This document shows positions 1-64,000 of a DNA stretch of 64,000 nucleotides, one piece after another (the stretch's first letter is position 1; the number at the start of each line of letters is the position of its first letter). The stretch lies in the NCBI GenBank assembly GCA_965238135.1, contig OZ250177.1, forward strand, positions 541,744 through 605,743, read 5' to 3'. The stretch comes from Candidatus Multivorans sp. (lineage in GTDB: Bacteria; Acidobacteriota; Thermoanaerobaculia; Multivoradales; Multivoraceae). The notes beneath the pieces are model-generated. The model ran no database searches. It saw nothing but the letters and a program-made list of their open reading frames with translations, and was not told the DNA's origin. The position numbers were made by a program, and so were the translations under genes.

Positions 1-921
1 GACGGCGACGGCCTGGTCGATCTCTACGTGGCGAACGACCAGGCGGTGAACCACCTGTGGCTGAACCGGGGCGACGGCACGTTCCGGGAGGACGCGCTGG
101 CGCGCGGGGCGGCGCTCAACGAACTCGGCCAGCCGGAGGCCGGCATGGGGATCGCGGTCGCGGACCCGGACGGCGACGGCGACCTGGACCTGTTCCTGAC
201 CCACCTGGCCGGTGAGACGAACACCTACTACCGGAACGACGGCCACGGTTTCTTTCAGGATGTGACCGACGAGAAGGGACTCGGCGGCGTCAGCCAGGCT
301 TACACCGGGTTCGGCACCTCCTGGTTTGACTACGACGGCGACGGCACGCTCGACCTCTTCGTCGCCAACGGCAAGGTGACGCCGGGCGACACGGCCGCCT
401 TCGACTACCGCGAGCCGAACCAGTTGCTGCGCGGCCTGCCGTCGGGCCGTTACGAGGACGTCTCGGGCCGGGCCGGCGCCGCGTTCGAGCTCCTCGAGGT
501 AAGCCGCGGCGCCGCCTTCGGCGACCTCGACAACGACGGCGATATGGACATTCTGGTGGTCAACAACGAAGGACGGGTCCGGCTGTTGCGGAACGAAGTG
601 GGGAACAGCCGCTCGTGGCTGGCCGTCGACCTCTGCGGCGGCGGCATCCTCGATCGTTCCGCCGTCGGCTCGCGCGTGACCATCAAGGCGGGGGGCAGAA
701 GCTGGACCCGGGACGTGCGGCCGGCGCGCAGCTTCGCCGTTGCCAACGATCCGCGGGTTCACTTCGCGTTCGGTGACACTTCGAGCTTGGATCATCTGAC
801 GGTGCGCTGGTCGCACGGCGGGGTTACCGAGCGTGTGGGGCTGCCGATCAACAGCGTTCTGCGGTTGCTCGCGCCGGGTGGCACCGCACCGGCTGAGGGA
901 GTGTGTCGTGACGCGCGTTGA
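1..921 (+). CDS. ASPIC/UnbV and FG-GAP repeat (CRTAC1-like) protein, 5'-truncated by window edge
   Basis: Frame 1 is open from nt 1. Repeated DxDGDGxxDL FG-GAP/VCBS motifs (DGDGLVDLYVAND, DPDGDGDLDLFL, DYDGDGTLDLFVANG, DLDNDGDMDILVVNN). The C-terminal LTVRWSHGGVTER segment is typical of the ASPIC/UnbV domain. Stop at 919-921. Confidence 0.8.
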   Translation, partial: DGDGLVDLYVANDQAVNHLWLNRGDGTFREDALARGAALNELGQPEAGMGIAVADPDGDGDLDLFLTHLAGETNTYYRNDGHGFFQDVTDEKGLGGVSQAYTGFGTSWFDYDGDGTLDLFVANGKVTPGDTAAFDYREPNQLLRGLPSGRYEDVSGRAGAAFELLEVSRGAAFGDLDNDGDMDILVVNNEGRVRLLRNEVGNSRSWLAVDLCGGGILDRSAVGSRVTIKAGGRSWTRDVRPARSFAVANDPRVHFAFGDTSSLDHLTVRWSHGGVTERVGLPINSVLRLLAPGGTAPAEGVCRDAR

Positions 922-2119
922 TTGCCGGCGACACCGCTCCGGGCGCTCGCAGCGAAAGACCGACGTTCAGAGTAGAGAGTCTCGTCGGAGCAACACCCGT
1001 GCTCTGGGTGCGCGGGCCTTCTGGCCCGCATCCGGATTCCTGGCCGCAGTGGTCGCGTTCACGGCCGCGTGCGGTGAGCCGCCTCCTCAAGCATCGGCCG
1101 CCGAAGAGATCCCCCGCATCCCGAACCTGAGCGAACTCGACCCGGGGTTCGTGACCGCGGTCCGCGACGCGTGGTCAGCCGTCGACCGCGACCCGTCGAA
1201 CGGCGCGGCGGTCGGTGCCTTGGGCCGCCTATACCAGGCGCACCTCTACCTGGACCAAGCCCGGCAGTGCTACGAGCGCGCTCAACAGTTGGATCCAACC
1301 ACCCCCGACTGGCCTTACTACCTCGGCTTCCTGGCCGCCGGCCGCGGCGCCCACGAAGAAGCGGCGGACTACTTCGAGCGCGCCCTGCAACTCCGGCCAT
1401 CGTACTGGGTGGCTCGGGTGCGGCTCGGCAACGCGCTGCTCGCGGCCGCTGACCTCGACGGCGCCGAGCAGGCCTTCCGGGCCGCGCGGTCGGCGGCGCC
1501 GGGCACGCCTTGGGGCGAGCTTGGTCTGGGCAAGACGGCACGGCGCCGGGGACGCTTCGAGGAGGCAGCGGAGCACCTGCGCGCGACCCTTGCGCTCGAC
1601 CCGGAACATCGCGAGACGAGGTATCTGCTGGCGATGACCGAGCGGGAACTCGGCAATCCGGGACGAGCCGGCGAACTGCTCGAGGGACTGGCCAACGCCG
1701 AGGTCTCCAGCCTCGAGGACCCGATGATGCAGGCGGTGTTCGCCTTGGTGCGCGACACGCAGTCGCTGATTCGCACCGCGAACGAGCGTCTGGCGGAGGG
1801 GGACCACCGGACAGCGGAGCGGCTCTACCGTGAGGTGCTGCTGCTGGACCCCGATTCCTACGATGCCCATCTCAACCTGGGCGTGCTTTTTGGGTTGGCC
1901 GACCGGAACCAGGAGGCCGCCGCGTCACTGGAACGGGCGGTCGAGATCGATCCCGAGCGGGCGGACGCGTACGCCCTGCTGACCATCGCCTACATCAAGA
2001 GCGGCCGCGCGGAGGAGGGGCTGCAACAGTTGGAGAGGGCGCTCCAAATCGACCCGGACCATCCCCGGGCCGGCGAGATTCTCTACAGCCTGGGCGGCAA
2101 CCCGGAGCAACTGCGCTAA
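908..2119 (+). CDS. TPR-repeat lipoprotein
   Basis: Multiple 34-aa TPR-like units (e.g. LGRLYQAHLYLDQARQCYERAQQLDP, ADYFERALQLRP, AHLNLGVLFGLADRNQEAAASLERAVEIDP). Lipobox-like FLAAVVAFTAAC follows a basic N-region. Start is uncertain: the most upstream candidate is 833; the GTG at 908 is the first start after the stop of the upstream gene. High GC3 codon usage. Confidence 0.72.
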   Translation: MTRVDCRRHRSGRSQRKTDVQSRESRRSNTRALGARAFWPASGFLAAVVAFTAACGEPPPQASAAEEIPRIPNLSELDPGFVTAVRDAWSAVDRDPSNGAAVGALGRLYQAHLYLDQARQCYERAQQLDPTTPDWPYYLGFLAAGRGAHEEAADYFERALQLRPSYWVARVRLGNALLAAADLDGAEQAFRAARSAAPGTPWGELGLGKTARRRGRFEEAAEHLRATLALDPEHRETRYLLAMTERELGNPGRAGELLEGLANAEVSSLEDPMMQAVFALVRDTQSLIRTANERLAEGDHRTAERLYREVLLLDPDSYDAHLNLGVLFGLADRNQEAAASLERAVEIDPERADAYALLTIAYIKSGRAEEGLQQLERALQIDPDHPRAGEILYSLGGNPEQLR

Positions 2120-2281
2120 CACTCTTGTTTGGTCCCACCGGGTTGGCCCCACCGGGATGGCTCTGCGCCGCCTGGTGGGCGGCGCGCCGGCGGTTGCGCT
2201 TTACTCGGTCTTTACAAACGAAGGGGAGGATCGCGCGCCGTGACCGGAAGTAACGGGGCGCACACCAGAACGAGGGGCACA

Positions 2282-5083
2282 ATGAGAGAAAGCAACGCGA
2301 AGCAGAGAAGCCGGTCAAGTCAGCAAGATCCAATACGGCATGGACGCCGTTTGACCATCCTCGCGCTCGTAGTAGTCATGCACCTGCCGACCCTTTTCGC
2401 GGCTGCCCACGGGCAGACGAACTCGGCACCGGTTGTTCTACTCTCGATCGACGACGTGACCCTCACGGTGGGCTACGGGGCGACACAGTTCGACCTTGCT
2501 ACGCACTTCAATGATCCTGACGGCGATAGCCTCTCGTACGGAGTTTGGCACAGCAACAACGTTGGGGTCCTGTTCTCCGGGAGCACGATGTCTCTGACCG
2601 GCAGGGCAGCCGGCATGAGTACCGTCACAGTGCGAGCCACGGATCCTTCGGACCTCTACGCCGAATTGAGCTTCGCAGCGACGGTCAGAGCGAACACTGC
2701 GCCGGTTGTCCTTCTGCCGATCCCTGACGCGACGCTGACGGTCGGCGGCCGCACCGGGACGGTGGTCCTTTCGTCCCACTTCCAGGATGCTGAGGAGGGC
2801 GACCTGACCTACGCGGCGACATCGGCCGACCCTGCGATAGCGACGGCGACGGTGGCCGAGGGTGTGCTGTCCGTGACTGCCGTTGCGGCAGGAGCGACTA
2901 CCGTCACGGTGACGGCGAGTGACCCGGCCGCGGCGACTTCGGCTCCCGATGTATTCGCGGTGACCGTCGGGTCGCCAGTGAGTGTCACGGTACCGGATGC
3001 CAATCTTCGGACCGCGGTGGAGGCCGCGTTGGCAAGACAGGCCGGCGCGACGATCAACAGTGCCGAGATGGAAGGTCTGGGTCGGCTTGAGTGTGACAGT
3101 TGTGGCATTCAGAACCTCACCGGTTTGGAGTTCGCGACTGGATTGACCGCGCTGGCACTTGGCGGCAACTCGATTACTGACCCGACACCGCTCTCGGGTC
3201 TCACCGGTCTGACGGACCTGGATCTCGGCAGCAACTCGTTGACGGACGTTTCTCCGCTCTCGGGTCTCACCGGCTTGACGGACCTGGATCTCGGCAGCAA
3301 CTCGTTGACGGACGTTTCTCCGCTCTCGGGTCTCACCGGCTTGACGGACCTGGATCTCGGCAGCAACTCGTTGACGGATGTATCTCCGCTCTCGGGTCTC
3401 ACCGGTCTGACGGACCTGGATCTCGGCAGCAACTCGCTGACGGACGTTTCTCCGCTCTCGGGTCTCACCGGCTTGACGGACCTGGATCTCGGCAGCAACT
3501 CGTTGACGGATGTATCTCCGCTTTCGGGTCTCACCGGTCTGACGGACCTGGATCTCGGCAGCAACTCGTTGACGGACGTCACTCCCCTCTCGGGTCTCAC
3601 CGGCTTGACGGACCTGGATCTCGGCGGCAACTCGTTGACGGACGTTTCTCCGCTTTCGGGTCTCACCGGCCTGACGGACCTGGATCTCGCCAGCAACTCG
3701 TTGACGGACGCTTCTCCGCTTTCGGGGCTCACTGCCCTGACCGACGTGGAACTCGACGGCAACTCGCTGACGGACATCTCTCCGCTCTCGAGCCTGACCA
3801 GCCTCAGCCGACTGTATCTGCGCCACAATTGCCTTACGGGTATTCACGCGCTGACGAGCAACACCGGCTTGGGCCAAGGCGACCACATCGCGCTCGAGTG
3901 GAACCCTCTGGTAGCGAGCGCGGTTGCCGGCGATCTTGCCGCGCTGCGGGGCCGCGGAGTGACCGTGCTGGTCTCGGAGACGGCCTCGGTTGAAGTCGTA
4001 GCCCCGCTCAACGTGAGCGCGACCCCCGGTGACGGCGAACTGACATTGACCTGGGACTCCCCTCGAGACCCGGACGACGTAACCGTCTACGAAGTGCGCT
4101 GGCGTTCGGCCACGGGGACGTTCAGCGCCTGGACGATCGTTCCTTGTTCGTCAAAGCGCCGGCACAAGCTGACCGGTCTGGACAACGGCACGGCCTACAC
4201 GGTTGAACTACGGGCCGCAGGCCATGCCGACAACGGCGTCGCGACCGTAGGCCCCACAACAGTGAGGCCGCCCAACAGGGCACCGGTTGTCTCGCTCTCG
4301 ATCCCCGACGTGAGTCTCACAGTCGGCTACGGGGCGACGCAGTTCGACCTGTCGAACCACTTCAGCGACCCGGACGGCGACGAGCTCCTGTTTACAGCCA
4401 GCCCCCCGACTATCGTCACCGCCACCGTCACCGGAAACACGATGACCGTGGCACCGGTCGCAGCGGGCACTGGCGTGGCCACTGTGCGGGCGGCGGATCC
4501 TTCGGGACTCTTCGTTGAGCAGACGTTCAACGTGACCGTAGGCGCCAACGGCGCGCCGGAGGTGTCGCTGGCCATCGACAACATGACGCTCACGGTTGGT
4601 GGCCGGTCGGAAACCGTCACATTGTCAGCGCACTTTCGGGATCCCGAACAGGGGGCGCTGACCTACTCGTCCGTTTCCGCAAGTCCCGCCGTGGCAACCG
4701 CCACGGTATCTGATGGAGTACTGACAGTGAGCGGGGTGTCGGTCGGGACCGCACGGATGACCGTCACGGCGAGTGACCAGGGCGGCGCGACATCGGCTGG
4801 CGCTGTGTTCACGGTGACGGCAAGGGCCGCCGTGAATGTCGAGATACCGGACGCCAATCTCCGCACCGCCGTGGAACAGGAGTTGGGCAAACAGGCGGGG
4901 GCGACGATCACCAGCGCCGAGATGGAACAGATCGTCAGCTTCATGTGTCAAGATTGCAACATTGAAGTCTTGAGTGGTTTGGAGTACGCGACGGGAATGA
5001 CGGACCTCGACCTTGGTGACAATGTTTCAATTGCGGATCTGGCGGCTCTCTCAGGTCTCACTAACCTAACCTTGATTCGCTAG
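2282..5083 (+). CDS. Giant surface protein, 5' portion (signal peptide, 3 cadherin-like/Ig-like DPDGD domains, ~9 LRRs with LRR C-cap, FN3, 2-3 more cadherin-like domains, LRRs); truncated by IS insertion at 5066-5069
   Basis: ATG 2282 preceded by a GAGGGG RBS. Signal peptide RLTILALVVVMHLPTLFAAAHGQ. Repeated ~95-aa domains with a xxHFxDPDGDxLxY motif. 22-aa LRRs LSGLTGLTDLDLGSNSLTDVSP. FN3 segment VYEVRWRS...TAYTVELRA. The reading frame runs straight into the IS terminal inverted repeat, which supplies the stop (LIR*). Confidence 0.85.
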   Translation: MRESNAKQRSRSSQQDPIRHGRRLTILALVVVMHLPTLFAAAHGQTNSAPVVLLSIDDVTLTVGYGATQFDLATHFNDPDGDSLSYGVWHSNNVGVLFSGSTMSLTGRAAGMSTVTVRATDPSDLYAELSFAATVRANTAPVVLLPIPDATLTVGGRTGTVVLSSHFQDAEEGDLTYAATSADPAIATATVAEGVLSVTAVAAGATTVTVTASDPAAATSAPDVFAVTVGSPVSVTVPDANLRTAVEAALARQAGATINSAEMEGLGRLECDSCGIQNLTGLEFATGLTALALGGNSITDPTPLSGLTGLTDLDLGSNSLTDVSPLSGLTGLTDLDLGSNSLTDVSPLSGLTGLTDLDLGSNSLTDVSPLSGLTGLTDLDLGSNSLTDVSPLSGLTGLTDLDLGSNSLTDVSPLSGLTGLTDLDLGSNSLTDVTPLSGLTGLTDLDLGGNSLTDVSPLSGLTGLTDLDLASNSLTDASPLSGLTALTDVELDGNSLTDISPLSSLTSLSRLYLRHNCLTGIHALTSNTGLGQGDHIALEWNPLVASAVAGDLAALRGRGVTVLVSETASVEVVAPLNVSATPGDGELTLTWDSPRDPDDVTVYEVRWRSATGTFSAWTIVPCSSKRRHKLTGLDNGTAYTVELRAAGHADNGVATVGPTTVRPPNRAPVVSLSIPDVSLTVGYGATQFDLSNHFSDPDGDELLFTASPPTIVTATVTGNTMTVAPVAAGTGVATVRAADPSGLFVEQTFNVTVGANGAPEVSLAIDNMTLTVGGRSETVTLSAHFRDPEQGALTYSSVSASPAVATATVSDGVLTVSGVSVGTARMTVTASDQGGATSAGAVFTVTARAAVNVEIPDANLRTAVEQELGKQAGATITSAEMEQIVSFMCQDCNIEVLSGLEYATGMTDLDLGDNVSIADLAALSGLTNLTLIR
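3191..3784 (+). repeat. Nine tandem 66-bp repeats encoding 22-aa leucine-rich repeats; the first eight are >=90% identical at DNA level
   Basis: Unit ctctcgggtctcaccggcttgacggacctggatctcggcagcaactcgttgacggacgtttctccg is reiterated head-to-tail with only a few substitutions per copy. The last unit (3719-3784) is more diverged. Confidence 0.9.
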
Positions 5084-6575
5084 AAACTTCACGCACAGAT
5101 GGCGTTCTGGATGGCAAGGAAATGGTTGGCGACGGCTGGCGAGGCGCCGAGATGGAGCGTCGTCTTTCCTCTCGGTCTCAGCAGGACGGCGGCTCGTCCG
5201 AGGAGCTTGTAGCGGAGGGTGTGGATGCTCTGGAATCGGCGGCGCGTGCGGCGCTTGCGGTTGGTGTTCCTGGCCGGGGCGAGGGTTTGGGCCTGGAAGG
5301 CTCGGGAGAGGTTGAAGGCGAGCACGCTGAGCATCTGCCAGGCGGCGTTGGCGTGCTCTTCGAGGCTGGGCACGCAGTCGAAGGCGAAGCCTCCCTTGAG
5401 TTCGCCGTAGACCTTCTCGTGGCTGCCCCGGCCGTTGTAGAAGTGCCACAGGGTACGGCCCTGAATGCGCTTGTTGGTGAGGATGGCCGAGTACTCGTAG
5501 TGGCCGTCGTCGGGATCGAAGAGGTCGAGCTGGAAGTTCTTCCTGGTCTCGTGCGCGACATGGCGCCGGTAGAGCACGATTCTGCGGACCCGGCCCCAGA
5601 GCGTCTGCCGGGTCTCGTAGCACCAGGTGCGGTCGTCGACGCGCTTCCAGTGCGCCCTGGCGGCGATCTGCTTGAAGTCCAGCCACGGATAGAACGGGGC
5701 CTTGATCGCGTACTCGACGCCTGCGGGGTCGAGGACATCGAGCAGGTCTTCGCGGAAGAAGGCCCCGTCCATGCGGAGTTCCAGGATGCGGCGCTTGCCC
5801 ACGGCGTCGCGGACCTGCCGGATCAGGTCGTCGATGAAGCCGACGGCGGCCTTGCCGTCGTGGATGTTGCCGGGGCGGTTCCGGAGCCGCACGATCTGCC
5901 CCTCCTGGGCCTCGCAGGCGGTAACCGGGTAGTAGCTGGGGGCCTTCCGGCGGTGGGGGTTGTAGCCCCGGAAGGCTCCCTTGACCTTCAGTCCGGTGCT
6001 GACCACCGAACCATCGACGTCGAGGGTGAGCCGGCGACCGCCGGTCCGCCGCAAGACGTTCCCGACCAGCTCCTCGTTGAGCTTCGAGAGCCGTTCCACG
6101 TCCTCGCTGCGGATGCGTTGCATCCAGGCGCTCGCCGTCCGCGGCGCCGGCAGCCTGGAGAGGCCGGCGAAGCGGGCCAGGACGGGGTCGCCCTGCTCGT
6201 GGCGCAGGTGCAGGATGCGCCTTCCTCCGACCAGGATCAGGCCGAGCAGGACCAGGATCATCGGCACGGCGCCGAAGTCGGTGGCGGGGAATCCCGAACC
6301 CACGGCGCGGCGGAGAATGGCGACGAAACCGCTTCGTTTCATGTACTCCCGGACCAGCTCGAGCCCGGCATGAGAGGTAACTTCCTGGCGCCCGGTTCTG
6401 TAATGCGCGTTGCCGTTGACACGGCGCTTCAGATCTGCTCTTCTAGATCGCACTGGGAGTGGCCTTTCGTGGAGGGCGTTCGTGATCTATTCCAACCACG
6501 AGAATACCCCATCCCGCAAGGCCCTCCCGGCCTTCACGTCAGGTCGAACTAACGCATTGTTCTAGCGAATCAAGG
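5070..6575 (-). mobile_element. Intact insertion sequence of the IS4 superfamily (IS701/IS1380-like), 1,506 bp, with 16-bp perfect terminal inverted repeats and a 4-bp target site duplication CTAA
   Basis: Left TIR ccttgattcgctagaa at 5070-5085 is the exact reverse complement of 6560-6575. Flanking direct repeat ctaa at 5066-5069 and 6576-6579. Removing the element and one ctaa restores a continuous LRR reading frame (GLTNLRSLLLFGNAITDLSPLSGLT). Contains a single 454-aa transposase ORF. Confidence 0.9.
5089..6453 (-). CDS. DDE transposase, IS4 superfamily
   Basis: 454-aa ORF occupying the IS interior. Carries the Y(2)R(3)E(6)K signature (YNGRGSHEKVYGELK) characteristic of IS4-like DDE transposases. 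Confidence 0.8.
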   Translation of the reverse strand: MRSRRADLKRRVNGNAHYRTGRQEVTSHAGLELVREYMKRSGFVAILRRAVGSGFPATDFGAVPMILVLLGLILVGGRRILHLRHEQGDPVLARFAGLSRLPAPRTASAWMQRIRSEDVERLSKLNEELVGNVLRRTGGRRLTLDVDGSVVSTGLKVKGAFRGYNPHRRKAPSYYPVTACEAQEGQIVRLRNRPGNIHDGKAAVGFIDDLIRQVRDAVGKRRILELRMDGAFFREDLLDVLDPAGVEYAIKAPFYPWLDFKQIAARAHWKRVDDRTWCYETRQTLWGRVRRIVLYRRHVAHETRKNFQLDLFDPDDGHYEYSAILTNKRIQGRTLWHFYNGRGSHEKVYGELKGGFAFDCVPSLEEHANAAWQMLSVLAFNLSRAFQAQTLAPARNTNRKRRTRRRFQSIHTLRYKLLGRAAVLLRPRGKTTLHLGASPAVANHFLAIQNAICA

Positions 6576-8051
6576 CTAAGGAGCCTGCTGCTTTTTGGCA
6601 ACGCGATCACGGACCTGTCGCCACTCTCGGGCCTCACTGCCCTCGCGGAGTTGGAACTCGACACCAACTCGATCGCGGACGTGTCGCCGCTCTCGGGTCT
6701 GACTGGACTTTCCTCGCTGGATCTCGCCGGAAACCGGATCACGAGTGTGTCGCCGCTCTCCGGTCTTTCCGGCGTTGAGGGGCTGAATCTCTCCACCAAC
6801 GGGATCACGGACGTATCGCCGTTGTCGGGGCTGACCGCCCTGAGACGTCTGTACCTTCGCAACAACGCGATCGCGGACATAGCGGCGCTCTTGGGCCTCA
6901 CGGACCTCAGGCAACTGAACCTCGATGGCAACAGGATCACGAATGTGTCTCCGCTCTCAAGTCTGACGAAGCTCGATCGGCTGGTTCTCCAGAACAACTC
7001 GATCGCGGAGATAGCGCCACTCTCAGGTCTCACCGGCCTTACGCAACTCGACCTCGACGACAACTCGCTCACGGCCCTGGGTGCGCTCTCAGGCCTGACG
7101 AATCTCAGGTGGCTGTATCTTGAAAGGAACTGCTTGACGAGCATCGACGCCTTGACGAGCAATACTGGATTGGGTGCCGGTGACCGCATCGGACTTCGGG
7201 AGAACGCCCTGGACGCTGACTCGCTCGCCAACGGCGTAACCGCACTGCGGGACCGCGGAGCGACCGTCCTAGTGACGGAGGCGCCGACGGCCAGAGTCGG
7301 CGCGCCGGCACACCTGATTGCGATGCCGGGGAACGGGGAGCTAGCTCTGACCTGGCCTGCCCCGCGAGCCGCGGTCGACATCCCGGCTTATGAGGTGCGC
7401 TGGCGTTCGGCCATCGGGACCTTCAGCGATTGGTCGACCGTTCCGTGCTCGTCGAAGGGTCGGCACCTGCTGAGTGGTCTAGTCAACGGCACGACATACA
7501 CGGTGGAACTACGGGCGGCTGGCCATGTCAGTAATGGCGTGAAGAGCGTTACCGCCACACCCACCAGCACGGCCGTTGTCGAGCCGGTGGAGACGATGTT
7601 GTGGGCAGCTTTGACGACACCGGGTGAGGTACCGTCGATATACGACGACACCTTTGAGTGGCTAGTCTCGGCGAGAGGAGCTTGGCCGATGCTGGTAGCG
7701 GAGGCGACCGTTTACCAGCCGCCGGTATACCTCCGTGAACTTGAGATTGCTCAGGGTCAGGAGCGAGGTTCCCACGTTGAGATTGCGCTCTCGACAACAT
7801 CGACGGGTTTGTCGTCGCTACCACCGTGGATGTTCGGTTGGCGAGTCCTGTTCTCGGTTCACGATGTCGGGCTGAACGAAGCGCTCCTCGACGAGGACGG
7901 CTTACCGCTTGTTCAAGCACAACTGAATGCTCGCGGGGAGGGCCGGTTCGCTGGAACGCTCGAGGGCGAGCTCGACACGTTCTGGGCCGCGATCTCGGAT
8001 AGCGGCGACTACGACTGGAGTGAGGGCCTGTACGTTGAACTGAGGCCCTGA
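6576..8051 (+). pseudogene. 3' portion of the IS-disrupted giant surface protein gene (LRRs, LRR C-cap, FN3, C-terminal domain of unknown function)
   Basis: Frame is open from the first base after the right IS end (LRSLLLFGNAITDLSPLSGLTALAELELDTNSIADVSPLS...). It continues the LRR register of the upstream fragment and has no signal peptide or start of its own. It repeats the module order of the upstream part (LRR - LYLxxNCLTxIxALTSNTGLGxGD cap - FN3 YEVRWRS...TYTVELRAAGH). Confidence 0.85.
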
Positions 8052-8090
8052 AGGTGGGGCTCCCGTCGTGTGGACGGGAAGCTGCGTCAG

Positions 8091-8240
8091 TTGGAGAAGG
8101 CGCTTGAGATCGACGCGGATCACCCGCGCGCTCTGCAGGTTCTTTTCCACAGCCTGGACGAAACTAGGAATTCCGGCTAACATTCTTTGTTTGGCCCCAC
8201 CGAGACGGCTCTTGCGCCGCCTGGTCATCGGCGCGACGGA
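8091..8240 (+). repeat. ~150-bp degenerate duplicate of the TPR-gene 3' end plus downstream leader (copy of 2030-2190)
   Basis: 8091-8180 encodes LEKALEIDADHPRALQVLFHSLDETRNSG*, paralogous to the TPR protein C-terminus LERALQIDPDHPRAGEILYSLGGNPEQLR*. It is followed by the shared motif ctaacaYtctttgtttggYcccaccg...ggctctKgcgccgcctggt in both copies. Roughly 75-80% identity. Confidence 0.75.
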
Positions 8241-8527
8241 GTTGCCTTGGTGGGACCCTGAGTCGGGCCGGTCCGGGTTGGACAAGTGCCTGACCGGGAG
8301 CGGCTTGGAGTCGAACGGGCAGTCGGAAGAATGATCGTCGCGGCCGTCGGCCGCGAGACGCCTCCGGGCTTCATCGGGTTTTTTCCATTCCCAGGGAGAA
8401 TCACCAGGGCGTGATCGGTTTTGTCCGATACGCCCGCAGGAGTATTGATCGTGTTTCCGTCCCAGGCTGTCCCGAGGGCGTGTGGATGGCTTGGTGGAAG
8501 GTCGACTAACTAAGTGGGGGGCAATAG

Positions 8528-11500
8528 ATGAGTTGGACGTTTGGTCGCGCGGCATTGCGTGTGGCGGCGGGCTGCGTGTTGGTCTTTGGGGGGACAGGGC
8601 TTGCGTTCGGGCAGATCGTGATCAACGAGTTCATCCAGGACCCGACCCAGGTCAACGACAACGCCGGAGAGTGGTTGGAGCTGTACAACGCGGGCGGTAC
8701 GCGGGTCGACATCAATGGCTGGAAGCTCGATGACGACGCCACGCTGACCGGAGACCACACGATAAACAACGGCGGAAGCCTGTGGATCGAGATCGGTGGC
8801 TACCTGGTCCTGGGAATCAACGACGACACTGGGACCAACGGCGGCGTGACGGTCCACTACGAGTGGAGCAGCTTCGGTCTGACCCAAGGCTCGGACAAGA
8901 TCATCCTGCTCAACGCCACGAACGCCGTGCAGGACCGGGTCGAGTACGACGACGGCGCCACCTTCCCGGACGCCAGCGGCGCTGCCGCGGCCCTCAGGAG
9001 CCCGGACCTGCCCAACGACGTGGGCCGCAATTGGTGCGAGGCGACGACGCCCTACGGCGACGGTGACAAGGGCACCCCCGGCGCCGCGAACGACTGTCCG
9101 CCTTTGATCCCCTCAATCGACTGTTCCGGTGGGGTTGCAATTCACGTGATTCAGGGCAGCGGCGCCGCTAGCCCCTGTACGGAGCAAGACGGGATGGCAA
9201 CCACGAACGACAACATCGTCACCGCGGTCGGTGCCGGTGGCTTCTTCATCCAGACGCCGACGGCGAGCAGCGACAACGATGTCGACACGTCGGACGGCAT
9301 CTTCGTCCTGTACGACGGTACGACGATGATCAACGTCGGCGACCAGGTAGATGTCACCGGAACGGTCGAGGAGTTCTTCGCCTTCACGCGGATCGATGCG
9401 ACTACGTCGGTTACCGACGCCTCGGTGACGATCGATGCCAGCAACCAGACGTTGCCCGCGCCGGTCGAGTTCGGCGCGACGGTGCCTTCGCCCGACCCCG
9501 CCAGTCCAAGTTGTGCGATCGAATACGAGTGCTACGAGGGCATGCGGATTCGGGTCGCGACGGGCACGACAAGCACGCCGAGCCAGTCCTTCGGGGGGAG
9601 GCAGCCGGACCCGGTGGCCGAGATGTTCGTCACCCCGACCTCGTCACGAGCTTTTCGCGAAAAGGGCGTCGAGTACCCGGGTTTGACCTCAAATCCCGGT
9701 ATTCCGGTGTGGGACGGCAATCCGGAGCTGTTCGAACTGGACCCCGACAAGCTGGGGCTGCCGAACGCGTCCTGGGTTCCGGGGACGACGTTCTCCGCCA
9801 CCGGTGTGCTTGGCTATGACTTCGGCGACTATGAGATTTGGCCGACCGAACTGAGGCGCCTCACCGCGGCGCCTCCGCTGCCGCATCCGGTGCGAGTGAG
9901 AACAGCGGGTGAGGTCTCTGTCGGCTCGCTGAACATGTTGAACCTGAATGACGAATCGTCGAACTACAACACCAAGCTCAGCAAGCTGTCGCGCTACGTC
10001 CGTCAGGTGCTCAGGTCGCCCGACATCCTCGGAGTGCAGGAGGTGAACACGATCACGGCGCTCACGGGCCTCGCCGCCAAGATCCGGGCGGACGATCCGA
10101 GCGTCAACTACGCCGCCTACCTGGAGGAAGGGCCAATAGCCGACAGAATTGACGTCGGCTTCCTCGTGCGCTCGGGGGTTACTGTCCAATCGGTGACCCA
10201 GCTCAACAAGACCGAGACCTTCCTCAACCCGACGACGAACATGAACGATATCCTGAACGACCGGCCACCGTTGCTGCTGGAGGCGGCCGTTGAGGGCATT
10301 GAATTCTCGGTCCTCGTCATCCACAACCGCTCGCTTAGAACCTTCGAGACCGAGCGAGTCCAGGCGAAGAGACTGGCGCAGGCGCAGTCCGTCGCCCGCA
10401 TCGCGCAGTCGCGCCAGAGCTCGAAGCTGGTCATCGTGGGGGACTACAACGCGTACCAGTTCACCGATGGCTACGTCGACGTTGTGGGCCAGATCTCCGG
10501 CAACGTGACGCCGAGCGAGAACCTTCGCTCAGGACCGGATCTGGTCACCCCGAATCTCGTCAATCTGATTGACCGTGTGCCCGAACCGCAGCGCTACTCC
10601 TACATCTTCGAAAACAACATGCAGGTGCTCGACCACGCTCTCGTGAACCAGGAGATGGTTGGAAGCGTCGTCGGGATCACCTATGCCCGCGGCAATGCGG
10701 ACGCCCGCCGCTCAGTGGAGGAGGACAATCCGGACTCGGCTCTATTCGCTTCCGACCACGACGGTTTCGTGGTCTATCTGTCGGCGCCGGGGAATCCCGC
10801 TCCGCCGGCCAGTATCAATCCGGACATCGGCGGTGGCGGCGAGCCCGAGCCGGATCCCGAGGCCGACCTCGACCTCGACGCGGAGAGCCAGATCGTCTCG
10901 GCGAGCAAGGTCCGGTACAGCGTCAACGTCGAGAACGCCGGGCCGGGTACCGCTCGGAACGTCGTGGTCACGAGTACCTTCTCAGGTGCGGCCGTCTCGG
11001 TCGTGGCGACGACCTCCGGCTGCGACGAGGATCCGGATGGTGTGCCCGACTGCACCTTGGGCGACATCGCGGCAGGCGACTCGGCCTCCTTCACCATCGA
11101 TGTCGATACCGGTGGGGCAAGCGAATCCTCGCTCAGGTACAACGGTTCCGCCGGCAGCGACACGACGGACCCGGCGCCCACGGACGATGACGACTCCGTC
11201 GTTCAGCCGCTTGGGCCGCCGAACGCGCCGTCCGATCTCACCGCGACCGCGATCAGCTCGACGGCGATCGAGGTCCGCTGGCGGGACAACTCGCGCGTGG
11301 AGACCCAGTTCGATGTCTTCTTGCAAGGTCCGGGCGACCCCAGGCCGCGGTTGTTCGGGTCCGTGCCGGCGAACAGGACATCTCTGGTCGTCGACGACTT
11401 GGTGCCAAGCGTCACGTACGACTTCGCGGTCGAGGCGCGGAACGGGCTGCTCCGCTCCGGGCGGACGCCGACGTCGACCGCGACCACGTGGGACGAGGCG

Positions 11501-12952
11501 GATCTGCGCATTGAGGCGGAAGGCCTGATCGTCTCGGAGGAGCTCGTCCGCTACACCGTCAGCGTCAGCAACGCAGGTCCCGAAGATGCAGCGACTGTCG
11601 TCGTGACCAGTGCTCTGATGGCGGCGGAAGGCGCTTTCGAGACTTCGACGTCCGGCTGTCGCGAGGATCCGGGTGGGGTGCCGGAGTGCAGTCTGGACGA
11701 CATCGACGTCGGAGAGTCGGAGTCGTTCACGATCGATGTCCGGATCGAGGCGGCGAGCCGGAACTCGCTCACGTACGGCGGCGCTATCGGCGACGCGGCG
11801 GATCCGAGAACTGACGCACGCATGGTCGAGATGACACTGCCTCTTGGTCGGCCCGAAGCGCCGTCCCATCTCGAGGCCTCCGCGGTCGGCGGGATGGAGG
11901 TCGAACTCCGGTGGCGGGACAACTCGGACAGAGAGACGGGATTCGGCGTCTTCCTGCAGGGACCGGGCGACTTGAAGCTGAGGATGATCGGAACGGCGCC
12001 GGCGAACACGACCTCAATGGTCGTCAACGAACTCGTACCGACCGTCACCTACAGCTTCGCCGTGGAGGCTCTGAACGGAGCGCTTCGTTCGGAGCGCACG
12101 CCCGAGGCCACGGCGACCACCTGGACCGCGGATGCGGCCCGATGCGGCGAAGAGGACGCTCTGTGCGTCGGGGCTTTTCAGGTGGAGGTCGAGTGGGACG
12201 ACGGCAAGGGCCGGATGGGGCGGGGATTCGCCGAGCGCCTGACGGCGGATGCCGGAGACTTCTGGTTCTTCCATCCCGCCAACATCGAGCTCGTGGTCAA
12301 GGTGCTGAATGGCTGCGCGATGAACGACCACTACTGGGTCTACGCCGCCGGCTTGACGGATGTTGGAGTGACGATGACGGTGCGCGATCTCCGTAACGGC
12401 GTCGAGAAGAGCTGGACGAACCCCCTCGGCAGGCGGTTCAGGCCGATCACGGATTCCTTGGCGTTCGCCACCTGCGACAGCGGACCGAGCGTGACCACTC
12501 AGAGCCGGAGCGTGCTGAGCGGCGCCCCGCGGGGCCGGGGCGAAGAGCTGTACGAGGCCAGCCTGAGCGCTGCCGACCTGATCGACTCGGCCAGCAGTGC
12601 TTGCACTGCGGGCGACGCGACCCTCTGCCTGATGGGCTCACGTTTCGAAGTGCGGGCCGACTGGGAAGTCGGTGGTCAAAGCGGCTTCGCAACCGCCATT
12701 CCGCGCACCCCGGATACGGGGATGTTCTGGTTCTTCAGCTCGGACAACGTCGAGCTGGTGGTCAAGGTGCTCGACGGCTGTCGAGAGAACGGTTACCGAT
12801 GGGTGCTCATGGGTGGCTTGACCGACGTTGGAGTGGAGGTAACGGTGACCGACAGCGAGTCGGGCAAGGCGAAGATGTACCGGAATCTCGAGGGGACGCC
12901 GTTTGCGACGATGTTCGACGTGACCGCCTTTGCCTGCAGCGCGGGGCCGTAG
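8528..12952 (+). CDS. Secreted multidomain extracellular nuclease: signal peptide, lamin-tail domain (LTD), EEP-family nuclease domain, two DUF11-like + FN3 modules, and two copies of a C-terminal Cys-containing domain of unknown function
   Basis: GGGGGG RBS then ATG. Signal peptide ALRVAAGCVLVFGGTGLAFGQ. LTD motif IVINEFIQDP...GEWLELYN...VDINGWKLDD. Endonuclease/exonuclease/phosphatase motifs (VGSLNMLNLND..., GVQEVNT, VIVGDYNAYQF, SDHDGFVV). Duplicated DUF11-like units (VRYSVNVENAGPGTARNVVVTS..., VRYTVSVSNAGPEDAATVVVTS...), each followed by an FN3 (IEVRWRDNS...TYDFAVEA). Two ~115-aa C-terminal repeats with four conserved Cys (C...LC...FWFF...VELVVKVL(N/D)GC...). Architecture resembles ExeM/NucH-type extracellular nucleases. 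Confidence 0.8.
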   Translation: MSWTFGRAALRVAAGCVLVFGGTGLAFGQIVINEFIQDPTQVNDNAGEWLELYNAGGTRVDINGWKLDDDATLTGDHTINNGGSLWIEIGGYLVLGINDDTGTNGGVTVHYEWSSFGLTQGSDKIILLNATNAVQDRVEYDDGATFPDASGAAAALRSPDLPNDVGRNWCEATTPYGDGDKGTPGAANDCPPLIPSIDCSGGVAIHVIQGSGAASPCTEQDGMATTNDNIVTAVGAGGFFIQTPTASSDNDVDTSDGIFVLYDGTTMINVGDQVDVTGTVEEFFAFTRIDATTSVTDASVTIDASNQTLPAPVEFGATVPSPDPASPSCAIEYECYEGMRIRVATGTTSTPSQSFGGRQPDPVAEMFVTPTSSRAFREKGVEYPGLTSNPGIPVWDGNPELFELDPDKLGLPNASWVPGTTFSATGVLGYDFGDYEIWPTELRRLTAAPPLPHPVRVRTAGEVSVGSLNMLNLNDESSNYNTKLSKLSRYVRQVLRSPDILGVQEVNTITALTGLAAKIRADDPSVNYAAYLEEGPIADRIDVGFLVRSGVTVQSVTQLNKTETFLNPTTNMNDILNDRPPLLLEAAVEGIEFSVLVIHNRSLRTFETERVQAKRLAQAQSVARIAQSRQSSKLVIVGDYNAYQFTDGYVDVVGQISGNVTPSENLRSGPDLVTPNLVNLIDRVPEPQRYSYIFENNMQVLDHALVNQEMVGSVVGITYARGNADARRSVEEDNPDSALFASDHDGFVVYLSAPGNPAPPASINPDIGGGGEPEPDPEADLDLDAESQIVSASKVRYSVNVENAGPGTARNVVVTSTFSGAAVSVVATTSGCDEDPDGVPDCTLGDIAAGDSASFTIDVDTGGASESSLRYNGSAGSDTTDPAPTDDDDSVVQPLGPPNAPSDLTATAISSTAIEVRWRDNSRVETQFDVFLQGPGDPRPRLFGSVPANRTSLVVDDLVPSVTYDFAVEARNGLLRSGRTPTSTATTWDEADLRIEAEGLIVSEELVRYTVSVSNAGPEDAATVVVTSALMAAEGAFETSTSGCREDPGGVPECSLDDIDVGESESFTIDVRIEAASRNSLTYGGAIGDAADPRTDARMVEMTLPLGRPEAPSHLEASAVGGMEVELRWRDNSDRETGFGVFLQGPGDLKLRMIGTAPANTTSMVVNELVPTVTYSFAVEALNGALRSERTPEATATTWTADAARCGEEDALCVGAFQVEVEWDDGKGRMGRGFAERLTADAGDFWFFHPANIELVVKVLNGCAMNDHYWVYAAGLTDVGVTMTVRDLRNGVEKSWTNPLGRRFRPITDSLAFATCDSGPSVTTQSRSVLSGAPRGRGEELYEASLSAADLIDSASSACTAGDATLCLMGSRFEVRADWEVGGQSGFATAIPRTPDTGMFWFFSSDNVELVVKVLDGCRENGYRWVLMGGLTDVGVEVTVTDSESGKAKMYRNLEGTPFATMFDVTAFACSAGP

Positions 12953-13095
12953 CCGGCGCCGCTACTCCGGCGTGTACCAGATCGGCGACGTGTAGGCGCG
13001 CTGCCGGGTGACCATGTAGCCGGGGGCCCGGTGGGCTATCGTCGGCCGGTCGAAGGCGGCGGAGTCGCGCCGCATGGAACGCGGAGGCAGGTCAC

Positions 13096-14145
13096 ATGGG
13101 TGAAGGCGGGAACGTGTTGAAGGCGGTTCAACTGGGGCGGAAGTGCGGGCTCCGGGTGTCGGAGTTGTGCCTGGGGACGATGAACTTCGGCGAGCCGGGC
13201 CGGGGTCACCAGGGTGACTGGACGCTCGACCTGGACGCTTCGCGCCCGATCTTCCAGGCGGCGATCGAGCACGGGTTGTTCTACTTCGACTGCGCCGACA
13301 TCTACGGCATCGGCGCCTGCGAGCGACTCGTGGGTTCGCTCCTGCGCGAGCTGCTGCCGCGCGACGAGTACGTCCTCTCGACCAAGGTGTCGATGCCGAT
13401 GGGCAGGTCGCCGAACCAGGGCGGCCTGTCGCGCAAGCACATCATGGAAGGGGTCGACGGCTGTCTGAAGCGTCTCGGTCTCGACTATGTGGACCAGTTG
13501 ATCATCCACCGCCATCCGCACGGGATTCCAGGTCAGGTGCGGGCGCCGATCGAGGAGACGATGGAGGCCCTGCACGACGTGGTGAAGGCCGGCAAGGCGC
13601 TGTACCTGGGCGCCTCGTCCATGTACGCGTGGCAGTTCGTGGAGCTCCAGATGACGGCGCGGCACAACGGCTGGACCGAGTTCGTCTCGATGCAGAACCA
13701 CTACAACCTGGTGTACCGCGAGGAGGAGCGGGAGATGAACCCGTACTGCGCCCGAACCGGCGTGGCGCTCACGCCGTGGTCACCGCTTGCGCGCGGCATC
13801 CTCACCGGTTCCTACAAGGGCAGCTTCGATGAGGGCGGCACCGACCGCTCGAAGGGCGGCGACCGGGTGCGCACGGAAGGCCTGTACCGCGGCGCCGCCA
13901 CGTTCGACATCGCCGACCGCGTGGTCGAGGTGGCGAAGAAGTACGGCCGCACGCCGGCGCAGATTTCGCTTGCCTGGCTGGTGAACAAACCCGAGGTCTG
14001 CGCGCCGGTGGTGGGCGTGTCGAAGGTCGGCCAGTTGGAGCAACTCGTCGAGGCGACGAAGATCGAGCTCGACGCGGAAGATGTGGCCTACATGGAGGAG
14101 CTGTACCAGCCGGTGGAGAACCTGCTGGCGCTCGGCCACTCCTGA
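13096..14145 (+). CDS. Aldo/keto reductase family oxidoreductase
   Basis: N-terminal LRVSELCLGTMNFG and ...DCADIYG...E..VG motifs; typical AKR (Kv-beta/YajO-like) length and conservation. Start may be the GTG a few codons downstream. Confidence 0.8.
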   Translation: MGEGGNVLKAVQLGRKCGLRVSELCLGTMNFGEPGRGHQGDWTLDLDASRPIFQAAIEHGLFYFDCADIYGIGACERLVGSLLRELLPRDEYVLSTKVSMPMGRSPNQGGLSRKHIMEGVDGCLKRLGLDYVDQLIIHRHPHGIPGQVRAPIEETMEALHDVVKAGKALYLGASSMYAWQFVELQMTARHNGWTEFVSMQNHYNLVYREEEREMNPYCARTGVALTPWSPLARGILTGSYKGSFDEGGTDRSKGGDRVRTEGLYRGAATFDIADRVVEVAKKYGRTPAQISLAWLVNKPEVCAPVVGVSKVGQLEQLVEATKIELDAEDVAYMEELYQPVENLLALGHS

Positions 14146-14251
14146 GGGGTTTGTGGCCGCGCGCCGCGCCCGCTGCCGCGACGACAGCACGGCGCCTCAG
14201 CCCAGGCGCTATCATCGGCACCGATCTTCGCACTCAAAGGGGGAACCCCGG

Positions 14252-16108
14252 TTGCAGCATCGCGCCCTTCCTGGATTTCGCACGGCAGCGGTGGCCGCCT
14301 GCGCGCTTTCGCTCGCGGCGCCGGCCCTCGGCGCGCCGGTCGACTCCGCGCTGCACGCCTGGATCGGCGACCTGGAACCTCTCGCTGAAGCGGAGTTCGG
14401 CTACGAGCAGGCGGCGCATCTCCTGGAACGCGCCGGTTTCGGCGGCACGCCGGCGCAGATCGAGGAACTCGTCTCCCTGGGCCTCGAGGGTGCGGTCACG
14501 AGACTCGTGGACTACGAGCAGGTAGACGACTCCGATCTTCCGCCCTTCGACGAATCGGGGATCTGGGACAGGGGGATGGACCCGTTCCCGGCCAGCCGCG
14601 CCCAGGCGGTGCGGATCGGGCGCCGGGACGGAAGGGCGCTGGGCGTCGATGTGCTGGCCGAAGGGTCCTCGCGTCCGGTGCAACCCGTGGTCGACAAGTT
14701 CTTCTACGGTCTGCGCAGCAACGTGCTGGAAACGCGGCGGCTGGCGTTGTGGTGGGGCAAGCGCATGGTCACCACACCGCGGCCGCTCGAAGAGAAGATG
14801 ACCCTCTTCTGGCACGACCACTTCGCGACCTCGGAGGTCAAGGTCCGCGACGTCCGGAAGATGGCCCTGCAGAACCGGACCCTGCGCGCCCACGCCACCG
14901 GCGACTTCCGCAGTTTGGTGCTCGCGGTCATGCGCGACCCGGCGATGCTCGTCTACCTGGACAACCGGGAGAACGTAAAGGACCACCCGAACGAGAACTT
15001 CGGCCGCGAACTGCTCGAACTGTTCACGATGGGCCTGAACAACCTGGGAAACGCGAGCAACTACACCGAGCAGGACATCCGGGAGGCTTCGCGGGCGTTC
15101 ACCGGCTGGACCAACGACGTGCTCGACTTCCGGTTCGACGCCGAACTCCACGACGACGGCGCCAAGACCTTCCTGGGTCGCGAGGGCAACCTGGGCGGCG
15201 AGGACGTGCTCGACACCATCCTCGAGCAGCCGGCAACCGGCGAGTTCATCGCCGGCAAGCTCTTCCGCTACTTGGTGCGCGCGGATTTGGCGCCCGCGCT
15301 CCAGGCGGAACTGGGGCGTCGCCTGCGGGAATCCGGATACGAGTTGAAGGCTCTGCTGCGCACGATCCTCTCGTCGCGCGACTTCTACAGTCCGCCGTCG
15401 GTCGCGACGCAGATCAAGAGTCCGGTCCAGCTTGTCGTCTCGACCTACCGGAAACTCGGCGCCCCGACCGCGCCCACAGTGCCGGACATGAACAGTCTGA
15501 CCGGCCGTCTGGGGCAACAGTTGCTCTACCCGCCGAACGTCGCCGGCTGGGCGGGCGGACGGACCTGGATCACGCCGGCGACGCTGCTCGAACGGGGCAA
15601 CGCGATGCGCTCCGTGCTCTTCCCGCCCAGTCTCGAAGAGTTCGGACACCCGGACCGGCGCATGCCGGGCATCTACCGGCAGGTCGGCGAGCGGTTGGCG
15701 CAGGGCATGACGATCACGGCGGCGACGAAGCAGGGCGATGCGGCCTCGAACGCGATGGCCGACGCCGACGAGGAGTACAACACGCGGTACGGCGGCTACC
15801 GCGGCTACGCGATGGCGTACGAACGGGTCAAGTTGGTCCCGCGTCACGTCCTCGACGTCGACCTGCGCGCCATGGTGCTGGCGGCGGGAGCGACCGACGC
15901 GGAGGGGGCGGTCGACCATCTGCTGCGCCGGTTCCTGCGCGTGCCGGTGACCGAGCCGGGCCGCCGGGCGTTGGTGGACTACCTTGCCGCGGAACTGGAT
16001 TCGATCGCGCTGGACGAAGAAGCCGAGGGAGCGCCGGGGAAGGTGGAGAAGGCGCTCCGTTCGACGCTCTACCTGGTCTTCAGTTCGCCGGAGTACCAGT
16101 TGGGCTGA
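14252..16108 (+). CDS. DUF1800 domain-containing protein (secreted)
   Basis: TTG start 7 nt after an AAGGGGGA RBS. Signal peptide FRTAAVAACALSLAAPALGAP. Conserved WHDHFATS motif typical of DUF1800. The track start at 14081 is too far upstream and has no RBS. Confidence 0.75.
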   Translation: MQHRALPGFRTAAVAACALSLAAPALGAPVDSALHAWIGDLEPLAEAEFGYEQAAHLLERAGFGGTPAQIEELVSLGLEGAVTRLVDYEQVDDSDLPPFDESGIWDRGMDPFPASRAQAVRIGRRDGRALGVDVLAEGSSRPVQPVVDKFFYGLRSNVLETRRLALWWGKRMVTTPRPLEEKMTLFWHDHFATSEVKVRDVRKMALQNRTLRAHATGDFRSLVLAVMRDPAMLVYLDNRENVKDHPNENFGRELLELFTMGLNNLGNASNYTEQDIREASRAFTGWTNDVLDFRFDAELHDDGAKTFLGREGNLGGEDVLDTILEQPATGEFIAGKLFRYLVRADLAPALQAELGRRLRESGYELKALLRTILSSRDFYSPPSVATQIKSPVQLVVSTYRKLGAPTAPTVPDMNSLTGRLGQQLLYPPNVAGWAGGRTWITPATLLERGNAMRSVLFPPSLEEFGHPDRRMPGIYRQVGERLAQGMTITAATKQGDAASNAMADADEEYNTRYGGYRGYAMAYERVKLVPRHVLDVDLRAMVLAAGATDAEGAVDHLLRRFLRVPVTEPGRRALVDYLAAELDSIALDEEAEGAPGKVEKALRSTLYLVFSSPEYQLG

Positions 16109-16139
16109 GGCGCCCGCAACCAGGAACCAAGGAGCCGAT

Positions 16140-17396
16140 ATGCCTGAACGACTACCCTGCGGCTGCTCGCGGCGCGACTTCCTGCGCCGGGGCCTCTACG
16201 GCATCGGCGTTGCCGCCGGTTTGCCCGCGGTACTGGGCCGCGCCTCCGCGGCGCTGGCGCTCGAGGAACTGCAGAGCGGCGTCTCGGACGCGTCGCGCCG
16301 CATCCTCGTCGTGGTCGAGCTGTCCGGCGGCAACGACGGCCTGAACACGGTCGTCCCGTTCCGCAACGACGAGTACTACCGGGTACGGCCGAACCTCGGC
16401 ATCCGCCCGAAGCGCGTGATCGGGCTCACCGAGGAGGCCGGGTTCCATCCGTCGCTGAGCGGCATGGAGCGCCTGTACAAGGAGGGGCAGATGGCGGTGG
16501 TCGAAGGCTGCGGCTACCCGAACCCCAGTCTCTCCCATTTCTCGTCGATGGGCTTCTGGCACACCGGCGTACCGAATGGCGGCGAGGCCCTCGGCTGGCT
16601 CGGCCGCTTCGCCGACGACCACGGTCCCGACGGCACCCCGAACTACATCATCAACGTCGCCCGTTCGCAGTCGCTCGCGGTGCGCGCCGCTCGCCATTCG
16701 CCCCTGGTGTTCGACGATCCGGGACGCTTGCGGCGTCAGGGTACGCCGCAGCAGAAGCGGGCGCTCGCGCAGCTCGGCAGCGACGAGGCGAGCGGCAACG
16801 ACGCCCTCGACTTCCTGCGCGGTACGGCCTCGAACGCCGCCACGAGCGCGGCTCTCGTGCGCGACGCCTGGTCGGGCTACAAGACACCGGTCGACTACGG
16901 CATAGGCGGGCTCGGCGCCGACCTGCGCAAGGTGGCGGCGCTGATCCAGGCCGAGTTGCCGACCCGCATCTACTACGTCAGCTTCCGGGGCAACTCCTTC
17001 GACACCCACGTCCACCAGGCCGACACCCACGCCCGGCTGCTCATGTACATGTCCGACGCGGTGGCCGGTTTCGTGCGCGACATCGAGCGCATGGGCCGCG
17101 CCGACGACGTGGCCGTGCTCATGTTCACCGAGTTCGGACGCCGGGTGGAGGAGAACGGGAGCCTCGGCACCGACCACGGCACCGCCGGTCCGATGTTCGT
17201 CGCCGGCAACGGTGTCGACGGCGGCTTCTACGGCGATACCCCCAGCCTCACCGACCTCGACGACGGCAACCTGAAGATGACCACCGACTTCCGGCGGGTC
17301 TACGCGTCGATGATCGAGGGTTGGATGGGCATGGACGACGCCTCGGCCATCCTCAAGGGCGAGTTCGCGGCGCTGCCGGTCTTCGGCGTGACGTAG
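16140..17396 (+). CDS. DUF1501 domain-containing protein (Tat-secreted, sulfatase/alkaline-phosphatase-like fold)
   Basis: ATG at 16140. Twin-arginine signal SRRDFLRRGLYGIGVAAGLPAV. Conserved DUF1501 C-terminal block (FTEFGRRVEENGSLGTDHGTAGPMFVAG). Canonical partner of DUF1800. Confidence 0.8.
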   Translation: MPERLPCGCSRRDFLRRGLYGIGVAAGLPAVLGRASAALALEELQSGVSDASRRILVVVELSGGNDGLNTVVPFRNDEYYRVRPNLGIRPKRVIGLTEEAGFHPSLSGMERLYKEGQMAVVEGCGYPNPSLSHFSSMGFWHTGVPNGGEALGWLGRFADDHGPDGTPNYIINVARSQSLAVRAARHSPLVFDDPGRLRRQGTPQQKRALAQLGSDEASGNDALDFLRGTASNAATSAALVRDAWSGYKTPVDYGIGGLGADLRKVAALIQAELPTRIYYVSFRGNSFDTHVHQADTHARLLMYMSDAVAGFVRDIERMGRADDVAVLMFTEFGRRVEENGSLGTDHGTAGPMFVAGNGVDGGFYGDTPSLTDLDDGNLKMTTDFRRVYASMIEGWMGMDDASAILKGEFAALPVFGVT

Positions 17397-17471
17397 AGTC
17401 GGCGTCTCAGGGATGTCTGGATACGACATGCCTGAAGTGACGCGGGACGCTACGGGAGGTCGCCTAACCAG

Positions 17472-19823
17472 ATGGACAAGCGAGATCTCTCAGAGCGCGA
17501 TATCTGCACGAAGTTCATCACGCCCGCCCTGCGCGGGGCCGGATGGGACGAGATGTCACAGCTTCGCGAGGAGGTGAGCTTCACCGATGGCCGCATCACC
17601 GTGCGAGGAAAGATGGTTTCGCGCGGAAAGCGGAAGCGCGCCGACTACATCCTCGACTTCAAGCCGAACATTCCGCTCGCGGTGATCGAGGCCAAGGACA
17701 ATACCCACAGCGTGGGCGACGGCATGCAGCAGGCCTTGGACTACGCCGGGACCCTGAACATCCCGTTCGCGTTCTCGTCGAACGGCGACGGCTTCGTGTT
17801 CCACGACCGCACGGGGGCCAGTACGCCCCGCGAGACGAACCTGCCGCTCGACGCGTTTCCGTCGCCGGCCGATCTGTGGGCGCGCTATCGGGCCTGGAAG
17901 GGCCTGACGCCGGAGGCCGAGAGGATCGTCCTCCAGGACTACTTCGAGGACCGTGGCGGCAAGACGCCGCGCTACTACCAGATCAACGCCGTCAACGCGA
18001 CGATCGAGGCCATCTCCAAGGGGCAGGACCGCATCCTGCTCGTCATGGCCACGGGCACGGGCAAGACGTACACCGCTTTCCAGATCATCTGGCGGCTGTG
18101 GAAGGCGCGGCGCAAGAAGCGCATCCTGTTCCTTGCCGACCGCAACGTGCTCATCGACCAGACGATCGCGAACGACTTTCGCCCGTTCGGCGGGGCCATG
18201 ACCAAGCTCTCGCGCGACATCGACGCCTCCTTCGAGGTGTATCTCGGCCTCTATCAGGCGATCACGGGGCCGGACGACCACCAGAAGGCGTTTCGGAAGT
18301 TCTCGCCGGAGTTCTTCGATCTGATCGTGATCGACGAATGCCACCGGGGAAGTGCAGCTGACGATTCGGCGTGGCGCGAGATCCTCGAGTACTTCTCCTC
18401 CGCAACCCAGATCGGCCTCACCGCCACGCCGAAGGAGACGAAGTATGTCTCCAACATCGACTACTTCGGGGAGCCCGTCTTCTCCTACTCCCTGAAACAG
18501 GGCATCCGCGACGGCTTCCTCGCGCCCTACAAGGTGGTCAAGGTCCACATCGACCGGGACGTCGAAGGCTACCGTCCGGAAAAGGGCCAGCTTGACCGCG
18601 ACGGAGAGGAGGTTGAGGACCGCATCTACAATGTCAGGGACTTCGATCGCACGCTCGTCATCGACGGGCGGACGAAGCTGGTGGCTGAGAAGGTCACGAC
18701 GTTTCTGCGGGAGAGCGGCGACCGCTTCCAGAAGGCGATCGTTTTCTGCGTCGATCAGGAGCACGCCGCCCGGATGCGCCAGGCGCTCGTCAACGAGAAT
18801 GCCGATCTTGTCGAGCGCAACGCACGGTATGTCATGCGGATCACGGGCGCGGACGAGGCTGGAAAGGCCGAACTGGGGAACTTCATCGATCCCGAATCGA
18901 GTCACCCGGTGCTCGTCACCACGTCGCGCCTGCTGTCCACCGGCGTCGATGTCCAGACGTGCCGGGTCATCGTGCTCGACCGGGAGGTAGGCTCGATGAC
19001 CGAGTTCAAGCAGATCGTCGGCCGCGGCACCCGAGTGCATGAGGACACCGGGAAGTTCTACTTCACGCTCATCGACTTCCGGAACGCGAGCGGCCACTTC
19101 GCGGACCCGGACTTCGACGGCGAGCCGGTGCAGATCTACGAACCAGGCGTGGGGGATCCGATCCTTCCTCCCGATACGCCCGAGGATGAAGACCTCGGTG
19201 AAGAGGAGATGGCCGCTATCGGGGGCGGCAACGGCCTGCCGCCCACGGAGACGCATCCCCTGAAGATCTTTGTTGATGGCATCGAGGCGACCATCGTCGC
19301 CGAGCGGGTCGAGTACCTCGACGAGCACGGCAAGCTCATCACCGAGTCGCTACGCGACTTCACGAGGAAGGCGCTGCGCAGGCGCTTCGCGAGCCTGGAC
19401 GACTTCCTGAACCGTTGGAATGCTGCGGAGCGCAAGCAGGCGATCATCGACGAGATGGCGGCCGAGGGCCTGCCACTTACTGCGATTGTCCCTGAATTGG
19501 GCAAGGATCTCGACCCCTTCGATCTCGTCTGCCACATCGCCTTCGACGTCAAGCCGCTAACCCGCCGGGAACGGGCCGAGAACGTCAGGAAACGGGACGT
19601 GTTCACGAAGTACGGAGGACAGGCCCGCGCCGTGCTCGACGCACTGCTCGACAAGTACGCCGACGAGGGCGTCATCAATCTCGACGACGCCAACGTGCTC
19701 AGGATTCCGCCGCTCGACAGTCTCGGCACCCCGGTCGAGCTCGTCCGCGCCTTCGGCGGAAAGCCCGGCTTCGAGCGGGCCGTGCGCGATCTTCAGTCGG
19801 CGCTCTACAGGGAGGTCGCCTAA
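17472..19823 (+). CDS. hsdR: Type I restriction-modification system, restriction (R) subunit HsdR
   Basis: N-terminal HsdR_N PD-(D/E)xK nuclease motif (DYILDF...IEAKD). SF2 helicase motifs I LVMATGTGKT, II DECHR, III LTATP, VI QIVGRGTR. GGGAGG RBS upstream. Confidence 0.9.
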   Translation: MDKRDLSERDICTKFITPALRGAGWDEMSQLREEVSFTDGRITVRGKMVSRGKRKRADYILDFKPNIPLAVIEAKDNTHSVGDGMQQALDYAGTLNIPFAFSSNGDGFVFHDRTGASTPRETNLPLDAFPSPADLWARYRAWKGLTPEAERIVLQDYFEDRGGKTPRYYQINAVNATIEAISKGQDRILLVMATGTGKTYTAFQIIWRLWKARRKKRILFLADRNVLIDQTIANDFRPFGGAMTKLSRDIDASFEVYLGLYQAITGPDDHQKAFRKFSPEFFDLIVIDECHRGSAADDSAWREILEYFSSATQIGLTATPKETKYVSNIDYFGEPVFSYSLKQGIRDGFLAPYKVVKVHIDRDVEGYRPEKGQLDRDGEEVEDRIYNVRDFDRTLVIDGRTKLVAEKVTTFLRESGDRFQKAIVFCVDQEHAARMRQALVNENADLVERNARYVMRITGADEAGKAELGNFIDPESSHPVLVTTSRLLSTGVDVQTCRVIVLDREVGSMTEFKQIVGRGTRVHEDTGKFYFTLIDFRNASGHFADPDFDGEPVQIYEPGVGDPILPPDTPEDEDLGEEEMAAIGGGNGLPPTETHPLKIFVDGIEATIVAERVEYLDEHGKLITESLRDFTRKALRRRFASLDDFLNRWNAAERKQAIIDEMAAEGLPLTAIVPELGKDLDPFDLVCHIAFDVKPLTRRERAENVRKRDVFTKYGGQARAVLDALLDKYADEGVINLDDANVLRIPPLDSLGTPVELVRAFGGKPGFERAVRDLQSALYREVA

Positions 19824-19826
19824 GAG

Positions 19827-21278
19827 ATGTCCGTCAGCACTCTGGTCAAGTCCATTCAGAACATCATGCGCCAGGACGCTGGGGTGGACGGCGACGCGCA
19901 GCGCATCAGCCAACTGTGCTGGATGTTCTTCCTCAAGATCATCGACGACCAGGACCAGGAACTCGAGCTCTTTGACGACGGCTACGGCTCGCCCGTCCCT
20001 GCAGATCTGCGATGGCGGAGCTGGGCGGCCGACCCGGAAGGCATCACCGGCGAAGAGCTGCTCGACTTCGTCAACGGCGATCTCTTTCCACAGCTCAAGG
20101 AACTCCCGCCCAGGGCAGGCCCTCGCGCGAACGTCGTGCGCGACGTGTTCGAGGACGCCTACAACTACATGAAGTCTGGTCAGTTGATGCGGCAGGTGGT
20201 CAACAAGATCAACAGCATCGACTTCAACAACCTGGCCGCCCGCCAGCACTTCGGCGACATCTACGAGCAGATTCTGAACGACCTGCAATCGGCCGGCAAC
20301 GCGGGTGAGTACTACACCCCGCGGGCCGTGACCACCTTCATGGCCCGGATGATCGACCCGAAGCCGGGCGAGATCCTGTTCGACCCGGCTTGCGGCACGG
20401 GCGGGTTCCTCACCTGCGCTATGCAGCACATGCGCGAGCGGTATGTGAAGCGGCCCGAGGACGAGGCGAGCATGCAGGTTTCGCTGCTCGCGGTGGAGAA
20501 GAAGCCGCTTCCCCACATGCTCGCCGTCACGAACATGCTGCTGCACGGCATCGAGGATCCGTCCTTCCTGCGCCACGACAACACCTTGGCGCGGCCCTAC
20601 ACCTCCTGGGGCCGCGACGAGCGCGTGGACATCGTGCTGACCAATCCGCCGTTCGGCGGCAAGGAGGAGGATGGCATTGAGTCGAACTTCCCACAGCACT
20701 TCCGAACGCGAGAGACGGCGGACCTGTTCCTGGCCCTGATCATCCGGCTACTCAAGCCTGGAGGCAGGGCCGCCGTCGTCCTGCCAGACGGCTCCCTGTT
20801 CGGCGAAGGCGTCAAGACGCGGCTCAAGGAGCACCTGATGAAGGAGTGCAACCTTCACACCATCGTGCGCCTGCCGAACTCGGTGTTTCGCCCCTACGCC
20901 TCGGTCGGAACGAACCTGCTGTTCTTCGAGAAGGGCGAGCCGACGAGGGACATCTGGTTCTGGGAGCATCTCGTACCCGAAGGCCAGAAGGCCTACTCCA
21001 TGACACGGCCCGTACGGGTGGAGCATCTCGACGACTGCGCCGATTGGTGGGGTGGGACGGAGCGCACCGGCCGGGAGGAGGGTGGCCGGGCCTGGAAGGT
21101 GAGCGCCGACGAGATCAAGGCGCGCGGCTACAACATCGACATCAAGAACCCTCATACCGAGGAGGAGGACCTTGGCGATCCCGAGACGCTTCTGGAGGAA
21201 CTGACGAGCGCCGAGGCTGAGGTGCTGTCGGTGCGGAGTGAGTTGAGGCGAATTCTGACTGAGGCGCTCCTACGGTGA
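19827..21278 (+). CDS. hsdM: Type I R-M N6-adenine DNA methyltransferase subunit HsdM
   Basis: Motif I FDPACGTGGFL and motif IV LTNPPFGG; HsdM N-terminal domain. Start is 4 nt after the hsdR stop. Confidence 0.92.
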   Translation: MSVSTLVKSIQNIMRQDAGVDGDAQRISQLCWMFFLKIIDDQDQELELFDDGYGSPVPADLRWRSWAADPEGITGEELLDFVNGDLFPQLKELPPRAGPRANVVRDVFEDAYNYMKSGQLMRQVVNKINSIDFNNLAARQHFGDIYEQILNDLQSAGNAGEYYTPRAVTTFMARMIDPKPGEILFDPACGTGGFLTCAMQHMRERYVKRPEDEASMQVSLLAVEKKPLPHMLAVTNMLLHGIEDPSFLRHDNTLARPYTSWGRDERVDIVLTNPPFGGKEEDGIESNFPQHFRTRETADLFLALIIRLLKPGGRAAVVLPDGSLFGEGVKTRLKEHLMKECNLHTIVRLPNSVFRPYASVGTNLLFFEKGEPTRDIWFWEHLVPEGQKAYSMTRPVRVEHLDDCADWWGGTERTGREEGGRAWKVSADEIKARGYNIDIKNPHTEEEDLGDPETLLEELTSAEAEVLSVRSELRRILTEALLR

Positions 21279-23044
21279 ACGCCGACCGCTTGCTCGCCCT
21301 CTACGACCGCGTGGCGGACGCGCCGGACGCCATCGGCCGCCTGAGCCGGTTCGTGCTTGACACCGCCGTGCGCGGCAAGCTCGTGAAGCAGGATCCGGCG
21401 GATGAACCGGCATCAGAGTTGCTGCGACGGATCGACGCCGAGAAAGCGCGAATGGTCAAGGCGGGAGAGATCAGAAAGCCCCGCAATCTGTCGACCGGTG
21501 AGGACTTGGTGGCACTCTTTGAGGTTCCGGCCAAATGGTGCTGGCGGCGCCTCGATACAATAGGAGCTATCGTTGGTGGTGGCACGCCATCGGCTGGCGA
21601 TCCTGCGAACTTCTCGGAGCCCGGAGAGGGCGTCGCGTGGTTGACACCCAAGGACCTCGGCAGCCTCGGAAGCTCATACATCGGCCGCGGTAGCCGCGAT
21701 CTCTCGGGAAAGGGCTTTCGTTCGTCATCGGCCACTCTCATGCCGACTGGGACTGTCCTCTTTTCAAGTCGAGCGCCGATCGGGTACGTCGCGATCGCTG
21801 CAAACCCGGTTGCGACGAATCAGGGGTTCAAATCCGTCGTCCCCTATGTTTCTGATTGTTCGAGGTACATAGCGCTGGTGATGCAGGCGTTTGGGCCTGC
21901 AATCGACGCCATGGCGTCAGGGACCACCTTCAAAGAGGTTTCGGGAAGGACTGTCGCCGGCGTTCCCTTCCCTCTCCCGACGCTCGCCGAGCAGCACCGC
22001 ATCGTCGCCAAGGTCGATGAACTCATGGCGCTGTGCGACCGTTTAGAGGAAGCTCGCGTCTCCCGGGAGGGCGCCCGCGACCGGCTGACGAGGGCCAGCC
22101 TGTCGCGCTTGGTTGCGGCAGAGGCAGAAGAAGCGCAGGCAGCTACGTTCCGGGTTCTTGCGCGTTTCACAGTCGATGCCCTTCCCGCGCTGACGGCCCG
22201 CGCCGACCAAGTCCAGGGCTTTCGCCAGACCATTCTCGGCCTCGCGGTCCGGGGAAGGCTGGTCGAGCAGGATCCCGCTGACAAACCGGCGTCGGAACTC
22301 CTGAAGCGGATCGCCGCCGAAAAGGCGCGAATGGTGGGGGCGGGGGCGATCCGGAAGCCACGCAGTCTGCCGAACGGTGAGGACTTGGCAGCACCGTTCG
22401 GGATTCCGGACACCTGGTGCTGGGACCGCCTCGATGCCATTGGAGCAATCGTCGGTGGTGGCACACCGTCTGCGAGCGATCACAAGAACTTTGCGCAATC
22501 GGGAGAGGGTATTCCGTGGCTCACGCCGAAAGACCTCGGCGGCCATGAAGACCTGTACATCGAACGCGGCAGCCGCGATCTGTCGACGAGTGGTCTGCGA
22601 TCGTCCTCGGCGACACTCATGCCTGCGGAAACAGTCCTTTTCAGTAGCCGTGCGCCGATAGGGTACGTGGCAATCGCGGCGAACCCAGTTGCCACCAATC
22701 AGGGCTTCAAGTCCATCGTCCCGTACGTGCCGGGCTGCTCCAGATTCATCGCCTTGGCGATGAGGGCGTTCGGGCCTGAGATCGCTGCCAGTGCTCCGGG
22801 GACGACATTCAAGGAGGTGTCAGGAAAGCTCGTCGCTGGCGTTCCCTTTCCTCTCCCGCCACTCGCCGAGCAGCACCGCATCGTCGCCAGGGTCGACGAA
22901 CTCATGGCGCTGTGCGACGGGCTGGAGGGAAGTCTTGCGACTGCGGACGACACGCGCGGCCGCCTGCTTGACTCTCTCCTCGATGAAGCGTTGGCCGCCG
23001 ACTGGGCCGCCACGGTCCAACACGTCGCGGAGTCTCAGCCATGA
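21275..23044 (+). CDS. hsdS: Type I R-M specificity subunit HsdS with two near-identical target-recognition halves
   Basis: Overlaps the hsdM stop (ATGA). Two ~290-aa halves, each with a TRD and the conserved LAEQHRIVA(K/R)VDELMALCD(R/G)LE spacer; halves are ~75-80% identical to each other. Confidence 0.88.
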   Translation: MNADRLLALYDRVADAPDAIGRLSRFVLDTAVRGKLVKQDPADEPASELLRRIDAEKARMVKAGEIRKPRNLSTGEDLVALFEVPAKWCWRRLDTIGAIVGGGTPSAGDPANFSEPGEGVAWLTPKDLGSLGSSYIGRGSRDLSGKGFRSSSATLMPTGTVLFSSRAPIGYVAIAANPVATNQGFKSVVPYVSDCSRYIALVMQAFGPAIDAMASGTTFKEVSGRTVAGVPFPLPTLAEQHRIVAKVDELMALCDRLEEARVSREGARDRLTRASLSRLVAAEAEEAQAATFRVLARFTVDALPALTARADQVQGFRQTILGLAVRGRLVEQDPADKPASELLKRIAAEKARMVGAGAIRKPRSLPNGEDLAAPFGIPDTWCWDRLDAIGAIVGGGTPSASDHKNFAQSGEGIPWLTPKDLGGHEDLYIERGSRDLSTSGLRSSSATLMPAETVLFSSRAPIGYVAIAANPVATNQGFKSIVPYVPGCSRFIALAMRAFGPEIAASAPGTTFKEVSGKLVAGVPFPLPPLAEQHRIVARVDELMALCDGLEGSLATADDTRGRLLDSLLDEALAADWAATVQHVAESQP

Positions 23045-24189
23045 CCCGCGTCCCGGTATCGTCCGAGATGCTGCGCTGGGCCTGCGAGCGCTCCGGTCGC
23101 GACGTCGCGGACCTCGCGGCCCGTGTTCCTCAGCTTCCGGCTTGGGTCCGAGGCGAGAGACAGCCGACGCTCAAACAGTTGGAGAGGCTGGCCACGGCTA
23201 CGCGGACGCCATTCGGTTATCTGTTCCTGACCGCGCCGCCGGAGGAGCGTCTTCCGGTTCCCGACTTTCGTACGGTGTGGGGTGCTTTCCGGGCGAGACC
23301 GACCCCCGACCTGCTGGACACGCTGTACAGCATGCAACGTCGCCAGGAGTGGCTCCGGGAGAGCTTGGTCGAGAGCGACGTGGGACCGCTGTCGTTCGCT
23401 GGAAGCGCCCGCCTGACGGATGACCCGGCCTCCGTGGGTCGGGAGATGCGGCGAGCACTCGGTCTCGATGACGGCTGGGCTGCGGAAGTGAGCACCTGGC
23501 AAGAGGCTGTGAGGGAGCTTCGCCGGGCCATTGAGCAGGTCGGCGTGATGGCGGTGATCAACGGAGTAGTCGGGAACAACACGAGCCGGAAGCTGAGCGT
23601 GGAGGAGTTTCGCGGCTTCGCGCTCACGGATCCTTACGCCCCGTTGATCTTCGTGAATGGCGCTGACGCCAAGTCGGCGCAGATGTTCACTCTCGCCCAC
23701 GAGTTGGCCCACATCTGGCTTGGCACGGAGGGGGTCTCCGGCTTCGAGTCCCTGTTCCCCGGCGGCTCGGACGTGGAGGACTGGTGCAACGCGGCCGCGG
23801 CTGAACTCCTCGTCCCTTCGGAGGAAGTGGCACCTCGTTGGAACGAGGTGAAGAGGGGACCAAGGCCGTTCGAGACGCTCGCCCGGGCGTTCAAGGTGAG
23901 TCCGGTTGTTGCCGCCCGCCGGGCCCTGGACCTGAGTCTTGTCGACCGCGACGCCTTTCGCGACTTCTACAAGGGGTACGTCAAGCGCGATCTCGCGAGT
24001 GGCGCGAGTTCCACCGGGGGCAACTTCTACAACAACCAGAACACCCGTGTCGGCGAGCTGTTCGCGTCCCACGTGCTCCGTGCGGCGATGGAGGGCCGAA
24101 TCGGGTTCAAGGAAGCCTACGACCTGACTGGCTTGCGTGGAGGAACCTTCCAGAAGTACGCGAGGCGACTGGGGGTGAATCTCCCATGA
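23041..24189 (+). CDS. HTH-domain plus ImmA/IrrE-family zinc metallopeptidase (COG2856-like)
   Basis: Overlaps the hsdS stop. Central HEXXH motif HELAHIWLG within an ImmA/IrrE-like region; N-terminal helix-turn-helix-like segment. Confidence 0.75.
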   Translation: MTRVPVSSEMLRWACERSGRDVADLAARVPQLPAWVRGERQPTLKQLERLATATRTPFGYLFLTAPPEERLPVPDFRTVWGAFRARPTPDLLDTLYSMQRRQEWLRESLVESDVGPLSFAGSARLTDDPASVGREMRRALGLDDGWAAEVSTWQEAVRELRRAIEQVGVMAVINGVVGNNTSRKLSVEEFRGFALTDPYAPLIFVNGADAKSAQMFTLAHELAHIWLGTEGVSGFESLFPGGSDVEDWCNAAAAELLVPSEEVAPRWNEVKRGPRPFETLARAFKVSPVVAARRALDLSLVDRDAFRDFYKGYVKRDLASGASSTGGNFYNNQNTRVGELFASHVLRAAMEGRIGFKEAYDLTGLRGGTFQKYARRLGVNLP

Positions 24190-24722
24190 CGAACGGCACG
24201 ACCTACCTCGTGGACTCGGATGTGTTCATCACGGCGAAGAACCTGTACTACGCGTTCGGCCTGTGCCCCGGGTTCTGGAAGAGCGTGCTGCACCACCATC
24301 GGAGGGGCCGGATTTTCAGCGTCGACAGGGTTCGCAGCGAACTCCTCGCGGGCACCGAGACAGAGGATCTCGTGCGGTGGGTCAAGGAAGAAGTTCCACG
24401 GGAGTTCTTTCTCCCGGTGGATGCCGACGCTGTCGTGAGTGCCTACACGGAGATCATGATGTGGGTGCAGCGCCACGGGAGGTACTTCGACCACGCCAAG
24501 GCGAAGTTCGCCACCGGAGCGGACGGCTGGTTGGTCGCCTGCGCACGGGTTCAGGGCGCCGCCGTGGTCACGAACGAACGGGAGGCGCCGGAGTCCCGGA
24601 GGGAGATCAAACTGCCCGACGTGTGCGAGGAGTTCGGTGTGGAGCACCCCAACGTCTTCGAGATGCTTCAGGCGTTGGACATCCAGTTCGACTGGACGGA
24701 GGACCGGAAGCCGGCGTCGTGA
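24186..24722 (+). CDS. DUF4411 family (PIN-like) protein, partner of the ImmA/IrrE peptidase
   Basis: ATGA overlap with the upstream gene. N-terminal YLVDSDVFITAKNLYYAFGLCPGFW motif characteristic of DUF4411. Confidence 0.7.
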   Translation: MTNGTTYLVDSDVFITAKNLYYAFGLCPGFWKSVLHHHRRGRIFSVDRVRSELLAGTETEDLVRWVKEEVPREFFLPVDADAVVSAYTEIMMWVQRHGRYFDHAKAKFATGADGWLVACARVQGAAVVTNEREAPESRREIKLPDVCEEFGVEHPNVFEMLQALDIQFDWTEDRKPAS

Positions 24723-24813
24723 GTCCGGTACGCGACGGTCGGTCCCGACCGGGCTTTGCGGAGTGGATTCGGACGTGTTCACTACGGCGAAGAACCTGCC
24801 GGCGGCTGGCTGA

Positions 24814-25095
24814 TCAGCCAGCGCGTTCGAAGCCGACCGTTAGCCGCGCGCCGGTCGCTCCCGCATAGCGCCGCAGCGTCGCGTACGACGGCGACACCCG
24901 GCCCCCTTCCAGCCGCGCGATCGCCGATTGGGTCGTGCCGAGCCGTTCGGCCAGTTCCGCCTGCGTCAGCTTCGCCGCCGTCCGGGCGCAGATCATCGCC
25001 TCGATCAGCGCATACTCGCTGTCGGCACTGGCGTACTCCTCCCGAAACGCCGGATCCTCCAGCAGGCGCGCCTTCAGATCCTTCAGCTTCGTCAT
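24814..25095 (-). CDS. XRE-family helix-turn-helix DNA-binding protein (HigA/antitoxin-like size)
   Basis: 93 aa; HTH segment LTQAELAERLGTTQSAIARLEGG. No adjacent toxin ORF recognised. Confidence 0.8.
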   Translation of the reverse strand: MTKLKDLKARLLEDPAFREEYASADSEYALIEAMICARTAAKLTQAELAERLGTTQSAIARLEGGRVSPSYATLRRYAGATGARLTVGFERAG

Positions 25096-25262
25096 GGCCT
25101 CACTTCGCGGTCCTCATAGCGTATCCGCTATGCCGACGCGCGTGGAATCCAGAGTCGGCCAACGCCCGACGCACCCGCCTGCGCCGGCCGGTATCGCAGC
25201 GGTTTGGAGGGACGTGCGCAGGGCGCCGCGTTAGCGCCTTCCGGCCTACCAACCTTGGCGGG

Positions 25263-25895
25263 CTACCGGATCTCGACGTACCGCGCCAGCCGTTCGACCT
25301 CGTCGTCGTCAACGTACTTGCCGATCTCGCGCCGGAACTGAGACATCGCCTCGTAGGGTCGGTACTCCTCGAACTCGTGCCGCATGCGTCGGCCGACGCC
25401 GGGGATGTTCAGGATGTCCTCGCCGGACGCCGTGTTCAGGTCGATGCGGGCGTACACGTACTGGGCGAGCCGCGTCACCTCATCGTCGTCGACGTACTTG
25501 CCGATTTCCCGGTGGAACTGGGCAAGCGCCGTGTAGGGGCGGTACTCCTCGAACTCGTGGGTCATCCGCCGGCCGACCCCCGGGATGAGCCCGATCTCCT
25601 CGGAGGTCGCGTCGTTCAGGTCGATGGGGACCCAGATCGCCCCGTAGACCTCGTCGTACCGGTCTTCGGTGACGTGGGCCGAGATCACGGCGTGGAGGTC
25701 GGCGGCCCGCAGGAAGGGGCGGCCGTCGAGCAACGCCTTGAGGGCGTCACCGTCGAGGCCGTCCACGTCGGCTAGCTCCTCCTCGCTGGCGAGGTTTGGG
25801 TTGAGCAGGCCGTGGTTGGCCCCGACCTGGGGTGTGATAGGTAGGGCGGCTAGGAACAGGGCTGATGTAGTCCACATTAGGGCCGAGCACTTCAT
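25263..25895 (-). CDS. Secreted ComEA-like protein with three tandem helix-hairpin-helix DNA-binding units
   Basis: Start at 25895. Signal peptide MKCSALMWTTSALFLAALPITPQVGA. Three repeated ~70-aa units containing (D/E)LN(D/T)A(S/T)xE(E/D)(I/L)xxIPGVGRRMxHEFEEYRPY. The last two units are ~85% identical at DNA level. Confidence 0.75.
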   Translation of the reverse strand: MKCSALMWTTSALFLAALPITPQVGANHGLLNPNLASEEELADVDGLDGDALKALLDGRPFLRAADLHAVISAHVTEDRYDEVYGAIWVPIDLNDATSEEIGLIPGVGRRMTHEFEEYRPYTALAQFHREIGKYVDDDEVTRLAQYVYARIDLNTASGEDILNIPGVGRRMRHEFEEYRPYEAMSQFRREIGKYVDDDEVERLARYVEIR

Positions 25896-25924
25896 CTGGA
25901 GATTCGTCCTCTTGCTGCTTCTTG

Positions 25925-26398
25925 CTAGTTGTGCGGTGTGGCGGGGTCCGCCGCGTCGCTGTCTTCTGACGTGGCGGCGGATCTGCCGGCCGCGGGGTGC
26001 TGGAGGGCGACGAGTATACCGAGCAGGCCGAGCAGGATCATGGCCCCCGGGGCCAGAGTCGGCATGGCGCCTCCCAGGCTCTCGTTGACCAGTTCGAGGC
26101 CGCTCGAGTTCGGATGAAGTTCCCGCTCGAACTCGACGTTGGACTGGAAGTGGAAGTAGACGCCGAGCAGACCGGCTGGGACGTAGGCGACTAGCAGAAT
26201 CCGGAAAGTCCGCACTGCCGCGACGGACGGACGCGCTGCCAACCACAAGCTGGCTGTGGTGCCAGCTGCCAGGAGCACGAGCGGGATCCACTGCTTGCTG
26301 TCCTCGTAGTGATCCAACAGGTACAACTCGGCAAGCAGACCGAGTGCCCCGAAGAGCAGGATGTACAACAGGTACCGTCGCCAGCCCTCGATGTTCAC
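25925..26398 (-). CDS. Small integral membrane protein (4 predicted TM helices), co-oriented upstream of the ComEA-like gene
   Basis: 157 aa with hydrophobic stretches YLLYILLFGALGLLAELYLL, WIPLVLLAAGTTASLWLAA, ILLVAYVPAGLLGVYF, AMILLGLLGILVAL. Gene-like GC3. Confidence 0.6.
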   Translation of the reverse strand: MNIEGWRRYLLYILLFGALGLLAELYLLDHYEDSKQWIPLVLLAAGTTASLWLAARPSVAAVRTFRILLVAYVPAGLLGVYFHFQSNVEFERELHPNSSGLELVNESLGGAMPTLAPGAMILLGLLGILVALQHPAAGRSAATSEDSDAADPATPHN

Positions 26399-26982
26399 GG
26401 TGTTCCGCGTCGCCCCTCGAACCGACCCTAGAGCCCGGCCGTGGATTTCCCGCTACGGCCGCGGATCCGCTTGCTGTGGTGTGACGCGTCACCCTGGTCG
26501 GACGAGGGAAGGCTCGGCCAACCGACAACGTCGAACCCGCGGAGGGGCCGGGGAACGCCACACTACCGCAGCCGTTCGGATCCATCGGAGAGGCATGTCG
26601 GGTGCTGCTGCCGGTGGCAGTTTCGGCCCCACCGGTCTGGGTGGCCTTGAAGTCTTCCCGCAGGGATCAACTCTTGACGGGAGCGACCCCGCCGGTGGAA
26701 GCCGGCGTATTGCCGGCGCGCCGCACCGGGGACCGGGGCCACGGGGTCGCTCCCGTCACGCTCTGGACGCATGTCGCGGCCGGGGCGTTTCATTCTCGGG
26801 AGGGGATCCACTGGTGAGAAGAGAAGACTCAGTTGCACGTTCCTGGAAGTCGCTCGGGCCGATTGGTGGAAGTGAGCGGCTGTTGTTGCCCTTCCGTCGC
26901 TGTACGGGGCCTGGCGCGGCTAGACTGTGGAACTGGACCGGAGCCGGGCGGCTGGGTTCTGGCGGCGAGAGGTAGACAGGGG

Positions 26983-27828
26983 ATGGACATTCGAGAGCGT
27001 CAGAATTGCCAGCGGTCGTTGGAGAGGCTGGTCGCCGTAGGTTGGCTCTATGGACGGGTCAAGAAGGTGGAAGGCTGGCGGCTGGTGTTCATAGTAGGCG
27101 TCGCGGGTCTGCTGCTGTCGGGTCTGGCCGTGGAAGCGGATGCCTACAGCCGAGTGGCGGCGATCGTCGTCGTCTTGCTCTGGTGCATAGACCAGGCGGT
27201 TCTGGTTGCATGCGCCGACAGGATGAAGGAAGAGGCGGCGGCGATTCAAGAAGACTTCGACTGTTTCGTCCTCGGCCTACCGTGGCCGGAGCACTGCGGT
27301 GTCGGGCGGCCGACGGATGACAGGGTGAGAGACTTGGCGACGATGGCAGGTGGGCGAGGCGAGCAGAGGGAGGAGCTGGCTGACTGGTACGGAAGGGACG
27401 GTATTCCCGAGGAACCGCTGTCAGCGCGGCTGTATTGCCAGAGAACCAACTGCCGGTGGGACGAACGACTGCGCAAAGAGTGGATCTGCGCCATCAGATC
27501 CTTCGCGGGCGGGTCGCTGGCTGTGGGCCTCGTTGTGGCAGCGCTGGCCGGCGTCTCGCTGCTCGGGGTGGTTCTTGCGGCGGCGGCGGGACTCAGGCTT
27601 GTTGCGTGGTTGGCGATGGAAGTCAGGGCTCAATCGGCGGCGAGGAAGCGTATGAAAGAGCTGCATGGCTTCCTGTCGCGGCCCGGCGCGCAGACCGGCA
27701 GGCTGACCCTTTGCGACTCCCGGCTCGTGCAGGCGCGACTCTTCGAGCACCGGCGGCTTAGCCCGACTGTGCCGGATTGGTTTTATCGGTTGAGGAAGAC
27801 GGATCACGAGGCGATGGAACCGGGTTGA
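26983..27828 (+). CDS. Membrane protein with 2TM + soluble linker + 2TM architecture (candidate pore-forming effector, SLATT/S-4TM-like)
   Basis: ATG at 26983. TM pairs LVFIVGVAGLLLSGLAVEA / VAAIVVVLLWCIDQAVLVACA and GGSLAVGLVVAALAGVSLLGVVLAAAAGLRLVAWLAMEV, separated by a ~90-aa soluble region; charged C-terminal tail. No catalytic motifs. Confidence 0.55.
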   Translation: MDIRERQNCQRSLERLVAVGWLYGRVKKVEGWRLVFIVGVAGLLLSGLAVEADAYSRVAAIVVVLLWCIDQAVLVACADRMKEEAAAIQEDFDCFVLGLPWPEHCGVGRPTDDRVRDLATMAGGRGEQREELADWYGRDGIPEEPLSARLYCQRTNCRWDERLRKEWICAIRSFAGGSLAVGLVVAALAGVSLLGVVLAAAAGLRLVAWLAMEVRAQSAARKRMKELHGFLSRPGAQTGRLTLCDSRLVQARLFEHRRLSPTVPDWFYRLRKTDHEAMEPG

Positions 27829-27950
27829 ATAGGCACCGTAGCCAACTGGCTGGCCGGACGTGGAAGCAGCCGTCGAGAAGGCCACGGTCTGGGCGCGGAG
27901 GGGCTTCGGATCGTGGAGCGTCCGCCGGTGTCTTCGAAGGGAAGGGTCGA

Positions 27951-28376
27951 CTACGTTCGTCGCTTGCGCAGGATGGAGTCCACGAAGCGGAGAACCGTGG
28001 CCCGTTCGTCGGCGTCGAGTTCCAGTATCTGTCGAACCAGCACGACGGTTGAGTTACGCCGCTGTGCGTCCGACGGGTCCCCGTCGGTGGGAACCCAATG
28101 TGCCCAGGCCGCTAAGGTCTGAAAGTTCAGCCCATAGAGGTCGGCTAGTTCCAGGAGCACGATCGGGTCGGGCTGTCTGATTAGGCCCCGTTCGATCTGG
28201 GACAGGTATGCGTTGGATCGCCCGATGCGTCGTTCTACCTCGCGAAGAGACAGTTGGTAGTGCAGGCGAGCGCGGCGCAGAACGCCACCCACCTGCGGAG
28301 GATCTTGGCGGTGAGTGCGATCTGGCTTAGCCGGGGACCGGGCGGTCGCTGATCTACGGGAAGCGTGATCGGTCAT
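27951..28376 (-). CDS. XRE-family HTH transcriptional regulator with C-terminal extension, divergent from the TRIP13-SMODS operon
   Basis: HTH segment LSLREVERRIGRSNAYLSQIERG followed by a ~70-aa C-terminal domain. Start uncertain (28376 or 28490). Confidence 0.65.
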   Translation of the reverse strand: MTDHASRRSATARSPAKPDRTHRQDPPQVGGVLRRARLHYQLSLREVERRIGRSNAYLSQIERGLIRQPDPIVLLELADLYGLNFQTLAAWAHWVPTDGDPSDAQRRNSTVVLVRQILELDADERATVLRFVDSILRKRRT

Positions 28377-28601
28377 GGTTCTGGGGCCGCTACGACCGAG
28401 GAGCCCGGGAGCCGCAGTGTGTGTGTGTCGAGCGACCCGGCGTTTCGGTTGTTCCGAGCGCGATCCTCTCGGTGCGAGAGGGGCTCGCATGGCTTCGCGG
28501 CTGTCCAGCGCAGGCGACGCTCGCCCTTCCGCCGCCGGGGGAGTTCCAGTCGGTGGAGCCGGGGGTTGCGGTCGATCGGAATGCGAAGTAGAGTTGCACC
28601 T

Positions 28602-29522
28602 ATGCAAACCAGAAGCGCAAATGGGCTGATGGCGGAGTCGGTACGCGTCGTGCGCGTGATGCCAGATCCGGCGTACGCGGGCCTATGGGACTCGATTGTA
28701 GTGGATGCCTCGGTAAAGGACCGGCTGCTCCGAGCGACAGTGTTGAATCTCCGGCTACGCGCCGAGCTGCCGTTCGAGACGACGGCGCTGCACGGGCTCG
28801 TCCTGCTGCATGGACCGCCAGGAACGGGCAAGACGACGTTGGCGCGCGGGCTGGCCCAGGAACTGGCGAAGATCACGGCGGACCGTAAGGCTCGACTGGT
28901 CGAGGTCAACCCGCATGGTCTCATGAGCGCCGAACATGGGGAGAGCCAACGAGCGGTAACGCAACTGCTTACAGAGTACGTGCCGAGCCTTGTTGACGAC
29001 GGGATGGCAACGGTGGTTCTCCTCGACGAGGTCGAGTCGATGGCCATCGCGAGGAGTGAAGCGTCGCTGGGCGCGAATCCAGCAGACGTGCATCGAGCGA
29101 CGGATGCAGTGCTGGCGGCGCTCGACTTGAATACGACGGAGGTCCCCAATTTGGTCTTCGTGGCGACGAGCAACTTCGTCGACGCGCTGGACGAGGCATT
29201 CTTGTCGCGGGCAGACGTCCATATCTGCGTCCCGGCGCCGGATTCTGCGGGGATCGTGGAGATTCTGAAGCACGCGTTTCGGTCGATGGCGCCGGCTTTT
29301 TCCTGCCTCGGCGAGTTGGCCTCCGACCCTCGACTCAAAGAGGTCGCAGGGCGTCTGGCGGGCGCGGACGGCCGACGAGTCCGCAAGACGATCATGGAAG
29401 CGATGTTAGGGCGCCAGGAGACGGTACTGGATCCGGGAAGCACAACGATCGATGATCTGCTCGCGGCGGCGACGCGGGTTATGGAGAACAGCGACATCGA
29501 GCATGGAAGCTCGGAGGGCTGA
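28602..29522 (+). CDS. TRIP13/Pch2-like AAA+ ATPase (CBASS Cap6-like)
   Basis: Walker A [23 protein letters not shown]. The blocks [69 protein letters not shown] align closely with conserved TRIP13 blocks ([22 protein letters not shown] / [21 protein letters not shown] / VLIDEVESL / [30 protein letters not shown]). Start could be 28581-28629. Confidence 0.8.
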   Translation: [306 protein letters not shown]

Positions 29523-29523
29523 A

Positions 29524-30018
29524 ATGGAGCGACAGAGGACAATCGCCGCGTCACCGGTTCGGAGCGCCGCCGAAGCGTGGGACGTTGTAACTACACTGAT
29601 CGCAGAGACGCTTGAGCGCAGCCCTGAGGTCCCGGATGGGAGCGTAGCCGAGGAGTTTGCGGCGCTGGAGGGGCTGGGCCCGGCTCTCATCGCGGCCGGG
29701 CATTTGGAATCGGACGGCCTGGTGCTCTGCGACGATGGCCTGCATGTGACGATTCGGGTCTTGACCGCGGATGCGGCACTCGCAGTCAAGGAGAATCTCA
29801 ATCCCGTGCCCGGTGGCGGGCGTGCTTCGGGTGCGTGGATCCTCTATCTACCTTCGCCCGGAGCACTCGAAACGAGCGTGGCCGGCGCGGCGAAGCGGTC
29901 TGCGCATCTATCTGTAGACGCACCGCCGAAGTCGGCGCCGTTGGCAAAGGGGAAGAAACGGGAGGCAGGTTCGGTCATTGATCTGGGCGCACTCCGCAAG
30001 GCGACATCGAAATGGTGA
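29524..30018 (+). CDS. Small protein of unknown function (164 aa), translationally coupled between TRIP13-like ATPase and SMODS; candidate HORMA-domain protein
   Basis: GGAGGG RBS overlapping the TRIP13 stop. No recognisable motifs; basic disordered C-terminal tail (PPKSAPLAKGKKREAGSVIDLGALRKATSKW). HORMA assignment is inferred from context only. Confidence 0.5.
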   Translation: MERQRTIAASPVRSAAEAWDVVTTLIAETLERSPEVPDGSVAEEFAALEGLGPALIAAGHLESDGLVLCDDGLHVTIRVLTADAALAVKENLNPVPGGGRASGAWILYLPSPGALETSVAGAAKRSAHLSVDAPPKSAPLAKGKKREAGSVIDLGALRKATSKW

Positions 30019-30518
30019 CATCGACCTCGGTCTCGACCTATACGCGCACTCATACGGCTACGCACTTGGCGGACGTCATTCTGGGCTCGATTGCCGACAT
30101 CTTGGGAACGCTTCGCATTGATCCCACGCGGCTGTTTGCGGATTGGGAGACGGATCAGGCGGCCATCTCGAACTGGATTGCGGAAGGCTCGCTCAAGTGC
30201 GTCGCACTCGAATGCCACCGCCCGGACGGAACGGTGAACCCGATCTTCGAGTTCCCGCTGTCGTACACGGGCACGGGGCCGGGGAATCGGAAGTTCACGG
30301 CTGATCGGGCCGCGCTGGCACGCTATCTGGCGAAGCTGCAGCTAGTGCCGGCTGGAACTACATATCGCCTCTTCTGCAGCTTCAATGGACCCCATTCGGT
30401 GCAGGCGGGATGGTCCCCTGGGACAAGGGCGTCCGTTGGGGGCCTGCGCTCGGTGAGCTTTGGGACCCTCGCTGCCGGACCGCACGCCGGCGCGGGAATG
30501 CGCTACTACCGAAAGTAG
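30012..30518 (+). CDS. Small protein of unknown function (168 aa), translationally coupled (ATGGTGA overlap); candidate HORMA-domain protein (Cap7-like size)
   Basis: Overlaps the previous ORF's stop by 7 nt. Gene-like codon usage. No sequence motif recognised. Confidence 0.5.
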   Translation: MVTSTSVSTYTRTHTATHLADVILGSIADILGTLRIDPTRLFADWETDQAAISNWIAEGSLKCVALECHRPDGTVNPIFEFPLSYTGTGPGNRKFTADRAALARYLAKLQLVPAGTTYRLFCSFNGPHSVQAGWSPGTRASVGGLRSVSFGTLAAGPHAGAGMRYYRK

Positions 30519-30526
30519 GTGAGAGG

Positions 30527-31384
30527 ATGAGCTACGTCGACGACGCGTTCGATAAGTTGAAGTCGAATCTCGAGATTACGAAGACCGAGAGCCACCAGGC
30601 GCAGATTCGGCACCAGTTGGTGCGCGAGCACATCGAGGCCTCGTGGGAGTTGGTGGAGCATTTTCTCACCGGCAGCTACAAGCGACACACCAAGACGAAG
30701 AAGCTGAAGGACGTCGACATATTCGTCGTCGTCGATCCAGAGGGGCCGCAGGCCGCATTGGCTGACGGTACGGGAACGGCGGCTGTGCTTGCGTTGCACG
30801 ACTTACTGGCCGAACGCTGGAACGATCTGGGCGCCGACGACAACGTGGTGACGATCCACTATGGCGACGAAGACGTCGCGTCGTACGAGGTCGCTCCGGT
30901 CTTCCCGCGAAGCGGTGGCGGCTATTCGATGCCCAACGGCGTGGCGTGGATGGACACCGACCCGCAGGAGCAAGCGGAGCTCGTGACGGTGAAGAACAAG
31001 GAGTGCGACGCGAAGTTCGTGCCCTTTGTGAAGATGGTCAAGGGAATCAACCGCGAGGCAGGAGACCCAATCGAGCCCGCGTTTCTGATGGAGGTGATGG
31101 CGCTGGACCTTGTGGTAGAGCCGTTTGGCCGGTACAGGGACGAGATCAGGTTCTACCTGGCTTCGGTCGCGGACCAGATTACCGACGACTGGCGGGATCC
31201 AGTCGGGCTTGGTCCGGACGTGAATGCCCGGATGGGGGCCCGCCGTCGGAAAGAGCTGTCGGAGATTGTGCGCGGGTGGCTGGGTGTCGCCGAGGAGGCG
31301 TTGCAGCTTGAATACGAAGGCAAAGAACGGGCGGCGGTAGAGGCGTGGCGCGAGCTGTTCGGCTGGCGCATGCCGAGGCCATGA
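30527..31384 (+). CDS. SMODS / CD-NTase-family nucleotidyltransferase (cGAS/DncV-like cyclic-oligonucleotide synthase)
   Basis: Hallmark pol-beta NTase active site GSYKRHTKTKKLKDVDIFVVVD (GS...[DE]h[DE]h) plus a downstream acidic triad residue in VTIHYGDEDVASYEVAPV. 285 aa. GGTGAGAGG RBS 8 nt after the preceding stop. Confidence 0.8.
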   Translation: MSYVDDAFDKLKSNLEITKTESHQAQIRHQLVREHIEASWELVEHFLTGSYKRHTKTKKLKDVDIFVVVDPEGPQAALADGTGTAAVLALHDLLAERWNDLGADDNVVTIHYGDEDVASYEVAPVFPRSGGGYSMPNGVAWMDTDPQEQAELVTVKNKECDAKFVPFVKMVKGINREAGDPIEPAFLMEVMALDLVVEPFGRYRDEIRFYLASVADQITDDWRDPVGLGPDVNARMGARRRKELSEIVRGWLGVAEEALQLEYEGKERAAVEAWRELFGWRMPRP

Positions 31385-31573
31385 GTTTCGAGTGCCTTCT
31401 ACAGACGCCCGGCCCCGACCGACCGTCATGTCCCACAAGTGCTTACATTGTCTGTTACTTCGCCAACTCCGAGCGGGAAGAAGTGAGCGCTCCCGTCCCA
31501 CCAACCCAGCAAAGCGAACGGCCGATGGGGACCTCTCCGCGGGCCCACCGCTGGCGGGTGCGCTGTACGGCGC

Positions 31574-33041
31574 TCACGGCGCCTCGCCCGCTACCGCCGC
31601 CTGTTCGTCGGCGAGCATGTTGCGGCGGTGGAGGACGTACGCCTTGATCAGCGCGACATCATCGCCGTCGAGGACCGGGGAGAAGTCGGGCATGCCGAGG
31701 TCGACAAGAGCGCCCTCGATCAGGGCGGCCTCGTAGGAGTCGAAGACGCGCTGCGACGACTCGCGCAGGTCGGGCGTGACGCCGCCGGAGACCGCGCCGT
31801 AGCCGTGGCAGACCAGGCAGTACTGGTTGAACAGCCGCCGCCCGGCGTCGATGTCCCTGGTCGAGGCGCCGTGCTCGACGCGGGTGACGCGCACCTCACG
31901 TCGCTCCTGCCGTTCGATCGGCTGGCCGGTGGCGCCCAGGGCATAAACGACGATGCGGCCCTCGCTTTCGACCGCCTGCCGGGCCGAGCGGGTGCCGACG
32001 GTGCCGAAGGCGCCGCCCCAGCCGGACATCACCGCGATGTACTGCGTGCCGCCGCTCTCGAAGGTGATCGGCGGCGCGTCCTCGGCCAGCATCTGACCCG
32101 AGAGGCCGGTGGCGTCGACGACTGCTTGAGGGATGTCCTCGGGTGCCGCGGGGCGCACGCCGAGGTTCCACTGGCCGGGGGTGTACTTGAAGTTCGGGTC
32201 CGGCACGTAGAAGTTCGCCATCTCCATCGCCGGGATGTAGACCAGCCCCGTTTGCGGGCTGAACGACATCGGATGCCAGTTGTGCCCGCCGAGTGGCCCG
32301 GGCGAGACGGCGACTGCCTGGTCGGTGTAGCGGGCGCCGGCCAGTTCGACCGGGCGGCCGGTGGCGAGGTCGACGTGACTGGCCCAGGTCACGGTGACGA
32401 ACTCCTCGGCCGAGATCAGCTCGCCGGTGCGGCGGTCGAGGACGTAGAAGAAGCCGTTCTTGGGCGCCTGCATCAGCACCTGGCGCACCCGGCCGTCAAT
32501 CGGCAGCTCGGCAAGCATGATCGGTTGGGTGGCGGTGTAGTCCCAGGTGTCGCCCGGCGTCGTCTGGTAGTGCCAGACGTGCTCGCCGGTGTCGGGGCGC
32601 AGCGCCACGATCGAGGACAGGAACAGGTTGTCGCCACCGCCGGGGCTGCGGATGTTCCGGTCCCACGGCGAGCCGTTGCCGACGCCGATGTAGAGCAGGT
32701 CGAGTTCGGGGTCGTAGACGATCGAGTCCCACACGGTGCCGCCGCCACCTGCGGTCCACCATTCGCCGGTCCAGGTCTCGGCGGCCATGCGCATCGCCTC
32801 GTTCTCGAAGCCGTCGGCCGGGTTGCCGGGCACGGTGTAGAAGCGCCACGCCAGCTCGCCGGTCTCGGCGTCGTAGGCGTCGACGTAGCCGCGCCCGCGG
32901 CACCGACCAGGGCCGCGTCGTCGACTCCGTAGGCGGCCTCCGCGCGACGGGCCGGCGGCTGGGAGAAGACGGAGGTTATACGACCAGAAACGCCGTGGCT
33001 GCCAAGCCGGCATGGGCGAGAAAGGTGCGCGATGGTCTCAT
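31574..33041 (-). pseudogene. PQQ-dependent quinohemoprotein alcohol dehydrogenase pseudogene (signal peptide joined to distal propeller + cytochrome c domain; internal deletion and at least two frameshifts)
   Basis: ATG at 33041 encodes MRPSRTFLAHAGLAATAFLVV then a stop. The frame then shifts to ...SQPPARRAEAAYGVDDAALVGAAGA, and again near 32887 to GYVDAYDAETGELAWRFYTVPG... through to a C-terminal CLVCH heme-binding cytochrome c domain. About 250 aa of the N-terminal propeller are absent relative to intact paralogs in this window. Confidence 0.7.
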
Positions 33042-33080
33042 CGTGCGAGATCTCCTGCGGTGCGGCGCCGGCCTTCGGCG

Positions 33081-35111
33081 CTACTCGCCGGGGTCGTCGC
33101 CCGCGGCGCTTGCGGGCAGCGCCAGGACGACGAGCTCGGGAGGCGTACCGCCGCCGCCGATGGCGAAGCGGCCGCCGCCGGTGGCGACGGCGAGGTACTG
33201 CCGGCCGCCGTGTTCGTAGCTGATGACGTTCGAGTTCGGTGTCTTCGGCAACTCGATGCCGCCGAGGTATTCGCCGGTCGCCTTGTCGTAGACGCTGATC
33301 TCGGCCGGTATGTCGCGCTGTTCGGCTTTCGGGTCGCCCGAGTGTTCCGGGTTCGCGGTGACGAACAGCAGCGTGGGCGTGACCAGGGGCGCCGCGGTGT
33401 GGTTGACCTGGCCGAGCCGGCCGAGTTCCAGGTGGGCGATGGCTGGATGGTTCACCGGCCCTACGCCGTGCGGCACCATCCACAGGTGCTCGCCGGTGTT
33501 CAGATCGATCGCCGTGATCCGCCCGTACGGCGGCTTCACCAGCGGCAGGCCCCGGGGTCCTTCGACCGTCTGGTACCAGCGATCCGGCACGAAGTTCAGG
33601 TCGGAGCGGTTCGGATCGGGCTTGGTCAGGGACACGCTGGCCGAACGGGTATGCGAGACGACGTAGAGGATCCCGGCTTCGGGATCGACCGCGGCGCCGG
33701 TCCAGTTCGCGCCGCCGCCGTCGGCCGGCAACTGGATCGTCGGCTTGCCCGACTTCCCGAAGCGTGGCGGCGTGTAGAGCGGTACCAGGTCGTAGTCGGC
33801 TGCGATCTCGAGGGCCTCGGCGCGGAGTTCGGGAGTCCAGTCGATCAGGTCGTCTTCGGTGATGCCCTGGCGATCGAAAGCGGCCGGCCGGGTCGGGAAC
33901 GGCTGGGTCGGCGCGGCGCGTTCGCCGGGCACGTCGCTGGGCGGCGCCTCCCGTTCCTCGATCTCCCACACCGGCTCGCCGTTCGTCCGATCGAAGACGA
34001 AGGCGAAGGCCTGCTTGGTGACCTGAGCCACGCCGAGCACCTGCTTGCCGTCCACCGTGGCCTCGAACAGGTTCGGGGCGGTCGGCGGGTCGTAGTCCCA
34101 CAGGCCGTGGTGGACGAACTGGTAGTGCCACTGGCGCTCCCCGGTCTCGCAGTCGACCGCCACGATGCTCTCGGCGTACAGGTTGTCGCCGAGGCGGTGG
34201 CCGCCGTACAAGTCGTTGGTCGGCGTGCCGATCGGCAGGTAGGCGACGCCCGCCTCCTCGTCTACCGCGATCATCGACCAGACGTTCGTGTTGCCGCTGT
34301 AGCGCCAGGAGTCGTCCTCCCAGGTTTCGACACCGAGTTCGTCGTCCTGGGGAATCGTGTGGAACACCCAGGCGAGCTCGCCGGTGGGGATGTCGTAGGC
34401 GCGCACGAAGCCGGGCGGTGCCTCCTTGTGGGTGGCGAAGTCGGCGACGATCGAGCCCACGATCACCGTGTTGCCGCAGATTGCGGGCGGCGAGCTGTGG
34501 GTCGTCAGGCGCTCCATCACCTCGCGGCCGAGGTGGGGGGTCATCTCGACCGCGCCGCCGTCGCCGAAGGCTGGGTCGGGGTCGCCGGTCGCGGCGTCGA
34601 GGGACACGAGCCGGCGGTCGTGGGTCGGAATGAGCACCCGTTCGCGTTCGCCGTCCGTCCAGTAGGCCACCCCGCGGTGCTGGAAGCCCAGGTTTGCCGG
34701 CCGGCCGGCGCGCCAGCTTTCGGGATCGTAGCTCCAGAGCGTCTCGCCGCTGTCCGCATCGATCGCGGCGACCTGGCTGAGCGATGTGGACACGAAGATC
34801 CGGCCCGCGACCTCGAGCGGAATCGCCTTGAACTGGCTGCGCCGTACGGTGCTCGGGACCTCCGTGTCGGCGGCGATCGACCGCCAGCGCCAGACGACCT
34901 CGACGTCCTGGAAGTTGTCGCGGTCGATCTCGTCGAGCGTCGAGTACTTGCTGTTGCCGGGATCGCCGCCGAAAGCCGGCCAGTCGCCGGAGGCGCCGGT
35001 CTGAGCCGGGAGGGGTGGGCTCGCCAGAGCGGCGGCGAGTGCCAGGGCCGCCGCAGCCAGGAGAGGAGTGGAGTGCGGGGTCAGGACAGCAGGCCGATCA
35101 GGCGGGCCCAT
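33081..35111 (-). CDS. PQQ-dependent dehydrogenase (quinoprotein, 8-bladed beta-propeller), secreted
   Basis: Signal-like N-terminus then W-rich propeller repeats (GELAWVFHTIPQDD..., GERQWHYQFVHHGLWDYD...). No cytochrome c domain. Start at 35111 overlaps the upstream membrane-protein gene by ~30 nt; start uncertain. Confidence 0.75.
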   Translation of the reverse strand: MGPPDRPAVLTPHSTPLLAAAALALAAALASPPLPAQTGASGDWPAFGGDPGNSKYSTLDEIDRDNFQDVEVVWRWRSIAADTEVPSTVRRSQFKAIPLEVAGRIFVSTSLSQVAAIDADSGETLWSYDPESWRAGRPANLGFQHRGVAYWTDGERERVLIPTHDRRLVSLDAATGDPDPAFGDGGAVEMTPHLGREVMERLTTHSSPPAICGNTVIVGSIVADFATHKEAPPGFVRAYDIPTGELAWVFHTIPQDDELGVETWEDDSWRYSGNTNVWSMIAVDEEAGVAYLPIGTPTNDLYGGHRLGDNLYAESIVAVDCETGERQWHYQFVHHGLWDYDPPTAPNLFEATVDGKQVLGVAQVTKQAFAFVFDRTNGEPVWEIEEREAPPSDVPGERAAPTQPFPTRPAAFDRQGITEDDLIDWTPELRAEALEIAADYDLVPLYTPPRFGKSGKPTIQLPADGGGANWTGAAVDPEAGILYVVSHTRSASVSLTKPDPNRSDLNFVPDRWYQTVEGPRGLPLVKPPYGRITAIDLNTGEHLWMVPHGVGPVNHPAIAHLELGRLGQVNHTAAPLVTPTLLFVTANPEHSGDPKAEQRDIPAEISVYDKATGEYLGGIELPKTPNSNVISYEHGGRQYLAVATGGGRFAIGGGGTPPELVVLALPASAAGDDPGE

Positions 35112-35554
35112 ACCGAGACGCTGGTCCAGATGCCGATCGACAGCGCACCGACCACCTTGGGCCAGTGTCCCAGCGTTCCTTCTTCGGCGAACGCGACGCG
35201 GCGTCGGATGGTGAAGTTGAAGAGCAGCCCGATGACGATGATCTGCATCTTCCACCAGAAGAACGGGCTGTAGTACTGCTTGAGCGCCGTGGACAGGACC
35301 TGCGGCGCGCCGGTGACGAACAGGGCCACGAAGCTCCAGATCATCCAGCGGTCGGCCTCGCGGGCGAGCCGGGCGGTCGATGTCTTGATCAGACCGCGAC
35401 CGAGCAGCCGCATGTCGACCAGCAGCACGGCACCGGCAAACGCCACCAGGGCGACGAGGTGCACGCACTGGATGATCGGCGATGCCCAGGTCTCCTCCAG
35501 CATCCAGGCGCTGAAGGACAGACCCTGCATCCACTCGAAGAAGGACTGCATCAC
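35081..35554 (-). CDS. Small integral membrane protein (4 TM), paralog of the next gene
   Basis: 157 aa, FEWMQGLSFSAWMLE... N-terminus; shares motifs with 35577-36107 (FEWxxxL...S...; W...L..M..G.N; M.Y.GL). Confidence 0.6.
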   Translation of the reverse strand: MMQSFFEWMQGLSFSAWMLEETWASPIIQCVHLVALVAFAGAVLLVDMRLLGRGLIKTSTARLAREADRWMIWSFVALFVTGAPQVLSTALKQYYSPFFWWKMQIIVIGLLFNFTIRRRVAFAEEGTLGHWPKVVGALSIGIWTSVSVWARLIGLLS

Positions 35555-35576
35555 TGATCGATCCTCCGTTGTCGGC

Positions 35577-36107
35577 TCACGCGCCGATGTTCAGGTTGTC
35601 CCACCAGTCGGGCATCAGGCCGGCGTAGGCCATCATGCGGCCGGTCACCACGACCGCCGCCCACAGCAGCAGGGAGACAACGCCGGCGACCCGGGCGTTG
35701 AACGGGATCTCCCGGCCCTGGTCCCAGGCCTGGACGGACTTGTAGGTCGCGTAGTGGAACCAGAACATGTTGATGCCGGCGACCACCATCAGCAGCATCT
35801 TGGCCCAGAAGTAGAAGTTGCCGTAGTAGCGCATCGGCTGGCTGTAGAGCAGCAAGCCGCCGGTGATCAGGTTGATCGCGTATCCGGTCAGCGCCCACGG
35901 GAAGAGACGGGTCGGGATGTTCGACACCGGCACCTTCTTGAGCGTCAGCCCGACCAGCCGCATGTCCCAGAAGGCGATCAGGCCGGCGAACAGGCACATG
36001 CTGACCACGTGGGTCGTCAGCAGTGTCGGGTACGCGTTCAGCGATTCCCGCAGCGCGACGCTGCTGGGAAGCGCATCGACCCACTCGAAGGCGCTACGGA
36101 TGAACAT
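35577..36107 (-). CDS. Small integral membrane protein (4 TM), tandem paralog
   Basis: 176 aa, MFIRSAFEWVDALPSSVALRESLNAYPTLLTTHVVSMCLFAGLIAFWDMRLVG...; similar topology and motifs to 35081-35554. Confidence 0.6.
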   Translation of the reverse strand: MFIRSAFEWVDALPSSVALRESLNAYPTLLTTHVVSMCLFAGLIAFWDMRLVGLTLKKVPVSNIPTRLFPWALTGYAINLITGGLLLYSQPMRYYGNFYFWAKMLLMVVAGINMFWFHYATYKSVQAWDQGREIPFNARVAGVVSLLLWAAVVVTGRMMAYAGLMPDWWDNLNIGA

Positions 36108-36153
36108 CGGAAGGTGACCCTGTTCGGCTCAGACCGGCAGGAGCCGGAACGGC

Positions 36154-36687
36154 CTACTTGCGGCAGCGGTCCTGGTACTTCCGGTAGATCGCGTGGCAGT
36201 CTTCGCAGGCGCCCGCGAGTTCGTTGGTCAGGTCGCTGACCTTCTCCTGATCCTCTTCGTGCGCCGCGGCGTAGATCTGCTTGGCGACGGAGGTCAACTG
36301 CTTGGCGTACTTCTGGAAGTCCTCGTTGCCGACCGGCGCGGGCTTGCCGTTCTCGCACTTGCGGTCGGCATTCATGATCAGCGGCTCGACCTCGGCCAGG
36401 GCGAGGGCTGCCTGCTGCGGCACCTGCCAGCCGGTGTAGATGCCGGAGAAGAGGGACGATGCGGAGCGGTCGTCTTCGCTGCCGGCCTCGGGCGGGGCGC
36501 CCGGGTCCGTGGTCTGGACGTCGAACAGGAAGTTCGAGTTCGGGAACAGGATGGCGCGCATCAGTTCGGCCAGGTTGCCGACCGGTTCCTCGTGCTCCGA
36601 GGCGGCGAGTGGCGTCGCGGCGATCGTCGTGCAGGCAGCGAGAAGCACTGCCGTGGCGAGGAGCGGCGCAAGTCTGGTCAAGCGCAT
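36154..36687 (-). CDS. Class II c-type cytochrome (cytochrome c'/c556-like), lipoprotein
   Basis: Lipobox LLAAC; single C-terminal heme-binding motif CEDCH in a ~150-aa helical protein. Confidence 0.7.
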   Translation of the reverse strand: MRLTRLAPLLATAVLLAACTTIAATPLAASEHEEPVGNLAELMRAILFPNSNFLFDVQTTDPGAPPEAGSEDDRSASSLFSGIYTGWQVPQQAALALAEVEPLIMNADRKCENGKPAPVGNEDFQKYAKQLTSVAKQIYAAAHEEDQEKVSDLTNELAGACEDCHAIYRKYQDRCRK

Positions 36688-36763
36688 TTGCGGGATCTCC
36701 TTACCCCTGAGGGAACAGTCGTTAGTTGACTTGGGTCGCGGGCTCGCGAGCCGGGAGTGTAAC

Positions 36764-37270
36764 TCAGTCGTTCGACGCCTCGTCCGGTGAGTTTGCGACC
36801 AGTTCGGCCGCAGTCGTCGACGCGATCAGCCACTGCATCTCCAGGCCGGCGGTGCGGTGAACCGAGTACTCGGCCACCCGCGGATCGCCGACGATGCGCA
36901 GGAACTCCGCGCGCGACGGGTACTCGACCAGGGCGATCGTGTCGAAGCGTTCTTCCGTGTCGCCGATCACCATCGAGTCGACCCGGCCCGACCAGATCAG
37001 GCGGCCGCCCTGGGACGTGATCCACTGGATCATCTGGGCGCCGTAGCGCTGGTAGGCCTCGGCCCCGCTCAGGCCCTCGTCGGCCGCGTCGGCCTGGTCC
37101 TTGAACCGCAGCAGGTTGACCATGACGACCGGCGTATCGGCCGGTCCCTTCATGAGTTCTTCGATCTGTTCGGGTCTGGGCCCGATCTGTCCCATGGCGG
37201 CGCCGCCGGTAGCGAGAGCGGCGACGGCGAAGAAGAGAATGCACGTTGCGACGGAGAGCTTGCGGTTCAT
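36764..37270 (-). CDS. DUF1330 domain-containing secreted protein
   Basis: Signal peptide ILFFAVAALATGGAAMG; core VVMVNLLRFKD...AEYSVHR typical of DUF1330. Confidence 0.65.
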   Translation of the reverse strand: MNRKLSVATCILFFAVAALATGGAAMGQIGPRPEQIEELMKGPADTPVVMVNLLRFKDQADAADEGLSGAEAYQRYGAQMIQWITSQGGRLIWSGRVDSMVIGDTEERFDTIALVEYPSRAEFLRIVGDPRVAEYSVHRTAGLEMQWLIASTTAAELVANSPDEASND

Positions 37271-37360
37271 GGGGGTTCCTTTCGGTGGGGTTGCTTGCGC
37301 GGCAGAACTACCGGATGCCGGCGGGGACGCCGCCGCACCCAGTTTGTGCCGCGCAAGTTG

Positions 37361-38626
37361 CTAGGCAGGTGTGCCCACGGTCATCGGTTGGAGTCTCAGG
37401 TAGGTGAGGGAGCGCCACAGCCACTCCAGCGGTCCGAAGCGGAAGCGGGCCAGCCACCAGGGCGACCAGATCAGTTGCAGAGCCCAGATCAGGGCGACGA
37501 TCGCGGTCTGGGCGAGGCGGTCGACCTGCTCGAACAGGCCGAGGCCATGGCCGTAGAAGATCAGGGTGCAGATGAGGCTCTGGCTCACGTAGTTCGTGAG
37601 CGCCATCCGTCCCGCGGCCTGGAGTCGCCGTTGCACGGCGGGGAGCCAGCCGCTCCGGACCGCCAGCATGACCAGGGCGACGTAGCCGAGGAAGACGCCG
37701 ATCGAACCGACGTAGTTGACCATCTGGCCCTGGAACATCGAGAACTCGAAGGCGAAGTCGTGCTGAGTGTTGTAGATCACTCCGGCGACCACGATCGGCA
37801 GGCCGAGCGCGAGTCCGGCCGCGGCCATACGCCGGTAGAACGCGGACGAGCGCCGCGCCGAGAGCACACCGAGCTTGTAGAGCCCCATGCCGACAAGCAT
37901 CAGGCCGCCGGAACGCCAGAGGAACAGGAGCAGGAAGACGGTGGTCTCCAGGCCAATGGCGGTGGCGCTGCGCTCCGGCATCTGGGTCAGCCAGCCCGAT
38001 TGGTAGGTCGCGATCTCGGCCTCCACTTCGGCCGCCGCCGGCGCCCAGCCCCGCTCCAGGCCGTCGCGGGCCTCGGCGGGCATGTTCGGTATCGACGATG
38101 CGGCCAGGAGGAAGAAAACCGGGGTCACCGCGGTCATGGCGAACCCGGCGATCACCAGCTTCCTCGGCTTGAGACCGCGCAGGCTGTAGAGCAGGAATCC
38201 GCACAGCGCGTACGGCACCAGGATGTCGCCGTACCAGATCAGATGAGCGTGGGCGAGGCCCAGGAGCAGCAGCCAGAACTGCCGCCGGTAGTGGACGCCG
38301 GTGGCCGAGACGCCGCGGGAGGCGGCGCGCTCGGCCATCAGGGCCATGCCGGCACCGAACAGCGTCGAGAAGATCGACATGAACTTGGTATCGGCGAACA
38401 CGTGGGTCAGCAGCCAGACCGAGAAACCGGCGCCCGCCAGCTTGTCGTTCGCGGCCGGGTTCAGGTACGCCGCCGAGATCATCGAGTAGCTCTGCACGTT
38501 CATCACCAGGATGCCCAGCACGGCGAAGCCGCGCAGGACGTCGATGGCGGCGATCCGCTCGCCGGCCTGGACCGGGGCCGCCCTCGGCGCGGCGGCGGTC
38601 TCGATGGGCGATTCGGCTGTTGTCAC
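37361..38626 (-). CDS. DUF418 (YeiB-like) multi-pass membrane protein
   Basis: N-terminal ERIAAIDVLRGFAVLGILVMN and C-terminal FRFGPLEWLWRSLTY motifs are diagnostic of DUF418. Confidence 0.8.
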   Translation of the reverse strand: MTTAESPIETAAAPRAAPVQAGERIAAIDVLRGFAVLGILVMNVQSYSMISAAYLNPAANDKLAGAGFSVWLLTHVFADTKFMSIFSTLFGAGMALMAERAASRGVSATGVHYRRQFWLLLLGLAHAHLIWYGDILVPYALCGFLLYSLRGLKPRKLVIAGFAMTAVTPVFFLLAASSIPNMPAEARDGLERGWAPAAAEVEAEIATYQSGWLTQMPERSATAIGLETTVFLLLFLWRSGGLMLVGMGLYKLGVLSARRSSAFYRRMAAAGLALGLPIVVAGVIYNTQHDFAFEFSMFQGQMVNYVGSIGVFLGYVALVMLAVRSGWLPAVQRRLQAAGRMALTNYVSQSLICTLIFYGHGLGLFEQVDRLAQTAIVALIWALQLIWSPWWLARFRFGPLEWLWRSLTYLRLQPMTVGTPA

Positions 38627-38717
38627 GACGGTCGTTGCGCTAGCGCGCCAAACCTGTCGCAGGCTCCATGTTTGGCCCCAGCCCCCACCTCACCAGGTCT
38701 TTGCCCCGCAGAACTCA

Positions 38718-39650
38718 CTACGTCTCGTTCCGCGGCGCAAGCTCCTGGTCGGCGAGGAAAGCTCGGGTTGTGGCCACGAACTCGTCGAGTTGGTCGTGGT
38801 GGACCCAGTGCCCGGCGCCCTGGAAGTTGCGCAACTCCGCGTTCTGGAACGCGTCGATGCGGCCGTCCTCGGCCGGGTCGCTGGCCCAGCTCTCCGTGCC
38901 CCGCACCAGCAGGGTGGGGCAGGTGATCCGGCCCCAGATGCTGCGCAGTTCCTCCTCGTCGTAGCGGTAGGGCGGGAAGGAGCGGACGTAGTTGTCGAAT
39001 TTCCAGGTGTAGGTGCCGTCCTCGTTGCGCGCCATGCCGTTGACCGTGAGGTGCCGGGCCTGCTCGGGGCTCAGGAAGCTGTTCACCTCCTGCATCCGCT
39101 CGGCCGCGGCGTCGAGCGACGGGTAGCGCCGCGGCTGCCGACCGGCGAGCTTCTGCATGTTGCCGATCCAGTCCCGCATTCGTTCGTCGACGGCGGCGGT
39201 GATCCGGCCGCTGAGGATTTGAGGGGGCGGCCCCATGCCCTCGATCGCCACCAGCTTGTGGACGTTGTCGGGGTAGAAGCCGGTGTAGTGGAGCGCGATG
39301 TTCGCGCCCAGGGAGTGGGCCACGATGCGCACCGGAAAGCGGTCGAGCGCCTCGAGCAGTTGCGCGATGTCGAGCACGAAGTCGGTGATCGCGTACATGC
39401 CGCCGATTGCCCACTCGCTGTCCCCGTGGCCGCGCAGGTCCGGGGCCACGATGTGGTAGTCGGAGCGCAGCGCGTTCGCCACCCAGTCCCAGTTGTGCGC
39501 GTGGTCCCGGCCGCCGTGGATCAGCACCAGGGGCGGCTTGTCCTCGTTGCCCCAGCTCAGGTAGTGAAGCCGGAGGCGCTGCGAGATGTAGAACTGCGAC
39601 GACGGGCCGACAATGTCCCGGAAGGGACTGTCGCTGAAGGCGGTGCTCAT
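38718..39650 (-). CDS. Alpha/beta-hydrolase fold protein
   Basis: HGG oxyanion motif LVLIHGGRDHAHNW, nucleophile elbow AHSLGAN (GxSxG), C-terminal His region. Confidence 0.8.
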   Translation of the reverse strand: MSTAFSDSPFRDIVGPSSQFYISQRLRLHYLSWGNEDKPPLVLIHGGRDHAHNWDWVANALRSDYHIVAPDLRGHGDSEWAIGGMYAITDFVLDIAQLLEALDRFPVRIVAHSLGANIALHYTGFYPDNVHKLVAIEGMGPPPQILSGRITAAVDERMRDWIGNMQKLAGRQPRRYPSLDAAAERMQEVNSFLSPEQARHLTVNGMARNEDGTYTWKFDNYVRSFPPYRYDEEELRSIWGRITCPTLLVRGTESWASDPAEDGRIDAFQNAELRNFQGAGHWVHHDQLDEFVATTRAFLADQELAPRNET

Positions 39651-39678
39651 CGATCCTTGGGCGCGGTTGGAGCCGTGA

Positions 39679-40254
39679 TCACTGTTGGTCCGGGCGCGGC
39701 GGATTGATCATCACGTGAGCGCCTGCAGTGCCCGGCGCCATGAGCCAGGGCGCTCCGGGGACCGGTCGGGTCGTGAGGCCGGTCGACTCCGGAGTGGCGT
39801 AGGGCGTGTAGATGACCCACCGCAGGTAGGGATCGATCACCTTGCCGCTCTCCGCGTCGAATCCGCTGCCGTGAAGCACATACAGCGTGCGCGGCTCGCG
39901 CGGCATGGGCAGGCTGCCCTCCGCGATCTCGTTTTCGCGCATCGCTACCCTTTCCTCACCGGTGATCCCCTGGGCCAGAAGCTCGCGGCCGCGCGCCATG
40001 AACGGCTCGAGCGACTCGTGGTAGCAGGCGACGCTCCAGCGCTCCTCGCCGGGCCGCGCGGCCAGGCAGACCAGGTCGTTGCTGCCCGCACGCAACTCGA
40101 CGACCTTGCCGTCGCCGTCCCAGCCGAGCACGCGCGCGCCGTCCCGGCGGTCGTCGGGTGCGGCCTGGATGGCGGCGGCAAGCTGCGCCGCGGCGTCGGG
40201 GGGCTCGGCGGCGCGGGAAGTGGCGCCCGGAAAAGCGAGAGCGAGCACGCCCAT
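39679..40254 (-). CDS. Secreted hypothetical protein
   Basis: Signal peptide MGVLALAFPGATSRAAEP; gene-like codon bias; start uncertain. Confidence 0.45.
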   Translation of the reverse strand: MGVLALAFPGATSRAAEPPDAAAQLAAAIQAAPDDRRDGARVLGWDGDGKVVELRAGSNDLVCLAARPGEERWSVACYHESLEPFMARGRELLAQGITGEERVAMRENEIAEGSLPMPREPRTLYVLHGSGFDAESGKVIDPYLRWVIYTPYATPESTGLTTRPVPGAPWLMAPGTAGAHVMINPPRPDQQ

Positions 40255-40358
40255 GGTTGCTGCGAGAGTGGTCGTCCTGTTGTGCACGTCGTACCTCCTG
40301 TTGCGCCCACCGGGTGTTGGGCAGGCCGGCGACAGCGTATCGCGGTGCTGATCCTGTT

Positions 40359-42206
40359 CTAGTGCTTGGAAGCTGCGCTTCGTCGGCGTGTCCGTTTGAG
40401 CCCTTGGAGCAAGCGAAGTGTCTTCTGGACATCGGTCGGCACAACCTTCATGTTCTCGACGATTGCCTCTGGAGTCAGGTGCGACGGGAACTCCTTCGTC
40501 TGCAGCCAACCTCTCAAGCCGCTCAGAACCTTCTTCGCGTCGCCCCACCTTGGCAATTGCTCGTCGTCGAGTGGCACCTGCTTTCGGGCTTGCTCCATCG
40601 CTGTTGCGAGGGCTAAGCGACGGTCTTCTTGGTGGATTCGCTCGGCGACTCTCTCCCAGATTCGCTGCCGCTGATCGCCTAACAGGCGATCCCATTCACG
40701 CGCGAAGCGACCCCGCAGCCTTCTCCAGACGCCTTTCTTGTTGGCTGCGGCGGCCTGGGAGTCGAGCAGTCGCAGAACAGCATCGCGGTCGAGCAAGTAG
40801 TTCTCTAGCTCGTTCTTCTCCCAGAGCACGAGCCGGAAGTCGAGTTTGTAGGCTTCGCTCTTGGAGCGCTTGTTGCGATCAAGTAGGGCCCCCCGCCTCG
40901 CCCTGTCGGTTCGGTAGTCGCGATCACCGATAGCGACGAACTTCATCGGTGCAGGGCTGTCCAGCACCGGGCTGCTAGCGATGTCGCGGACCTGACGCGC
41001 CAAGTCGAGGACCCGGGCCTCAATCGGGCCTTGGTAGGTGTACAAGAACGTCAGGTCTCGCCAGATGGCCTGTTGTTTCTTGGTGCCCCAGTGCTTGCGT
41101 GCGAACGCCTCGATCAGCTTGCGGTCGCTCTTGTTCTCGACGAAGACCACCGCGCGATTCACGAGCAGGGGCACCAGTTCCATCTGGTCCATAGCGCCGA
41201 GATCACCTAGCAGTTGGAGTTGCTCGGGTTGTACCGACAATGGCACGGCTCGGCCGTCCATGCAGACCCGAACAGAGCCTGCCGGCGCCGAGTTCAGGAG
41301 TTGGGGCGAGTGGGTGGCGAGAACGAACTGCTCCTCTTCCTCGACTGCCAGACGCTGCAGGATGCCCATCAACTGCCCCTGAAGGCGCGCGTGGAGGTGA
41401 GCGTCCGGTTCATCCAGGAGGAACATCGCTGCCCCTGGCGCTAGGACGGAAGCCAGGATCTGGAGAGCTTGGTGGAATCCGGATCCGGCAGTGATCACGT
41501 CTCGCTTGCGTCGCAGTGCCTTGTCGCGATAGCTAGCTTTCAGGAAGCGGTCGATGTCAAGGTTGAAGTCGACCTCGATGCTGCTCTCGGGAAACAGCTC
41601 AGCCAATAGCGCCTGGAGTTTCTTCCACTGGTGCGGTTCGTCCTGCTGGAGATGCCAAAGCTGGTTGCGGACCATTTCGCCGTGCCGCTGTAGACGTAGG
41701 CGGTCCTGCCGTGCTGGCGGCGTCAGGTACTCCTCCTGCGGCAGGAAGCCGGCGAAGATGGGAATCAGTCGGATCTCGCGACGGTGGATAGCTTCTTGCC
41801 AGGCCCCCTTTGTGCTCGGCTGGATGCTGAAACGGTTGTAGCTGATGCGAATCTGAAACGCGATCTCAGCGCCGCTTGCGAACATAGCCTTGAGCGAAAT
41901 GGGTCTCGGTTTCGACTGGTGGGTGATCAGCCCGTCGGGCCAGAGATCGCCTGGATGAGCGGCCGGCAACGCGCCGAACTCGTCGAAACCAACGGTTCGG
42001 CTGGAGAGTGCGAGATCGGCGGAGTCTCGCCCGTTGCCGTTGAGTTTGCGAGTTGTCTCGATGCAGTACTGGAACAGCGTCAGGGCCTGGAGGATGGTCG
42101 ACTTGCCGCTGTTGTTGGCACCGACGAGCAACGTGATGTCCTCAAAGTCGACGCTCGTCGCGTCGCGGAAGCGCTTGAAGCCCTTGATCGTGAATCTGCG
42201 GAGCAT
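40359..42206 (-). CDS. OLD-family ATP-dependent endonuclease (AAA_21/ABC ATPase + Toprim), stand-alone (class 1 OLD / fused PARIS-like)
   Basis: Walker A LLVGANNSGKSTIL, Walker B MFLLDEPDAHLH, C-terminal Toprim-like segment VVFVENKSDRKLIEAF...FVAIGDRDYR. 615 aa. No adjacent UvrD-like helicase. Confidence 0.72.
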   Translation of the reverse strand: MLRRFTIKGFKRFRDATSVDFEDITLLVGANNSGKSTILQALTLFQYCIETTRKLNGNGRDSADLALSSRTVGFDEFGALPAAHPGDLWPDGLITHQSKPRPISLKAMFASGAEIAFQIRISYNRFSIQPSTKGAWQEAIHRREIRLIPIFAGFLPQEEYLTPPARQDRLRLQRHGEMVRNQLWHLQQDEPHQWKKLQALLAELFPESSIEVDFNLDIDRFLKASYRDKALRRKRDVITAGSGFHQALQILASVLAPGAAMFLLDEPDAHLHARLQGQLMGILQRLAVEEEEQFVLATHSPQLLNSAPAGSVRVCMDGRAVPLSVQPEQLQLLGDLGAMDQMELVPLLVNRAVVFVENKSDRKLIEAFARKHWGTKKQQAIWRDLTFLYTYQGPIEARVLDLARQVRDIASSPVLDSPAPMKFVAIGDRDYRTDRARRGALLDRNKRSKSEAYKLDFRLVLWEKNELENYLLDRDAVLRLLDSQAAAANKKGVWRRLRGRFAREWDRLLGDQRQRIWERVAERIHQEDRRLALATAMEQARKQVPLDDEQLPRWGDAKKVLSGLRGWLQTKEFPSHLTPEAIVENMKVVPTDVQKTLRLLQGLKRTRRRSAASKH

Positions 42207-42493
42207 CTTCTTTGTCTATTGGCGGTTGTCAGCGGGGCGCCCGGGTCAGTTGCTCGAGGCTCTGCGCTGACGACCGAGAGTTCCCCAGCGCAGAGCCAGA
42301 GCCGGTCACTGGCCGGTGCGTCTCTGGCGAGTGAATCCTACGGCAACTCGTAGCTTCATGGAGCCTCCGGAGGTCGGGCACGGCTCCGTTTCCGCTATCG
42401 TCGTCGCAGACGTATGGAAGCGGGCGACGGAGTTCTTCGCGTGCCATCGGAAGGCCGGCGGTTGAACCCGGCGTCGATACAGGAGCCAAGCTC

Positions 42494-43228
42494 ATGATCG
42501 ATCTGCACTACTGGCCTACGCCGAACGGCAAGAAGGTCACGATCCTGCTGGAGGAGTGCGGGCTGCCCTACCGCATCGTGCCCTGCCGGATCGGCTTCGG
42601 CGATCAGTTCAAGGACGAGTTCCTCGAGATCTCGCCCAACAACCGGATGCCGGCGATGGTCGACCACGAGCCGGCCGACGGCGGTGAGCGGGTCGCGCTG
42701 TTCGAGTCCGGCTCGATCATGATCTACATCGCGGAGAAGGCCGGACAGTTCTATCCGGAGGAGCTGCGGGCACGCCACGAAGTGAACCAGTGGCTCATCT
42801 GGCAGATGGCGAACCAGGGGCCGAAGTCGGGCGAGTGCGGCCACTTCCGGCGCCTCGGCGACACCGAGGGCGACCAGAGCTACGCCGTGCGACGCTTCAC
42901 CGACGAGGTGAACCGCCTCTACGGGGTGATGAACAACCGCCTCTACGACCGCCGCTATCTGATCGGCGACGAGTACACGATCGCCGACATGATCTGCTAC
43001 CCGTGGACGGTCCGCTGGCAGGACCAGGAGCAGGATCTCGCCGACTTCCAGTACTTCAAGCGCTGGTTCCACGAAGTCGGCGCGCGCCCGGGAGTGCAAC
43101 GGGGCATGGAGGTCCAGAGCGACCTCGCCATCGACTACGCGAACCTCTCCGACGAAGAGCGCGCGCGGTTGAAGAAGATGCTCTACAACCAGCGCGCCCG
43201 CCCTGCGCCCGAGGGCGGCCTGCTGTAG
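42494..43228 (+). CDS. Glutathione S-transferase (Nu-class, YfcG/YghU-like)
   Basis: N-terminal thioredoxin-like HYWPTPNGKKVTILLEE, ESGSIMIYIAEK, C-terminal helical domain ICYPWTV. Confidence 0.8.
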   Translation: MIDLHYWPTPNGKKVTILLEECGLPYRIVPCRIGFGDQFKDEFLEISPNNRMPAMVDHEPADGGERVALFESGSIMIYIAEKAGQFYPEELRARHEVNQWLIWQMANQGPKSGECGHFRRLGDTEGDQSYAVRRFTDEVNRLYGVMNNRLYDRRYLIGDEYTIADMICYPWTVRWQDQEQDLADFQYFKRWFHEVGARPGVQRGMEVQSDLAIDYANLSDEERARLKKMLYNQRARPAPEGGLL

Positions 43229-43234
43229 CAGCCC

Positions 43235-44152
43235 TCAGCGGTCGAGAAGAGCTGCCGCCTTCGCGCGGAGCTCCCCGTACGAGGCGCATCCGGTCGCCGG
43301 TTCGACGACGTTTTTCCATTCGCGGCGCCAAACTTCGGCGACCCTGGCCGGCAGCTCCCGCTTGCTGTCGCCGACGCGGCCCTTGCGGACCTTCGTGCTG
43401 CTGGCGTCTGCGGGCAGGCCGCACGCGGCGTTGCGGGTGCGGCGGACCAGGTTGTCGTCGAACTTCGATCCGTGCTGGCGCATGAAGTCGATCGACGCCT
43501 GACGGGTCGCGATCTCGACGTTCGGGCGCTCCGGGTCGAGGCCCAGGAATCGGGCCACGCGAACGGTGGCGGCGGGCAGGTCGGCAACGATGTCCTCGAA
43601 GGACAGCCAAAGCGTGTCGGGGTCGAGGCGGCGGGGCCACCAGGACACGAGGTGGTCCCAGTACCGGCCGCTGCGCGAGCCGCGGTGCACGTACTCGAGA
43701 GCGAAGTCCTCGATCGAGACGCTGCCGGCCTCGAACACCCAGCCGTTGAAGAAGTGGAAGAAGGAGACCAGGGAGTCGGCCGGGTCGCGGACGACGTAGA
43801 TCGTGCGGCCGCCCTTCGGCGCTTCGTTCCAGTCGAAGTGGGTCTTGAAGGCCCTCGGTTCGGCGCGCTGCGGGGCGTCGAGGTCGAGGCCGAGGTCGTG
43901 GGCGAGTTCGAGCCAGGGCACGACCTCCGTGATCTCGCCGAAGTCCATGTCGCCGCCGGTGCGCAGCCCGTGGACGATCTGCTGCATCAGGGTGGTGCCG
44001 GCCTTGGGGTAAGTGGCGATCAGGATGTCGGTCGGCCGCAGCCGGAAGCTCCGTCCCCGCGCCAGGCCCTCCGGCGTCGCGAAGCCGGCCATGCGCCGCC
44101 GGATTCCCTTCGCTGTGGTCGCCCGGCTCGGCGCGGAGGCCGCGTCGCTCAC
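43235..44152 (-). CDS. Sulfotransferase-domain protein (PAPS-dependent)
   Basis: 5'-PSB loop TYPKAGTTLMQQI and 3'-PB motif region RDPADSLVSFFHF. Confidence 0.75.
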   Translation of the reverse strand: MSDAASAPSRATTAKGIRRRMAGFATPEGLARGRSFRLRPTDILIATYPKAGTTLMQQIVHGLRTGGDMDFGEITEVVPWLELAHDLGLDLDAPQRAEPRAFKTHFDWNEAPKGGRTIYVVRDPADSLVSFFHFFNGWVFEAGSVSIEDFALEYVHRGSRSGRYWDHLVSWWPRRLDPDTLWLSFEDIVADLPAATVRVARFLGLDPERPNVEIATRQASIDFMRQHGSKFDDNLVRRTRNAACGLPADASSTKVRKGRVGDSKRELPARVAEVWRREWKNVVEPATGCASYGELRAKAAALLDR

Positions 44153-44958
44153 GACAGAACCTCAGCCGACAGGTCGACGCCCACCGGACAGTGATCGGAG
44201 CCGGTGACGTCTGTCGCGAGGAAGGCGCGATCGACGAAGCGCATCGCGGTCTCTGAGGCCAGCACGAGGTCGATCCGCCAGCCCACGTTGCGCTCGCGCG
44301 CATTGAAGGCCTGCCGCCACCAGCTATAGCGCACCGTGTCCGGGTGCAGGTGGCGGAAGGTGTCGATCCAGCCGGCGTCGAGCCATCGCTGGAGTTCCTC
44401 GCGCTCTTCCGGCAGGAAGCCCGAGTTGCGGACGTTCTGCTTCGGCCGCGCCAGGTCGATCGGCTGCGGCGCGGTGTTGAAGTCGCCCATCACGAGGACG
44501 CGATAGCCGGCCTCACGCGCCTGGTCGACCTGCTCGAACAGCGCCCGGTAGAAGTCCAGCTTGTACGGCACCCGGCTGTTGTCGCGCTTGCTGCCGCTGC
44601 CCTTGGGGAAGTAGACGTTGGCCACCAGCAGCTTGCCGAACAGGGCCAGTTGCAGTCTGCCCTCCGCGTCGAAGCGATGCTCGCCCAGCGAGGTCTGGAC
44701 CCAAGCGGGTTCCAGGCGCGAATAGAGGCCGACGCCCGAGTAGCCGGGCCGTTCAGCGCTCGAGAACGCCGTGTACCAGCGGCTCGGCCGGCGCAGTTCA
44801 GGAACCAGTTGCTCGGCGCGGGCCTTGGTCTCCTGCAGACCCACGATCTGCACCCGGCTGGTCCCGAGCCAGTCGAGGAAGCCCTTGCGCGCGCAGGCGC
44901 GCAGGCCGTTCACGTTCCAGGAGACGACGCGGATGCGGCGCCGCGCTCGCTGACTCAG
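44149..44958 (-). CDS. xthA: Exodeoxyribonuclease III (Xth/EEP family)
   Basis: IRVVSWNVNGLRA, LQETK, GDFNTAP, WRIDL and SDHCPV motifs. The 5' end has no ATG/GTG: the frame begins right at the stop of the upstream GNAT gene (CTGA overlap), so the start is uncertain. Confidence 0.82.
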   Translation of the reverse strand: MSQRARRRIRVVSWNVNGLRACARKGFLDWLGTSRVQIVGLQETKARAEQLVPELRRPSRWYTAFSSAERPGYSGVGLYSRLEPAWVQTSLGEHRFDAEGRLQLALFGKLLVANVYFPKGSGSKRDNSRVPYKLDFYRALFEQVDQAREAGYRVLVMGDFNTAPQPIDLARPKQNVRNSGFLPEEREELQRWLDAGWIDTFRHLHPDTVRYSWWRQAFNARERNVGWRIDLVLASETAMRFVDRAFLATDVTGSDHCPVGVDLSAEVLS

Positions 44959-45596
44959 GTGCCGCTCCGGTTCTCCGCGTCCACGTCGAAGGACATGATC
45001 ATCATGTCGCGCGTGCGCCCGGAGCGGTCGATCACCCAGTCCGTGAGCAGGGCCTCGGCCGAGAAGCCGAGCCGTTCGAAGAGCCGGCGGGCGCCGATCT
45101 GCTCGCGCGTCATCTGCGCCACGAGCTTGAGCAGGCCCAGGTCGTGCGCCGTGTCGAACACGCGCTGGGTCAGGACGCGGCCTAGACCGGAACGTCGGTG
45201 GCCTTCCGCGATGATCACGCGGATCTCGCCTAGGTGGCTCATCCACTGCAGGTCCCTCAGATTCAGGCTTCCATAGCCCACCAGCTCGTCCTCGTAGTAG
45301 GCAAGGGTCGTGAAACGGCTGCCGGAACTGGCGTCGCGGATCCAGCCCTCGACCACGTCCGGATCGGTGAGGTCGGAGCGCAGGAACTGCAGATCGATCT
45401 CGGGCAGGGCGCGGGCGAGGCTCACGATGTCGTCACGGTCTTCGGGCCGCAGGCGGCGCAACGCGTAGACGCGGTCGCCGCATTGGACCCGCTCGCCGAC
45501 GTCGTTGTTTTCGCTGCGCTGAGTCGAACCGTCGGCGCCGGGATCGGTTCCCGGCAGCAGGACAGAGGCAGTCAGGGCACTGCGGAGGTCGGACAT
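44955..45596 (-). CDS. GNAT-family N-acetyltransferase
   Basis: Acetyl-CoA binding motif HRRSGLGRVL... and GNAT fold motifs (LVGYGSL, RLFERLGF). Confidence 0.8.
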   Translation of the reverse strand: MSDLRSALTASVLLPGTDPGADGSTQRSENNDVGERVQCGDRVYALRRLRPEDRDDIVSLARALPEIDLQFLRSDLTDPDVVEGWIRDASSGSRFTTLAYYEDELVGYGSLNLRDLQWMSHLGEIRVIIAEGHRRSGLGRVLTQRVFDTAHDLGLLKLVAQMTREQIGARRLFERLGFSAEALLTDWVIDRSGRTRDMMIMSFDVDAENRSGT

Positions 45597-45751
45597 GCGC
45601 GAAGCGAACGCGTTGACGGCAGGGCCTTTCGAAGAGGCGCCCAGTGGGCCAACCAGCCAACGCTAGCACCATGCGCCGCTCCGCACCACACGCGCGTTGC
45701 CGCATCCCGGTCGGGTATCGTCGCGCGAACCAAACCGAAGGAGAAAGCGAG

Positions 45752-46831
45752 ATGGCTCCGATACCGAAGGGCGGCACGGTCGCGGTCACGGGCAGCGCCG
45801 GTTTCGTCGGCGGCTGGGCGGTCCGCCTGCTGCTGGACAAGGGCTACCGGGTGCGCGCCTGTGTGCGGGACGCGAACGACCCGGAGAAGACGACCTTTCT
45901 GCGCGAGATGCCGGGGTACGCCTCGGGCCGGCTGACCATCCACTCCGCGAACCTGGACGAAGCGGGCTGCTTCGACGACATCTTCGCCGGTTGCCACGGC
46001 GTCGCACACATCGCGCACGTCAGCGACTACAACGACTTCGACTACGTCAAGAACGTGTGCGACCACATCGTCGCGAGCATCGAGAAGTCGGGATCGGTGA
46101 CGCGCGTCGTCGTCACCTCGAGCATCGCCGCGGTGATCATGGAGGCCGACATCTACGAGTTCGTCCGGCGGCCCGTCCTGTACGAGGACCGCTATCCGGA
46201 CGAGCAGAACCCGAAGCGCACGCCGGAGCGCGGCCACGGATACTCGATGAGCAAGGTGTACGCGCAGCGAGCGTTCACGGACGCGGCGGAGAAGAGCGGC
46301 CGCTGGGACGCGATCACCTGTTGCCCGGGCGACAACGTCGGCCCCATCCTGTCGGCGCACCAGAAGGACAAGGGGCCCTGGCAGCACAACATCGAGTTGA
46401 TGCTGAGCGGCTCGTGCACGCAGACCCAGGCCTACCGGCCTTGGATGACGGTCGATGTCCGCGACGACGCGGAGTGCCACATCCGGCTGCTCGAGAGTGT
46501 CGACGTACACAACGGCGAACGCTTCATCGCCTGGTCGACGGACGCCGTGCCGGTGGAGGAGATCAACGCGGGCATCGATCGCCTGCTGCCGGAGATCCGC
46601 CACGCCACGCCGGAGGTGGCGGACAACCATCCCGAGCACGTGCAGAAACGGGAGGAGGAGCTGCGCGGGATCTGGGCCGGCTGCGAACTGCGCAACGACC
46701 GGATGCGGGCGGCCACGGGCATCGCCTTCCGGCCCTTCGACGAATCGCTGCGCGACTGCGTGGAGTCGCTGCTCGCGGTGGCCGGGGTGGAACCGAAGCG
46801 ACGGCCGGAGACGGAGGGCGGTGGGGAGTAG
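45752..46831 (+). CDS. NAD(P)-dependent epimerase/dehydratase-family oxidoreductase (extended SDR, cinnamoyl-CoA/dihydroflavonol reductase-like)
   Basis: AAGGAGAAAG RBS. Rossmann motif VTGSAGFVGGWAVRLLLDKGYRV; catalytic YxxxK (YSMSKVYAQRA). Confidence 0.8.
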   Translation: MAPIPKGGTVAVTGSAGFVGGWAVRLLLDKGYRVRACVRDANDPEKTTFLREMPGYASGRLTIHSANLDEAGCFDDIFAGCHGVAHIAHVSDYNDFDYVKNVCDHIVASIEKSGSVTRVVVTSSIAAVIMEADIYEFVRRPVLYEDRYPDEQNPKRTPERGHGYSMSKVYAQRAFTDAAEKSGRWDAITCCPGDNVGPILSAHQKDKGPWQHNIELMLSGSCTQTQAYRPWMTVDVRDDAECHIRLLESVDVHNGERFIAWSTDAVPVEEINAGIDRLLPEIRHATPEVADNHPEHVQKREEELRGIWAGCELRNDRMRAATGIAFRPFDESLRDCVESLLAVAGVEPKRRPETEGGGE

Positions 46832-46834
46832 CAG

Positions 46835-47637
46835 TGGCTGGCCGCAGCCAAGCCCGCTTTGCTGGCGTAGCGGTCGCGCTGTTGCTTTTCCTGCCGGCCG
46901 CAGCCATCGGGCAAACCGCGGAGGGACCGGAGAACCCGTACACCAGCAGCGTCGACGCCCGGATGGGAGCACGGCAGTACGGGTTGAGATGCGTCAGTTG
47001 CCACGGGCTGCTCGGCACCGGGGGAGAGGAGGGCGACGGCCCGGACCTCACGACCGGGCGATTCCGGCACGCGACGACGGACGCCGGGCTCTACCGGGTC
47101 ATCCGGAATGGCGTCGAGGGCACCTCGATGCGGGGCTTGCGGCGCGCCAAGGACCAGGTGATCTGGCAGTTGGTCACCTACCTTGGTTCGCTCTCGGATG
47201 CCGTCGATCTTGCCTCCCTTCCCGGGTCGGTGGAGGCCGGCAGGGAAGCGTTCGAGCGTTTCGACTGCGGCCGCTGCCACATGGTTCACGGCCGCGGCGG
47301 CCGTCTCGGTCCCGATCTGTCGAGGGTCGGCGAGCGGCGCAACCCCACAGAGTTGGTTGAGGACCTGACGGAACCGAATGCCGAGGTCGCGCCGCGCTGG
47401 TGGACGCTGCGGGTCACGCGCGCCGACGGCGCCGTGATCGAGGGCCTGAGAATGGGCGAGGACACCTTCAACCTGCGGATCATGGACGGTGACGACGAGC
47501 TCCGATCCTTCTCGAAGGCGGCGGTTGGCAAGGTCGAGCGGATAGAGGAATCGTCGATGCCGGTGGAGCCGCTTTCGGACGAAGAGCGCGACGACCTGGT
47601 CGCCTATCTGTCCTCGCTTCGGAGGAGCGAATCGTGA
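46835..47637 (+). CDS. Diheme c-type cytochrome (likely electron acceptor for the downstream PQQ dehydrogenase)
   Basis: GTG start 3 nt after the SDR stop. Signal peptide FAGVAVALLLFLPAAAIGQ. Two CxxCH motifs (CVSCH, CGRCH). Confidence 0.75.
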
Positions 47638-49271
47638 GGTGGCTCATCGCGGCGCCGGCCATCCTGCTGCTGGCCTCCGCGCCGGTCCTCCTGGCCCAGG
47701 AAGGGGTGGGTGAGGGAGGACCGGTGCTGTCGCCGGTGACCTGGGATCGGCTGTTGAACTCGGACGACGAGCCGCACAACTGGCTGATGTACCACGGCGC
47801 CTTGCATGGGCAGCGTTTCAGCCGCCTCGACCAGATCGACCGCGAGAACGTCGGTCGGCTCGAACTGAAGTGGGCCCACCAGATCCGGCAGCTCGACCGG
47901 AACGAGACGACGCCCCTGGTGGTCGACGGCGTGATGTTCATCACCGAGTCGCCCAGCAACGTGACCGCCGTCGATGCGGCGACGGGGCGCCCCTACTGGC
48001 GCTACGAACACCCGGTGCCGGATGACATCCGGGTCTGCTGCGGTCGCAACAACCGGGGTGTCGCGATCCTGGGCGAGACGCTCTACATGAGCACGAACGA
48101 CGCCCACCTGGTGGCGATCGACGCGCGCTCCGGCTCCCTGCTGTGGGAAACGGAGGTCGAAGAGCACACGAAGGGCTACAGCAAGACCTCGGCGCCGCTC
48201 GTCGTCGGCGACACGGTCGTTACCGGCATCGCCGGTGGCGAGTACGGCATCCGCGGCTTCATCGACGGCTACGACGCCGCGACCGGCGAACGTAGGTGGC
48301 GTACCTACACGGTCCCGGGCCCTGGCGAGCCGCACAACGACACCTGGGCGGGTGACTCCTGGCGTACGGGCGGCGCGCCGACTTGGCTCACCGGCGTCTA
48401 CGACCTGGATCTCGACCTCATCTACTGGGGCACAGGCAACCCGGCGCCGGACTGGAACGGCGACCTGCGGCTCGGCGACAATCTGTACTCGTCGTCGGTG
48501 CTGGCGCTCGACGGGAAGACCGGGAAGATCGTCTGGCACTTTCAGTTCACGCCCCACGACGTCTGGGACTGGGACGCGATCCAGGTGCCGGTGCTGGCTG
48601 AGGTTGAAGTCTCCGGCGAGCCGATGAAGGCGATGCTGTGGGCCAACCGGAACGCCTTCTACTACCTGCTGAACCGGCAGAACGGCAAGTTCGTGCTCGG
48701 GGAGGCGTTCGCCATGCAGAACTGGGCCGACGGACTCGACGAGGAAGGGCGGCCGCTGCTGCGCGAGAACGTGTTTCCGACCGAGGAGGGCACCCTCATC
48801 GCGCCGATGGCCGGCGGCGCCACGAACTGGTGGTCGCCGGCCTACAGTCCGCAAACGGGGCTGCTCTACGTGAACGCCTTCGACGGCGAGGCCATCTACT
48901 ACCAGCGTGACGACGAGTACGTGGAGGGCAGCAACTTCCTCGGCGGCGGCATGCGAATGGCAAAACCGACCGAGCACTACCAGAGCGCCATCCGGGCGGT
49001 CGAGGCTGTGACCGGCGAGGTGCGCTGGGAGTTCCCGATCACGCCGAGAACCCGCAGCGGCGTCCTGGCCACGGCCGGCGGCCTGGTCTGGAGCGCCAGC
49101 GTCGACGGCTACTTCTTCGCCCTGGACGAGGAGACCGGGGAGCCGCTGTGGCGGATCTCGCTCGGCGCCGCGCCGCACGCCTCGCCGATGACCTACGCGG
49201 TCGGCGGCGAGCAGCGGGTCGTGGTGGCGATGGGCAACGTCGTCTTCGTGTTCGGGCTCGCGGACGAGTAG
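47634..49271 (+). CDS. PQQ-dependent alcohol/methanol dehydrogenase family quinoprotein (type I, XoxF/PedH/ExaA-like)
   Basis: GTGA overlap with the cytochrome stop. Signal peptide. Vicinal disulfide CC (DIRVCCGRNNRG). Propeller W-motifs. Active-site region TPHDVWDWDAIQ with D-x-D. Confidence 0.85.
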   Translation: MRWLIAAPAILLLASAPVLLAQEGVGEGGPVLSPVTWDRLLNSDDEPHNWLMYHGALHGQRFSRLDQIDRENVGRLELKWAHQIRQLDRNETTPLVVDGVMFITESPSNVTAVDAATGRPYWRYEHPVPDDIRVCCGRNNRGVAILGETLYMSTNDAHLVAIDARSGSLLWETEVEEHTKGYSKTSAPLVVGDTVVTGIAGGEYGIRGFIDGYDAATGERRWRTYTVPGPGEPHNDTWAGDSWRTGGAPTWLTGVYDLDLDLIYWGTGNPAPDWNGDLRLGDNLYSSSVLALDGKTGKIVWHFQFTPHDVWDWDAIQVPVLAEVEVSGEPMKAMLWANRNAFYYLLNRQNGKFVLGEAFAMQNWADGLDEEGRPLLRENVFPTEEGTLIAPMAGGATNWWSPAYSPQTGLLYVNAFDGEAIYYQRDDEYVEGSNFLGGGMRMAKPTEHYQSAIRAVEAVTGEVRWEFPITPRTRSGVLATAGGLVWSASVDGYFFALDEETGEPLWRISLGAAPHASPMTYAVGGEQRVVVAMGNVVFVFGLADE

Positions 49272-49353
49272 CACGGCGACCCTGCTCATCGGCGACGCGC
49301 TGGACGCGGCCGACGGCGTTGTCGACGGGTCGGCCGGCTGTCCCACCGTCTCG

Positions 49354-49746
49354 GTGACGAACGGTTTGCCCGACCAGGACGCGCTCGCCCGCGTGTTCGC
49401 CGATCCGAACTGCTTCAGCTTCCAGGAGATGTTCCCGGGCGGCTTCCAGCCCGTGTTCGGCGGCGAACGAACCGACGCTTCCCTGGTCGGCGGCGTGCGC
49501 GGGTACACCGCCTCGGGGACGATCTGGGACGTGAGCGTCAGCGCCCATCTGGTCGACCTGGAAGCCGCGGCCACGCTCGACGCCTCGACCCGGCTCGTGA
49601 TCGGAGGCCGCAATGCGCTGGACGAAGCCGCGGACCGCAATCCGAATCCGACTGTGATCGGCAACCTCTACAGCACGCGTGCTCCGTTCGACATCAACGG
49701 CGGCTTCTACTACGCCCGGTTGCAGTACCGCTGGGGCGGGGGCTAG
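49354..49746 (+). CDS. Hypothetical protein (possible gene remnant), no signal peptide
   Basis: 130-aa ORF with strongly gene-like GC3. The frame is open upstream into the PQQ-ADH 3' end with no better start. Ends ...FYYARLQYRWGGG. Confidence 0.3.
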   Translation: MTNGLPDQDALARVFADPNCFSFQEMFPGGFQPVFGGERTDASLVGGVRGYTASGTIWDVSVSAHLVDLEAAATLDASTRLVIGGRNALDEAADRNPNPTVIGNLYSTRAPFDINGGFYYARLQYRWGGG

Positions 49747-49832
49747 CAACCAGCGGTTGTCGCTCCGACCCTGGGAACGCGGGCGTCTCGCCCGCATCCG
49801 GCGTGAAGCGCTGGCTCGGTTGGCGCTAGCTG

Positions 49833-50840
49833 CTACAAGTCAGCGCCTTCAGGCCGGGGTCCGCGTTCGTTTGCGGCGCAGAGTTCCAGGAACTCCGCTT
49901 CGCTCCGGCACCTGAGCGCGGCGCGAATCAACTCGGCCACCGGTACCTCCCCGAGTTCCAGGAGCCGGACCTTCAGGGCGGGCGTGGTCGGGATGCCGCG
50001 CTCCCTGAGGACTGCCGTCACCGTCTCGTAGCCTGTCTCGGATCGTATCTCGGCCCGGCCCTCGTCGCGGTGGCGGCGAAGCCATCGATCGTCGTCCGGA
50101 CCGGTGCCTTCCGCGGCGCCAAGGGCTCTCCCGACGCGATGCAGTGCGGCCTCCGTCGAGGCCGACATCGTGTGCTCGTTCAGCGCTCGGTGGATCTCCT
50201 TCGCGGTCCAACTGGGGAAGGCGCGGCTGGTTCGCGCGGTGCGGAAGCGGCCTCCTTCGAGAACATGGATCATAAGTCCCGAGACACGAGACTTCGGCCG
50301 GCTCGGCGACGGCGCGTCGGGCACGTCGACCCAGACCTCGGGGAAGCCACACGCTTCGTACAGCGGCAGCTTGCGTACCCTGACATCGGTCGAGTAGTCG
50401 ACCTCCAGGATCACGTCCGGCAGAGCATCGCCGTCCACGTCAACCTTCGGGGTCAGTTCATCGGCTGGCGGTGGGTGCAGGTAGAGGATCTGGTCGGCCT
50501 GCATCAGGACATGAGGTCTACCGCCAGCATCGAACCGTACGAGGTCTGTCGTCCCGTACGCCTCGATCGGCGATCCGCGTTCCGCAGCCAGTCGTTCCGA
50601 CAGCTTGGCGAGCCGGTGTGACGGGCCTTCGTGGAACCGCGTGGTCGGTTCGCCGACGACCATCGCCGTTTCGGTGCGCGCCTCCCAGTACTCGAGGCGG
50701 CCCTCGTAGTCCTCGATGTCTTCGAGTGGAATGTGAACCGGCCGGCAACCGGGGAAGTCGGCCGGATCGAGCGGCGCCGCTTCCGGGTCGCGCTCTTCCT
50801 CCGACGGCGACAGCGTCGCCGTGTGCGCGGGCTCAGCCAT
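49833..50840 (-). CDS. Uma2-family (DUF820) PD-(D/E)xK endonuclease-like protein with C-terminal extension
   Basis: Core DVILEVDYSTDVRVRKLPLYEACGFPEVWVVD (D...E.K region) typical of Uma2/DUF820. Start at 50840 (alternative 50870). Confidence 0.65.
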   Translation of the reverse strand: MAEPAHTATLSPSEEERDPEAAPLDPADFPGCRPVHIPLEDIEDYEGRLEYWEARTETAMVVGEPTTRFHEGPSHRLAKLSERLAAERGSPIEAYGTTDLVRFDAGGRPHVLMQADQILYLHPPPADELTPKVDVDGDALPDVILEVDYSTDVRVRKLPLYEACGFPEVWVDVPDAPSPSRPKSRVSGLMIHVLEGGRFRTARTSRAFPSWTAKEIHRALNEHTMSASTEAALHRVGRALGAAEGTGPDDDRWLRRHRDEGRAEIRSETGYETVTAVLRERGIPTTPALKVRLLELGEVPVAELIRAALRCRSEAEFLELCAANERGPRPEGADL

Positions 50841-50937
50841 GGCGGTGATCCTATCGGGCCCGAGGACCATGGCTGAACCACTACACCTCCATCTTCGCCT
50901 GTCCGTGACGGGAGAGCTGCTGGGATCCTGCTTGGCC

Positions 50938-51600
50938 CTATGCTGCGATTCTCGGCTCCTCCGCCGAGAACGCCTTGTCGGCTGACTCAAAGCGCGTATG
51001 GAGCTCATCGAGACGGTGGGTGAAGTCCATGGTGCCCGTCGTCTTACGGTCCGTCCAGTACTTCCCCGTGAGAGTGGTTGGTCGAAGCCGCGGCCCATGC
51101 GTCCCGACGACGATGGCTCCATGATGCATCTCGCTGATCCGCTCGTTACGCAGATGAATGTTGGGCTCGTTGGCGTAGACACCGATCACTTGGAAGCCCT
51201 CTCCGTTGGGTGACGGTTGCACATGGCTGGCGATGAAGGACGACTCCGACTCAGGTGTCATGAGGTGCATCTGAAGAGTCGACAGCGTCTGCTTCACCCC
51301 CATGTAGCAGAGGATCGTTGGGATTGTCTCGCCCGTGTCGGGATCAATGTAGCTGGACTGAAGTTCGACTCGCCAAGTGCCTCGTAGATCCGGTCTGTTG
51401 ACAAGCCAGCCTTGCAGAAAGGACTGCCGCCAAGCGTAGCGCTCGAAGAGAAAGCCAAGCGAGACCAAAACTCCCACGACGCTGGAGAAGGGCGCGGCGT
51501 GATCCCAAGAAACAGGGGTGCCGCGAGCCACCAACACGGTGGACCATACGATCGCGGAGATTCCGACAAAAACGGTGATGTGGAGGCGCTCAAGCCTCAC
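50938..51600 (-). CDS. N-terminal 2-TM + C-terminal beta-rich domain protein; candidate membrane effector of the adjacent SMODS gene (Cap15/S-2TMbeta or SLATT-like)
   Basis: GTG at 51600, 3 nt after the SMODS stop (translational coupling); alternative ATG at 51666 overlaps SMODS. TM helices ITVFVGISAIVWSTVLVA and FSSVVGVLVSLGFLF, then a ~150-aa region rich in alternating hydrophobic residues. Lies in a lower-GC islet. Confidence 0.55.
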   Translation of the reverse strand: MRLERLHITVFVGISAIVWSTVLVARGTPVSWDHAAPFSSVVGVLVSLGFLFERYAWRQSFLQGWLVNRPDLRGTWRVELQSSYIDPDTGETIPTILCYMGVKQTLSTLQMHLMTPESESSFIASHVQPSPNGEGFQVIGVYANEPNIHLRNERISEMHHGAIVVGTHGPRLRPTTLTGKYWTDRKTTGTMDFTHRLDELHTRFESADKAFSAEEPRIAA

Positions 51601-51602
51601 GA

Positions 51603-52258
51603 CTAGCGTGCTCCCAGGTAGGCCCACGCGGCATTGATGAAGGCGCGTGCCTGGACCGGTGTCCACGGTTGAGACTGTGCAAAGAGGAGCTTAACTTTGT
51701 CGACCTCACGCCACGTCTGCCAACTCGATCCGCTGTCGATCTGGGTCCCGAGATACCCCAACACGGCTCCGAGTCGGGCATACCAGCCGTAGCGATCGAA
51801 ACAGGTGTCGGGAGCGTTCCAGGTCAAGCACTCGAGGAGGTATCCTGGGATCGACTGAGCGGCAGGATGGCCGGCGTCGTCCAGTTCGCTGCGGAGATTC
51901 TTCAGGATGCGCACCAAACCACGGTAGCGCCGATGTGTGCGATCGTTCTTGTCGCGTCCGTTCTCATAGTGCTCCTTTGGCCACGAAGCGAAGAGTGCCT
52001 CCGGGTACTGTCCAACGCCGAGAAGGCGTCCGTGTAGAGCACGCCGACGTCTACATCACTATCGGCCCGGACGTTTACACGGTTGCGATAGGAACCCTGA
52101 ACGAAGACACGGACAGAGTGCGAGCGCAGCTTCGGACCAAGTACAGCGTGGCGGTCTATCGCGTTCCTGATGATCCCAACAGCGTTGTCGCAGCGAGTCT
52201 GCTCAGTCGAGCCTGGCGACTGAGCAGACTGCGTGAAGGTAGTTTCCCAGTCCGGCAT
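51603..52258 (-). pseudogene. SMODS/CD-NTase nucleotidyltransferase with an apparent +/-1 frameshift near 51990
   Basis: N-terminal frame encodes ...VRVFVQGSYRNRVNVRADSDVDVGVLYTDAFSALDS (GS...DxDh NTase motif) then runs into non-protein-like sequence and a stop. A second frame continues ...PEALFASWPKEHYENGRDKNDRTHRRYRGLVRILKNLRSELDD...AWAYLGAR* to 51603. Either a genuine pseudogene or an assembly/sequencing indel. Confidence 0.65.
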
Positions 52259-52560
52259 TCTTCGGGGCCTCTATAGATGCACTGGCAAGGTATCGTCGGT
52301 CCGGCTAGCGTGATCCGTACGTCCGAGAGAATCCTCTGGAGGTGACCTGCGTTGGTCATAGCCCGGTGGGCGCAAGGAGTATGGTCGCCGCTGCACGACA
52401 TCGAGCCGGCGCTCGGCGCTGGAGACTATGGTCGCTGCTGAACGTGGTCAAGCGAGTTGGCCCACCGCCGTGGCGATCCGACTTTCGTGTCTCGTCCGCA
52501 TGGATGTCGTTGAAGAGAGGTCCCGGTTCGCCGGACGGCAGTTGGTCTGACTGGCCGCGT

Positions 52561-55500
52561 TCACGAACCCCGCAGCGCCGGAGCGCCGTGTGGGATGTTC
52601 AGGCCGGCGCTCCGCGACGCTTTCCGGCGCGCACGCATCGCCCGGCGGCGTTCGCGTCCGCGCTCGACCAGCAGGTAGAGCGAGGGCACGAAGATCAGCG
52701 TGATCAACGTCGAGGCGAGCAGGCCGCCGACCACGACCCGCGCCAGGGGCGCCTGCAGTTCGGCCCCCTCGCCGATTCCGAGGGTAAGCGGCAGCAGGCC
52801 GAGCGCGGTGGTCAGCGTCGTCATCAGGATCGGCCGCAGGCGGCGCCGGGAGCCGCGGATCAGCGCCTCGTGGAGGGTGCAGCCGACCTCCCGGCGCATC
52901 CGGTTCACGTTGTCCACCAGCACGATCGCGTTGTTGACCACGATGCCGACCAGAACGACGAGGCCGAGGAAGGAGTTCATGTTCAGGGTGGTGCCGGTGA
53001 TAGCGAGCGTCAGGAGCACACCGAGAAGGGAGAACGGCACCGCGGTCATGATCACCAAGGGCTGGACCAGGGACTCGAACTGGACCGCCATCACGGTGTA
53101 GACGAGGAAGACCGCAAGCAGCACGCCGATCACGAGTTCCAGGAACACCTGGCGTTGCTCCTCGAGTTCGCCGCCCATGTCGATGGTGAAGCCGTAGGGT
53201 GTCTCGACCCGCGCCAGCGCGGCCTCGACGTCGTTCGCCACGTCGCTGAAACGGCGGCCGTCGATGCCGGCCAGGACCTGCATGATGCGCTGCTGGTTCT
53301 CACGGTTGATGGACAGCGGCCCCTCCCCGGGTTCGATGCTCACGATCGAGCCCAGGCGCACCACGTCGCCGTACGGGGTGACGATGGGCAGTTGCGGTAG
53401 CTGCTCGAGGCGCAGCCGGTCCTCCGGCTGGAGCTGGACCCGGATGTCGAACTCGTCGCCCTGGTCGCGGAACCGCGTCGCCACGCGCCCGAGGATGTAG
53501 TGCTCGACCGCGTCGGCGACCTGGCTGCCGTTCAGACCCAGTTCGGCCAGCCGGGCGCGATCGACCCGCAGCGTGCGTTCGAGCTGGCCGGCCTCGCGGT
53601 CGAGGCGGGGGTGGACGACTCCCGGAACTGTCGCCATCGCGTCGACCACGCGCTGGGCGAGCTCGTTGCCCTGGTCCAGGTCGTGGCCGCGGATCTCGAC
53701 CACCAGGCGGGCGTCCTGGCCGCCGCGCATCATGCGCATCATCATGTTGCTGGAGGAGGCGTAGAGTTCGATGTCGGCTGCCGGCACGTCGGCGATCGCG
53801 CGGCGGATCGACGCCACGATCTCGTCCTGGCCGCGACTCCGCTCGGTGATGGGGGTGAGCAGGATCTCCATCGTGCCCTGGTTGGACTGGGCGGGCCGCC
53901 ACCAGCTCTCGGGCCCGGCGGTGGTGAGCAGATTGTCGAGTTCTTCAGGCTGCACGGCGCCGCGGACCCGCGCCTCGATCTCAGCCATGGTGGAGGTGGT
54001 GACGTCGAGCGGCGAGCCGACCGGCATCTCGACCTGCATGTTGAGGCGGCCCTCGTCGCTTTCGGGCATCAACTCGAGCCCGATCACCGGCACCAGGGTG
54101 AAGGACCCGAAGAGCAGCACGACGGCCGTGGCCAGGACCAGGCCGGGCCGGCCGAGGGCCCACTTGATCATGCGGCCGTAGGCGAGGTCGACCGGACCGA
54201 GGGCGGCTACGCGTTCGTCGTCGGTTCGGCGGCTTGCCGGCACCTTGCGCAGCCACCTCGCGGCCGCCGCGGGAATCAGGGTCAGGGCGACGAATAGTGC
54301 GCACAGCAGCGAGAAACTGACCGTGATCGCCAACTGGTTGAAGAAGATGCCGGCGAACCCGGAGATGAAGACCACGGGCAGGAACACGGCCACGGTGGTC
54401 AGGGTGCCGGCGGCGATCGCCATCGCCACCTCGTTGCTGCCGGCGATCGCCGCGGCGGTGGGGCGTTCGCCCTCGTGGAGCCGGCGGTAGATGCTCTCGA
54501 GCACCACGATCGAGCCGTCGACGAGCATGCCGATCCCGAGTGCGATGCCGGCCAGGGAGATGACGTTCAGCGTGAAGCCGTTGAAGTACATCAGGGCGAT
54601 CGTGGCCAGCACCGAGATCGGGATGGCGGCGCCGACGATCAGGGTCGCCCGCAGGTCACGGAGGAAGAAGAAGAGCACCAGGACTGCCAGCGTGGCGCCG
54701 AACATCGCCCCCACCTGGACGTTGTTCACGGCTTGACGGATGAAGGCGGCGCTGTCCATGAGGATCGAGATCTCGGCTCGGCCGGCGTAGTCGCGATTGA
54801 TCGCGTCGATCTCCCGCTTCAGCCGGTCCACGACCTCGACCGTGTTCGAGCCGGACTGCTTCTGCACGAACATCCGCATGCCGGGCGCGCCGTTGATCCA
54901 GAGCTCGTTCGTCAACTCGCGGATGCCGTCTTCGACCCGCCCGACGTCGCGCACGAGGATCGGGCGCCCGTCACGGATCGCGACGATCGTGTTCTCGACA
55001 TCGACCTTGCGCTCGAATTCACCGATCGTACGGATGAGGACCTCGCGCCCCGTCTCGAGCATGTCGCCGGCCGAGACGTTGCGGTTCTCCCGTGACAGGG
55101 CCATCGTGACCTCGCTGGGTGTGATGCCGAGCGCGGCCATCCGGTCGGCGGCGAGCTGGACCTGGATCTCCCGCACCCGGCCGCCCTGGATGTCGACGGC
55201 GGCGACCCCTTGCAGGCGCTCGAGGCGGCGGCTGATCGTCTCCTCGGCCAGGTGGCGGATCTGGCGGGCGTCTCCTGCGCCGGAGAGGCCTAGGAAGACG
55301 ACGGGCATGTCCGAGAGATTGAACTTGAACAGGGTCGGCGCGGAGGCGTCTTCCGGCAGCGTGCCGCGTACGAAGTCGAGCTGCTCGCGGATGTCGTTCA
55401 CGACCTCGTTCAGGTCGACTCCCCAGTCGAACTGGGCCTGAATGCTGCTCATGCCCTCCGCGGACATGGAGCTCAGTTGGTCGAGGCCGGTGACGGTGGC

Positions 55501-55713
55501 GAGGGCCTGCTCGACCGGCCGCGTGATCAGGGTCTCCATCTCCTCGGGCGCCACGCCCTCGTAGGTGGTGGTGACCGAGATCCGGGGCATGTCGACCTCG
55601 GGCATCAGGTCGACGGCGAGTTGGCGAGCGGCGACCAGGCCCAGCACGGCGATGCAGACGTAGAGCATGCCGACGCCGACCGGACGGTTGGCGGAGAGAC
55701 GGGGGAGGTTCAT
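52561..55713 (-). CDS. RND-family efflux transporter permease (AcrB/CzcA-like, 12 TM)
   Basis: 1,050 aa. N-terminal MNLPRLSANRPVGVGMLYVCIAVLG; duplicated 6-TM + periplasmic loop structure; conserved RND motifs. Confidence 0.92.
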   Translation of the reverse strand: MNLPRLSANRPVGVGMLYVCIAVLGLVAARQLAVDLMPEVDMPRISVTTTYEGVAPEEMETLITRPVEQALATVTGLDQLSSMSAEGMSSIQAQFDWGVDLNEVVNDIREQLDFVRGTLPEDASAPTLFKFNLSDMPVVFLGLSGAGDARQIRHLAEETISRRLERLQGVAAVDIQGGRVREIQVQLAADRMAALGITPSEVTMALSRENRNVSAGDMLETGREVLIRTIGEFERKVDVENTIVAIRDGRPILVRDVGRVEDGIRELTNELWINGAPGMRMFVQKQSGSNTVEVVDRLKREIDAINRDYAGRAEISILMDSAAFIRQAVNNVQVGAMFGATLAVLVLFFFLRDLRATLIVGAAIPISVLATIALMYFNGFTLNVISLAGIALGIGMLVDGSIVVLESIYRRLHEGERPTAAAIAGSNEVAMAIAAGTLTTVAVFLPVVFISGFAGIFFNQLAITVSFSLLCALFVALTLIPAAAARWLRKVPASRRTDDERVAALGPVDLAYGRMIKWALGRPGLVLATAVVLLFGSFTLVPVIGLELMPESDEGRLNMQVEMPVGSPLDVTTSTMAEIEARVRGAVQPEELDNLLTTAGPESWWRPAQSNQGTMEILLTPITERSRGQDEIVASIRRAIADVPAADIELYASSSNMMMRMMRGGQDARLVVEIRGHDLDQGNELAQRVVDAMATVPGVVHPRLDREAGQLERTLRVDRARLAELGLNGSQVADAVEHYILGRVATRFRDQGDEFDIRVQLQPEDRLRLEQLPQLPIVTPYGDVVRLGSIVSIEPGEGPLSINRENQQRIMQVLAGIDGRRFSDVANDVEAALARVETPYGFTIDMGGELEEQRQVFLELVIGVLLAVFLVYTVMAVQFESLVQPLVIMTAVPFSLLGVLLTLAITGTTLNMNSFLGLVVLVGIVVNNAIVLVDNVNRMRREVGCTLHEALIRGSRRRLRPILMTTLTTALGLLPLTLGIGEGAELQAPLARVVVGGLLASTLITLIFVPSLYLLVERGRERRRAMRARRKASRSAGLNIPHGAPALRGS

Positions 55714-55723
55714 CTGCTAGTCC

Positions 55724-57118
55724 TCAAGGCCCGGCAGCGCCGGCGGGGGAGGCTCCGCCCGGCGCCTCGTTCGCGTTGACCACCCGTACCGGAGCGCCGT
55801 TGCCGAGCTGCGCGTGTCCCAGCGTCAGCACCAGGTCGCCGGCCTCGAGGCGACCGTCCACCGCGCTGAACTCGCCGGAGCGCCCCGCGACGGTAACGGC
55901 CCGCCACTCGGCCAGGCCGTCGACCGGCACCAGGACGCCGACCGAGCGGGCGCCATCCATTGCCACCCGCTCGAGCAGGGCGGCGCCGGGGATGATCAGC
56001 GCGTCGTCCAGGTCGCGCAGGCTGACGGAAACATCCGCGTACATGCCGGGCCGCAGTAGTTCGTCGGTGTCCGCGAGTTCGCCCTCGACCAGGACGGTGC
56101 GATCGTTGCGGCGAACCTCGCCGGCTACCCGCCGCACGAATCCAGAGAAGATCTGCTCGCCCGTGGCCTCGGTCGAGACGTCGAAGGCCGCGCCGGCCTG
56201 AACAGCGGCCAGATCGCGTTCGGGCACCCGGAACTGGACCATCAGCGGCGCCTCCTCGACCAGGCGGAGGATCGGGGTTCCTGGCTGCACCAAGGCGCCC
56301 CGGTCGAGGTAGCGGTCGGCGACCACGGCGTTGAACGGGGCGCGCACGCGGGTGTTGGCGAGCTGCTCCGCGAGCTGCGCCTCGCGCGCCGCGGACTGCC
56401 GGACCTGGGCTTCGGCGGCGGCCAGGTTCGCCTTCGCCGTCCCGTACTTGGAAGTGACCTGCTGCTGTTCCTGCTCCGAGAGCAGGCTCTGGTCGTAGAG
56501 CTCCATCGCCCGTTGGTAGTCCGCCTCGACGCCGATCAGCTCGGCAGCCGCGCGGTCGCGGTTCGCCTGGGCGACGCCAAGCTGACCGCTGGCCTCCTGG
56601 AACTGACTCTTCAGGTCGATGTCCTCGATCACGGCGAGCACGGAGCCGGCCGCTACCCGCTGGCCGATTCGGGTGGGCATTTCGACCAGCAGACCCGAGA
56701 CCTGGGGCGAGATGTCGGCGACCTCGCCGACCAGTTCGCCGGAGTAGGCGGTGCGCACCGAGAGGTGTCCCCGGCGGGCGGCCTCGGCGCGCACCGGCAC
56801 CGCCTGGGCCAGCGCGGCGTCGGCGCCGGACAACGCCGACCCGGACTGCGGCGAACGGCCCAGGGCGATGACGGCAGCCGCGGCCAGAACCACTGTTCCG
56901 GCCACGCCAACGGCGACCCAGGGGCCGCTGATACGGCGCCGGGGCCTTGCGGGGGGGCGGGCGCCGGCCGGGACAAAGCCGCCCGCGGCGGGGTCGAAGC
57001 GCTCGGCGCCGCCGGCGTGCCCCGACTGACGGGGCGCGTTGGCTGTCGGTCCAGCGGCTGCTCGGGAGCGGGGCGGCACGGGGCCGGTTCCAGCTCCTCC
57101 GGGTCTGACTATCGCCAT
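55724..57118 (-). CDS. RND efflux periplasmic adaptor (membrane fusion protein, HlyD family)
   Basis: N-terminal TM anchor WVAVGVAGTVVLAAAAVIAL, coiled-coil region, biotinyl/lipoyl-like and beta-barrel segments (VTVAGRSGEFSAVDGRLEAGDLVL...). Confidence 0.85.
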   Translation of the reverse strand: MAIVRPGGAGTGPVPPRSRAAAGPTANAPRQSGHAGGAERFDPAAGGFVPAGARPPARPRRRISGPWVAVGVAGTVVLAAAAVIALGRSPQSGSALSGADAALAQAVPVRAEAARRGHLSVRTAYSGELVGEVADISPQVSGLLVEMPTRIGQRVAAGSVLAVIEDIDLKSQFQEASGQLGVAQANRDRAAAELIGVEADYQRAMELYDQSLLSEQEQQQVTSKYGTAKANLAAAEAQVRQSAAREAQLAEQLANTRVRAPFNAVVADRYLDRGALVQPGTPILRLVEEAPLMVQFRVPERDLAAVQAGAAFDVSTEATGEQIFSGFVRRVAGEVRRNDRTVLVEGELADTDELLRPGMYADVSVSLRDLDDALIIPGAALLERVAMDGARSVGVLVPVDGLAEWRAVTVAGRSGEFSAVDGRLEAGDLVLTLGHAQLGNGAPVRVVNANEAPGGASPAGAAGP

Positions 57119-57176
57119 GGTTGTCGTTCTCTCTGGTTGGTTGTGCTGCCGTTCGGATCGTCTACGCGGTTCCAGG

Positions 57177-57704
57177 TCAGGAGTTGCCGTCGCCGTCCTC
57201 CATCGCGGCGAGCACGGAGTGGAGGCTGTCGGCGAGGATGGCGTAGAAGCGGACGAAGCCGTCCAGGCGGTTAACGACGACGCTGCCGCCGCCGCCGGGA
57301 AGGAGCGCCTGCTTCATCTCTTCGGCCATGGCCTGCCGGTCGCGGAAGCGGTCCGCGACCCGTTGCAGCAGGCCGGGCTGCTCGTTGATCTGGAAGTAGT
57401 CGCGGCGGTCGCCCGGGCGAGTGACCCGTTCGATGACGCCCATGTTCTCCAGCAGACGGGTGTTCGTGCTGATGCTGCCGCGGCTCACGCGCAGGCGCTC
57501 GGCCAGGCGGTCGAAGCGAAGTGGCTGCGGCGACAGGATGAGCAGGCCGACCAGGCGGCCCGCGATGCGGGGTAGACGGTCCTCTTCGAGCGCCAGGCCC
57601 ATGCCCTCGATGAAGCGTTCCTCCGCGGCGTCGGGGCTGAAGTCGGCCGCGGCGGAGGGCTCGGCGGATCGATCCAGAACGGAAACTGGCTCGGAGACAG
57701 TCAT
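57177..57704 (-). CDS. MarR-family transcriptional regulator (first gene of the efflux operon)
   Basis: Winged-helix segment RFDRLAERLRVSRGSISTNTRLLENMGVIERVTRPGDRRDYFQI. Confidence 0.8.
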   Translation of the reverse strand: MTVSEPVSVLDRSAEPSAAADFSPDAAEERFIEGMGLALEEDRLPRIAGRLVGLLILSPQPLRFDRLAERLRVSRGSISTNTRLLENMGVIERVTRPGDRRDYFQINEQPGLLQRVADRFRDRQAMAEEMKQALLPGGGGSVVVNRLDGFVRFYAILADSLHSVLAAMEDGDGNS

Positions 57705-57881
57705 GAGTCAGAGATGTTGGAACATCCGGTTTGTTTTGTCAACACTGAACAAGATGAACGGCATGAACAGGCTGGTCCTTGCAGAGAGCCGGTGCCGGTC
57801 CTAGGAGCTTGCGCGGCAGAGACTGGGTGGGCCGGCGTCCCCGCCGGCCTCCGGGAGTTCTGCCGCGCTAGGCTCGCGGCG

Positions 57882-58274
57882 ATGCAGTCCTCAAGGCGTC
57901 GCCCGAGCCCCGGGCTCCTGCCGCTGGTCATGGGCCTGGTCATGCTGGTCTTCGCCCTGCTGCAGCTCAACGACCCGGACCCCCTGGTCTGGGTCGCCTA
58001 CTACGCGGCGGTAGCCTGCGCCTGTACGGTCGCCGCCTACCGGCCGCTGCCCACGGTCGCGTTCCTGGGCTTGGCCGCGGTGACCTTGGCAGGCGCTGTG
58101 CTCACCCTGCCGGGCTTTGCCGACTGGGTGCTGAACCGCCCGACCAGCGATCTATGGGCACCGATGTCGGCCGACCGGATGTACATCGAGCACAGCCGGG
58201 AACTTCTGGGTCTGGCGATCGCCGGCGCCTTCCTGGTAACCGCGCACCGGCTCTCGCATCGGCGGCGACGCTAG
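57882..58274 (+). CDS. Small integral membrane protein (hypothetical)
   Basis: 130 aa, 3-4 hydrophobic helices (LLPLVMGLVMLVFALLQL, LVWVAYYAAVACACTVAAY, VAFLGLAAVTLAGAVLTL). Confidence 0.5.
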   Translation: MQSSRRRPSPGLLPLVMGLVMLVFALLQLNDPDPLVWVAYYAAVACACTVAAYRPLPTVAFLGLAAVTLAGAVLTLPGFADWVLNRPTSDLWAPMSADRMYIEHSRELLGLAIAGAFLVTAHRLSHRRRR

Positions 58275-58394
58275 AGCGGTCGCCGCTCCGCGGCGCGCTG
58301 TTGCCCGCGGGTCAGAACCCGGGTGGCGCGATCCGCGCCACTCGTGAACCAGTCCGTGCGCCCGTCATCGGGCGCACGGATGGCAGACCCGCGG

Positions 58395-59699
58395 TTACGG
58401 CTCGTTCTCCGGCGTGGCCGCGCTCATCATGAAGCCCATCATCATCTCGTCCGTCGACGGCTGGCCGAAGCGGACGGTGCGGCCGGAGTTGAAGCCGTAG
58501 CGCTGGGCCTTCTCGGCCGAGTTGTCGTACCAGGCCGTGTACTCGACCCGGGTGCCCTCGGGGATCCGTTTCAACTGGTCGTAGTAGTAGACCGTCTGCC
58601 ACGAGAAGTCGAACTGGGGCACATCCAGCAGCACCTCGGTGGTGCCGTCGGGGTAGAAGGCCTCGAAACGGGCCGCCTTGCCGCGCATGTGCATGTGCGG
58701 CATCAGGGCGATGATGTCGGTGTCTTTCCGGGCCACGGTGGAGTAGGGGCCGACCTGGTGGTTGCCGTCGTTCGGCGGAATCGCGAAGGTGAAGTTCATG
58801 ATCGGGCGGAGCCCGGAGCCCAGCGACCGGGTCACCGGCTTGTCGGCGAAGACGAAGCCGATCGACGACTGGTCCCACACGCCGGTGCCGTCGCCGGCTT
58901 CCTTGTGGTAGTGGATGTCGAAGGTCACCCGGGAACCCTTCTTGAGCAGGAAGCCGTAGCCCTCCGGATAGCGGTTGGCGTCGCTGCCGGAGGAGACGCC
59001 GCCCATGTAGTTGCCGGCGTTCTCAGGCGACGGGGCGATCTGATCCTGGTTCGGGAACTCCGGCGGCGGCGGCAGTTCGCCGTTCTCGTTTGGTTCCAGG
59101 AGATGGAGGTTGAAGTGGTGGATGATGTCGCTGTCCGGCTTGCACTGGAAGGCGACGACCCAGCGGTCCTCCGGCAGATCCTCCTCGGTGAGGACGTAGG
59201 AGAAGGCGGCGTAGAGGTCGTTGACCGTGTCCTCGACGAAGTAGGGCTCGGGCATCGTCACCACCAGGTTGGGCTCGCCCACGACCCATCCTCCAAAGCT
59301 GGGGAACTCGCGCGGGGGCGGGGCGTCGGCGGCGTTGCCGGCCGCGGCGCCGGTCGCGGCCCAGCTCACCAGGGTTTCGATCTCGGCCGTGCTGAGCACG
59401 CGCTCGTTGGCGAAGGTCCCGTCGTGTTGGGGGTGCGCGTCCCACGGCGGCATCTCGCGGGCGGCCACGGTGCGGGCGATCGATTTGGCCCAGGGCCGCA
59501 CGTCGGCGTAGCTGGTCAGCGCCATCGGCGCCCGCATGCCGCCATAGTTCGCGCCCGCCGGCCGGTGGCAGTCCTGGCAGTGCACCTGGAGCACCGGCAG
59601 CACGTCGGCGTAGAAGGTCGGCGCGTCGCGGTCGGCCGCGGCGGCCGGCCCGGCGAAAGAAGCGAAAAGGACGGCGGCGGGCAGGGCTGAGCGCTTCAT
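58395..59699 (-). CDS. Secreted cytochrome c domain fused to a copper type-II ascorbate-dependent monooxygenase-like (PHM/DBH-like) domain
   Basis: Signal peptide AAVLFASFAGPAAAA. Heme motif CQDCH. His clusters IIHHFNLHL, HYH and HMHMRG with spacing resembling the CuH (HH...H) and CuM (HxH...M) sites of PHM/DBH. Confidence 0.55.
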   Translation of the reverse strand: MKRSALPAAVLFASFAGPAAAADRDAPTFYADVLPVLQVHCQDCHRPAGANYGGMRAPMALTSYADVRPWAKSIARTVAAREMPPWDAHPQHDGTFANERVLSTAEIETLVSWAATGAAAGNAADAPPPREFPSFGGWVVGEPNLVVTMPEPYFVEDTVNDLYAAFSYVLTEEDLPEDRWVVAFQCKPDSDIIHHFNLHLLEPNENGELPPPPEFPNQDQIAPSPENAGNYMGGVSSGSDANRYPEGYGFLLKKGSRVTFDIHYHKEAGDGTGVWDQSSIGFVFADKPVTRSLGSGLRPIMNFTFAIPPNDGNHQVGPYSTVARKDTDIIALMPHMHMRGKAARFEAFYPDGTTEVLLDVPQFDFSWQTVYYYDQLKRIPEGTRVEYTAWYDNSAEKAQRYGFNSGRTVRFGQPSTDEMMMGFMMSAATPENEP

Positions 59700-59725
59700 G
59701 GCGTCAGCGTAGCAGCGGTCGCTGT

Positions 59726-62700
59726 TCAGGCGGTCGCCAACTGCTGCTCCGGGTGCATCTCGTCGACATCGACGCCGACGATCTTCGACACGCCCTGTTC
59801 CTCCATCGTGACGCCGTAGAGCGTGCTCGCGGCCTGCATCGTCAGCTTGTTGTGGGTGATGACGAGGAACTGGGTGTCCGCCGACATCCGCTTCAGCATG
59901 TCGACGAAGCGCAGGATGTTCGCGTCGTCGAGCGGCGCGTCGACTTCGTCGAGGATGCAGAAGGGCGAAGGCTTGGTCTGGAACAGGGCGAACAGCAGAG
60001 CGATCGCGGCCAGCGCCTTCTCGCCGCCCGACAGCAGCATGATGTTCTGCGCCCGTTTGCCGGGTGGCCTGGCGGTGATCTCGATGCCGCAGTCCAGCGG
60101 GTCGTCCTCGTCCATCAGGCGCATCTCCGCTTGGCCGCCGCGGAACAGCTCCGTGAAGATGTGGCCGAAGCTCTCGTTGACCTCGCGGAAGGTGGTAACG
60201 AAGCGCTCGGAAGAGGTCTTGTCGATGTCGCGGATCGTGCGCTTCAGACTCTCGATGGACTCGGTGACGTCGTTGCGCTGTGCGGTCAGGAATTCGTGAC
60301 GCTCCTGGTGCTCGTCGTATTCGTCGGCGGCGAGAACGTTGACCGGCCCCATCCGCTCCAGCAGAGCGCGCCGGCGTTCCAGTTCCCCGGTCATCGCTTC
60401 CAGGTCGGGCGCCTCGTCGGCCCCGGCTGCCCGGAACTCCTGCCCGACCAGCTCGCGCCCGAACTCCTGGTTGTAGTCCTGGCCCAGATGCTCCGACTCC
60501 TGTTGCAGGCCGGCCTGGCGCACGCGCAGTTCCTCGATCCGGCCGCGCAGTTCGTCGCGGCGCACGTTGAGTTCCCGGAGTTGCGCCTCGAGCGTCCGGC
60601 CCCGTTCCCGTTCGTCGTCGAGGGCGCGCTGGGCGCCGGCGGCTTCGTCCTGGGCATTCGTGCGCTCGGCGAGCGCCTCGTCCAGCTCGCGCCGGGCGGT
60701 AGCCGTGGCCGCTTCATGCTCGCTGATCCGCCCGCGCAGCCGGTCCGTTTCGGCGGCCCAGGCTGCGTCGGCCTCCCGCAGCGAGGCGATCTGGCCTTCG
60801 ACGCGCTCCCGCTCGCTCCGTTCCGAGGCCGCGCGTTCTTCGATCAGGTCGAGTTGCCCCTGGAGCCCGGCGCCCGCGGTGATGCGCTCTTCGCGCTCCT
60901 CGCGGGCGCGCTCGACCGCGGCGCTCGCGTCGTCGGCGGCCTGTTCCAGGGTCGCAAGCCGGGTCTCGGAGTCCGCGATGTCCGTCTCGACCTTGGACCG
61001 CCTTGCCCCTCTCGTCTTGATTTCGCTCTCCAGCTCGTCGTGCTCTGACTGCGCCGTTCTGTGCTCGTGATGCAGAGCGGCACGTCGCTCGCCGATGTCC
61101 TGGAGACGGGCCTTGGCCACCGCCAGTTGCTGGCGAAGTTCCGCGGCTGCCCGCTCCAGACGCTGGCCCTCGGCGGCGGCCTGGCGAACACGCTCGCCGG
61201 CCGCTTCGATCTCCTTGGTGAGGGCCGCACGCTGTTGTTCCAGTTCGGCGATAGAGCGCTCCAGCTCGTCCATCTCGCGCTGGCGGCCCAGGGCGCCCAG
61301 CGCCGCCTCTTCGCCGCGTACCGTGACGCGGCCGGCCTCGATCCAGAGACGGTCCCGGCACAGGAAGGCCACGCCTGGATGGTCGGGCGCCAGACGCTCG
61401 GCATCCTCCGGACTCTCGACCAGGTAGGCGGGAGGAAGGGCGCTGCGAGCTTCCTCGGGGAGCCCGAGCGCCGCGGCGAGGTCGCCGACGATTGCCGGAT
61501 CTTCGACCACCGGCAGCAGCTTCGCGCCCTTGCCGGCGCGCAGCAGAGTGGCCTCGAAGTCGGAACCGCCGATGGAGCGGGCGATGGCCAGGGCGTCTTC
61601 GTCGTCCGGTGTCATGACGGCGTTGCGCAGCGGGCCGAGGAACAGATCGAGGCTGTGCTCCCAGCCCTCGGGCACCGTCACTTCATCGCCCAGGAAGCGC
61701 GGCGCCGGAAGACCCAGTTCGAGCAGAGCCTGGCGAATCTCGCCCCTTTCTTCGGCGTCGCGCTGGCCCAGTTCACCGAGCACGGCAGCCCTCTTCTGCG
61801 CCTCGACCAGCTCCTCGCGACAGGTTTCGAGTTCGACTTGGGCCTCCTGTCGCCGACTTCGGCTCGCTTCGAGATCGGCCGCCACCCGTTGGGCGGTCCT
61901 GGTCTCGGCGGTCAGGGCGACTTCCAGGGATTCGATCTTGGTTCGGACCGCCTCGACTTCGACATCGATGGCCTTGAGGGCATCCCGGCTGCGGTCGAGG
62001 ATCTCTTCGGCGCGGTCGCGGCGGTCGACGGCCTTCTCGCTGCCGATGCGCTCGGCGACTAGGCGGCTGCGCAGCTCGCCCTGCCGCGCCCGGCAGGTGG
62101 CGAGCTCGCCAAGGAGCAGGCGCTGCCGCTTGCGGGCTTCCGCAATCGCGGCGTCGGCGTTGCCGATGCGCCGACGGTCCTCCTGCACGTCGGCCAGGGC
62201 CTGCTCGCGCTTGGATTGGAGCATCTGGCGCCGGCCGAGGAGACTGGCAAGCCGCTCTTCGGCCGCGGCGAGGTCGCGGCGGCGCCGCTCAGCGCTCACG
62301 CCGCCGGATTCGAGCCGCCCGGCGATCTCCGCGAGGGTGGTGCGGGCGCCCTTGATCAGTTCCTGGCGGCCCTCGATCACGGCGAGCAGATTCGCCTGGT
62401 GCTCGTGGGAGCGCACGGCGTCCTCGGTGCGGGCGTCGATCACCTGCCGGCAGGCGGCGAGCTGCGCATTGGCGCGCGCGAGTTCGGCCAGTAGATCGGC
62501 TTCGCGGTCGGTGTCCTGCTTCAGGGTCGAGGCCAGATCGTCCAGGTCTGCATGGAGCAGGACCCAGCGCTCCTTGAGCACGGCGTCGAACAGCTCGCGG
62601 TAGGCCTGCCGGCGTTCCCCGTAGCGGCGGGCGGCGTTCGCCTGCCGCTTCAGGGAGCGCAGCCGGCGCTCCACCTCGGCGATGATGTCGTCCAGACGAA

Positions 62701-63268
62701 GCAGGTCGGCGGTCGCGTCCTCGAGCTTCAGCATGGCGAGCCGCTTACGGTTCTTGTAGCGGGTGATGCCTGCCGCCTCTTCGATCAGCTTGCGACGGTC
62801 CTGGGGCTTGCCGGACAGGATCATTCCGATCCGCCCCTGCTCGATCACGGAGTAGGCGCGGATACCAAGACCCGTGTCCATCAGGATGTCGCGAACGTCC
62901 TTGAGCCGGACAACCCGGTCGTTCAACCGGTACTGGCCCTCGCCGCCGCGGAAGAAGCGGCGCCCGATCGTGATCCGGCCGTCCTCGGCCTGCTCGATGC
63001 TGCCGTCGGTGAGAAAGGAGAGGCTGACCTCGGCGAGCCCTGAGGGCTTGCGCTGGTGGGTGCCGTTGAAGATGACCTCCTCCATGGAGCTGCCGCGGAG
63101 CGACTTGGCGCTCTGCTCGCCCAGCACCCAGGTGATCGCCTCGGCCAGGTTGCTCTTGCCGCAGCCGTTCGGCCCGACGATCGCCGTGATTCCGGGCGCG
63201 AAGTGACTCACAACCGGCTCCACGAAGGTCTTGAAGCCGTTAACCTCGAGGCGTTCCAGTTTGAGCAT
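59726..63268 (-). CDS. smc: Chromosome segregation protein SMC
   Basis: N-terminal Walker A AIVGPNGCGKSNLAEAI, long coiled coils, hinge, C-terminal signature LSGGEKALAAIALLFA and Walker B ILDEVDAPLD. 1,180 aa. Confidence 0.95.
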   Translation of the reverse strand: MLKLERLEVNGFKTFVEPVVSHFAPGITAIVGPNGCGKSNLAEAITWVLGEQSAKSLRGSSMEEVIFNGTHQRKPSGLAEVSLSFLTDGSIEQAEDGRITIGRRFFRGGEGQYRLNDRVVRLKDVRDILMDTGLGIRAYSVIEQGRIGMILSGKPQDRRKLIEEAAGITRYKNRKRLAMLKLEDATADLLRLDDIIAEVERRLRSLKRQANAARRYGERRQAYRELFDAVLKERWVLLHADLDDLASTLKQDTDREADLLAELARANAQLAACRQVIDARTEDAVRSHEHQANLLAVIEGRQELIKGARTTLAEIAGRLESGGVSAERRRRDLAAAEERLASLLGRRQMLQSKREQALADVQEDRRRIGNADAAIAEARKRQRLLLGELATCRARQGELRSRLVAERIGSEKAVDRRDRAEEILDRSRDALKAIDVEVEAVRTKIESLEVALTAETRTAQRVAADLEASRSRRQEAQVELETCREELVEAQKRAAVLGELGQRDAEERGEIRQALLELGLPAPRFLGDEVTVPEGWEHSLDLFLGPLRNAVMTPDDEDALAIARSIGGSDFEATLLRAGKGAKLLPVVEDPAIVGDLAAALGLPEEARSALPPAYLVESPEDAERLAPDHPGVAFLCRDRLWIEAGRVTVRGEEAALGALGRQREMDELERSIAELEQQRAALTKEIEAAGERVRQAAAEGQRLERAAAELRQQLAVAKARLQDIGERRAALHHEHRTAQSEHDELESEIKTRGARRSKVETDIADSETRLATLEQAADDASAAVERAREEREERITAGAGLQGQLDLIEERAASERSERERVEGQIASLREADAAWAAETDRLRGRISEHEAATATARRELDEALAERTNAQDEAAGAQRALDDERERGRTLEAQLRELNVRRDELRGRIEELRVRQAGLQQESEHLGQDYNQEFGRELVGQEFRAAGADEAPDLEAMTGELERRRALLERMGPVNVLAADEYDEHQERHEFLTAQRNDVTESIESLKRTIRDIDKTSSERFVTTFREVNESFGHIFTELFRGGQAEMRLMDEDDPLDCGIEITARPPGKRAQNIMLLSGGEKALAAIALLFALFQTKPSPFCILDEVDAPLDDANILRFVDMLKRMSADTQFLVITHNKLTMQAASTLYGVTMEEQGVSKIVGVDVDEMHPEQQLATA

Positions 63269-63453
63269 GGCGTGGTTGTTTCAGGAGTGGCCGCGGTCGT
63301 TTCAGTATGAGGCACGGTCGGCAGCGAAGGGGATCGACTGCCATGGAGGAACTTAGCAGCTTTCGCGCATAGGTCACAACTCGTTGTGCCTGTCCGGGCC
63401 TGGGTCCACAACATGTAGCAGTGACGCCGGCCGGCTGATACGCTGCCGCGCCA

Positions 63454-64000
63454 GTGGCCACCCTGACCGTCAAGAGGACGCTGTTCGACGCCCGCCAGAT
63501 GGCGCGCATGATGCGCCGGATGGCAGCCGAACTCGTCGAGCGCGCCGGGGGCACGGAGGCGCTGATGCTGGTCGGCGTGCGCACCCGCGGCGTTCCGCTG
63601 GCGGATTTCGTCGCTGCCGAGATCGTCCGCACCGAGGGTGTCGACGTGCCGGTCGGCGTGCTGGACATCACGCTCTACCGCGACGACCTGTCGACGATCG
63701 CGCCGCAACCGGTGGTCAAGGAGAGCGTGCTGCCGGTGTCGCTCGACGACAAGATCGTCGTACTCTGCGACGACGTGCTCTACAGTGGCCGGACGATCCG
63801 CGCGGCGATGGACGCGTTGATGGACTATGGCCGGCCGCTGGCGATCCGGCTCGCCGTGCTGATCGACCGCGGTCACCGCGAGTTGCCGATTCACGCCGAC
63901 TGTGTCGGTGAGAACGTCCAGACGACGGACACCGAAGTGATCAAGGTCTCCTACGCCGCGACCGACGACGGCAAGGAGATGGTCCAGCTTCTCGAGCGCG
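63454..64000 (+). CDS. pyrR: Bifunctional pyrimidine operon regulator / uracil phosphoribosyltransferase PyrR (3' end beyond window)
   Basis: GTG start. LVGVRTRGVPLADFVAAEI...VGVLDITLYRDDLS...VVLCDDVLYSGRTIRAAMDAL closely matches PyrR conserved blocks including the PRPP-binding motif. Open to the window end. Confidence 0.85.
   Translation, partial: MATLTVKRTLFDARQMARMMRRMAAELVERAGGTEALMLVGVRTRGVPLADFVAAEIVRTEGVDVPVGVLDITLYRDDLSTIAPQPVVKESVLPVSLDDKIVVLCDDVLYSGRTIRAAMDALMDYGRPLAIRLAVLIDRGHRELPIHADCVGENVQTTDTEVIKVSYAATDDGKEMVQLLER

Follow-up and report, generated by a model that had tools for sequence, protein, structure and literature searches.

A 14-kb stretch read previously as one defence island in a Candidatus Multivorans-type chromosome (Thermoanaerobaculia, Acidobacteriota) consists of two separate insertions of known anti-phage systems, with a conserved pair of housekeeping genes between them. 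The best explanation, which we hold to be very probable, is that two neighbouring hotspots for accessory DNA flank a conserved two-gene core unit. Some 29 close relatives, all MAGs of Ca. Multivorans / Thermoanaerobaculia, served for comparison with the window, that is, the whole 64,000-nucleotide stretch analysed.

Two insertion sites and the gene pair between them

17397-25261, no strand: insertion A, a 7,865-bp accessory block from the core DUF1501 gene to the core helix-hairpin-helix (HhH) gene
25263-26398, minus: the core pair between insertions A and B, a membrane and a ComEA-like (HhH) gene
25263-25895, minus: exported HhH (ComEA-like) protein, 210 aa, a core gene by synteny in defence-free relatives
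25925-26398, minus: membrane protein, 157 aa, four hydrophobic segments, a core gene and conserved partner of the HhH gene
26391-31570, no strand: insertion B, a 5,180-bp accessory block from the core membrane gene to the PQQ-dehydrogenase/cytochrome c gene

In blastn comparisons with the relative L002, insertion A has its breakpoints at 17396|25262, where L002 has 6 nt instead, and positions 26390 and 31571, which bound insertion B, correspond to adjoining L002 positions 9502 and 9503. In the uninterrupted locus, the pair stands directly after the PQQ-dehydrogenase/cytochrome c gene. Neither insertion is marked by a transposase or integrase domain among the island genes scanned, and the window holds no tRNA gene.

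The genes named by the earlier note lie where it placed them, with very strong family matches. Its view of the R-M, ImmA/DUF4411 and TRIP13-SMODS genes as horizontally acquired defence cargo is likewise borne out: GC3 of the cargo is 0.68-0.87 vs 0.89-0.94 in the flanking core genes, and the cargo is missing from many close relatives. Site A is empty in 12 of the 29, and site B in about 18. Where site A is filled, it carries ImmA-DUF4411 alone (L007, L021, L022), ImmA-DUF4411 with hsdRMS (L015, L016, L031), XRE1 (see below) alone (L018, L047) or XRE1 with hsdR fragments (L057); cargo in other relatives includes HEC-01 (2e-153, 3e-73), PDC-S01 ATPases (up to 9e-95), an AriA/GajA-like ATPase, and HEPN plus nucleotidyltransferase genes. 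Where site B is occupied in these relatives, its cargo is IS elements, DUF3800 or a TonB-dependent receptor. A window-like block turns over at site A, since three relatives are deletion derivatives of it: L018 retains 17397-17478 and XRE1, L021 joins the first 84 nt of hsdR to ImmA-DUF4411, and L057 keeps two hsdR fragments and Gp49-XRE1.

That all this is one composite island, with the membrane/ComEA-like pair, two small ORFs and a 4-TM protein as new immune genes, is hardly credible. The pair does lie physically between two defence blocks, and has neither a Pfam function nor a PADLOC match in the window (the membrane protein is without any Pfam or PADLOC match), but in at least 12 relatives, L002 and 11 others, it occupies the same position, flanked by the DUF1501 and PQQ-dehydrogenase genes and without any R-M, ImmA, XRE or CBASS gene beside it. 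The earlier note had itself named synteny in relatives lacking R-M and CBASS as evidence that the unknown genes would be core genes, and because that is what was found for the pair, it is counted as core, not cargo. Moreover, the two genes are adjacent in about 70 of 80 genomes (Acidobacteriota, Gemmatimonadota, Rhodothermales and others), beside cytochrome/redox and housekeeping genes; the HhH protein has 7,499 homologues, the best 120 listed being 51-100% identical, and its gene has a core-like GC3 of 0.905. The supposedly consecutive defence genes are thus interrupted by about 1.1 kb of core sequence, and in place of a composite island there are two independently variable insertion sites and a third, single-gene insertion, an OLD-like ATPase. 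For the latter (40359-42206), termed an OLD nuclease earlier, only an ABC-ATPase head is supported and no Toprim domain was detected; in the "second SMODS islet" (50.9-52.3 kb), the cyclase is a split pseudogene. As described below, known CBASS components account for the 4-TM protein and both small ORFs.

It is also conceivable, though unlikely, that homologous recombination in the DUF1501 and PQQ genes brought in the whole of 17.4-31.6 kb, core pair included, in one piece; if so, it would be a single island in evolutionary terms, though on two sites. The 14 kb could be one recombined block because the window pair is unusually diverged, with 80-85% nucleotide identity to its nearest relatives, whose DUF1501 is 92-97% identical. 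Elsewhere the gap between the two regions is smaller (92.6% and 93.6% for L002 vs L012), and the adjoining PQQ/cytochrome c gene of the window is aberrant too. However, the pair in general evolves somewhat faster than its flanks, and the two sites vary independently of each other: 10 genomes have ImmA/R-M but no CBASS, other cargo is present at B without A cargo, and the same A and B combination was found in no sampled genome. We therefore favor two hotspots around a core unit.

The operon at site A and the remnants behind it

17472-19823, plus: hsdR, type I restriction subunit (PADLOC REase_I, E=0; Pfam ResIII, EcoEI_R_C, HSDR_N)
19827-21278, plus: hsdM, type I N6-adenine methyltransferase (MTase_I 1.7e-215; N6_Mtase 8e-72)
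21275-23044, plus: hsdS, specificity subunit (Specificity_I 3e-157; Methylase_S twice)
23041-24189, plus: HTH-ImmA/IrrE (M78/DUF955) metallopeptidase, predicted protease-type antitoxin/regulator (Peptidase_M78 7e-15; weak HTH_3)
24186-24722, plus: DUF4411 PIN-like protein, predicted nuclease toxin (PF14367 2.5e-42)
24763-24798, plus: what remains (codons 9-20) of the start of a second DUF4411 gene, 89% identical to 24210-24245
24814-25095, minus: XRE1, orphan HigA-like antitoxin (HTH_3, HTH_31, HTH_37)

Insertion A carries one operon in the order hsdR-hsdM-hsdS-(HTH-ImmA/IrrE)-DUF4411. The 4-nt overlaps claimed for it are present at hsdM/hsdS (GTGA) and at hsdS/ImmA and ImmA/DUF4411 (ATGA at both ends of the ImmA gene), whereas hsdR and hsdM are separated by a 3-nt gap. 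HsdR has a Walker A motif (GTGKT) and DECH, HsdM has DPACGTG and NPPF, and HsdS has two mutually similar target-recognition domains, with an internal 300-nt repeat of 73% identity in the gene. The complete HsdR/M/S set would methylate self DNA and cut incoming unmodified DNA. HsdS alleles in the relatives are 42-57% identical, a divergence expected from specificity switching.

The HTH-ImmA/IrrE protein contains a HELAH motif and matches PDB 9vzy at 2.7e-23 and the PADLOC RmrA model weakly (5e-9). No PADLOC model matched the DUF4411 protein, whose family is absent from the PADLOC RmrT models. The two may form a Rosmer-like TA pair in which the metalloprotease controls the PIN-like nuclease, and which is predicted to provide a second layer of defence, of the abortive kind.

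The operon is followed by traces of earlier cargo at hotspot A. The DUF4411 stub, which matches the starts of DUF4411 genes in L024, L027 and further relatives at up to 94% identity, is a recombination scar. XRE1 is the "orphan HTH" of the earlier note. In L057 its counterpart (96% identical) has an intact Gp49/HigB-like toxin gene (PF05973 2.7e-27) before it, the two overlapping by 4 nt; this toxin gene is absent next to XRE1 both in the window and in L018. XRE1 is the antitoxin left over after deletion of its Gp49 toxin.

The CBASS cassette at site B and its XRE gene

26675-26758, no strand: inverted repeat with perfect 17-nt arms and a 50-nt loop, non-coding, at the edge of insertion B
26983-27828, plus: S-4TM CBASS effector (PF18159 3e-45; PADLOC Effector 4TM 2.8e-42)
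27951-28370, minus: XRE2, divergent 139-aa XRE-family HTH protein, predicted repressor (HTH_3 1e-9)
28566-28607, plus: promoter-like TTGCGG-17 nt-TAGAGT, then the palindrome TTGCAcctaTGCAA with the TRIP13 ATG in it; candidate operator
28602-29522, plus: Trip13-like AAA+ ATPase, Cap6 (PADLOC TRIP13 PDLC00915 3.8e-110; Pfam AAA)
29524-30018, plus: HORMA3, Cap8 (PADLOC HORMA 6.5e-35; PDB 6p8p 5e-5)
30012-30518, plus: HORMA2, Cap7 (PF18173 bacHORMA_2 9e-22; PADLOC HORMA 5e-78; PDB 6p8r 3e-17)
30527-31384, plus: CdnD-like CD-NTase, the SMODS cyclase (PADLOC Cyclase PDLC00809 2.2e-89; PF18144)

Insertion B is a mobile, self-contained six-gene type III CBASS cassette of the two-HORMA class, in the order S-4TM effector, divergent XRE2, Trip13, HORMA3, HORMA2 and cyclase. 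The "4-TM protein" proposed as a new immune gene is thereby the already described S-4TM effector, and the two small ORFs at 29.5-30.5 kb are HORMA3 and HORMA2 by PADLOC, Pfam and PDB matches; a precomputed PF27322 annotation on the source contig also designates HORMA3 as Cap8. Trip13 has Walker A (GPPGTGKT) and Walker B (VVLLDE) motifs. The cyclase aligns end to end with PDB 6p8u/6p82 (1e-38) and contains GS and DVD motifs; its third catalytic acid is apparently a Glu in a shortened loop.

The cassette is horizontally mobile, as its six genes recur in five other unrelated neighbourhoods, including a copy (L084) elsewhere in the genome of the relative L031, to which nucleotide homology (78%) covers exactly 26981-31385. 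The inverted repeat upstream has a predicted RNA fold of -67 kcal/mol (z=-3.7) and no Rfam match; among the loci compared, its sole other match is the source contig itself.

XRE2, the second minus-strand XRE gene, was overlooked by the public gene prediction for the source contig. It lies between S-4TM and TRIP13 in all six independent cassette contexts, and the promoter-like element and palindrome are arranged identically in all six, the remaining spacer being unconserved. XRE2 has 336 homologues, and 41 of the best 120 lie on contigs equal in length to those of cyclase homologues. Its AF2 model comprises an HTH and a C-terminal helical hairpin. XRE2 is predicted to repress the Trip13-HORMA-cyclase operon through the TTGCA-N4-TGCAA palindrome, which overlaps both the promoter and the start codon, a leaderless one.

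We consider it very improbable that the ImmA/IrrE protease and an XRE protein form a split DNA-damage switch of the CapP/CapH type controlling the CBASS operon. [quoted passage not shown] However, translational coupling ties the ImmA gene to hsdS and DUF4411, 4 kb and a stretch of core genes separate it from the cassette, and ImmA with DUF4411 occurs without CBASS in 10 relatives. In the five other XRE2-cassette contexts there is no M78 peptidase within 7-8 kb, and XRE2 matches neither the PADLOC capH model nor, by sequence, CapH in the PDB. The conservation of XRE2 in the cassette, with a promoter and palindrome beside it and no CapP-type protease nearby, is the only point herein that is new, and only mildly so.

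Comparison with known systems

Chromosomal hotspots for defence islands between conserved core genes have been described in E. coli and P. aeruginosa. As in those, the flanking core genes here are fixed, defence, TA and IS cargo varies by strain, and relatives have empty sites; unlike those, the two hotspots lie only 1.1 kb apart around a two-gene core unit, in an uncultured acidobacterial lineage and with no integrase.

The R-M operon resembles ordinary type I systems with an EcoEI-like HsdR C-terminal domain, having all three subunits, intact motifs and the order R-M-S, its sole oddity being the TA pair coupled to hsdS. The XRE1 remnant belongs with HigB(Gp49)/HigA, being 96% identical to the antitoxin of the intact Gp49-HTH pair in L057 and L047, except that the toxin gene has been deleted in the window and in L018.

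ImmA-type antitoxins are known partners of PIN-like toxins. DUF4411 is the toxin family of three-component HTH/DUF955/PIN TA systems, and outside Actinobacteria, a fused HTH-M78 protease gene lies directly upstream of, and overlaps, DUF4411.1 (Matelska et al. 2017, PMC5499597). The window pair has this very arrangement. It differs from RosmerTA (Ernits et al. 2023, PMC10440598), reportedly a system of Millman et al. from 2022, in the weakness of its RmrA match and in a DUF4411 protein that falls outside the RmrT models, and from both descriptions in sharing an operon with hsdRMS. No DUF4411 pair is shown to be toxic or defensive in the literature compared on these systems.

Known transcriptional regulators of CBASS are CapH/CapP, CapW and CapK/CapS (Lau et al. 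2022, bioRxiv 10.1101/2022.04.27.489752). [quoted passage not shown] Unlike CapH, it has no capH HMM match, and unlike all of these regulators, it has no partner metallopeptidase, WYL domain or kinase in or beside the cassette in any of the six contexts.

Solved structures of P. aeruginosa homologues match the window proteins, and a mechanism linking HORMA proteins, peptide, cyclase and Trip13 was reportedly worked out on these homologues by Ye et al. in 2020. By analogy, HORMA2/HORMA3, on binding a peptide derived from phage, would activate the CdnD-like cyclase, whose cyclic oligonucleotide would activate the S-4TM membrane effector and kill the infected cell; Trip13 would remove the HORMA proteins from the cyclase and keep the system silent in uninfected cells. 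The type III CBASS of P. aeruginosa ATCC 27853, whose order we take to be CdnD-HORMA2-HORMA3-Trip13-NucC (PDB 6P82/6P8U/6P8R/6P8P), shares with the window cassette the two-HORMA ("2H") class and its cyclase (1e-38), HORMA2 (3e-17), HORMA3 (5e-5) and Trip13 (4e-110, PADLOC). In contrast to that system, the window cassette has an S-4TM membrane protein in place of the NucC nuclease, runs in reversed order with the effector first and the cyclase last, and carries a divergent XRE gene between effector and Trip13.

Gene content and insertion sites

Genes were called by third-position GC in this high-GC genome (window GC 0.60-0.72), and the called genes were then scanned against Pfam and PADLOC. An earlier note had read 17472-31384 as one composite defence island with candidates for new immune genes. 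Its gene list, and with it the observation as such, was confirmed by these scans and by the motifs found.

Genes of the stretch (coordinates, strand, identity, evidence)
17472-19823, +, hsdR: REase_I, E=0; helicase Walker A GTGKT and DECH
19827-21278, +, hsdM: MTase_I, 1.7e-215; AdoMet motif I DPACGTG and NPPF
21275-23044, +, hsdS: Specificity_I, 3e-157
23041-24189, +, HTH-ImmA/IrrE protease: Peptidase_M78, 7e-15; HELAH
24186-24722, +, DUF4411: PF14367, 2.5e-42
24814-25095, -, XRE1 (XRE HTH): HTH_3, 6e-11
25263-25895, -, HhH/ComEA-like protein: HHH_3, 7e-10
25925-26398, -, membrane protein, 157 aa: no family match
26983-27828, +, S_4TM: PF18159, 3e-45
27951-28370, -, XRE2: between S_4TM and Trip13
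28602-29522, +, Trip13: PADLOC TRIP13 PDLC00915, 3.8e-110
29524-30018, +, small ORF 1: PADLOC HORMA, 6.5e-35; PF27322 Cap8 (precomputed on the source contig)
30012-30518, +, small ORF 2: PADLOC HORMA, 5e-78; bacHORMA_2
30527-31384, +, SMODS cyclase: PDLC00809, 2.2e-89; PF18144

XRE2 was missed by the gene call of the source contig, which left that 800-bp gap empty. Breakpoints were taken from a blastn comparison of the window with the relative L002, which yielded three insertions in total.

Insertions in the window relative to L002
17397-25261, 7,865 bp: Insertion A, between the DUF1501 and HhH genes; 6 nt in L002
26391-31570, 5,180 bp: Insertion B, between the membrane and PQQ-dehydrogenase/cytochrome c genes; 0 nt in L002
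40346-42452, 2,107 bp: Insertion C, OLD-like ATPase; 43 nt in L002

The third-position GC of the cargo is 0.68-0.87, as against 0.89-0.94 in the flanking core genes. Both 17397-25261 and 26391-31570 are missing at the same locus in close relatives and atypical in composition, the two marks by which we recognize island cargo; this combination is not found for 25263-26398, the membrane and HhH genes. The interpretation of the stretch as a composite island is thus partly supported: the cargo is island-type and made up of known systems, but this core pair splits it into two sites.

The L002 locus runs PQQ-dehydrogenase, PQQ-dehydrogenase/cytochrome c, membrane-157, HhH-210, DUF1501, DUF1800 and aldo-keto reductase, with no R-M, ImmA, DUF4411, XRE or CBASS gene. 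A scan with one genome per species gave 80 loci, the close ones being Ca. Multivorans and other Thermoanaerobaculia MAGs, and the window proteins were mapped onto all of them. In about 70 of the 80, among them loci from Gemmatimonadota, Bryobacterales, Marinacidobacterales and Rhodothermales, the membrane gene lies next to the HhH gene. Because this adjacency is kept and the pair is present without defence genes in L002, it is a conserved housekeeping unit. Homologues of the HhH protein number 7,499, with identities to it of 51-100% among the best 120 listed; conservation at this level is untypical of defence cargo. The third-position GC of the HhH gene is 0.905. In Multivorans, the pair follows a PQQ-dehydrogenase/cytochrome c fusion gene by 0-6 nt; in Gemmatimonadota, it comes after genes for cytochrome c (a Cytochrome_CBB3 protein) and an MtrC-like protein, or after NAPRTase. 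The pair is probably periplasmic or membrane-associated, and its place after cytochrome genes hints at a redox function in the periplasm rather than at uptake of DNA.

Within the HhH gene, a 180-nt tandem duplication (25276-25629) gives two 60-aa HhH units with 78% identity; relatives L047 and L057 (10001-10480) have a shorter form (~156 aa) with one unit fewer. As a separate observation, the pair lies repeatedly directly downstream of c-type cytochrome genes (L093/L094, 2728-6639; L002, 7326-10633). It was also seen that L022 and L047 belong to the same relative (OZ253534.1, 305-339 kb), which carries two membrane-HhH loci about 13 kb apart. Both copies have the DUF1501/DUF1800/AKR flank, one with Gp49-XRE1 and the other with ImmA-DUF4411.

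The pair had been proposed as new immune genes. It is core instead and occurs in L002 without any R-M or CBASS gene, which the earlier note itself had named as an outcome that would speak against its proposal. Two small ORFs and a 4-TM protein, put forward likewise, are both HORMA proteins (the first being PF27322 Cap8) and a known S_4TM effector (PF18159, 3e-45), respectively, and the "orphan HTH" XRE1 is accounted for as a leftover HigBA-type antitoxin. The cargo is therefore of known kinds, and each candidate is accounted for. A false lead is thereby removed: since the "unknown" genes of the apparent island turn out to be core or to be parts already known, guilt by association would misfire here.

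Turnover of cargo at the two sites

Site occupancy was scored in 29 close relatives. Site A (that of Insertion A) is empty in 12 of them. ImmA-DUF4411 stands there by itself in L007, L021 and L022 and together with hsdRMS in L015, L016 and L031 (with hsdS alleles only 42-57% identical to that of the window); in L018, L047 and L057, the site has XRE1 but no R-M genes. In other relatives it carries HEC-01 (2e-153 and 3e-73), PDC-S01 AAA_14/DUF4143 ATPases (up to 9e-95), an AriA/GajA-like ATPase or a HEPN/nucleotidyltransferase pair. About 18 relatives have nothing at site B (that of Insertion B), which is otherwise occupied by IS elements (DDE_Tnp_1, IS110, DDE_3), DUF3800 or a TonB-dependent receptor; among the relatives compared, CBASS occurs there in the window only.

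Three relatives show deletion intermediates in the decay of a window-like block. L018 keeps 17397-17478, including the first 7 nt of hsdR, fused to XRE1; in L021, the first 84 nt of hsdR are fused to ImmA-DUF4411; and in L057, XRE1 follows two fragments of hsdR, with the junction at 24775. The window itself bears a scar of earlier cargo replacement, where the 5' end of another DUF4411 gene survives as a stub (24763-24798), with 89% identity to the window's intact copy and as much as 94% to the alleles of relatives. In L057 and L047, XRE1 has a counterpart of 96% identity; the gene upstream, which overlaps it by 4 nt, is intact and encodes a Gp49/HigB-like toxin of 107 aa (PF05973, 2.7e-27). 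Upstream of XRE1 in the window there are 167 nt of non-coding DNA and no Gp49/HigB toxin gene; a 305-nt toxin segment is missing there and in L018. Because the partner is intact in L057 and L047 and gone from the window, XRE1 is what is left of a HigBA-type pair that has decayed, namely its antitoxin. Two other roles for XRE1, as controller (C) protein of the R-M system and as regulator of CBASS, were rejected in view of the intact Gp49 partner in L057.

Could the whole 14 kb have been imported as a single block? This is possible: the core pair of the window is 80-85% identical to that of relatives whose DUF1501 is 92-97% identical, and the PQQ-dehydrogenase/cytochrome c gene adjoining the CBASS insertion (31574-33013, -) is aberrant. 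It encodes 479 aa, as against 724 aa in L002, without the N-terminal ~213 aa (signal peptide included) and ~69 internal aa, and is probably decayed, though its third-position GC is still 0.90. Against a single import, sites A and B vary independently among relatives. For an uncultured acidobacterial lineage, two neighbouring hotspots at which defence genes turn over are documented here, down to base-pair breakpoints and intermediates of deletion.

Direct and inverted repeats around the island (att or TIR sites) were at chance level, except for the DUF4411 stub and a 17-nt hairpin. An inverted 28-nt pair (24727/31407) is 79% complementary, with both arms hairpin-like themselves. The hairpin (26675-26758), whose 17-nt inverted arms pair perfectly around a 50-nt loop, lies inside the 590-bp non-coding edge of Insertion B and has a predicted fold of -67 kcal/mol (z=-3.7). 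It has no second copy in the window or in the other fetched loci and no Rfam match, and was rejected as a repeated mobile element because of this single occurrence. No tRNA gene lies within the 64-kb window, and Rfam gave no match at E<=0.1 over 16.5-32.5 kb. No promoter-like site passed a strict-consensus sigma-70 scan, and terminator counts were at chance level.

Restriction-modification operon and neighbouring defence genes

HsdR, HsdM and HsdS are all present and contiguous (17472-23044), with the helicase and AdoMet motifs intact. From its sequence, this is a type I restriction-modification system, with activity (methylation and restriction) at a bipartite target predicted. The 4-nt overlaps claimed for the three genes hold for hsdM/hsdS (GTGA) but not for hsdR/hsdM, which are separated by a 3-nt gap. 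Given these spacings and further 4-nt overlaps at hsdS/ImmA and ImmA/DUF4411 (both ATGA), hsdR-hsdM-hsdS-ImmA-DUF4411 look like one operon. Two halves of hsdS (21345-21644 and 22224-22523) are 73% identical in DNA over 300 nt; the similarity of the two target-recognition domains suggests a near-symmetric bipartite recognition sequence.

The ATGA overlap couples the putative DUF4411 PIN-like toxin gene to the ImmA gene, and the pair occurs together in 9 relatives. The best RmrA model matched the HTH-M78 protease weakly (only 5e-9), and no PADLOC model matched DUF4411. DUF4411.1 has been described as a PIN-like family whose genes come after fused HTH-DUF955 genes in what are predicted to be three-component toxin-antitoxin systems (PMC5499597), and ImmA-type protease antitoxins with diverse toxins, PIN-like included, constitute the RosmerTA theme (PMC10440598). 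The pair may belong to RosmerTA proper. Neither paper holds an experimental report of toxicity, neutralisation or anti-phage activity for DUF4411 pairs. By analogy with PrrC, ImmA-DUF4411 coupled to hsdS might possibly serve as a back-up abortive module that fires upon inhibition of the R-M complex.

Two further defence loci lie outside the two sites. An OLD-like gene (40359-42206, -) is the sole gene of the 2.1-kb insertion 40346-42452 relative to L002 and L021. The "OLD nuclease" of the earlier note is borne out for its ABC-ATPase head, which is clear (AAA_15, AAA_21; NsnB, AriA, GajA and PtuA-like), but not for a Toprim nuclease: in Pfam, neither Toprim nor any other family matches the C-terminal ~290 aa, and the PDB OLD structure 6p74 matched at only 3e-4, in the ATPase part only. 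In the second CBASS (50938-52258, -), a Cap15-like 2TM effector (50938-51666) is intact (PDLC00694, 1.7e-64; PF18153). The cyclase gene beside it is broken into two ORFs that do not share a frame, one (51902-52258) covering profile positions 3-78 with the GS and DVD motifs, the other (51603-51917) positions 192-293. Being split in two frames with ~113 profile positions gone, it is a pseudogene. This second CBASS, the "second SMODS islet" (50.9-52.3 kb) of the earlier note, looks half dead.

The CBASS cassette and its proposed regulator

The HORMA proteins and the Trip13-like AAA+ ATPase are encoded in one operon whose genes abut or overlap. The cyclase carries the active-site motifs GS (GSYKRHTKT) and DVD, the third acidic residue probably being Glu. 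In sequence searches it matched PDB entries 6P8U/6P82 end to end (1e-38), while HORMA2 matched 6P8R (3e-17) and HORMA3 matched 6P8P (5e-5); the entries in question are structures of CdnD and HORMA proteins from P. aeruginosa (Ye et al. 2020). Because cyclase, HORMA2 and HORMA3 all match solved entries, the cassette is assigned to two-HORMA type III CBASS, with nucleotide synthesis and phage protection predicted.

Five contexts beyond the window were obtained as neighbourhoods of cyclase homologues at 76-86% identity. The same six genes, the divergent HTH gene included, recur in all five (in L083 the latter is uncalled but present), and S_4TM stays with the cyclase in 6/6 contexts. The cassette adjoins a type I R-M system in L083, GmrSD in L089 (where the effector gene is flipped, in the same orientation as the HTH gene), and PIN/FitA genes plus a DruA-domain transposase gene in L090; in L084/L085, it lies elsewhere in the genome of the L031 relative, beside helicase, Zeta-toxin and Eco57I-like genes. 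The fifth context, L086-L088, consists of contigs whose cyclase is assigned by NCBI annotation to a Chloroflexi MAG. There, an additional DUF6932 gene plus a 177-aa HTH gene, absent from the other cassettes, precede S_4TM and overlap with it (L086, 3556-4511). Nucleotide homology covers exactly 26981-31385 (78% to L084), and the cassette is therefore a mobile unit. The S-4TM type III CBASS cassette thus moves as six genes, the predicted regulator XRE2 among them, and takes its candidate operator along.

XRE2 has 336 homologues, of which 41 of the best 120 lie on contigs equal in size to those of the best 120 cyclase homologues (a proxy for co-occurrence). Its AlphaFold model (pLDDT 73.5) has a disordered tail, a five-helix HTH domain and a C-terminal helical hairpin. 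The gene has a CapH-like placement, upstream of and divergent from Trip13. It was nevertheless rejected as CapH: the capH HMM (PADLOC, E<=1e-3) did not match, no CapH chain was among its PDB sequence matches, no protease accompanies it, and a fold search retrieved generic XRE regulators (SinR, ClgR, DdrO, C.AhdI), the CapH N-terminal domain ranking 42. That ImmA and an XRE protein form a split CapP/CapH regulator of CBASS is unlikely, as no M78/DUF955 metallopeptidase (CapP) occurs in the cassette or within 7-8 kb of it in the five other contexts, and the ImmA gene of the window belongs to a separate operon.

Comparative alignment revealed a promoter-like TTGnnn-17 nt-TAnAGT upstream of Trip13 in 6/6 contexts, directly followed in each by a palindrome, TTGCA-N4-TGC(A/G)A (TAGCA in L083), the right half of which includes the Trip13 ATG. 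In the window, the two elements span 28566-28607; the spacer outside them is unconserved, and no such palindrome was found upstream of S-4TM. We infer that the Trip13-HORMA-cyclase transcript is leaderless and repressed by XRE2 at this candidate operator, and XRE2 may split control of the effector from that of the sensor and cyclase genes. Tentatively, and at somewhat less than even chances, XRE2 would represent a not-yet-named class of CBASS regulator. It would be a lone HTH repressor borne by a widely distributed S-4TM/Trip13/HORMA3/HORMA2/CdnD cassette, with a TTGCA-N4-TGCAA operator overlapping a leaderless promoter, and neither the CapP protease nor the CapW WYL domain nor the CapK kinase would provide the signal for its release. 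XRE2 is the one testable lead, and the remaining interest of the stretch lies in XRE2 with its candidate operator and in the well-resolved hotspot pair. Compared with the P. aeruginosa CBASS, the cassette has an S-4TM effector where that system has NucC, and its gene order is reversed.

Follow-up and report, generated by a model that had tools for sequence, protein, structure and literature searches.

Twin TRDs in a type IB HsdS: old copies of one TRD family and a predicted symmetric bipartite target

The hsdS gene described here is the third and final gene of a type IB hsdRMS operon, and it encodes a specificity subunit in which members of a single TRD family, designated 'TRD-X', occupy both TRD positions. 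We consider it probable that this twin TRD-X subunit belongs to an intact system and reads a symmetric bipartite site through two old copies of the same domain, with CCA as the leading candidate for the half-site. All coordinates refer to the complete 64 kb stretch of DNA that was analyzed, hereafter the window.

Results

A complete operon of the EcoAI kind

The three genes of the operon (Table 1) are intact, full-length and translationally coupled, the GTG start of hsdS overlapping the stop codon of hsdM (GTGA). HsdR matches the NCBIfam equivalog NF046051 (restrict_EcoAI) over its full length, at 1159 bits versus a cutoff of 550; it contains the Pfam domains ResIII, EcoEI_R_C (2.5e-32) and HSDR_N, and D..EAK nuclease and DECH helicase motifs are visible in its translation. 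HsdM matches N6_Mtase (7.9e-72) and HsdM_N (4e-11) and carries the motifs DPACGTGGF and NPPF, and HsdS is matched by Methylase_S in two separate stretches. An AlphaFold2 model of HsdS (pLDDT 85.5, pTM 0.74) has as its top Foldseek PDB matches the HsdS structures 1YF2, 2Y7C, 3OKG and 5YBB, and the modeled fold is canonical. Judging from their sequences, the three genes form a complete, apparently functional restriction-modification system of the EcoAI kind (type IB).

Type IB features are found in all three subunits: an EcoAI/EcoEI-kind HsdR with EcoEI_R_C, a gamma-class HsdM with HsdM_N and NPPF, and an HsdS with the order D2-S1-D1-S2, a criterion of the class (PMC3874165), in which the conserved helical region of aa 1-83 precedes TRD1 and aligns with the N-terminal part of CFT073 HsdS. 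Identity to E. coli CFT073 is 59.6% for HsdM and 56.6% for HsdR, below the >90% in silico identity to EcoAI HsdM/HsdR that, alternatively to complementation or hybridization, defines the group; the system is therefore EcoAI-like and of type IB architecture, outside the narrow enterobacterial complementation group. The genes next to the operon code for a peptidase (ImmA/IrrE) and a DUF4411 protein. The closest relatives of HsdS come from Gemmatimonadota and from further soil and sediment MAGs. A search of both strands of the 64 kb window found no second HsdS-like sequence; with no extra hsdS in the 64 kb and no recombinase among the neighbors, the locus does not resemble a phase-variable hsdS shufflon, the marks of which are additional hsdS copies or fragments, inverted repeats and a recombinase close by.

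Table 1. Coordinates of the hsdRMS operon and of the regions and repeats of hsdS in the window
Feature	Coordinates	Strand	Description
hsdR	17472..19823	+	783 aa; EcoAI/FtnUII-family (type IB) restriction/translocase subunit
hsdM	19827..21278	+	483 aa; N6-adenine methyltransferase subunit
hsdS	21275..23044	+	589 aa; specificity subunit; third and final operon gene
N-terminal conserved region	21275..21523	+	aa 1-83; helices and linker ahead of TRD1
DNA repeat copy 1	21364..22087	+	spacer-TRD-spacer module; gene nt 90-813
TRD1 (T1)	21524..21982	+	aa 84-236; TRD-X family member
Central conserved region	21983..22402	+	aa 237-376; long coiled-coil helix and repeat of the N-terminal region
DNA repeat copy 2	22243..22966	+	spacer-TRD-spacer module; gene nt 969-1692
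TRD2 (T2)	22403..22861	+	aa 377-529; second, diverged TRD-X copy
C-terminal conserved helix and stop codon	22862..23044	+	aa 530-589; helix 530-586 in model

The repeat includes the TRDs themselves

A sequence-only reading of this DNA had described HsdS as two ~78%-identical halves, and for the core of the protein this was right. The ungapped core (aa 30-256 versus 323-549) is 76.7% identical, self-alignment giving 76-77% over ~230 aa, and the longer alignment of aa 4-283 with aa 301-576 holds 189 identical residues out of 280 (67.5%). The proposal that the TRDs are alike, and not the spacers alone, is borne out as well: T1 and T2 (aa 84-236 versus 377-529) are identical at 116 of 153 residues (75.8%), and the start of the distal conserved helix (aa 237-260 versus 530-553) at 83%. 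Half-to-half identity is ordinarily 26-44%, as seen in 115 of the 120 best homologs, a background that exists because the conserved regions are repeated in all type IB HsdS; the similarity in the window HsdS far exceeds it. At the DNA level, the two copies of the repeat are 74.9% identical over 728 nt (blastn, 8 gaps, E=7e-137), so that the repeat is present as claimed although the suggested figure of ~80% was slightly high.

Part of this likeness is common to the whole family. The region of aa 1-83 aligns to aa 301-376, and the motif AVRGKLV.QDP.DEPASELL.RI is shared by HsdS and CFT073 HsdS at both positions. In the central region, which is modeled as helices at aa 237-281, 286-306, 310-325 and 339-355, the consensus PLPPLAEQHRIVAKVDELMALCDRLE is found in all homologs. 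The long identical stretches first quoted as a sign of twin halves are present, but they are framework and spacer motifs of the family and do not specifically point to twin TRDs: LAEQHRIVAKVDELMALCD is the conserved spacer that every type IB HsdS contains twice, which the consensus of 48 homologs, mostly non-twins, shows in either position and for which CFT073 HsdS of E. coli has an equivalent, and SRAPIGYVAIAAN..TNQGFKS is near-invariant throughout TRD-X and recurs in the type IA N-TRD of E. coli UTI89. The flanking direct repeats of the x-TRD-y-x-TRD-y layout are likewise seen at the protein level in all homologs; in the window DNA their longest exact run is 28 nt.

T1 and T2 within the TRD-X family

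Compared with the N-TRDs of over 100 further type IB HsdS, T1 is 67-83% identical. Among 125 TRD-X copies from many phyla, conservation reaches at least 95% in 78 of the 153 columns, and T1 and T2 each retain 77 of these 78. Both fall within one TRD-X subclade of ~25 members, the same TRD family thus filling both slots. Five modeled DNA-contact loops (TPSA, PK, RA, QG and TFK) are identical in T1 and T2, a mapping that is indirect, being based on the superposition model of T. tengcongensis HsdS (PMC3047542) and a sequence alignment at ~25% identity; the PacII-DNA crystal structure (PMC9613975), at 13% identity, is too distant for trustworthy residue-level contact mapping. These loops are invariant in the family save for the K of PK, which is A in 80% of members and K in the subclade.

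The 37 of 153 residues that differ between T1 and T2 cluster in two loops, aa 108-121 and aa 130-137, which adjoin the modeled contact loops and within which the TRD-X family as a whole varies most. Most of the substitutions lie at columns that vary freely among the more than 100 members, whose partner TRDs differ. In T2, moreover, a residue that is G in 98% of family members is E (G452E). With dN/dS at ~0.12 between them, both copies are under purifying selection.

Age and origin of the twin arrangement

Synonymous sites between T1 and T2 are saturated (dS ~1.4), identity at third codon positions is 53%, and the longest exact runs in the DNA repeat measure 28, 21 and 14 nt. T1 is nearer to foreign N-TRDs (up to 83%) than to T2 (76%), both copies sit on long terminal branches of the TRD-X tree, and the two are sisters in 1% of 200 NJ bootstraps. 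Distance, NJ tree and bootstrap all reject a closest-relative pairing of T1 with T2. The only hint of their common descent in sequence is a G at TRD-X column 124, shared by both and otherwise seen in 4% of family members. Because the branches are long, an ancient intragenic duplication and the import of the second TRD from a different allele are not strictly separable. T1 and T2 are old copies and not the outcome of a fresh duplication; given the saturation of synonymous sites and the purifying selection on either copy, a symmetric specificity would have been maintained for a long time.

Copying of the module can be seen in action in close relatives. In the relatives P0002, P0003 and P0004, intragenic repeats spanning ~700 nt are 100%, 94.8% and 95.8% identical, respectively, and end within the conserved regions. 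The perfect repeat of L002 is 698 nt long, and L003 and L004 have repeats of ~95% identity. Bootstrap support for pairing the N with the C copy as sisters is 96-100% in P0002, P0003 and P0004, 48% in P0005 and 1% in the window gene. The twin alleles, of which five were found, are scattered across the TRD-X tree. TRD-X also occurs in the C position alone in five cases (P0014, P0016, P0068, P0078 and P0095) and in natural half-size genes (L053, L062 and L084). We propose that the TRD-X module (spacer-TRD-spacer) is copied from position 1 into position 2 by way of the conserved regions flanking both TRD slots, that is, by domain movement or gene conversion; the second TRD-X of the window gene may have come from its own TRD1 or from another allele.

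A predicted symmetric target

The two TRDs of HsdS are inverted relative to each other along an antiparallel coiled coil. From this established type I architecture, a symmetric bipartite site is therefore expected for twin TRDs: the M2S and R2M2S complexes would bind a half-site, a fixed gap and the reverse-complement half-site, and one adenine per strand would be methylated. When TRD1 of S.PacII was duplicated by engineering, the resulting single-chain S methylated the palindrome CCC-N5-GGG (PMC5100572). A TRD transferred between positions recognizes the reverse-complement sequence (PMC3983042), and half-HsdS dimers lead to palindromic sites (PMC3874165, PMC6158711). By analogy, a palindromic split site is the most likely target of the twin-TRD HsdS, and the symmetric target anticipated in the sequence-only reading is plausible as a prediction.

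The half-site is most likely CCA, a putative assignment from homology to two characterized E. coli enzymes. The N-TRD of UTI89 HsdS, which reads CCA-N7-CTTC (PMC8287963), is 49% identical to T1 and 48% to T2 (E=4e-45); that of EcoST101V from MS6192, which reads CCA-N9-TTGG (bioRxiv 10.1101/2020.06.07.138552), is 53% identical to T1. The two enzymes share the half-site CCA and have mutually unrelated C-TRDs. At ~50% identity across families, such matches suggest CCA, and the EcoST101V N-TRD could read CCAA instead. The Me-interval is 9 in all four characterized type IB enzymes (PMC3874165, Table 1). Joining a CCA half-site to the type IB spacing, in which the methylated bases lie 9 bp apart, therefore yields CCA-N9-TGG as a guess. 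There is no depletion of CCA-N9-TGG in the window (20 sites versus 13.4 +/- 4.2 expected), a count that is neutral with regard to the target. Two other guides to the half-site were rejected: for GAG and TGAC (EcoCFTI, GAG-N7-GTCA), the conserved regions of CFT073 align and the TRDs have no similarity to TRD-X, and for EcoKI (AAC/GCAC; PDB 2Y7C) the match is confined to a conserved helix, again with no TRD similarity to TRD-X.

Discussion

Alternative explanations

The twin copies may also have diverged in specificity after duplication, T1 and T2 now reading related but non-identical half-sites (for instance CCA versus CCAA or CYA) and the enzyme a quasi-palindromic, asymmetric site. We regard this as unlikely, yet it deserves to be taken seriously: 24% of TRD residues differ, largely in the two most variable loops of the family, T2 has replaced a near-invariant glycine through G452E, both copies stand on long terminal branches, and the saturation of synonymous sites implies ample time for divergence. 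Moreover, TRD groups of H. pylori switched half-site (CTA to CCA) by few substitutions, and no identity threshold for a shared half-site could be fixed among them (PMC3983042). The nature of the changes, however, speaks for retention, given that the near-invariant columns and all five modeled contact loops are kept, the substitutions fall mainly where TRD-X varies freely, and dN/dS bears no sign of diversifying selection.

It is quite improbable that the system is decaying or reduced to methyltransferase activity, with the twin HsdS a non-functional by-product of recombination. Such a fate has some precedent in single-TRD or aberrant H. pylori alleles that yielded no motif (PMC3983042), but here three coupled, full-length genes with their catalytic motifs, a confident HsdS model and strong purifying selection on both TRDs all argue against it. 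We give almost no credence to the relatively recent intragenic tandem duplication put forward in the sequence-only reading, with a DNA repeat still active in TRD shuffling or deletion to a half-gene. That state does exist in the relatives with perfect or ~95% repeats, and half-size genes are known; for the window gene it is already contradicted by the saturated dS, the third-position and overall DNA identities, the short exact runs, the near-absence of T1/T2 sisterhood and the closer affinity of T1 to foreign N-TRDs. As for the repeat mediating recombination, it would be a poor substrate at 75% identity, with 28 nt as its longest exact run and no second hsdS in the window.

Implications

A twin-TRD HsdS is a known sort of variant, its mechanism is not new, and our understanding of how type I enzymes work is unaltered by it. 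Should the preferred reading hold, in which two old TRD-X copies recognize a symmetric site, the window gene would nevertheless give the type IB family a symmetric type I enzyme that is natural, consists of a single S chain and has been maintained over a long time. A 2014 review counted NgoAV as the one natural palindromic type I system and knew homodimeric S subunits from type IC alone (PMC3874165).

On a broader scale, we may hypothesize that TRD-X is a 'frozen', probably CCA-reading module that has spread over many phyla within EcoAI-like systems, has been copied from slot 1 to slot 2 at least four to five separate times, is found also in half-size genes, and has given rise to symmetric type IB specificities ranging from brand-new (100% repeats) to ancient (the window). 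This is a real possibility, although we hesitate to call it probable. If true, these would form the first such set of natural S subunits resembling homodimers beyond type IC, and the TRD-X twins would constitute a natural time series on whether duplicated TRDs retain or alter their specificity. In practical terms the gain is modest. It comprises a motif prediction that can be checked, CCA-N9-TGG; a TRD family with a specificity that could be carried over to hundreds of uncharacterized systems; and alleles graded by self-identity (100%, ~95%, 78% and 76%) that could reveal the pace at which duplicated TRDs drift or switch specificity.

Comparison with known systems

EcoAI and EcoCFTI (type IB, GAG-N7-GTCA; E. 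coli 15T- and CFT073) have the same three-gene system, and EcoCFTI HsdS is also 589 aa long, with the D2-S1-D1-S2 order and internally repeated conserved regions. They differ from the window system in that HsdM and HsdR are only 57-60% identical and the TRDs are unrelated; in EcoAI the TRDs differ from each other and the site is asymmetric, whereas the TRDs of the window HsdS are twins. In S.PacII-mut1 (CCC-N5-GGG; PMC5100572), the same TRD fills both slots of one polypeptide, as here. Its palindromic site was shown by experiment, while that of the window HsdS is predicted; it is synthetic, with identical copies, and belongs to an m4C/m6A non-canonical family rather than to type IB, whereas the copies in the window HsdS are natural and 24% diverged.

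The half-HsdS homodimers NgoAV (GCA-N8-TGC), EcoR124I delta50, EcoDXXI deltaC and the S. aureus CC398 half-S (PMC3874165, PMC6158711) use one TRD twice about a two-fold axis and read an interrupted palindrome, and their TRD pair resembles that of the window HsdS. They consist of two half-size chains, however, and the natural and classical cases are all type IC, in contrast to the fused type IB chain of the window; half-size type IB genes with TRD-X do exist in other genomes. The x-TRD1-y-x-TRD2-y layout is also that of hsdS genes of H. pylori, S. pyogenes and M. catarrhalis that undergo domain movement, DoMo (PMC3077401, PMC3983042, PMC6241649), whose alleles place a TRD family in position 1 or 2, at times in both, and include forms with one TRD deleted, as does TRD-X. 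DoMo has been described inside single species and with short exact repeats; the TRD-X case spans phyla in type IB, and the flanking repeats of the window gene, unlike the exact repeats of DoMo, have decayed to exact identities of 28 nt at most. Finally, EcoUTI89I/Eco646I (type IA, CCA-N7-CTTC) and EcoST101V (type IB, CCA-N9-TTGG) have N-TRDs homologous to TRD-X at 49-53% identity, with the blocks GGTP, W.TP.DL, LFSSRAPIGYVAIA, TNQGFKS and GTTFKE in common. Their sites are asymmetric because the TRD-X-like sequence occupies one position only, next to an unrelated partner TRD.

System identity and the two halves of HsdS

[quoted passage not shown] HsdR scores 1159 bits against the NCBIfam EcoAI/FtnUII equivalog (cutoff 550) and also contains an EcoEI_R_C domain; the N6_Mtase HsdM carries both the HsdM_N domain and the motif NPPF, and Pfam Methylase_S matches HsdS in two stretches. 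The AlphaFold2 model of HsdS, computed from an alignment of 48 homologues, is confident (pLDDT 85.5, pTM 0.74) and presents two globular alpha/beta domains connected by very long helices, with the HsdS structures 1YF2, 2Y7C, 3OKG and 5YBB as best PDB matches. EcoCFTI of E. coli CFT073 is a characterised type IB enzyme with the site GAG-N7-GTCA (PMC8287963). Its HsdS and that of the window both have 589 aa, and all conserved regions align, including the N-terminal region ahead of TRD1; this region gives the window HsdS the order D2-S1-D1-S2, which defines type IB (PMC3874165). The system is thus EcoAI-like in architecture, judging from sequence, and would lie outside the narrow enterobacterial complementation group, since identity to the CFT073 proteins is only 57-60% for HsdM and HsdR.

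Features of the window and of related loci
Feature	Position	Strand	Remark
hsdR	17472-19823		first gene of compact operon
hsdM	19827-21278		middle gene of operon
hsdS	21275-23044		last operon gene; GTG start overlaps hsdM stop
HsdS residue 452	22628-22630		Glu in TRD2: MPAETVLF versus MP.G.VLF
ImmA/IrrE-type M78 metallopeptidase, weak N-terminal HTH	23041-24189	+	overlaps hsdS stop codon
DUF4411 (PIN-like) protein	24186-24722	+	after metallopeptidase gene
XRE-type HTH gene	24814-25095	-	in low-G+C stretch
Small protein	25263-25895	-	faint helix-hairpin-helix matches
S_4TM-domain gene	26983-27828		in low-G+C stretch
AAA ATPase	from about 28629		in low-G+C stretch
Half-size hsdS	L053:3001-3870		360 nt downstream of an hsdM
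Half-size hsdS	L062, about 3001-3885		single TRD-X
Half-size hsdS	L084, about 3001-3795		single TRD-X

The sequence-only reading described HsdS as two halves of about 78% identity, which our alignments bear out: identity is 76.7% in the ungapped core (aa 30-256 versus 323-549), 75.8% in the TRD cores (TRD1, aa 84-236, versus TRD2, aa 377-529), 67.5% across all 280 aligned residues and 74.9% over 728 nt of DNA. Because the conserved regions are repeated in all type IB HsdS proteins, 115 of the 120 best homologues show a background of 26-44% half-to-half identity; only the top five exceed 60%. The identical stretches quoted earlier both exist, but they are not the evidence for twin TRDs. LAEQHRIVAKVDELMALCD is a repeated conserved spacer: a consensus built mostly from homologues without twin TRDs shows it in two places, and CFT073 HsdS has an equivalent. 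SRAPIGYVAIAAN..TNQGFKS is a framework block within the TRD, near-invariant across the TRD family and shared even with a type IA TRD of E. coli. The observation stands on 76% identity over the whole TRD.

The metallopeptidase and DUF4411 genes seem to belong to the hsdS operon. Downstream of hsdS in three relatives (L002-L004) the pair is missing, which marks it as an accessory insertion. From about 17000 to 31000, a stretch that includes the R-M operon and this pair, G+C is 0.62-0.66 versus 0.67-0.70 in the flanks; the stretch resembles a defence or mobile island that was inserted behind a DUF1800/DUF1501 pair. The small protein encoded nearby contains an internal tandem duplication, ...HEFEEYRPY..QF.REIGKYVDDDEV.RLA.YV... 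being present twice.

Distribution of the TRD family

The TRD found in both slots, which we name TRD-X, occupies the N-terminal slot in more than 100 of the 120 best homologues (67-83% identity, with unrelated C-terminal partners) and is confined to the C-terminal slot in five. A scan of species-representative genomes located it at 80 loci, in Gemmatimonadota, Acidobacteriota, Alpha- and Gammaproteobacteria, Binatia, Nitrospirota, Spirochaetia and others. Over 125 copies, conservation reaches 95% or more at 78 of the 153 columns. Single TRD-X copies occur in natural half-size type IB hsdS genes of about 265-295 aa (L053, L062 and L084); according to a 2014 review, homodimeric S subunits had not been reported outside type IC (PMC3874165). 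Of 5426 complete E. coli genomes, 143 carry a type IB hsdS allele with a TRD-X-like N-terminal TRD (L086:5704-7455 in E. coli MS6192). This allele and one from Pseudocitrobacter faecalis (L060) share 98.9% DNA identity, which points to recent intergeneric exchange.

Age and origin of the twin arrangement

A recent intragenic duplication, as first proposed, is contradicted by several results. Synonymous divergence between TRD1 and TRD2 is saturated (dS about 1.4, Nei-Gojobori; third-position identity 53%), N-terminal TRDs of other organisms are closer to TRD1 than TRD2 is (up to 83% identity), and the two copies are sisters in 1% of 200 bootstrap replicates of a neighbour-joining tree, where they fall in a common subclade of about 25 members. 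The second TRD may stem either from an ancient intragenic copy or from another allele. Nor do the halves form the recombinogenic repeat that had been suggested: their longest exact DNA matches of only 28, 21 and 14 nt make a poor substrate for homologous recombination, and no second hsdS sequence was found elsewhere in the window.

The closest relatives, P0002, P0003 and P0004, show a young state of the arrangement. The P0002 hsdS, on a 5.25-Mb long-read contig, contains a perfectly identical direct repeat of 698 nt (L002:6082-6779 and L002:6952-7649, period 870 nt), reflecting either a very recent copy of the TRD module or ongoing gene conversion. The corresponding repeats are 94.8% identical in P0003 and 95.8% in P0004, and repeat endpoints in all three genes lie within conserved regions. 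The N- and C-terminal copies of each pair at 96-100% bootstrap (neighbour-joining) and twin alleles are scattered over different parts of the TRD-X tree; we interpret this pattern as four or more independent copying events, repeated homogenisation through gene conversion being the alternative.

Predicted target

TRDs are mutually inverted in HsdS, so that a TRD placed in the opposite slot recognises the reverse-complementary sequence (PMC3874165, PMC3983042). Palindromes are read by half-S dimers (NgoAV, EcoR124I delta50, EcoDXXI deltaC and S. aureus half-S; PMC3874165, PMC6158711), and S.PacII, a single chain with duplicated TRD1, methylates CCC-N5-GGG (PMC5100572). By analogy, the target of the window HsdS is probably strictly symmetric, and this part of the sequence-only reading seems likely to hold. 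However, the 24% divergence between the copies may have altered specificity and produced a quasi-palindromic site. The differences concentrate in two loops (aa 108-121 and 130-137) adjoining mapped contact loops, TRD2 carries G452E in a column that is Gly in 98% of 123 family members, in TRD1 and in E. coli CCA-reading TRDs, and a handful of substitutions altered a half-site in H. pylori (PMC3983042).

We nevertheless consider altered specificity the less likely outcome. TRD1 and TRD2 each retain 77 of the 78 near-invariant columns, and nearly all of their 37 differences sit at columns free to vary across the family. The five DNA-contact loops proposed for T. tengcongensis HsdS (PMC3047542) correspond to TPSA, PK, RA, QG and TFK, identical in both copies, through an alignment whose indirectness leaves the alternative some room; they are family-invariant save for the K of PK, a column where 80% of the family have A and the TRD1/TRD2 subclade has K. 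The dN is 0.16 and dN/dS about 0.12 (Nei-Gojobori), and both copies are under purifying selection.

For a symmetric target, homology suggests a half-site. The N-terminal TRDs of EcoUTI89I (type IA, CCA-N7-CTTC; PMC8287963) and EcoST101V of strain MS6192 (type IB, CCA-N9-TTGG; bioRxiv 10.1101/2020.06.07.138552) resemble TRD-X, the former at 49% identity to TRD1 and 48% to TRD2 (E=4e-45), the latter at 53% to TRD1; of the 78 near-invariant columns they retain 56 and 62, respectively. Their C-terminal TRDs are unrelated mutually and to TRD-X, and CCA is their common half-site; no similarity to TRD-X was found in the TRDs of EcoCFTI and EcoKI, which lack a CCA half-site. TRDs from different families with a common target sequence are typically 36-50% identical (PMC5399793), and methylated bases lie 9 bp apart in all four characterised type IB enzymes (PMC3874165, Table 1). 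The shared CCA and this interval lead to a predicted site CCA-N9-TGG, although the EcoST101V TRD could instead be a CCAA reader.

Comparison with known systems

The window HsdS is a natural single-chain twin-TRD S subunit in a type IB framework, a kind already known; its interest lies in the age of the twin, in the fact that relatives have repeatedly undergone such an event and in a motif prediction that can be tested. The copying seen among its relatives matches the x-TRD-y-x-TRD-y 'domain movement' known from H. pylori and others (PMC3077401, PMC6241649), here in the type IB family and across phyla.

Follow-up and report, generated by a model that had tools for sequence, protein, structure and literature searches.

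The 64-kb stretch of DNA analysed here (the window) contains a cassette of six genes. An S-4TM effector gene encoding 281 aa is located on the forward strand (26983..27828, with its ATG at 26983) and converges, across a gap of 122 bp, with a reverse-strand gene (28376 to 27951) for an XRE/CapH-like HTH protein of 141 aa, a putative repressor (HTH_3, E=4.9e-10). The HTH gene is divergent from an operon of four forward-strand genes (28602 to 31384), which abut or overlap. These encode Cap6/TRIP13, an AAA+ ATPase (28602..29522; PADLOC TRIP13, 3.8e-110), Cap8, a HORMA3-like protein of 164 aa (29524..30018; PADLOC HORMA, 6.5e-35; precomputed Pfam PF27322, Cap8), Cap7, a HORMA2-like protein of 168 aa (30012..30518; Pfam bacHORMA_2, 9e-22; PADLOC HORMA, 5e-78), and a CdnD-like CD-NTase of 285 aa (30527..31384; SMODS, 3.6e-13; PADLOC cyclase, 2e-89). 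The best PDB relatives of Cap8, Cap7 and the cyclase were 6P8P ("Uncharacterized protein", E=5e-5), 6P8R ("HORMA domain containing protein", E=2.9e-17) and 6P82/6P8U ("Nucleotidyltransferase", E=1e-38), respectively. We take the 6P8x series to be the Type III CBASS of Pseudomonas aeruginosa, in which 6P8P is presumably HORMA3 and 6P82/6P8U the CdnD entries. A CD-NTase, HORMA proteins and a TRIP13-like ATPase, the components of a Type III CBASS, are accordingly found in one operon.

An earlier sequence-only reading of this DNA proposed that the 4-TM protein and the HTH protein are the missing effector and control module of the cyclase operon, and that the former is of the SLATT or S-4TM type. 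Of these two types, S-4TM was borne out. The protein matches Pfam PF18159 ("SMODS-associating 4TM effector") with E=1.6e-45 (bit score 156, cut-off 26.9) over essentially its full length (residues 2-277 aligned to positions 2-282 of the 291-position model), nine 4TM effector models of PADLOC also match it (best 2e-42), and all of its 97 homologues belong to PF18159. A Pfam scan to E 0.1 gave, besides S_4TM, only a sub-threshold match to RskA_C; thus, SLATT was rejected and, with S_4TM as the sole family match, a housekeeping membrane family was ruled out. The proposed topology, two TM segments, a linker of about 90 aa, two more segments and a charged tail, agrees with the hydropathy profile, in which segments at approximately 34-52 and 58-76 and a double segment at 173-214 (2+2) are separated by a 94-aa linker (79-172) and followed by a tail of 69 aa with 14 K/R and 8 D/E. 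The AlphaFold (AF2) model (pLDDT 85) has four helices of about 40 residues (10-49, 53-97, 145-189 and 193-231). A Foldseek search with this model found no solved structural relative (best E=0.74), so that the pore mechanism is taken from the family annotation. By its sequence, 26983..27828 is a textbook S_4TM effector gene, and its product is predicted from the family to be membrane-disrupting. A CD-NTase/SMODS gene is adjacent or in the cassette at 31 of the 34 S_4TM genome loci, the others being L010 at a contig end, the degenerate L021, where the HTH gene and a frameshifted S4TM gene are all that remains, and L034 with an unusual fusion. Widespread homologues lacking a nucleotidyltransferase gene in the vicinity, which would have spoken against the effector proposal, were thus not seen. 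The 4-TM gene had also been called the only membrane-protein gene near the operon, which is incorrect: a hydrophobic ORF of 157 aa is present near the cassette at 25925-26398 on the reverse strand. This ORF is missing from all related loci.

In the AF2 model, the HTH protein consists of a disordered N-terminus (1-24), a five-helix HTH domain (29-91) and a C-terminal helical hairpin (101-140), whose two helices (101-118 and 122-140) account for the C-terminal extension noted previously. The protein has 312 homologues, and the mean column identity in the family alignment is 68%. Its best structural and sequence matches are SinR, RghR, ClgR, BldD and DdrO. The match of the PADLOC capH model to the window protein is weak (E=0.0036, residues 33-134); the model is matched at E <=0.01 by 21 of 24 members of the family, with a best value of 1.5e-5. 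The N-terminal domain of CapH (PDB 7T5U) gave E=0.95, poorer than SinR, ClgR or DdrO. CapW (WYL/WCX) and CapS (STAS; for its domain architecture, see PMC13373217) were discarded as identities of the regulator, as Pfam shows HTH_3-type domains only. No gene for a CapP-type (M78/IrrE-like) peptidase is present inside the cassette, and the flanking genes, including an M78 gene at 23041-24189, were rejected as partners since they are missing from related loci. The HTH protein is, as far as the sequence indicates, likely to be a CapH-like repressor without its CapP peptidase partner.

The order S4TM(+), HTH(-), TRIP13, Cap8, Cap7, cyclase(+) was found in L001-L009, L039, L040 and L119 at amino acid identities of 47-86%. 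The S4TM gene, the HTH gene and the four core genes have been inherited as a block in at least 13 loci of several phyla, and the S4TM reading frames in them are intact (279-287 aa). The genome-derived loci are titled Thermoanaerobaculia, Gemmatimonadetes, Spirochaetia, Pseudomonadales and others, and the genes flanking the cassette are unrelated and different in every locus. Down to about 44% identity, the gene for every HTH homologue is divergent from a TRIP13-HORMA-HORMA-cyclase operon. At other loci with the HTH gene and this operon, the effector gene is directly after the HTH gene, after the cyclase gene, or absent; L022, L024, L036 and L042 have a two-gene operon of HTH and S4TM, and S_4TM homologues directly follow the cyclase in L011-L020, L042 and L120. 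The layout is therefore a conserved and horizontally spread arrangement with sister arrangements. It had been regarded as atypical for CBASS; atypical it may be, but it is not a one-off. The S-4TM gene is thus the co-inherited effector gene of a Type III CBASS unit, placed outside the operon and convergent to the regulator gene.

The region between the HTH and TRIP13 genes (28377-28601) is 225 bp, the length that had been estimated. The sole conserved non-coding element of the cassette is a promoter at the TRIP13 start, which is overlapped by two palindromes. The promoter is sigma-70-like, and its pattern in 12 loci is TTGnnn, a 17-bp spacer (18 in one locus), TAnnnT, 7 nt and ATG; in the window, the -35-like hexamer is TTGCGG (28566..28571) and the -10 hexamer is TAGAGT (28589-28594). 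This generic pattern occurs only once in the 64-kb window. A consensus promoter scan of 26300-28700 gave no promoter, and the -35 and -10 boxes of TRIP13 fit the consensus only in part. In the source annotation, the TRIP13 gene starts with an ATG at 28629. However, the ATG at 28602 is conserved, and several loci have no other ATG in frame. As it lies exactly 7 nt past the -10 box, a leaderless mRNA is suggested, and 28602 is probably the start.

The -10 hexamer is enclosed by a 17-bp palindrome, the candidate operator O1 (TGCGAAGTAGAGTTGCA, 28582..28598), and a second candidate palindrome of 17 bp, O2 (TGCAAACCAGAAGCGCA, 28603..28619), follows 21 bp after O1. The first base of O2 is one base into the ATG at 28602, and part of the element is thus coding. 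The tandem pair with its 21-bp phasing scores at least 12 of 16 in all of the 26 CBASS loci. Among 2000 random 220-nt segments of the window, nine reached this score; five of the nine score 15, the same as the real site, and these are taken to be overlaps with it. The HTH start codon is preceded, at 97 bp, by a candidate auto-operator O3 (28473..28489), present in this form in the window only, whose sequence TGCGA-N7-TCGCA is perfectly palindromic; L001 keeps the palindrome with different half-sites. Exact matches to TGCRA-N7-TYGCA, the pattern of the O1/O2 palindromes, were found twice in the 64-kb window (0.23 expected), both in the 225-bp gap, and O3 is one of them. Furthermore, in the L050/L051 clade the half-site is TGCTA, and the recognition helix is changed from SNAYLSQ to PNPHLSQ. 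We read O1 and O2 as operators of the putative repressor. A further operator-like site within the Cap8 coding region (29728-29744) was set aside, as its conservation is probably that of the protein-coding sequence. The HTH gene's own promoter could not be defined; a stretch like CTAGTGTG or GCGCAAG is common to some loci, but is not general.

The DNA upstream of the S4TM gene is unrelated from locus to locus and could not be aligned between related loci. No operator match was found in it, and TTGnnn-N16-18-TAnnnT occurred in only 2 of 12 loci, so that a conserved promoter is not present there. The convergent gap between the S4TM and HTH genes had no terminator by scan and no terminator or structure conserved among related loci, and it folds no better than shuffled sequence (z=-0.35). 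Thus, the conserved control element appears, on this comparison of loci, to govern the TRIP13 arm and possibly also the HTH gene, but not the effector. Of the proposed repressor of both arms, then, the TRIP13 half fits, because the HTH gene travels with the operon and operator-like palindromes lie on the TRIP13 promoter, whereas for the effector half nothing conserved was found.

Taken together, the S_4TM match, the co-inheritance and the palindromes support the earlier proposal, and we consider it probable that the two genes of the interval belong to one self-contained anti-phage CBASS of Type III (two-HORMA) with six genes, the first as its effector gene and the second encoding its transcriptional regulator, a repressor. 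By analogy with characterised Type III systems, infection would be sensed by the HORMA proteins Cap7 and Cap8, which would activate the CdnD-like cyclase; its cyclic oligonucleotide would bind the cytoplasmic linker or tail domain of S-4TM, the inner membrane would then be compromised and the infection aborted, and TRIP13 would reset the HORMA proteins. We infer that the XRE/CapH-like protein occupies the two tandem operators, probably as a dimer of dimers formed through the C-terminal hairpin. Since O1 and O2 cover the -10 box and the start of transcription and translation of the putative leaderless TRIP13-Cap8-Cap7-cyclase mRNA, such binding would keep the sensor/cyclase arm low, and the protein may also control its own gene. 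The effector gene would be outside the controlled unit, with its transcription driven by upstream DNA that differs between loci; the effector would thus already be present, and gating would act on signal production. Compatibility of S4TM with the ligand made by the CdnD-like cyclase is assumed here, because its nearest relatives outside the cassette, those of L042 and L120 (51-53% identical), are directly behind a different, 290-aa Type I cyclase.

This last finding raises another possibility, namely, that the S4TM gene was left behind by a Type I cyclase-4TM pair and has no functional connection with the Type III operon next to it, which would itself lack an effector. In fact, the pair of L042 abuts a Type III cassette with its own, different S4TM, the window S4TM gene lacks a conserved promoter and points towards the HTH gene, and the degenerate L021 has kept only these two genes, one of them frameshifted. 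Against this stand the inheritance of the six-gene block across phyla with S4TM intact, the lack of any other effector in the cassettes, and the sister arrangements, in which S4TM comes directly after the HTH gene or after the cyclase of the same operon type; we consider this explanation very improbable. It is also conceivable that another factor recognises the element at the TRIP13 start, as a promoter or as part of the 5' mRNA, and that regulation by the HTH protein is confined to its own gene or to the effector, as it might be for an antitoxin-like partner of S4TM in the HTH-S4TM operon variants. The two-gene HTH-S4TM operons and the location of the element partly within coding sequence would suit this idea. 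However, operators bound by HTH dimers typically show such palindromic symmetry, 17-bp length and 21-bp phasing, the element occurs wherever the HTH gene does, the half-site covaries with the recognition helix, and no RNA family of Rfam was near threshold in 22000-32000, which together make it improbable.

The remaining alternative concerns the way in which repression is lifted. The HTH protein could be a true CapH, whose first C-terminal-domain helix is cleaved after DNA damage by an IrrE/CapP-type metallopeptidase acting in trans, so that the operon is de-repressed. In addition to the capH matches across the family, the genes of more distant HTH homologues (32-43% identity, with alignments that extend through the C-terminal domain) each have an M78 peptidase gene downstream that overlaps them, and the peptidases match PADLOC capP at 1e-13 to 1e-17. 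Furthermore, CapH is cut by CapP at F82|R83, and in the equivalent helix of the HTH family, the first C-terminal one, L113 is invariant and R115 nearly invariant in the alignment, although this conservation may reflect the dimer interface only. A candidate for the peptidase exists: the sole M78 gene of the window, 4 kb upstream at 23041-24189, encodes an HTH-M78 fusion that matches capP (7e-13). However, this gene is not conserved in related loci; together with DUF4411 it immediately follows a Type I R-M operon, and it is more likely part of a separate module. Across flanks of up to 8-10 kb at 23 related CBASS loci, nine diverse M78 queries gave no M78 peptidase. Cleavage in trans is therefore unlikely in our estimation, and we prefer a lone CapH-like repressor acting on the TRIP13 promoter.

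Reportedly, the Type III CBASS of P. aeruginosa described by Ye et al. in 2020 comprises CdnD, HORMA2, HORMA3, TRIP13 and NucC. Chains of that series are the best solved relatives of the cyclase, both HORMA proteins and TRIP13 of the present cassette, and the logic of sensing and reset is presumed to be alike. In contrast, the effector here is a 4-TM membrane protein in place of the NucC nuclease, TRIP13 is the first and the cyclase the last gene of the operon, the effector gene is outside the operon beyond a divergent regulator gene, and a dedicated HTH repressor is predicted. CapH and CapP form the CBASS regulator module of Escherichia coli MS115-1 (bioRxiv 10.1101/2022.04.27.489752). Like CapH, the HTH protein has a C-terminal oligomerisation domain after its XRE HTH (in the AF2 model) and its gene is located upstream of the CBASS core genes in divergent orientation, and its capH match is weak but consistent, with CapP-like peptidases paired to distant relatives; unlike that module, the cassette and its flanks have no capP gene, and the match to 7T5U is poor. 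CdnD-4TM operons of Type I, such as EcCdnD12-4TM, protect E. coli against phages (bioRxiv 10.1101/2023.05.21.541620) and share with our cassette an effector with four predicted TM segments. However, the present cyclase is of the HORMA/TRIP13-regulated kind, shares only about 21% identity with those of Type I, and is not co-transcribed with the effector. As in repressors of the SinR, DdrO and ImmR type, the HTH is followed by a helical oligomerisation tail; this likeness is generic for XRE proteins (Foldseek E 1e-3 or worse, TM approximately 0.4), and no SinI-like or IrrE-like partner gene is found nearby.

The effector, cyclase, HORMA proteins and TRIP13 belong to known families, and profile searches routinely identify a Type III CBASS with a 4-TM effector. 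CapW, CapH+CapP and CapK+CapS are the CBASS regulators reported to date. In the literature searched, a lone CapH-like repressor conserved with a CBASS operon and lacking CapP, a promoter with its -10 box 7 nt from the start codon and two phased 17-bp palindromes lying on it, and an effector gene outside the regulated operon all appear to be undescribed. A more speculative proposal, which we regard as possible though doubtful, is that the cassette follows a distinct CBASS logic, in which a constitutive effector is uncoupled and the sensor/cyclase arm alone is gated by a CapH-derived repressor that lost CapP, with twin operators over a leaderless promoter, and responds to a signal other than the single-stranded DNA sensed by CapP. 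If so, a phage anti-repressor, host proteolysis through the disordered N-terminus of the HTH protein, or direct sensing would be candidate signals. The cassette poses the question of which signal lifts repression without a protease, and offers a compact, testable system in which to ask whether the effector and sensor of a CBASS must be regulated together. Finally, the existing annotation of the source contig (ENA ERZ26167216, 4.45 Mb) lacks the HTH gene; annotation pipelines can thus miss the regulator gene and also what is probably the true start of TRIP13.

The 4-TM gene (26983-27828, + strand) encodes a 281-aa protein with the topology described in the sequence-only reading, namely 2TM-linker-2TM-charged tail (hydrophobic segments 34-52, 58-76 and 173-214; linker of 94 aa and tail of 69 aa), and its AlphaFold model consists of four ~40-residue helices (pLDDT 85, pTM 0.82). 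Over its whole length the protein fits the Pfam model PF18159 ("SMODS-associating 4TM effector domain"; E=1.6e-45, 156 bits where the cut-off is 26.9 bits). Nine "4TM effector" models of PADLOC also match, the best at 2e-42, and PF18159 is present in 97/97 of its database homologues. Thus, of the SLATT/S-4TM assignment proposed earlier, the S-4TM part is supported, whereas no SLATT model was found among the profile matches; the protein is a predicted S_4TM effector (S4TM). Its invariant residues (Q7, N8, E90, F92, D93, W135, Y136, C152, Q153, W159, R247, Q250 and R257) are concentrated in the N-terminal helix, the linker and the tail, a pattern consistent with a putative conserved soluble sensing module. 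A Foldseek search with the model found no similar solved structure (best E=0.74), and the fold is without an experimental structure to date.

ORF listing and profile searches gave the gene map. A 122-bp gap separates the S4TM gene from the convergent gene of the HTH protein (28376-27951, - strand; 141 aa), and a 225-bp gap, the shared intergenic region noted previously, separates the latter from the divergent TRIP13/Cap6 gene (28602-29522, +). Then follow Cap8 (HORMA3-like; 29524-30018, +; 164 aa), Cap7 (HORMA2-like; 30012-30518, +; 168 aa) and the SMODS/CD-NTase gene (30527-31384, +; 285 aa). The best solved relatives are 6P82/6P8U "Nucleotidyltransferase" chains for the cyclase (1e-38), 6P8R/6P8S HORMA chains for Cap7 (2.9e-17) and 6P8P for Cap8 (5e-5), which we take to be P. 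aeruginosa CdnD, HORMA2 and HORMA3, respectively. The cassette core is of the two-HORMA Type III CBASS kind known from P. aeruginosa. However, the effector of the P. aeruginosa system, which reportedly signals with cyclic tri-AMP, is the nuclease NucC, and that of the window cassette is the 4-TM protein. Phage defence has been shown by experiment for Type I operons that combine a clade-D cyclase with a 4-TM effector (bioRxiv 10.1101/2023.05.21.541620), and it is therefore plausible by analogy that a clade-D-like cyclase drives the 4-TM effector here.

A scan for S4TM homologues, with one genome per species, yielded at least 34 homologous loci (numbered with L), and the six window proteins were mapped onto 34 of them, genes being detected by tblastn and simple ORF heuristics. 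The layout and orientation of the cassette were exactly reproduced in L001-L009 (47-86% identity), from Thermoanaerobaculia, Gemmatimonadetes, Ca. Multivorans, Ca. Marinacidobacterium, Spirochaetia, Pseudomonadales and Azotimanducaceae MAGs, and three further loci (L039, L040 and L119) have the same layout. Because none of the window's flanking genes was found again in loci of this layout, and the loci share no alignable DNA just before the S4TM start codon, the unit moving between genomes is precisely the six cassette genes. Genes for S_4TM proteins of lower identity (24-39%) directly follow a cyclase gene in two-gene Type I-like operons, and in L018, L026 and L028-L030 Pfam detected a SMODS gene alongside S_4TM where tblastn with the window cyclase failed. 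Homologues without a nucleotidyltransferase nearby, which would have counted against the sequence-only reading, are therefore not widespread: a cyclase/SMODS gene is adjacent or in the cassette in 31 of the 34 loci. The nearest S4TM relatives outside the cassette (L042 and L120, 51-53% identical) lie behind a 290-aa Type I cyclase only ~21% identical to that of the window, and the cassette S4TM was probably captured from such a pair. In L042 (2840-4548 and 8001-9379), a complete Type I cyclase-S4TM pair directly adjoins a Type III cassette on its cyclase side; this cassette has its own S4TM, only 29% identical, after the HTH gene. In L022 (3336-8760) and L024 (3338-8577), a second copy of the TRIP13-Cap8-Cap7-cyclase operon lies in tandem behind the first, and its TRIP13 is truncated.

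All statements on regulation of the cassette are drawn from sequence. Its only conserved non-coding DNA is at the TRIP13 start, where a promoter element (TTGCGG at 28566-28571, a 17-bp spacer, TAGAGT at 28589-28594) ends 7 nt before the ATG at 28602. This geometry is kept in 12 loci, and the generic promoter pattern occurs once in the whole 64-kb window. Two 17-bp palindromes, TGCRA-N7-TYGCA, are superimposed on the promoter: O1 (28582-28598) encloses the -10 box, and O2 (28603-28619) begins one base into the ATG, their starts being 21 bp, or two helical turns, apart. In 64 kb the pattern is matched exactly at two sites (expected 0.23), both within the 225-bp gap; the second, O3 (28473-28489), lies 97 bp upstream of the HTH start and was seen in this window only. 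A tandem O1/O2 pair scoring at least 12/16 was found in 26/26 CBASS loci, including variant arrangements, but in only 9/2000 random window segments; five of these nine score 15, like the real site, and are taken to be draws overlapping it. In L004-L007, the HTH-TRIP13 gap is 465-619 bp, two to three times that of the window, and the block nevertheless stays at the TRIP13 start. In the L050/L051 clade, the half-site has changed to TGCTA and the predicted recognition helix from SNAYLSQ to PNPHLSQ. The palindromes, their 21-bp phasing and the half-site change would fit an HTH protein bound as a dimer of dimers to the candidate operators O1/O2, where it would occlude RNA polymerase. An operator-like TGCGA-N7-CTGCA (29728-29744) inside the Cap8 coding sequence is kept in seven loci; its conservation is probably that of the protein (LCDDGLH).

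The ATG at 28602 lacks a preceding Shine-Dalgarno sequence and in several loci is the only in-frame ATG. In 14 loci compared by eye, an A stands immediately before the TGC of O2; the corresponding position at O1 is variable. From these features we infer a probably leaderless TRIP13 mRNA. In a sister clade (L041, L042, L044-L046), a Shine-Dalgarno sequence lies within O2 and the ATG after it.

The HTH protein belongs to a tight family (312 matches, 68% mean column identity, the HTH itself nearly invariant). In its model, residues 1-24 are disordered, residues 29-91 form an XRE domain of five helices, and two C-terminal helices (101-118 and 122-140) form a hairpin. Sequence and fold searches returned only generic XRE repressors (SinR, RghR, ClgR, BldD, DdrO, phage repressor), and the solved CapH N-terminal domain (7T5U) was a much lower-ranking match (E=0.95); the PADLOC capH model is matched by 21/24 family members, C-terminal part included (best 1.5e-5). 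A metagenome scan separated two groups of relatives. Without exception, those at least ~44% identical are encoded divergently from a TRIP13-Cap8-Cap7-cyclase operon (L036-L051, L096), whereas each of those with 32-43% identity has directly behind it an overlapping gene for an M78/IrrE-type peptidase that matches capP (1e-13 to 1e-17), as in L061, L070, L073, L081, L088, L103, L113 and L118. In these other contexts the two genes make up CapH/CapP-like pairs; in L088 the pair is followed by an AAA ATPase gene. Since the distant homologues have the M78 gene and no such peptidase was found in the flanks of 23 CBASS-linked loci, the window HTH protein is best described as a CapH-like candidate repressor that has lost its CapP partner. 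The published CBASS regulators are CapW, CapH with CapP, and CapK with CapS, and our literature search found no paper joining CBASS, HORMA and XRE. Other defence genes directly follow the HTH gene in L051 (1255-4551), L046 (8421-12949) and L038 (8726-11660): a SIR2-Piwi (short Argonaute-like) protein, a Type III R-M pair and an EcoRII-like R-M system.

The divergent HTH gene had been proposed to repress both arms. Candidate operators are present on the TRIP13 arm, but no promoter or operator upstream of S4TM is conserved among the related loci, where the preceding genes vary in identity and orientation and the gap is usually 200-600 bp. The convergent S4TM-HTH gap likewise has no conserved sequence, unusual structure or terminator. 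The effector position is evolutionarily fluid: S4TM is inverted after HTH in the window's type, co-directional after HTH in L022, L024, L036 and L042, after the cyclase in L044 and L050, in the order cyclase-HTH-S4TM on one strand in L013, and not detected in L038, L041, L046 and L096. In the co-directional type a single operator region could control both divergent operons, and in the window's type the effector seems to have escaped the shared control unit. In L119, which is of the window's type, a serine recombinase (Resolvase) gene (5061-6014) overlaps the S4TM start codon by 14 nt, which could be relevant to the way in which the effector gene was inverted or mobilised. In the window, the 585-bp non-coding gap upstream of S4TM contains a perfect 17-nt inverted repeat (TGACGGGAGCGACCCCG / CGGGGTCGCTCCCGTCA; 26675-26758) around a 50-nt branched loop (-67 kcal/mol, z=-3.7); it has no second copy in the window, and the corresponding DNA of related loci is unrelated.

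The sequence-only reading was right in its observation and main interpretation. The components come from families already known, and their architecture is a variant that is new, not a new kind of system. Its new aspects would be the orphan CapH-like repressor, the pair of operators over a promoter that is probably leaderless, and the position of the effector outside the regulated operon. Contrary to the sequence-only reading, the 4-TM gene is not the only membrane-protein gene nearby: a second, unrelated membrane ORF (25925-26398, -) is present, which is not conserved in any related locus. The G+C content is ~0.62-0.65 in the cassette versus 0.66-0.70 in the flanks. The cassette sits in a defence island, preceded by a Type I R-M operon (17472-23044; HsdR 17472-19823, HsdM 19827-21278, HsdS 21275-23044) that runs on directly into an HTH-M78 peptidase fusion gene (23041-24189; capP-like, 7e-13) paired with a DUF4411 gene (24189-24722; pair 23041-24722). 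A stand-alone small XRE HTH gene (24814-25095, -; 93 aa) has no obvious adjoining toxin partner called, and a 615-aa AAA_15/AAA_21 ATPase with an OLD/AbiEii-like N-terminus (40359-42206, -) may be another defence gene.
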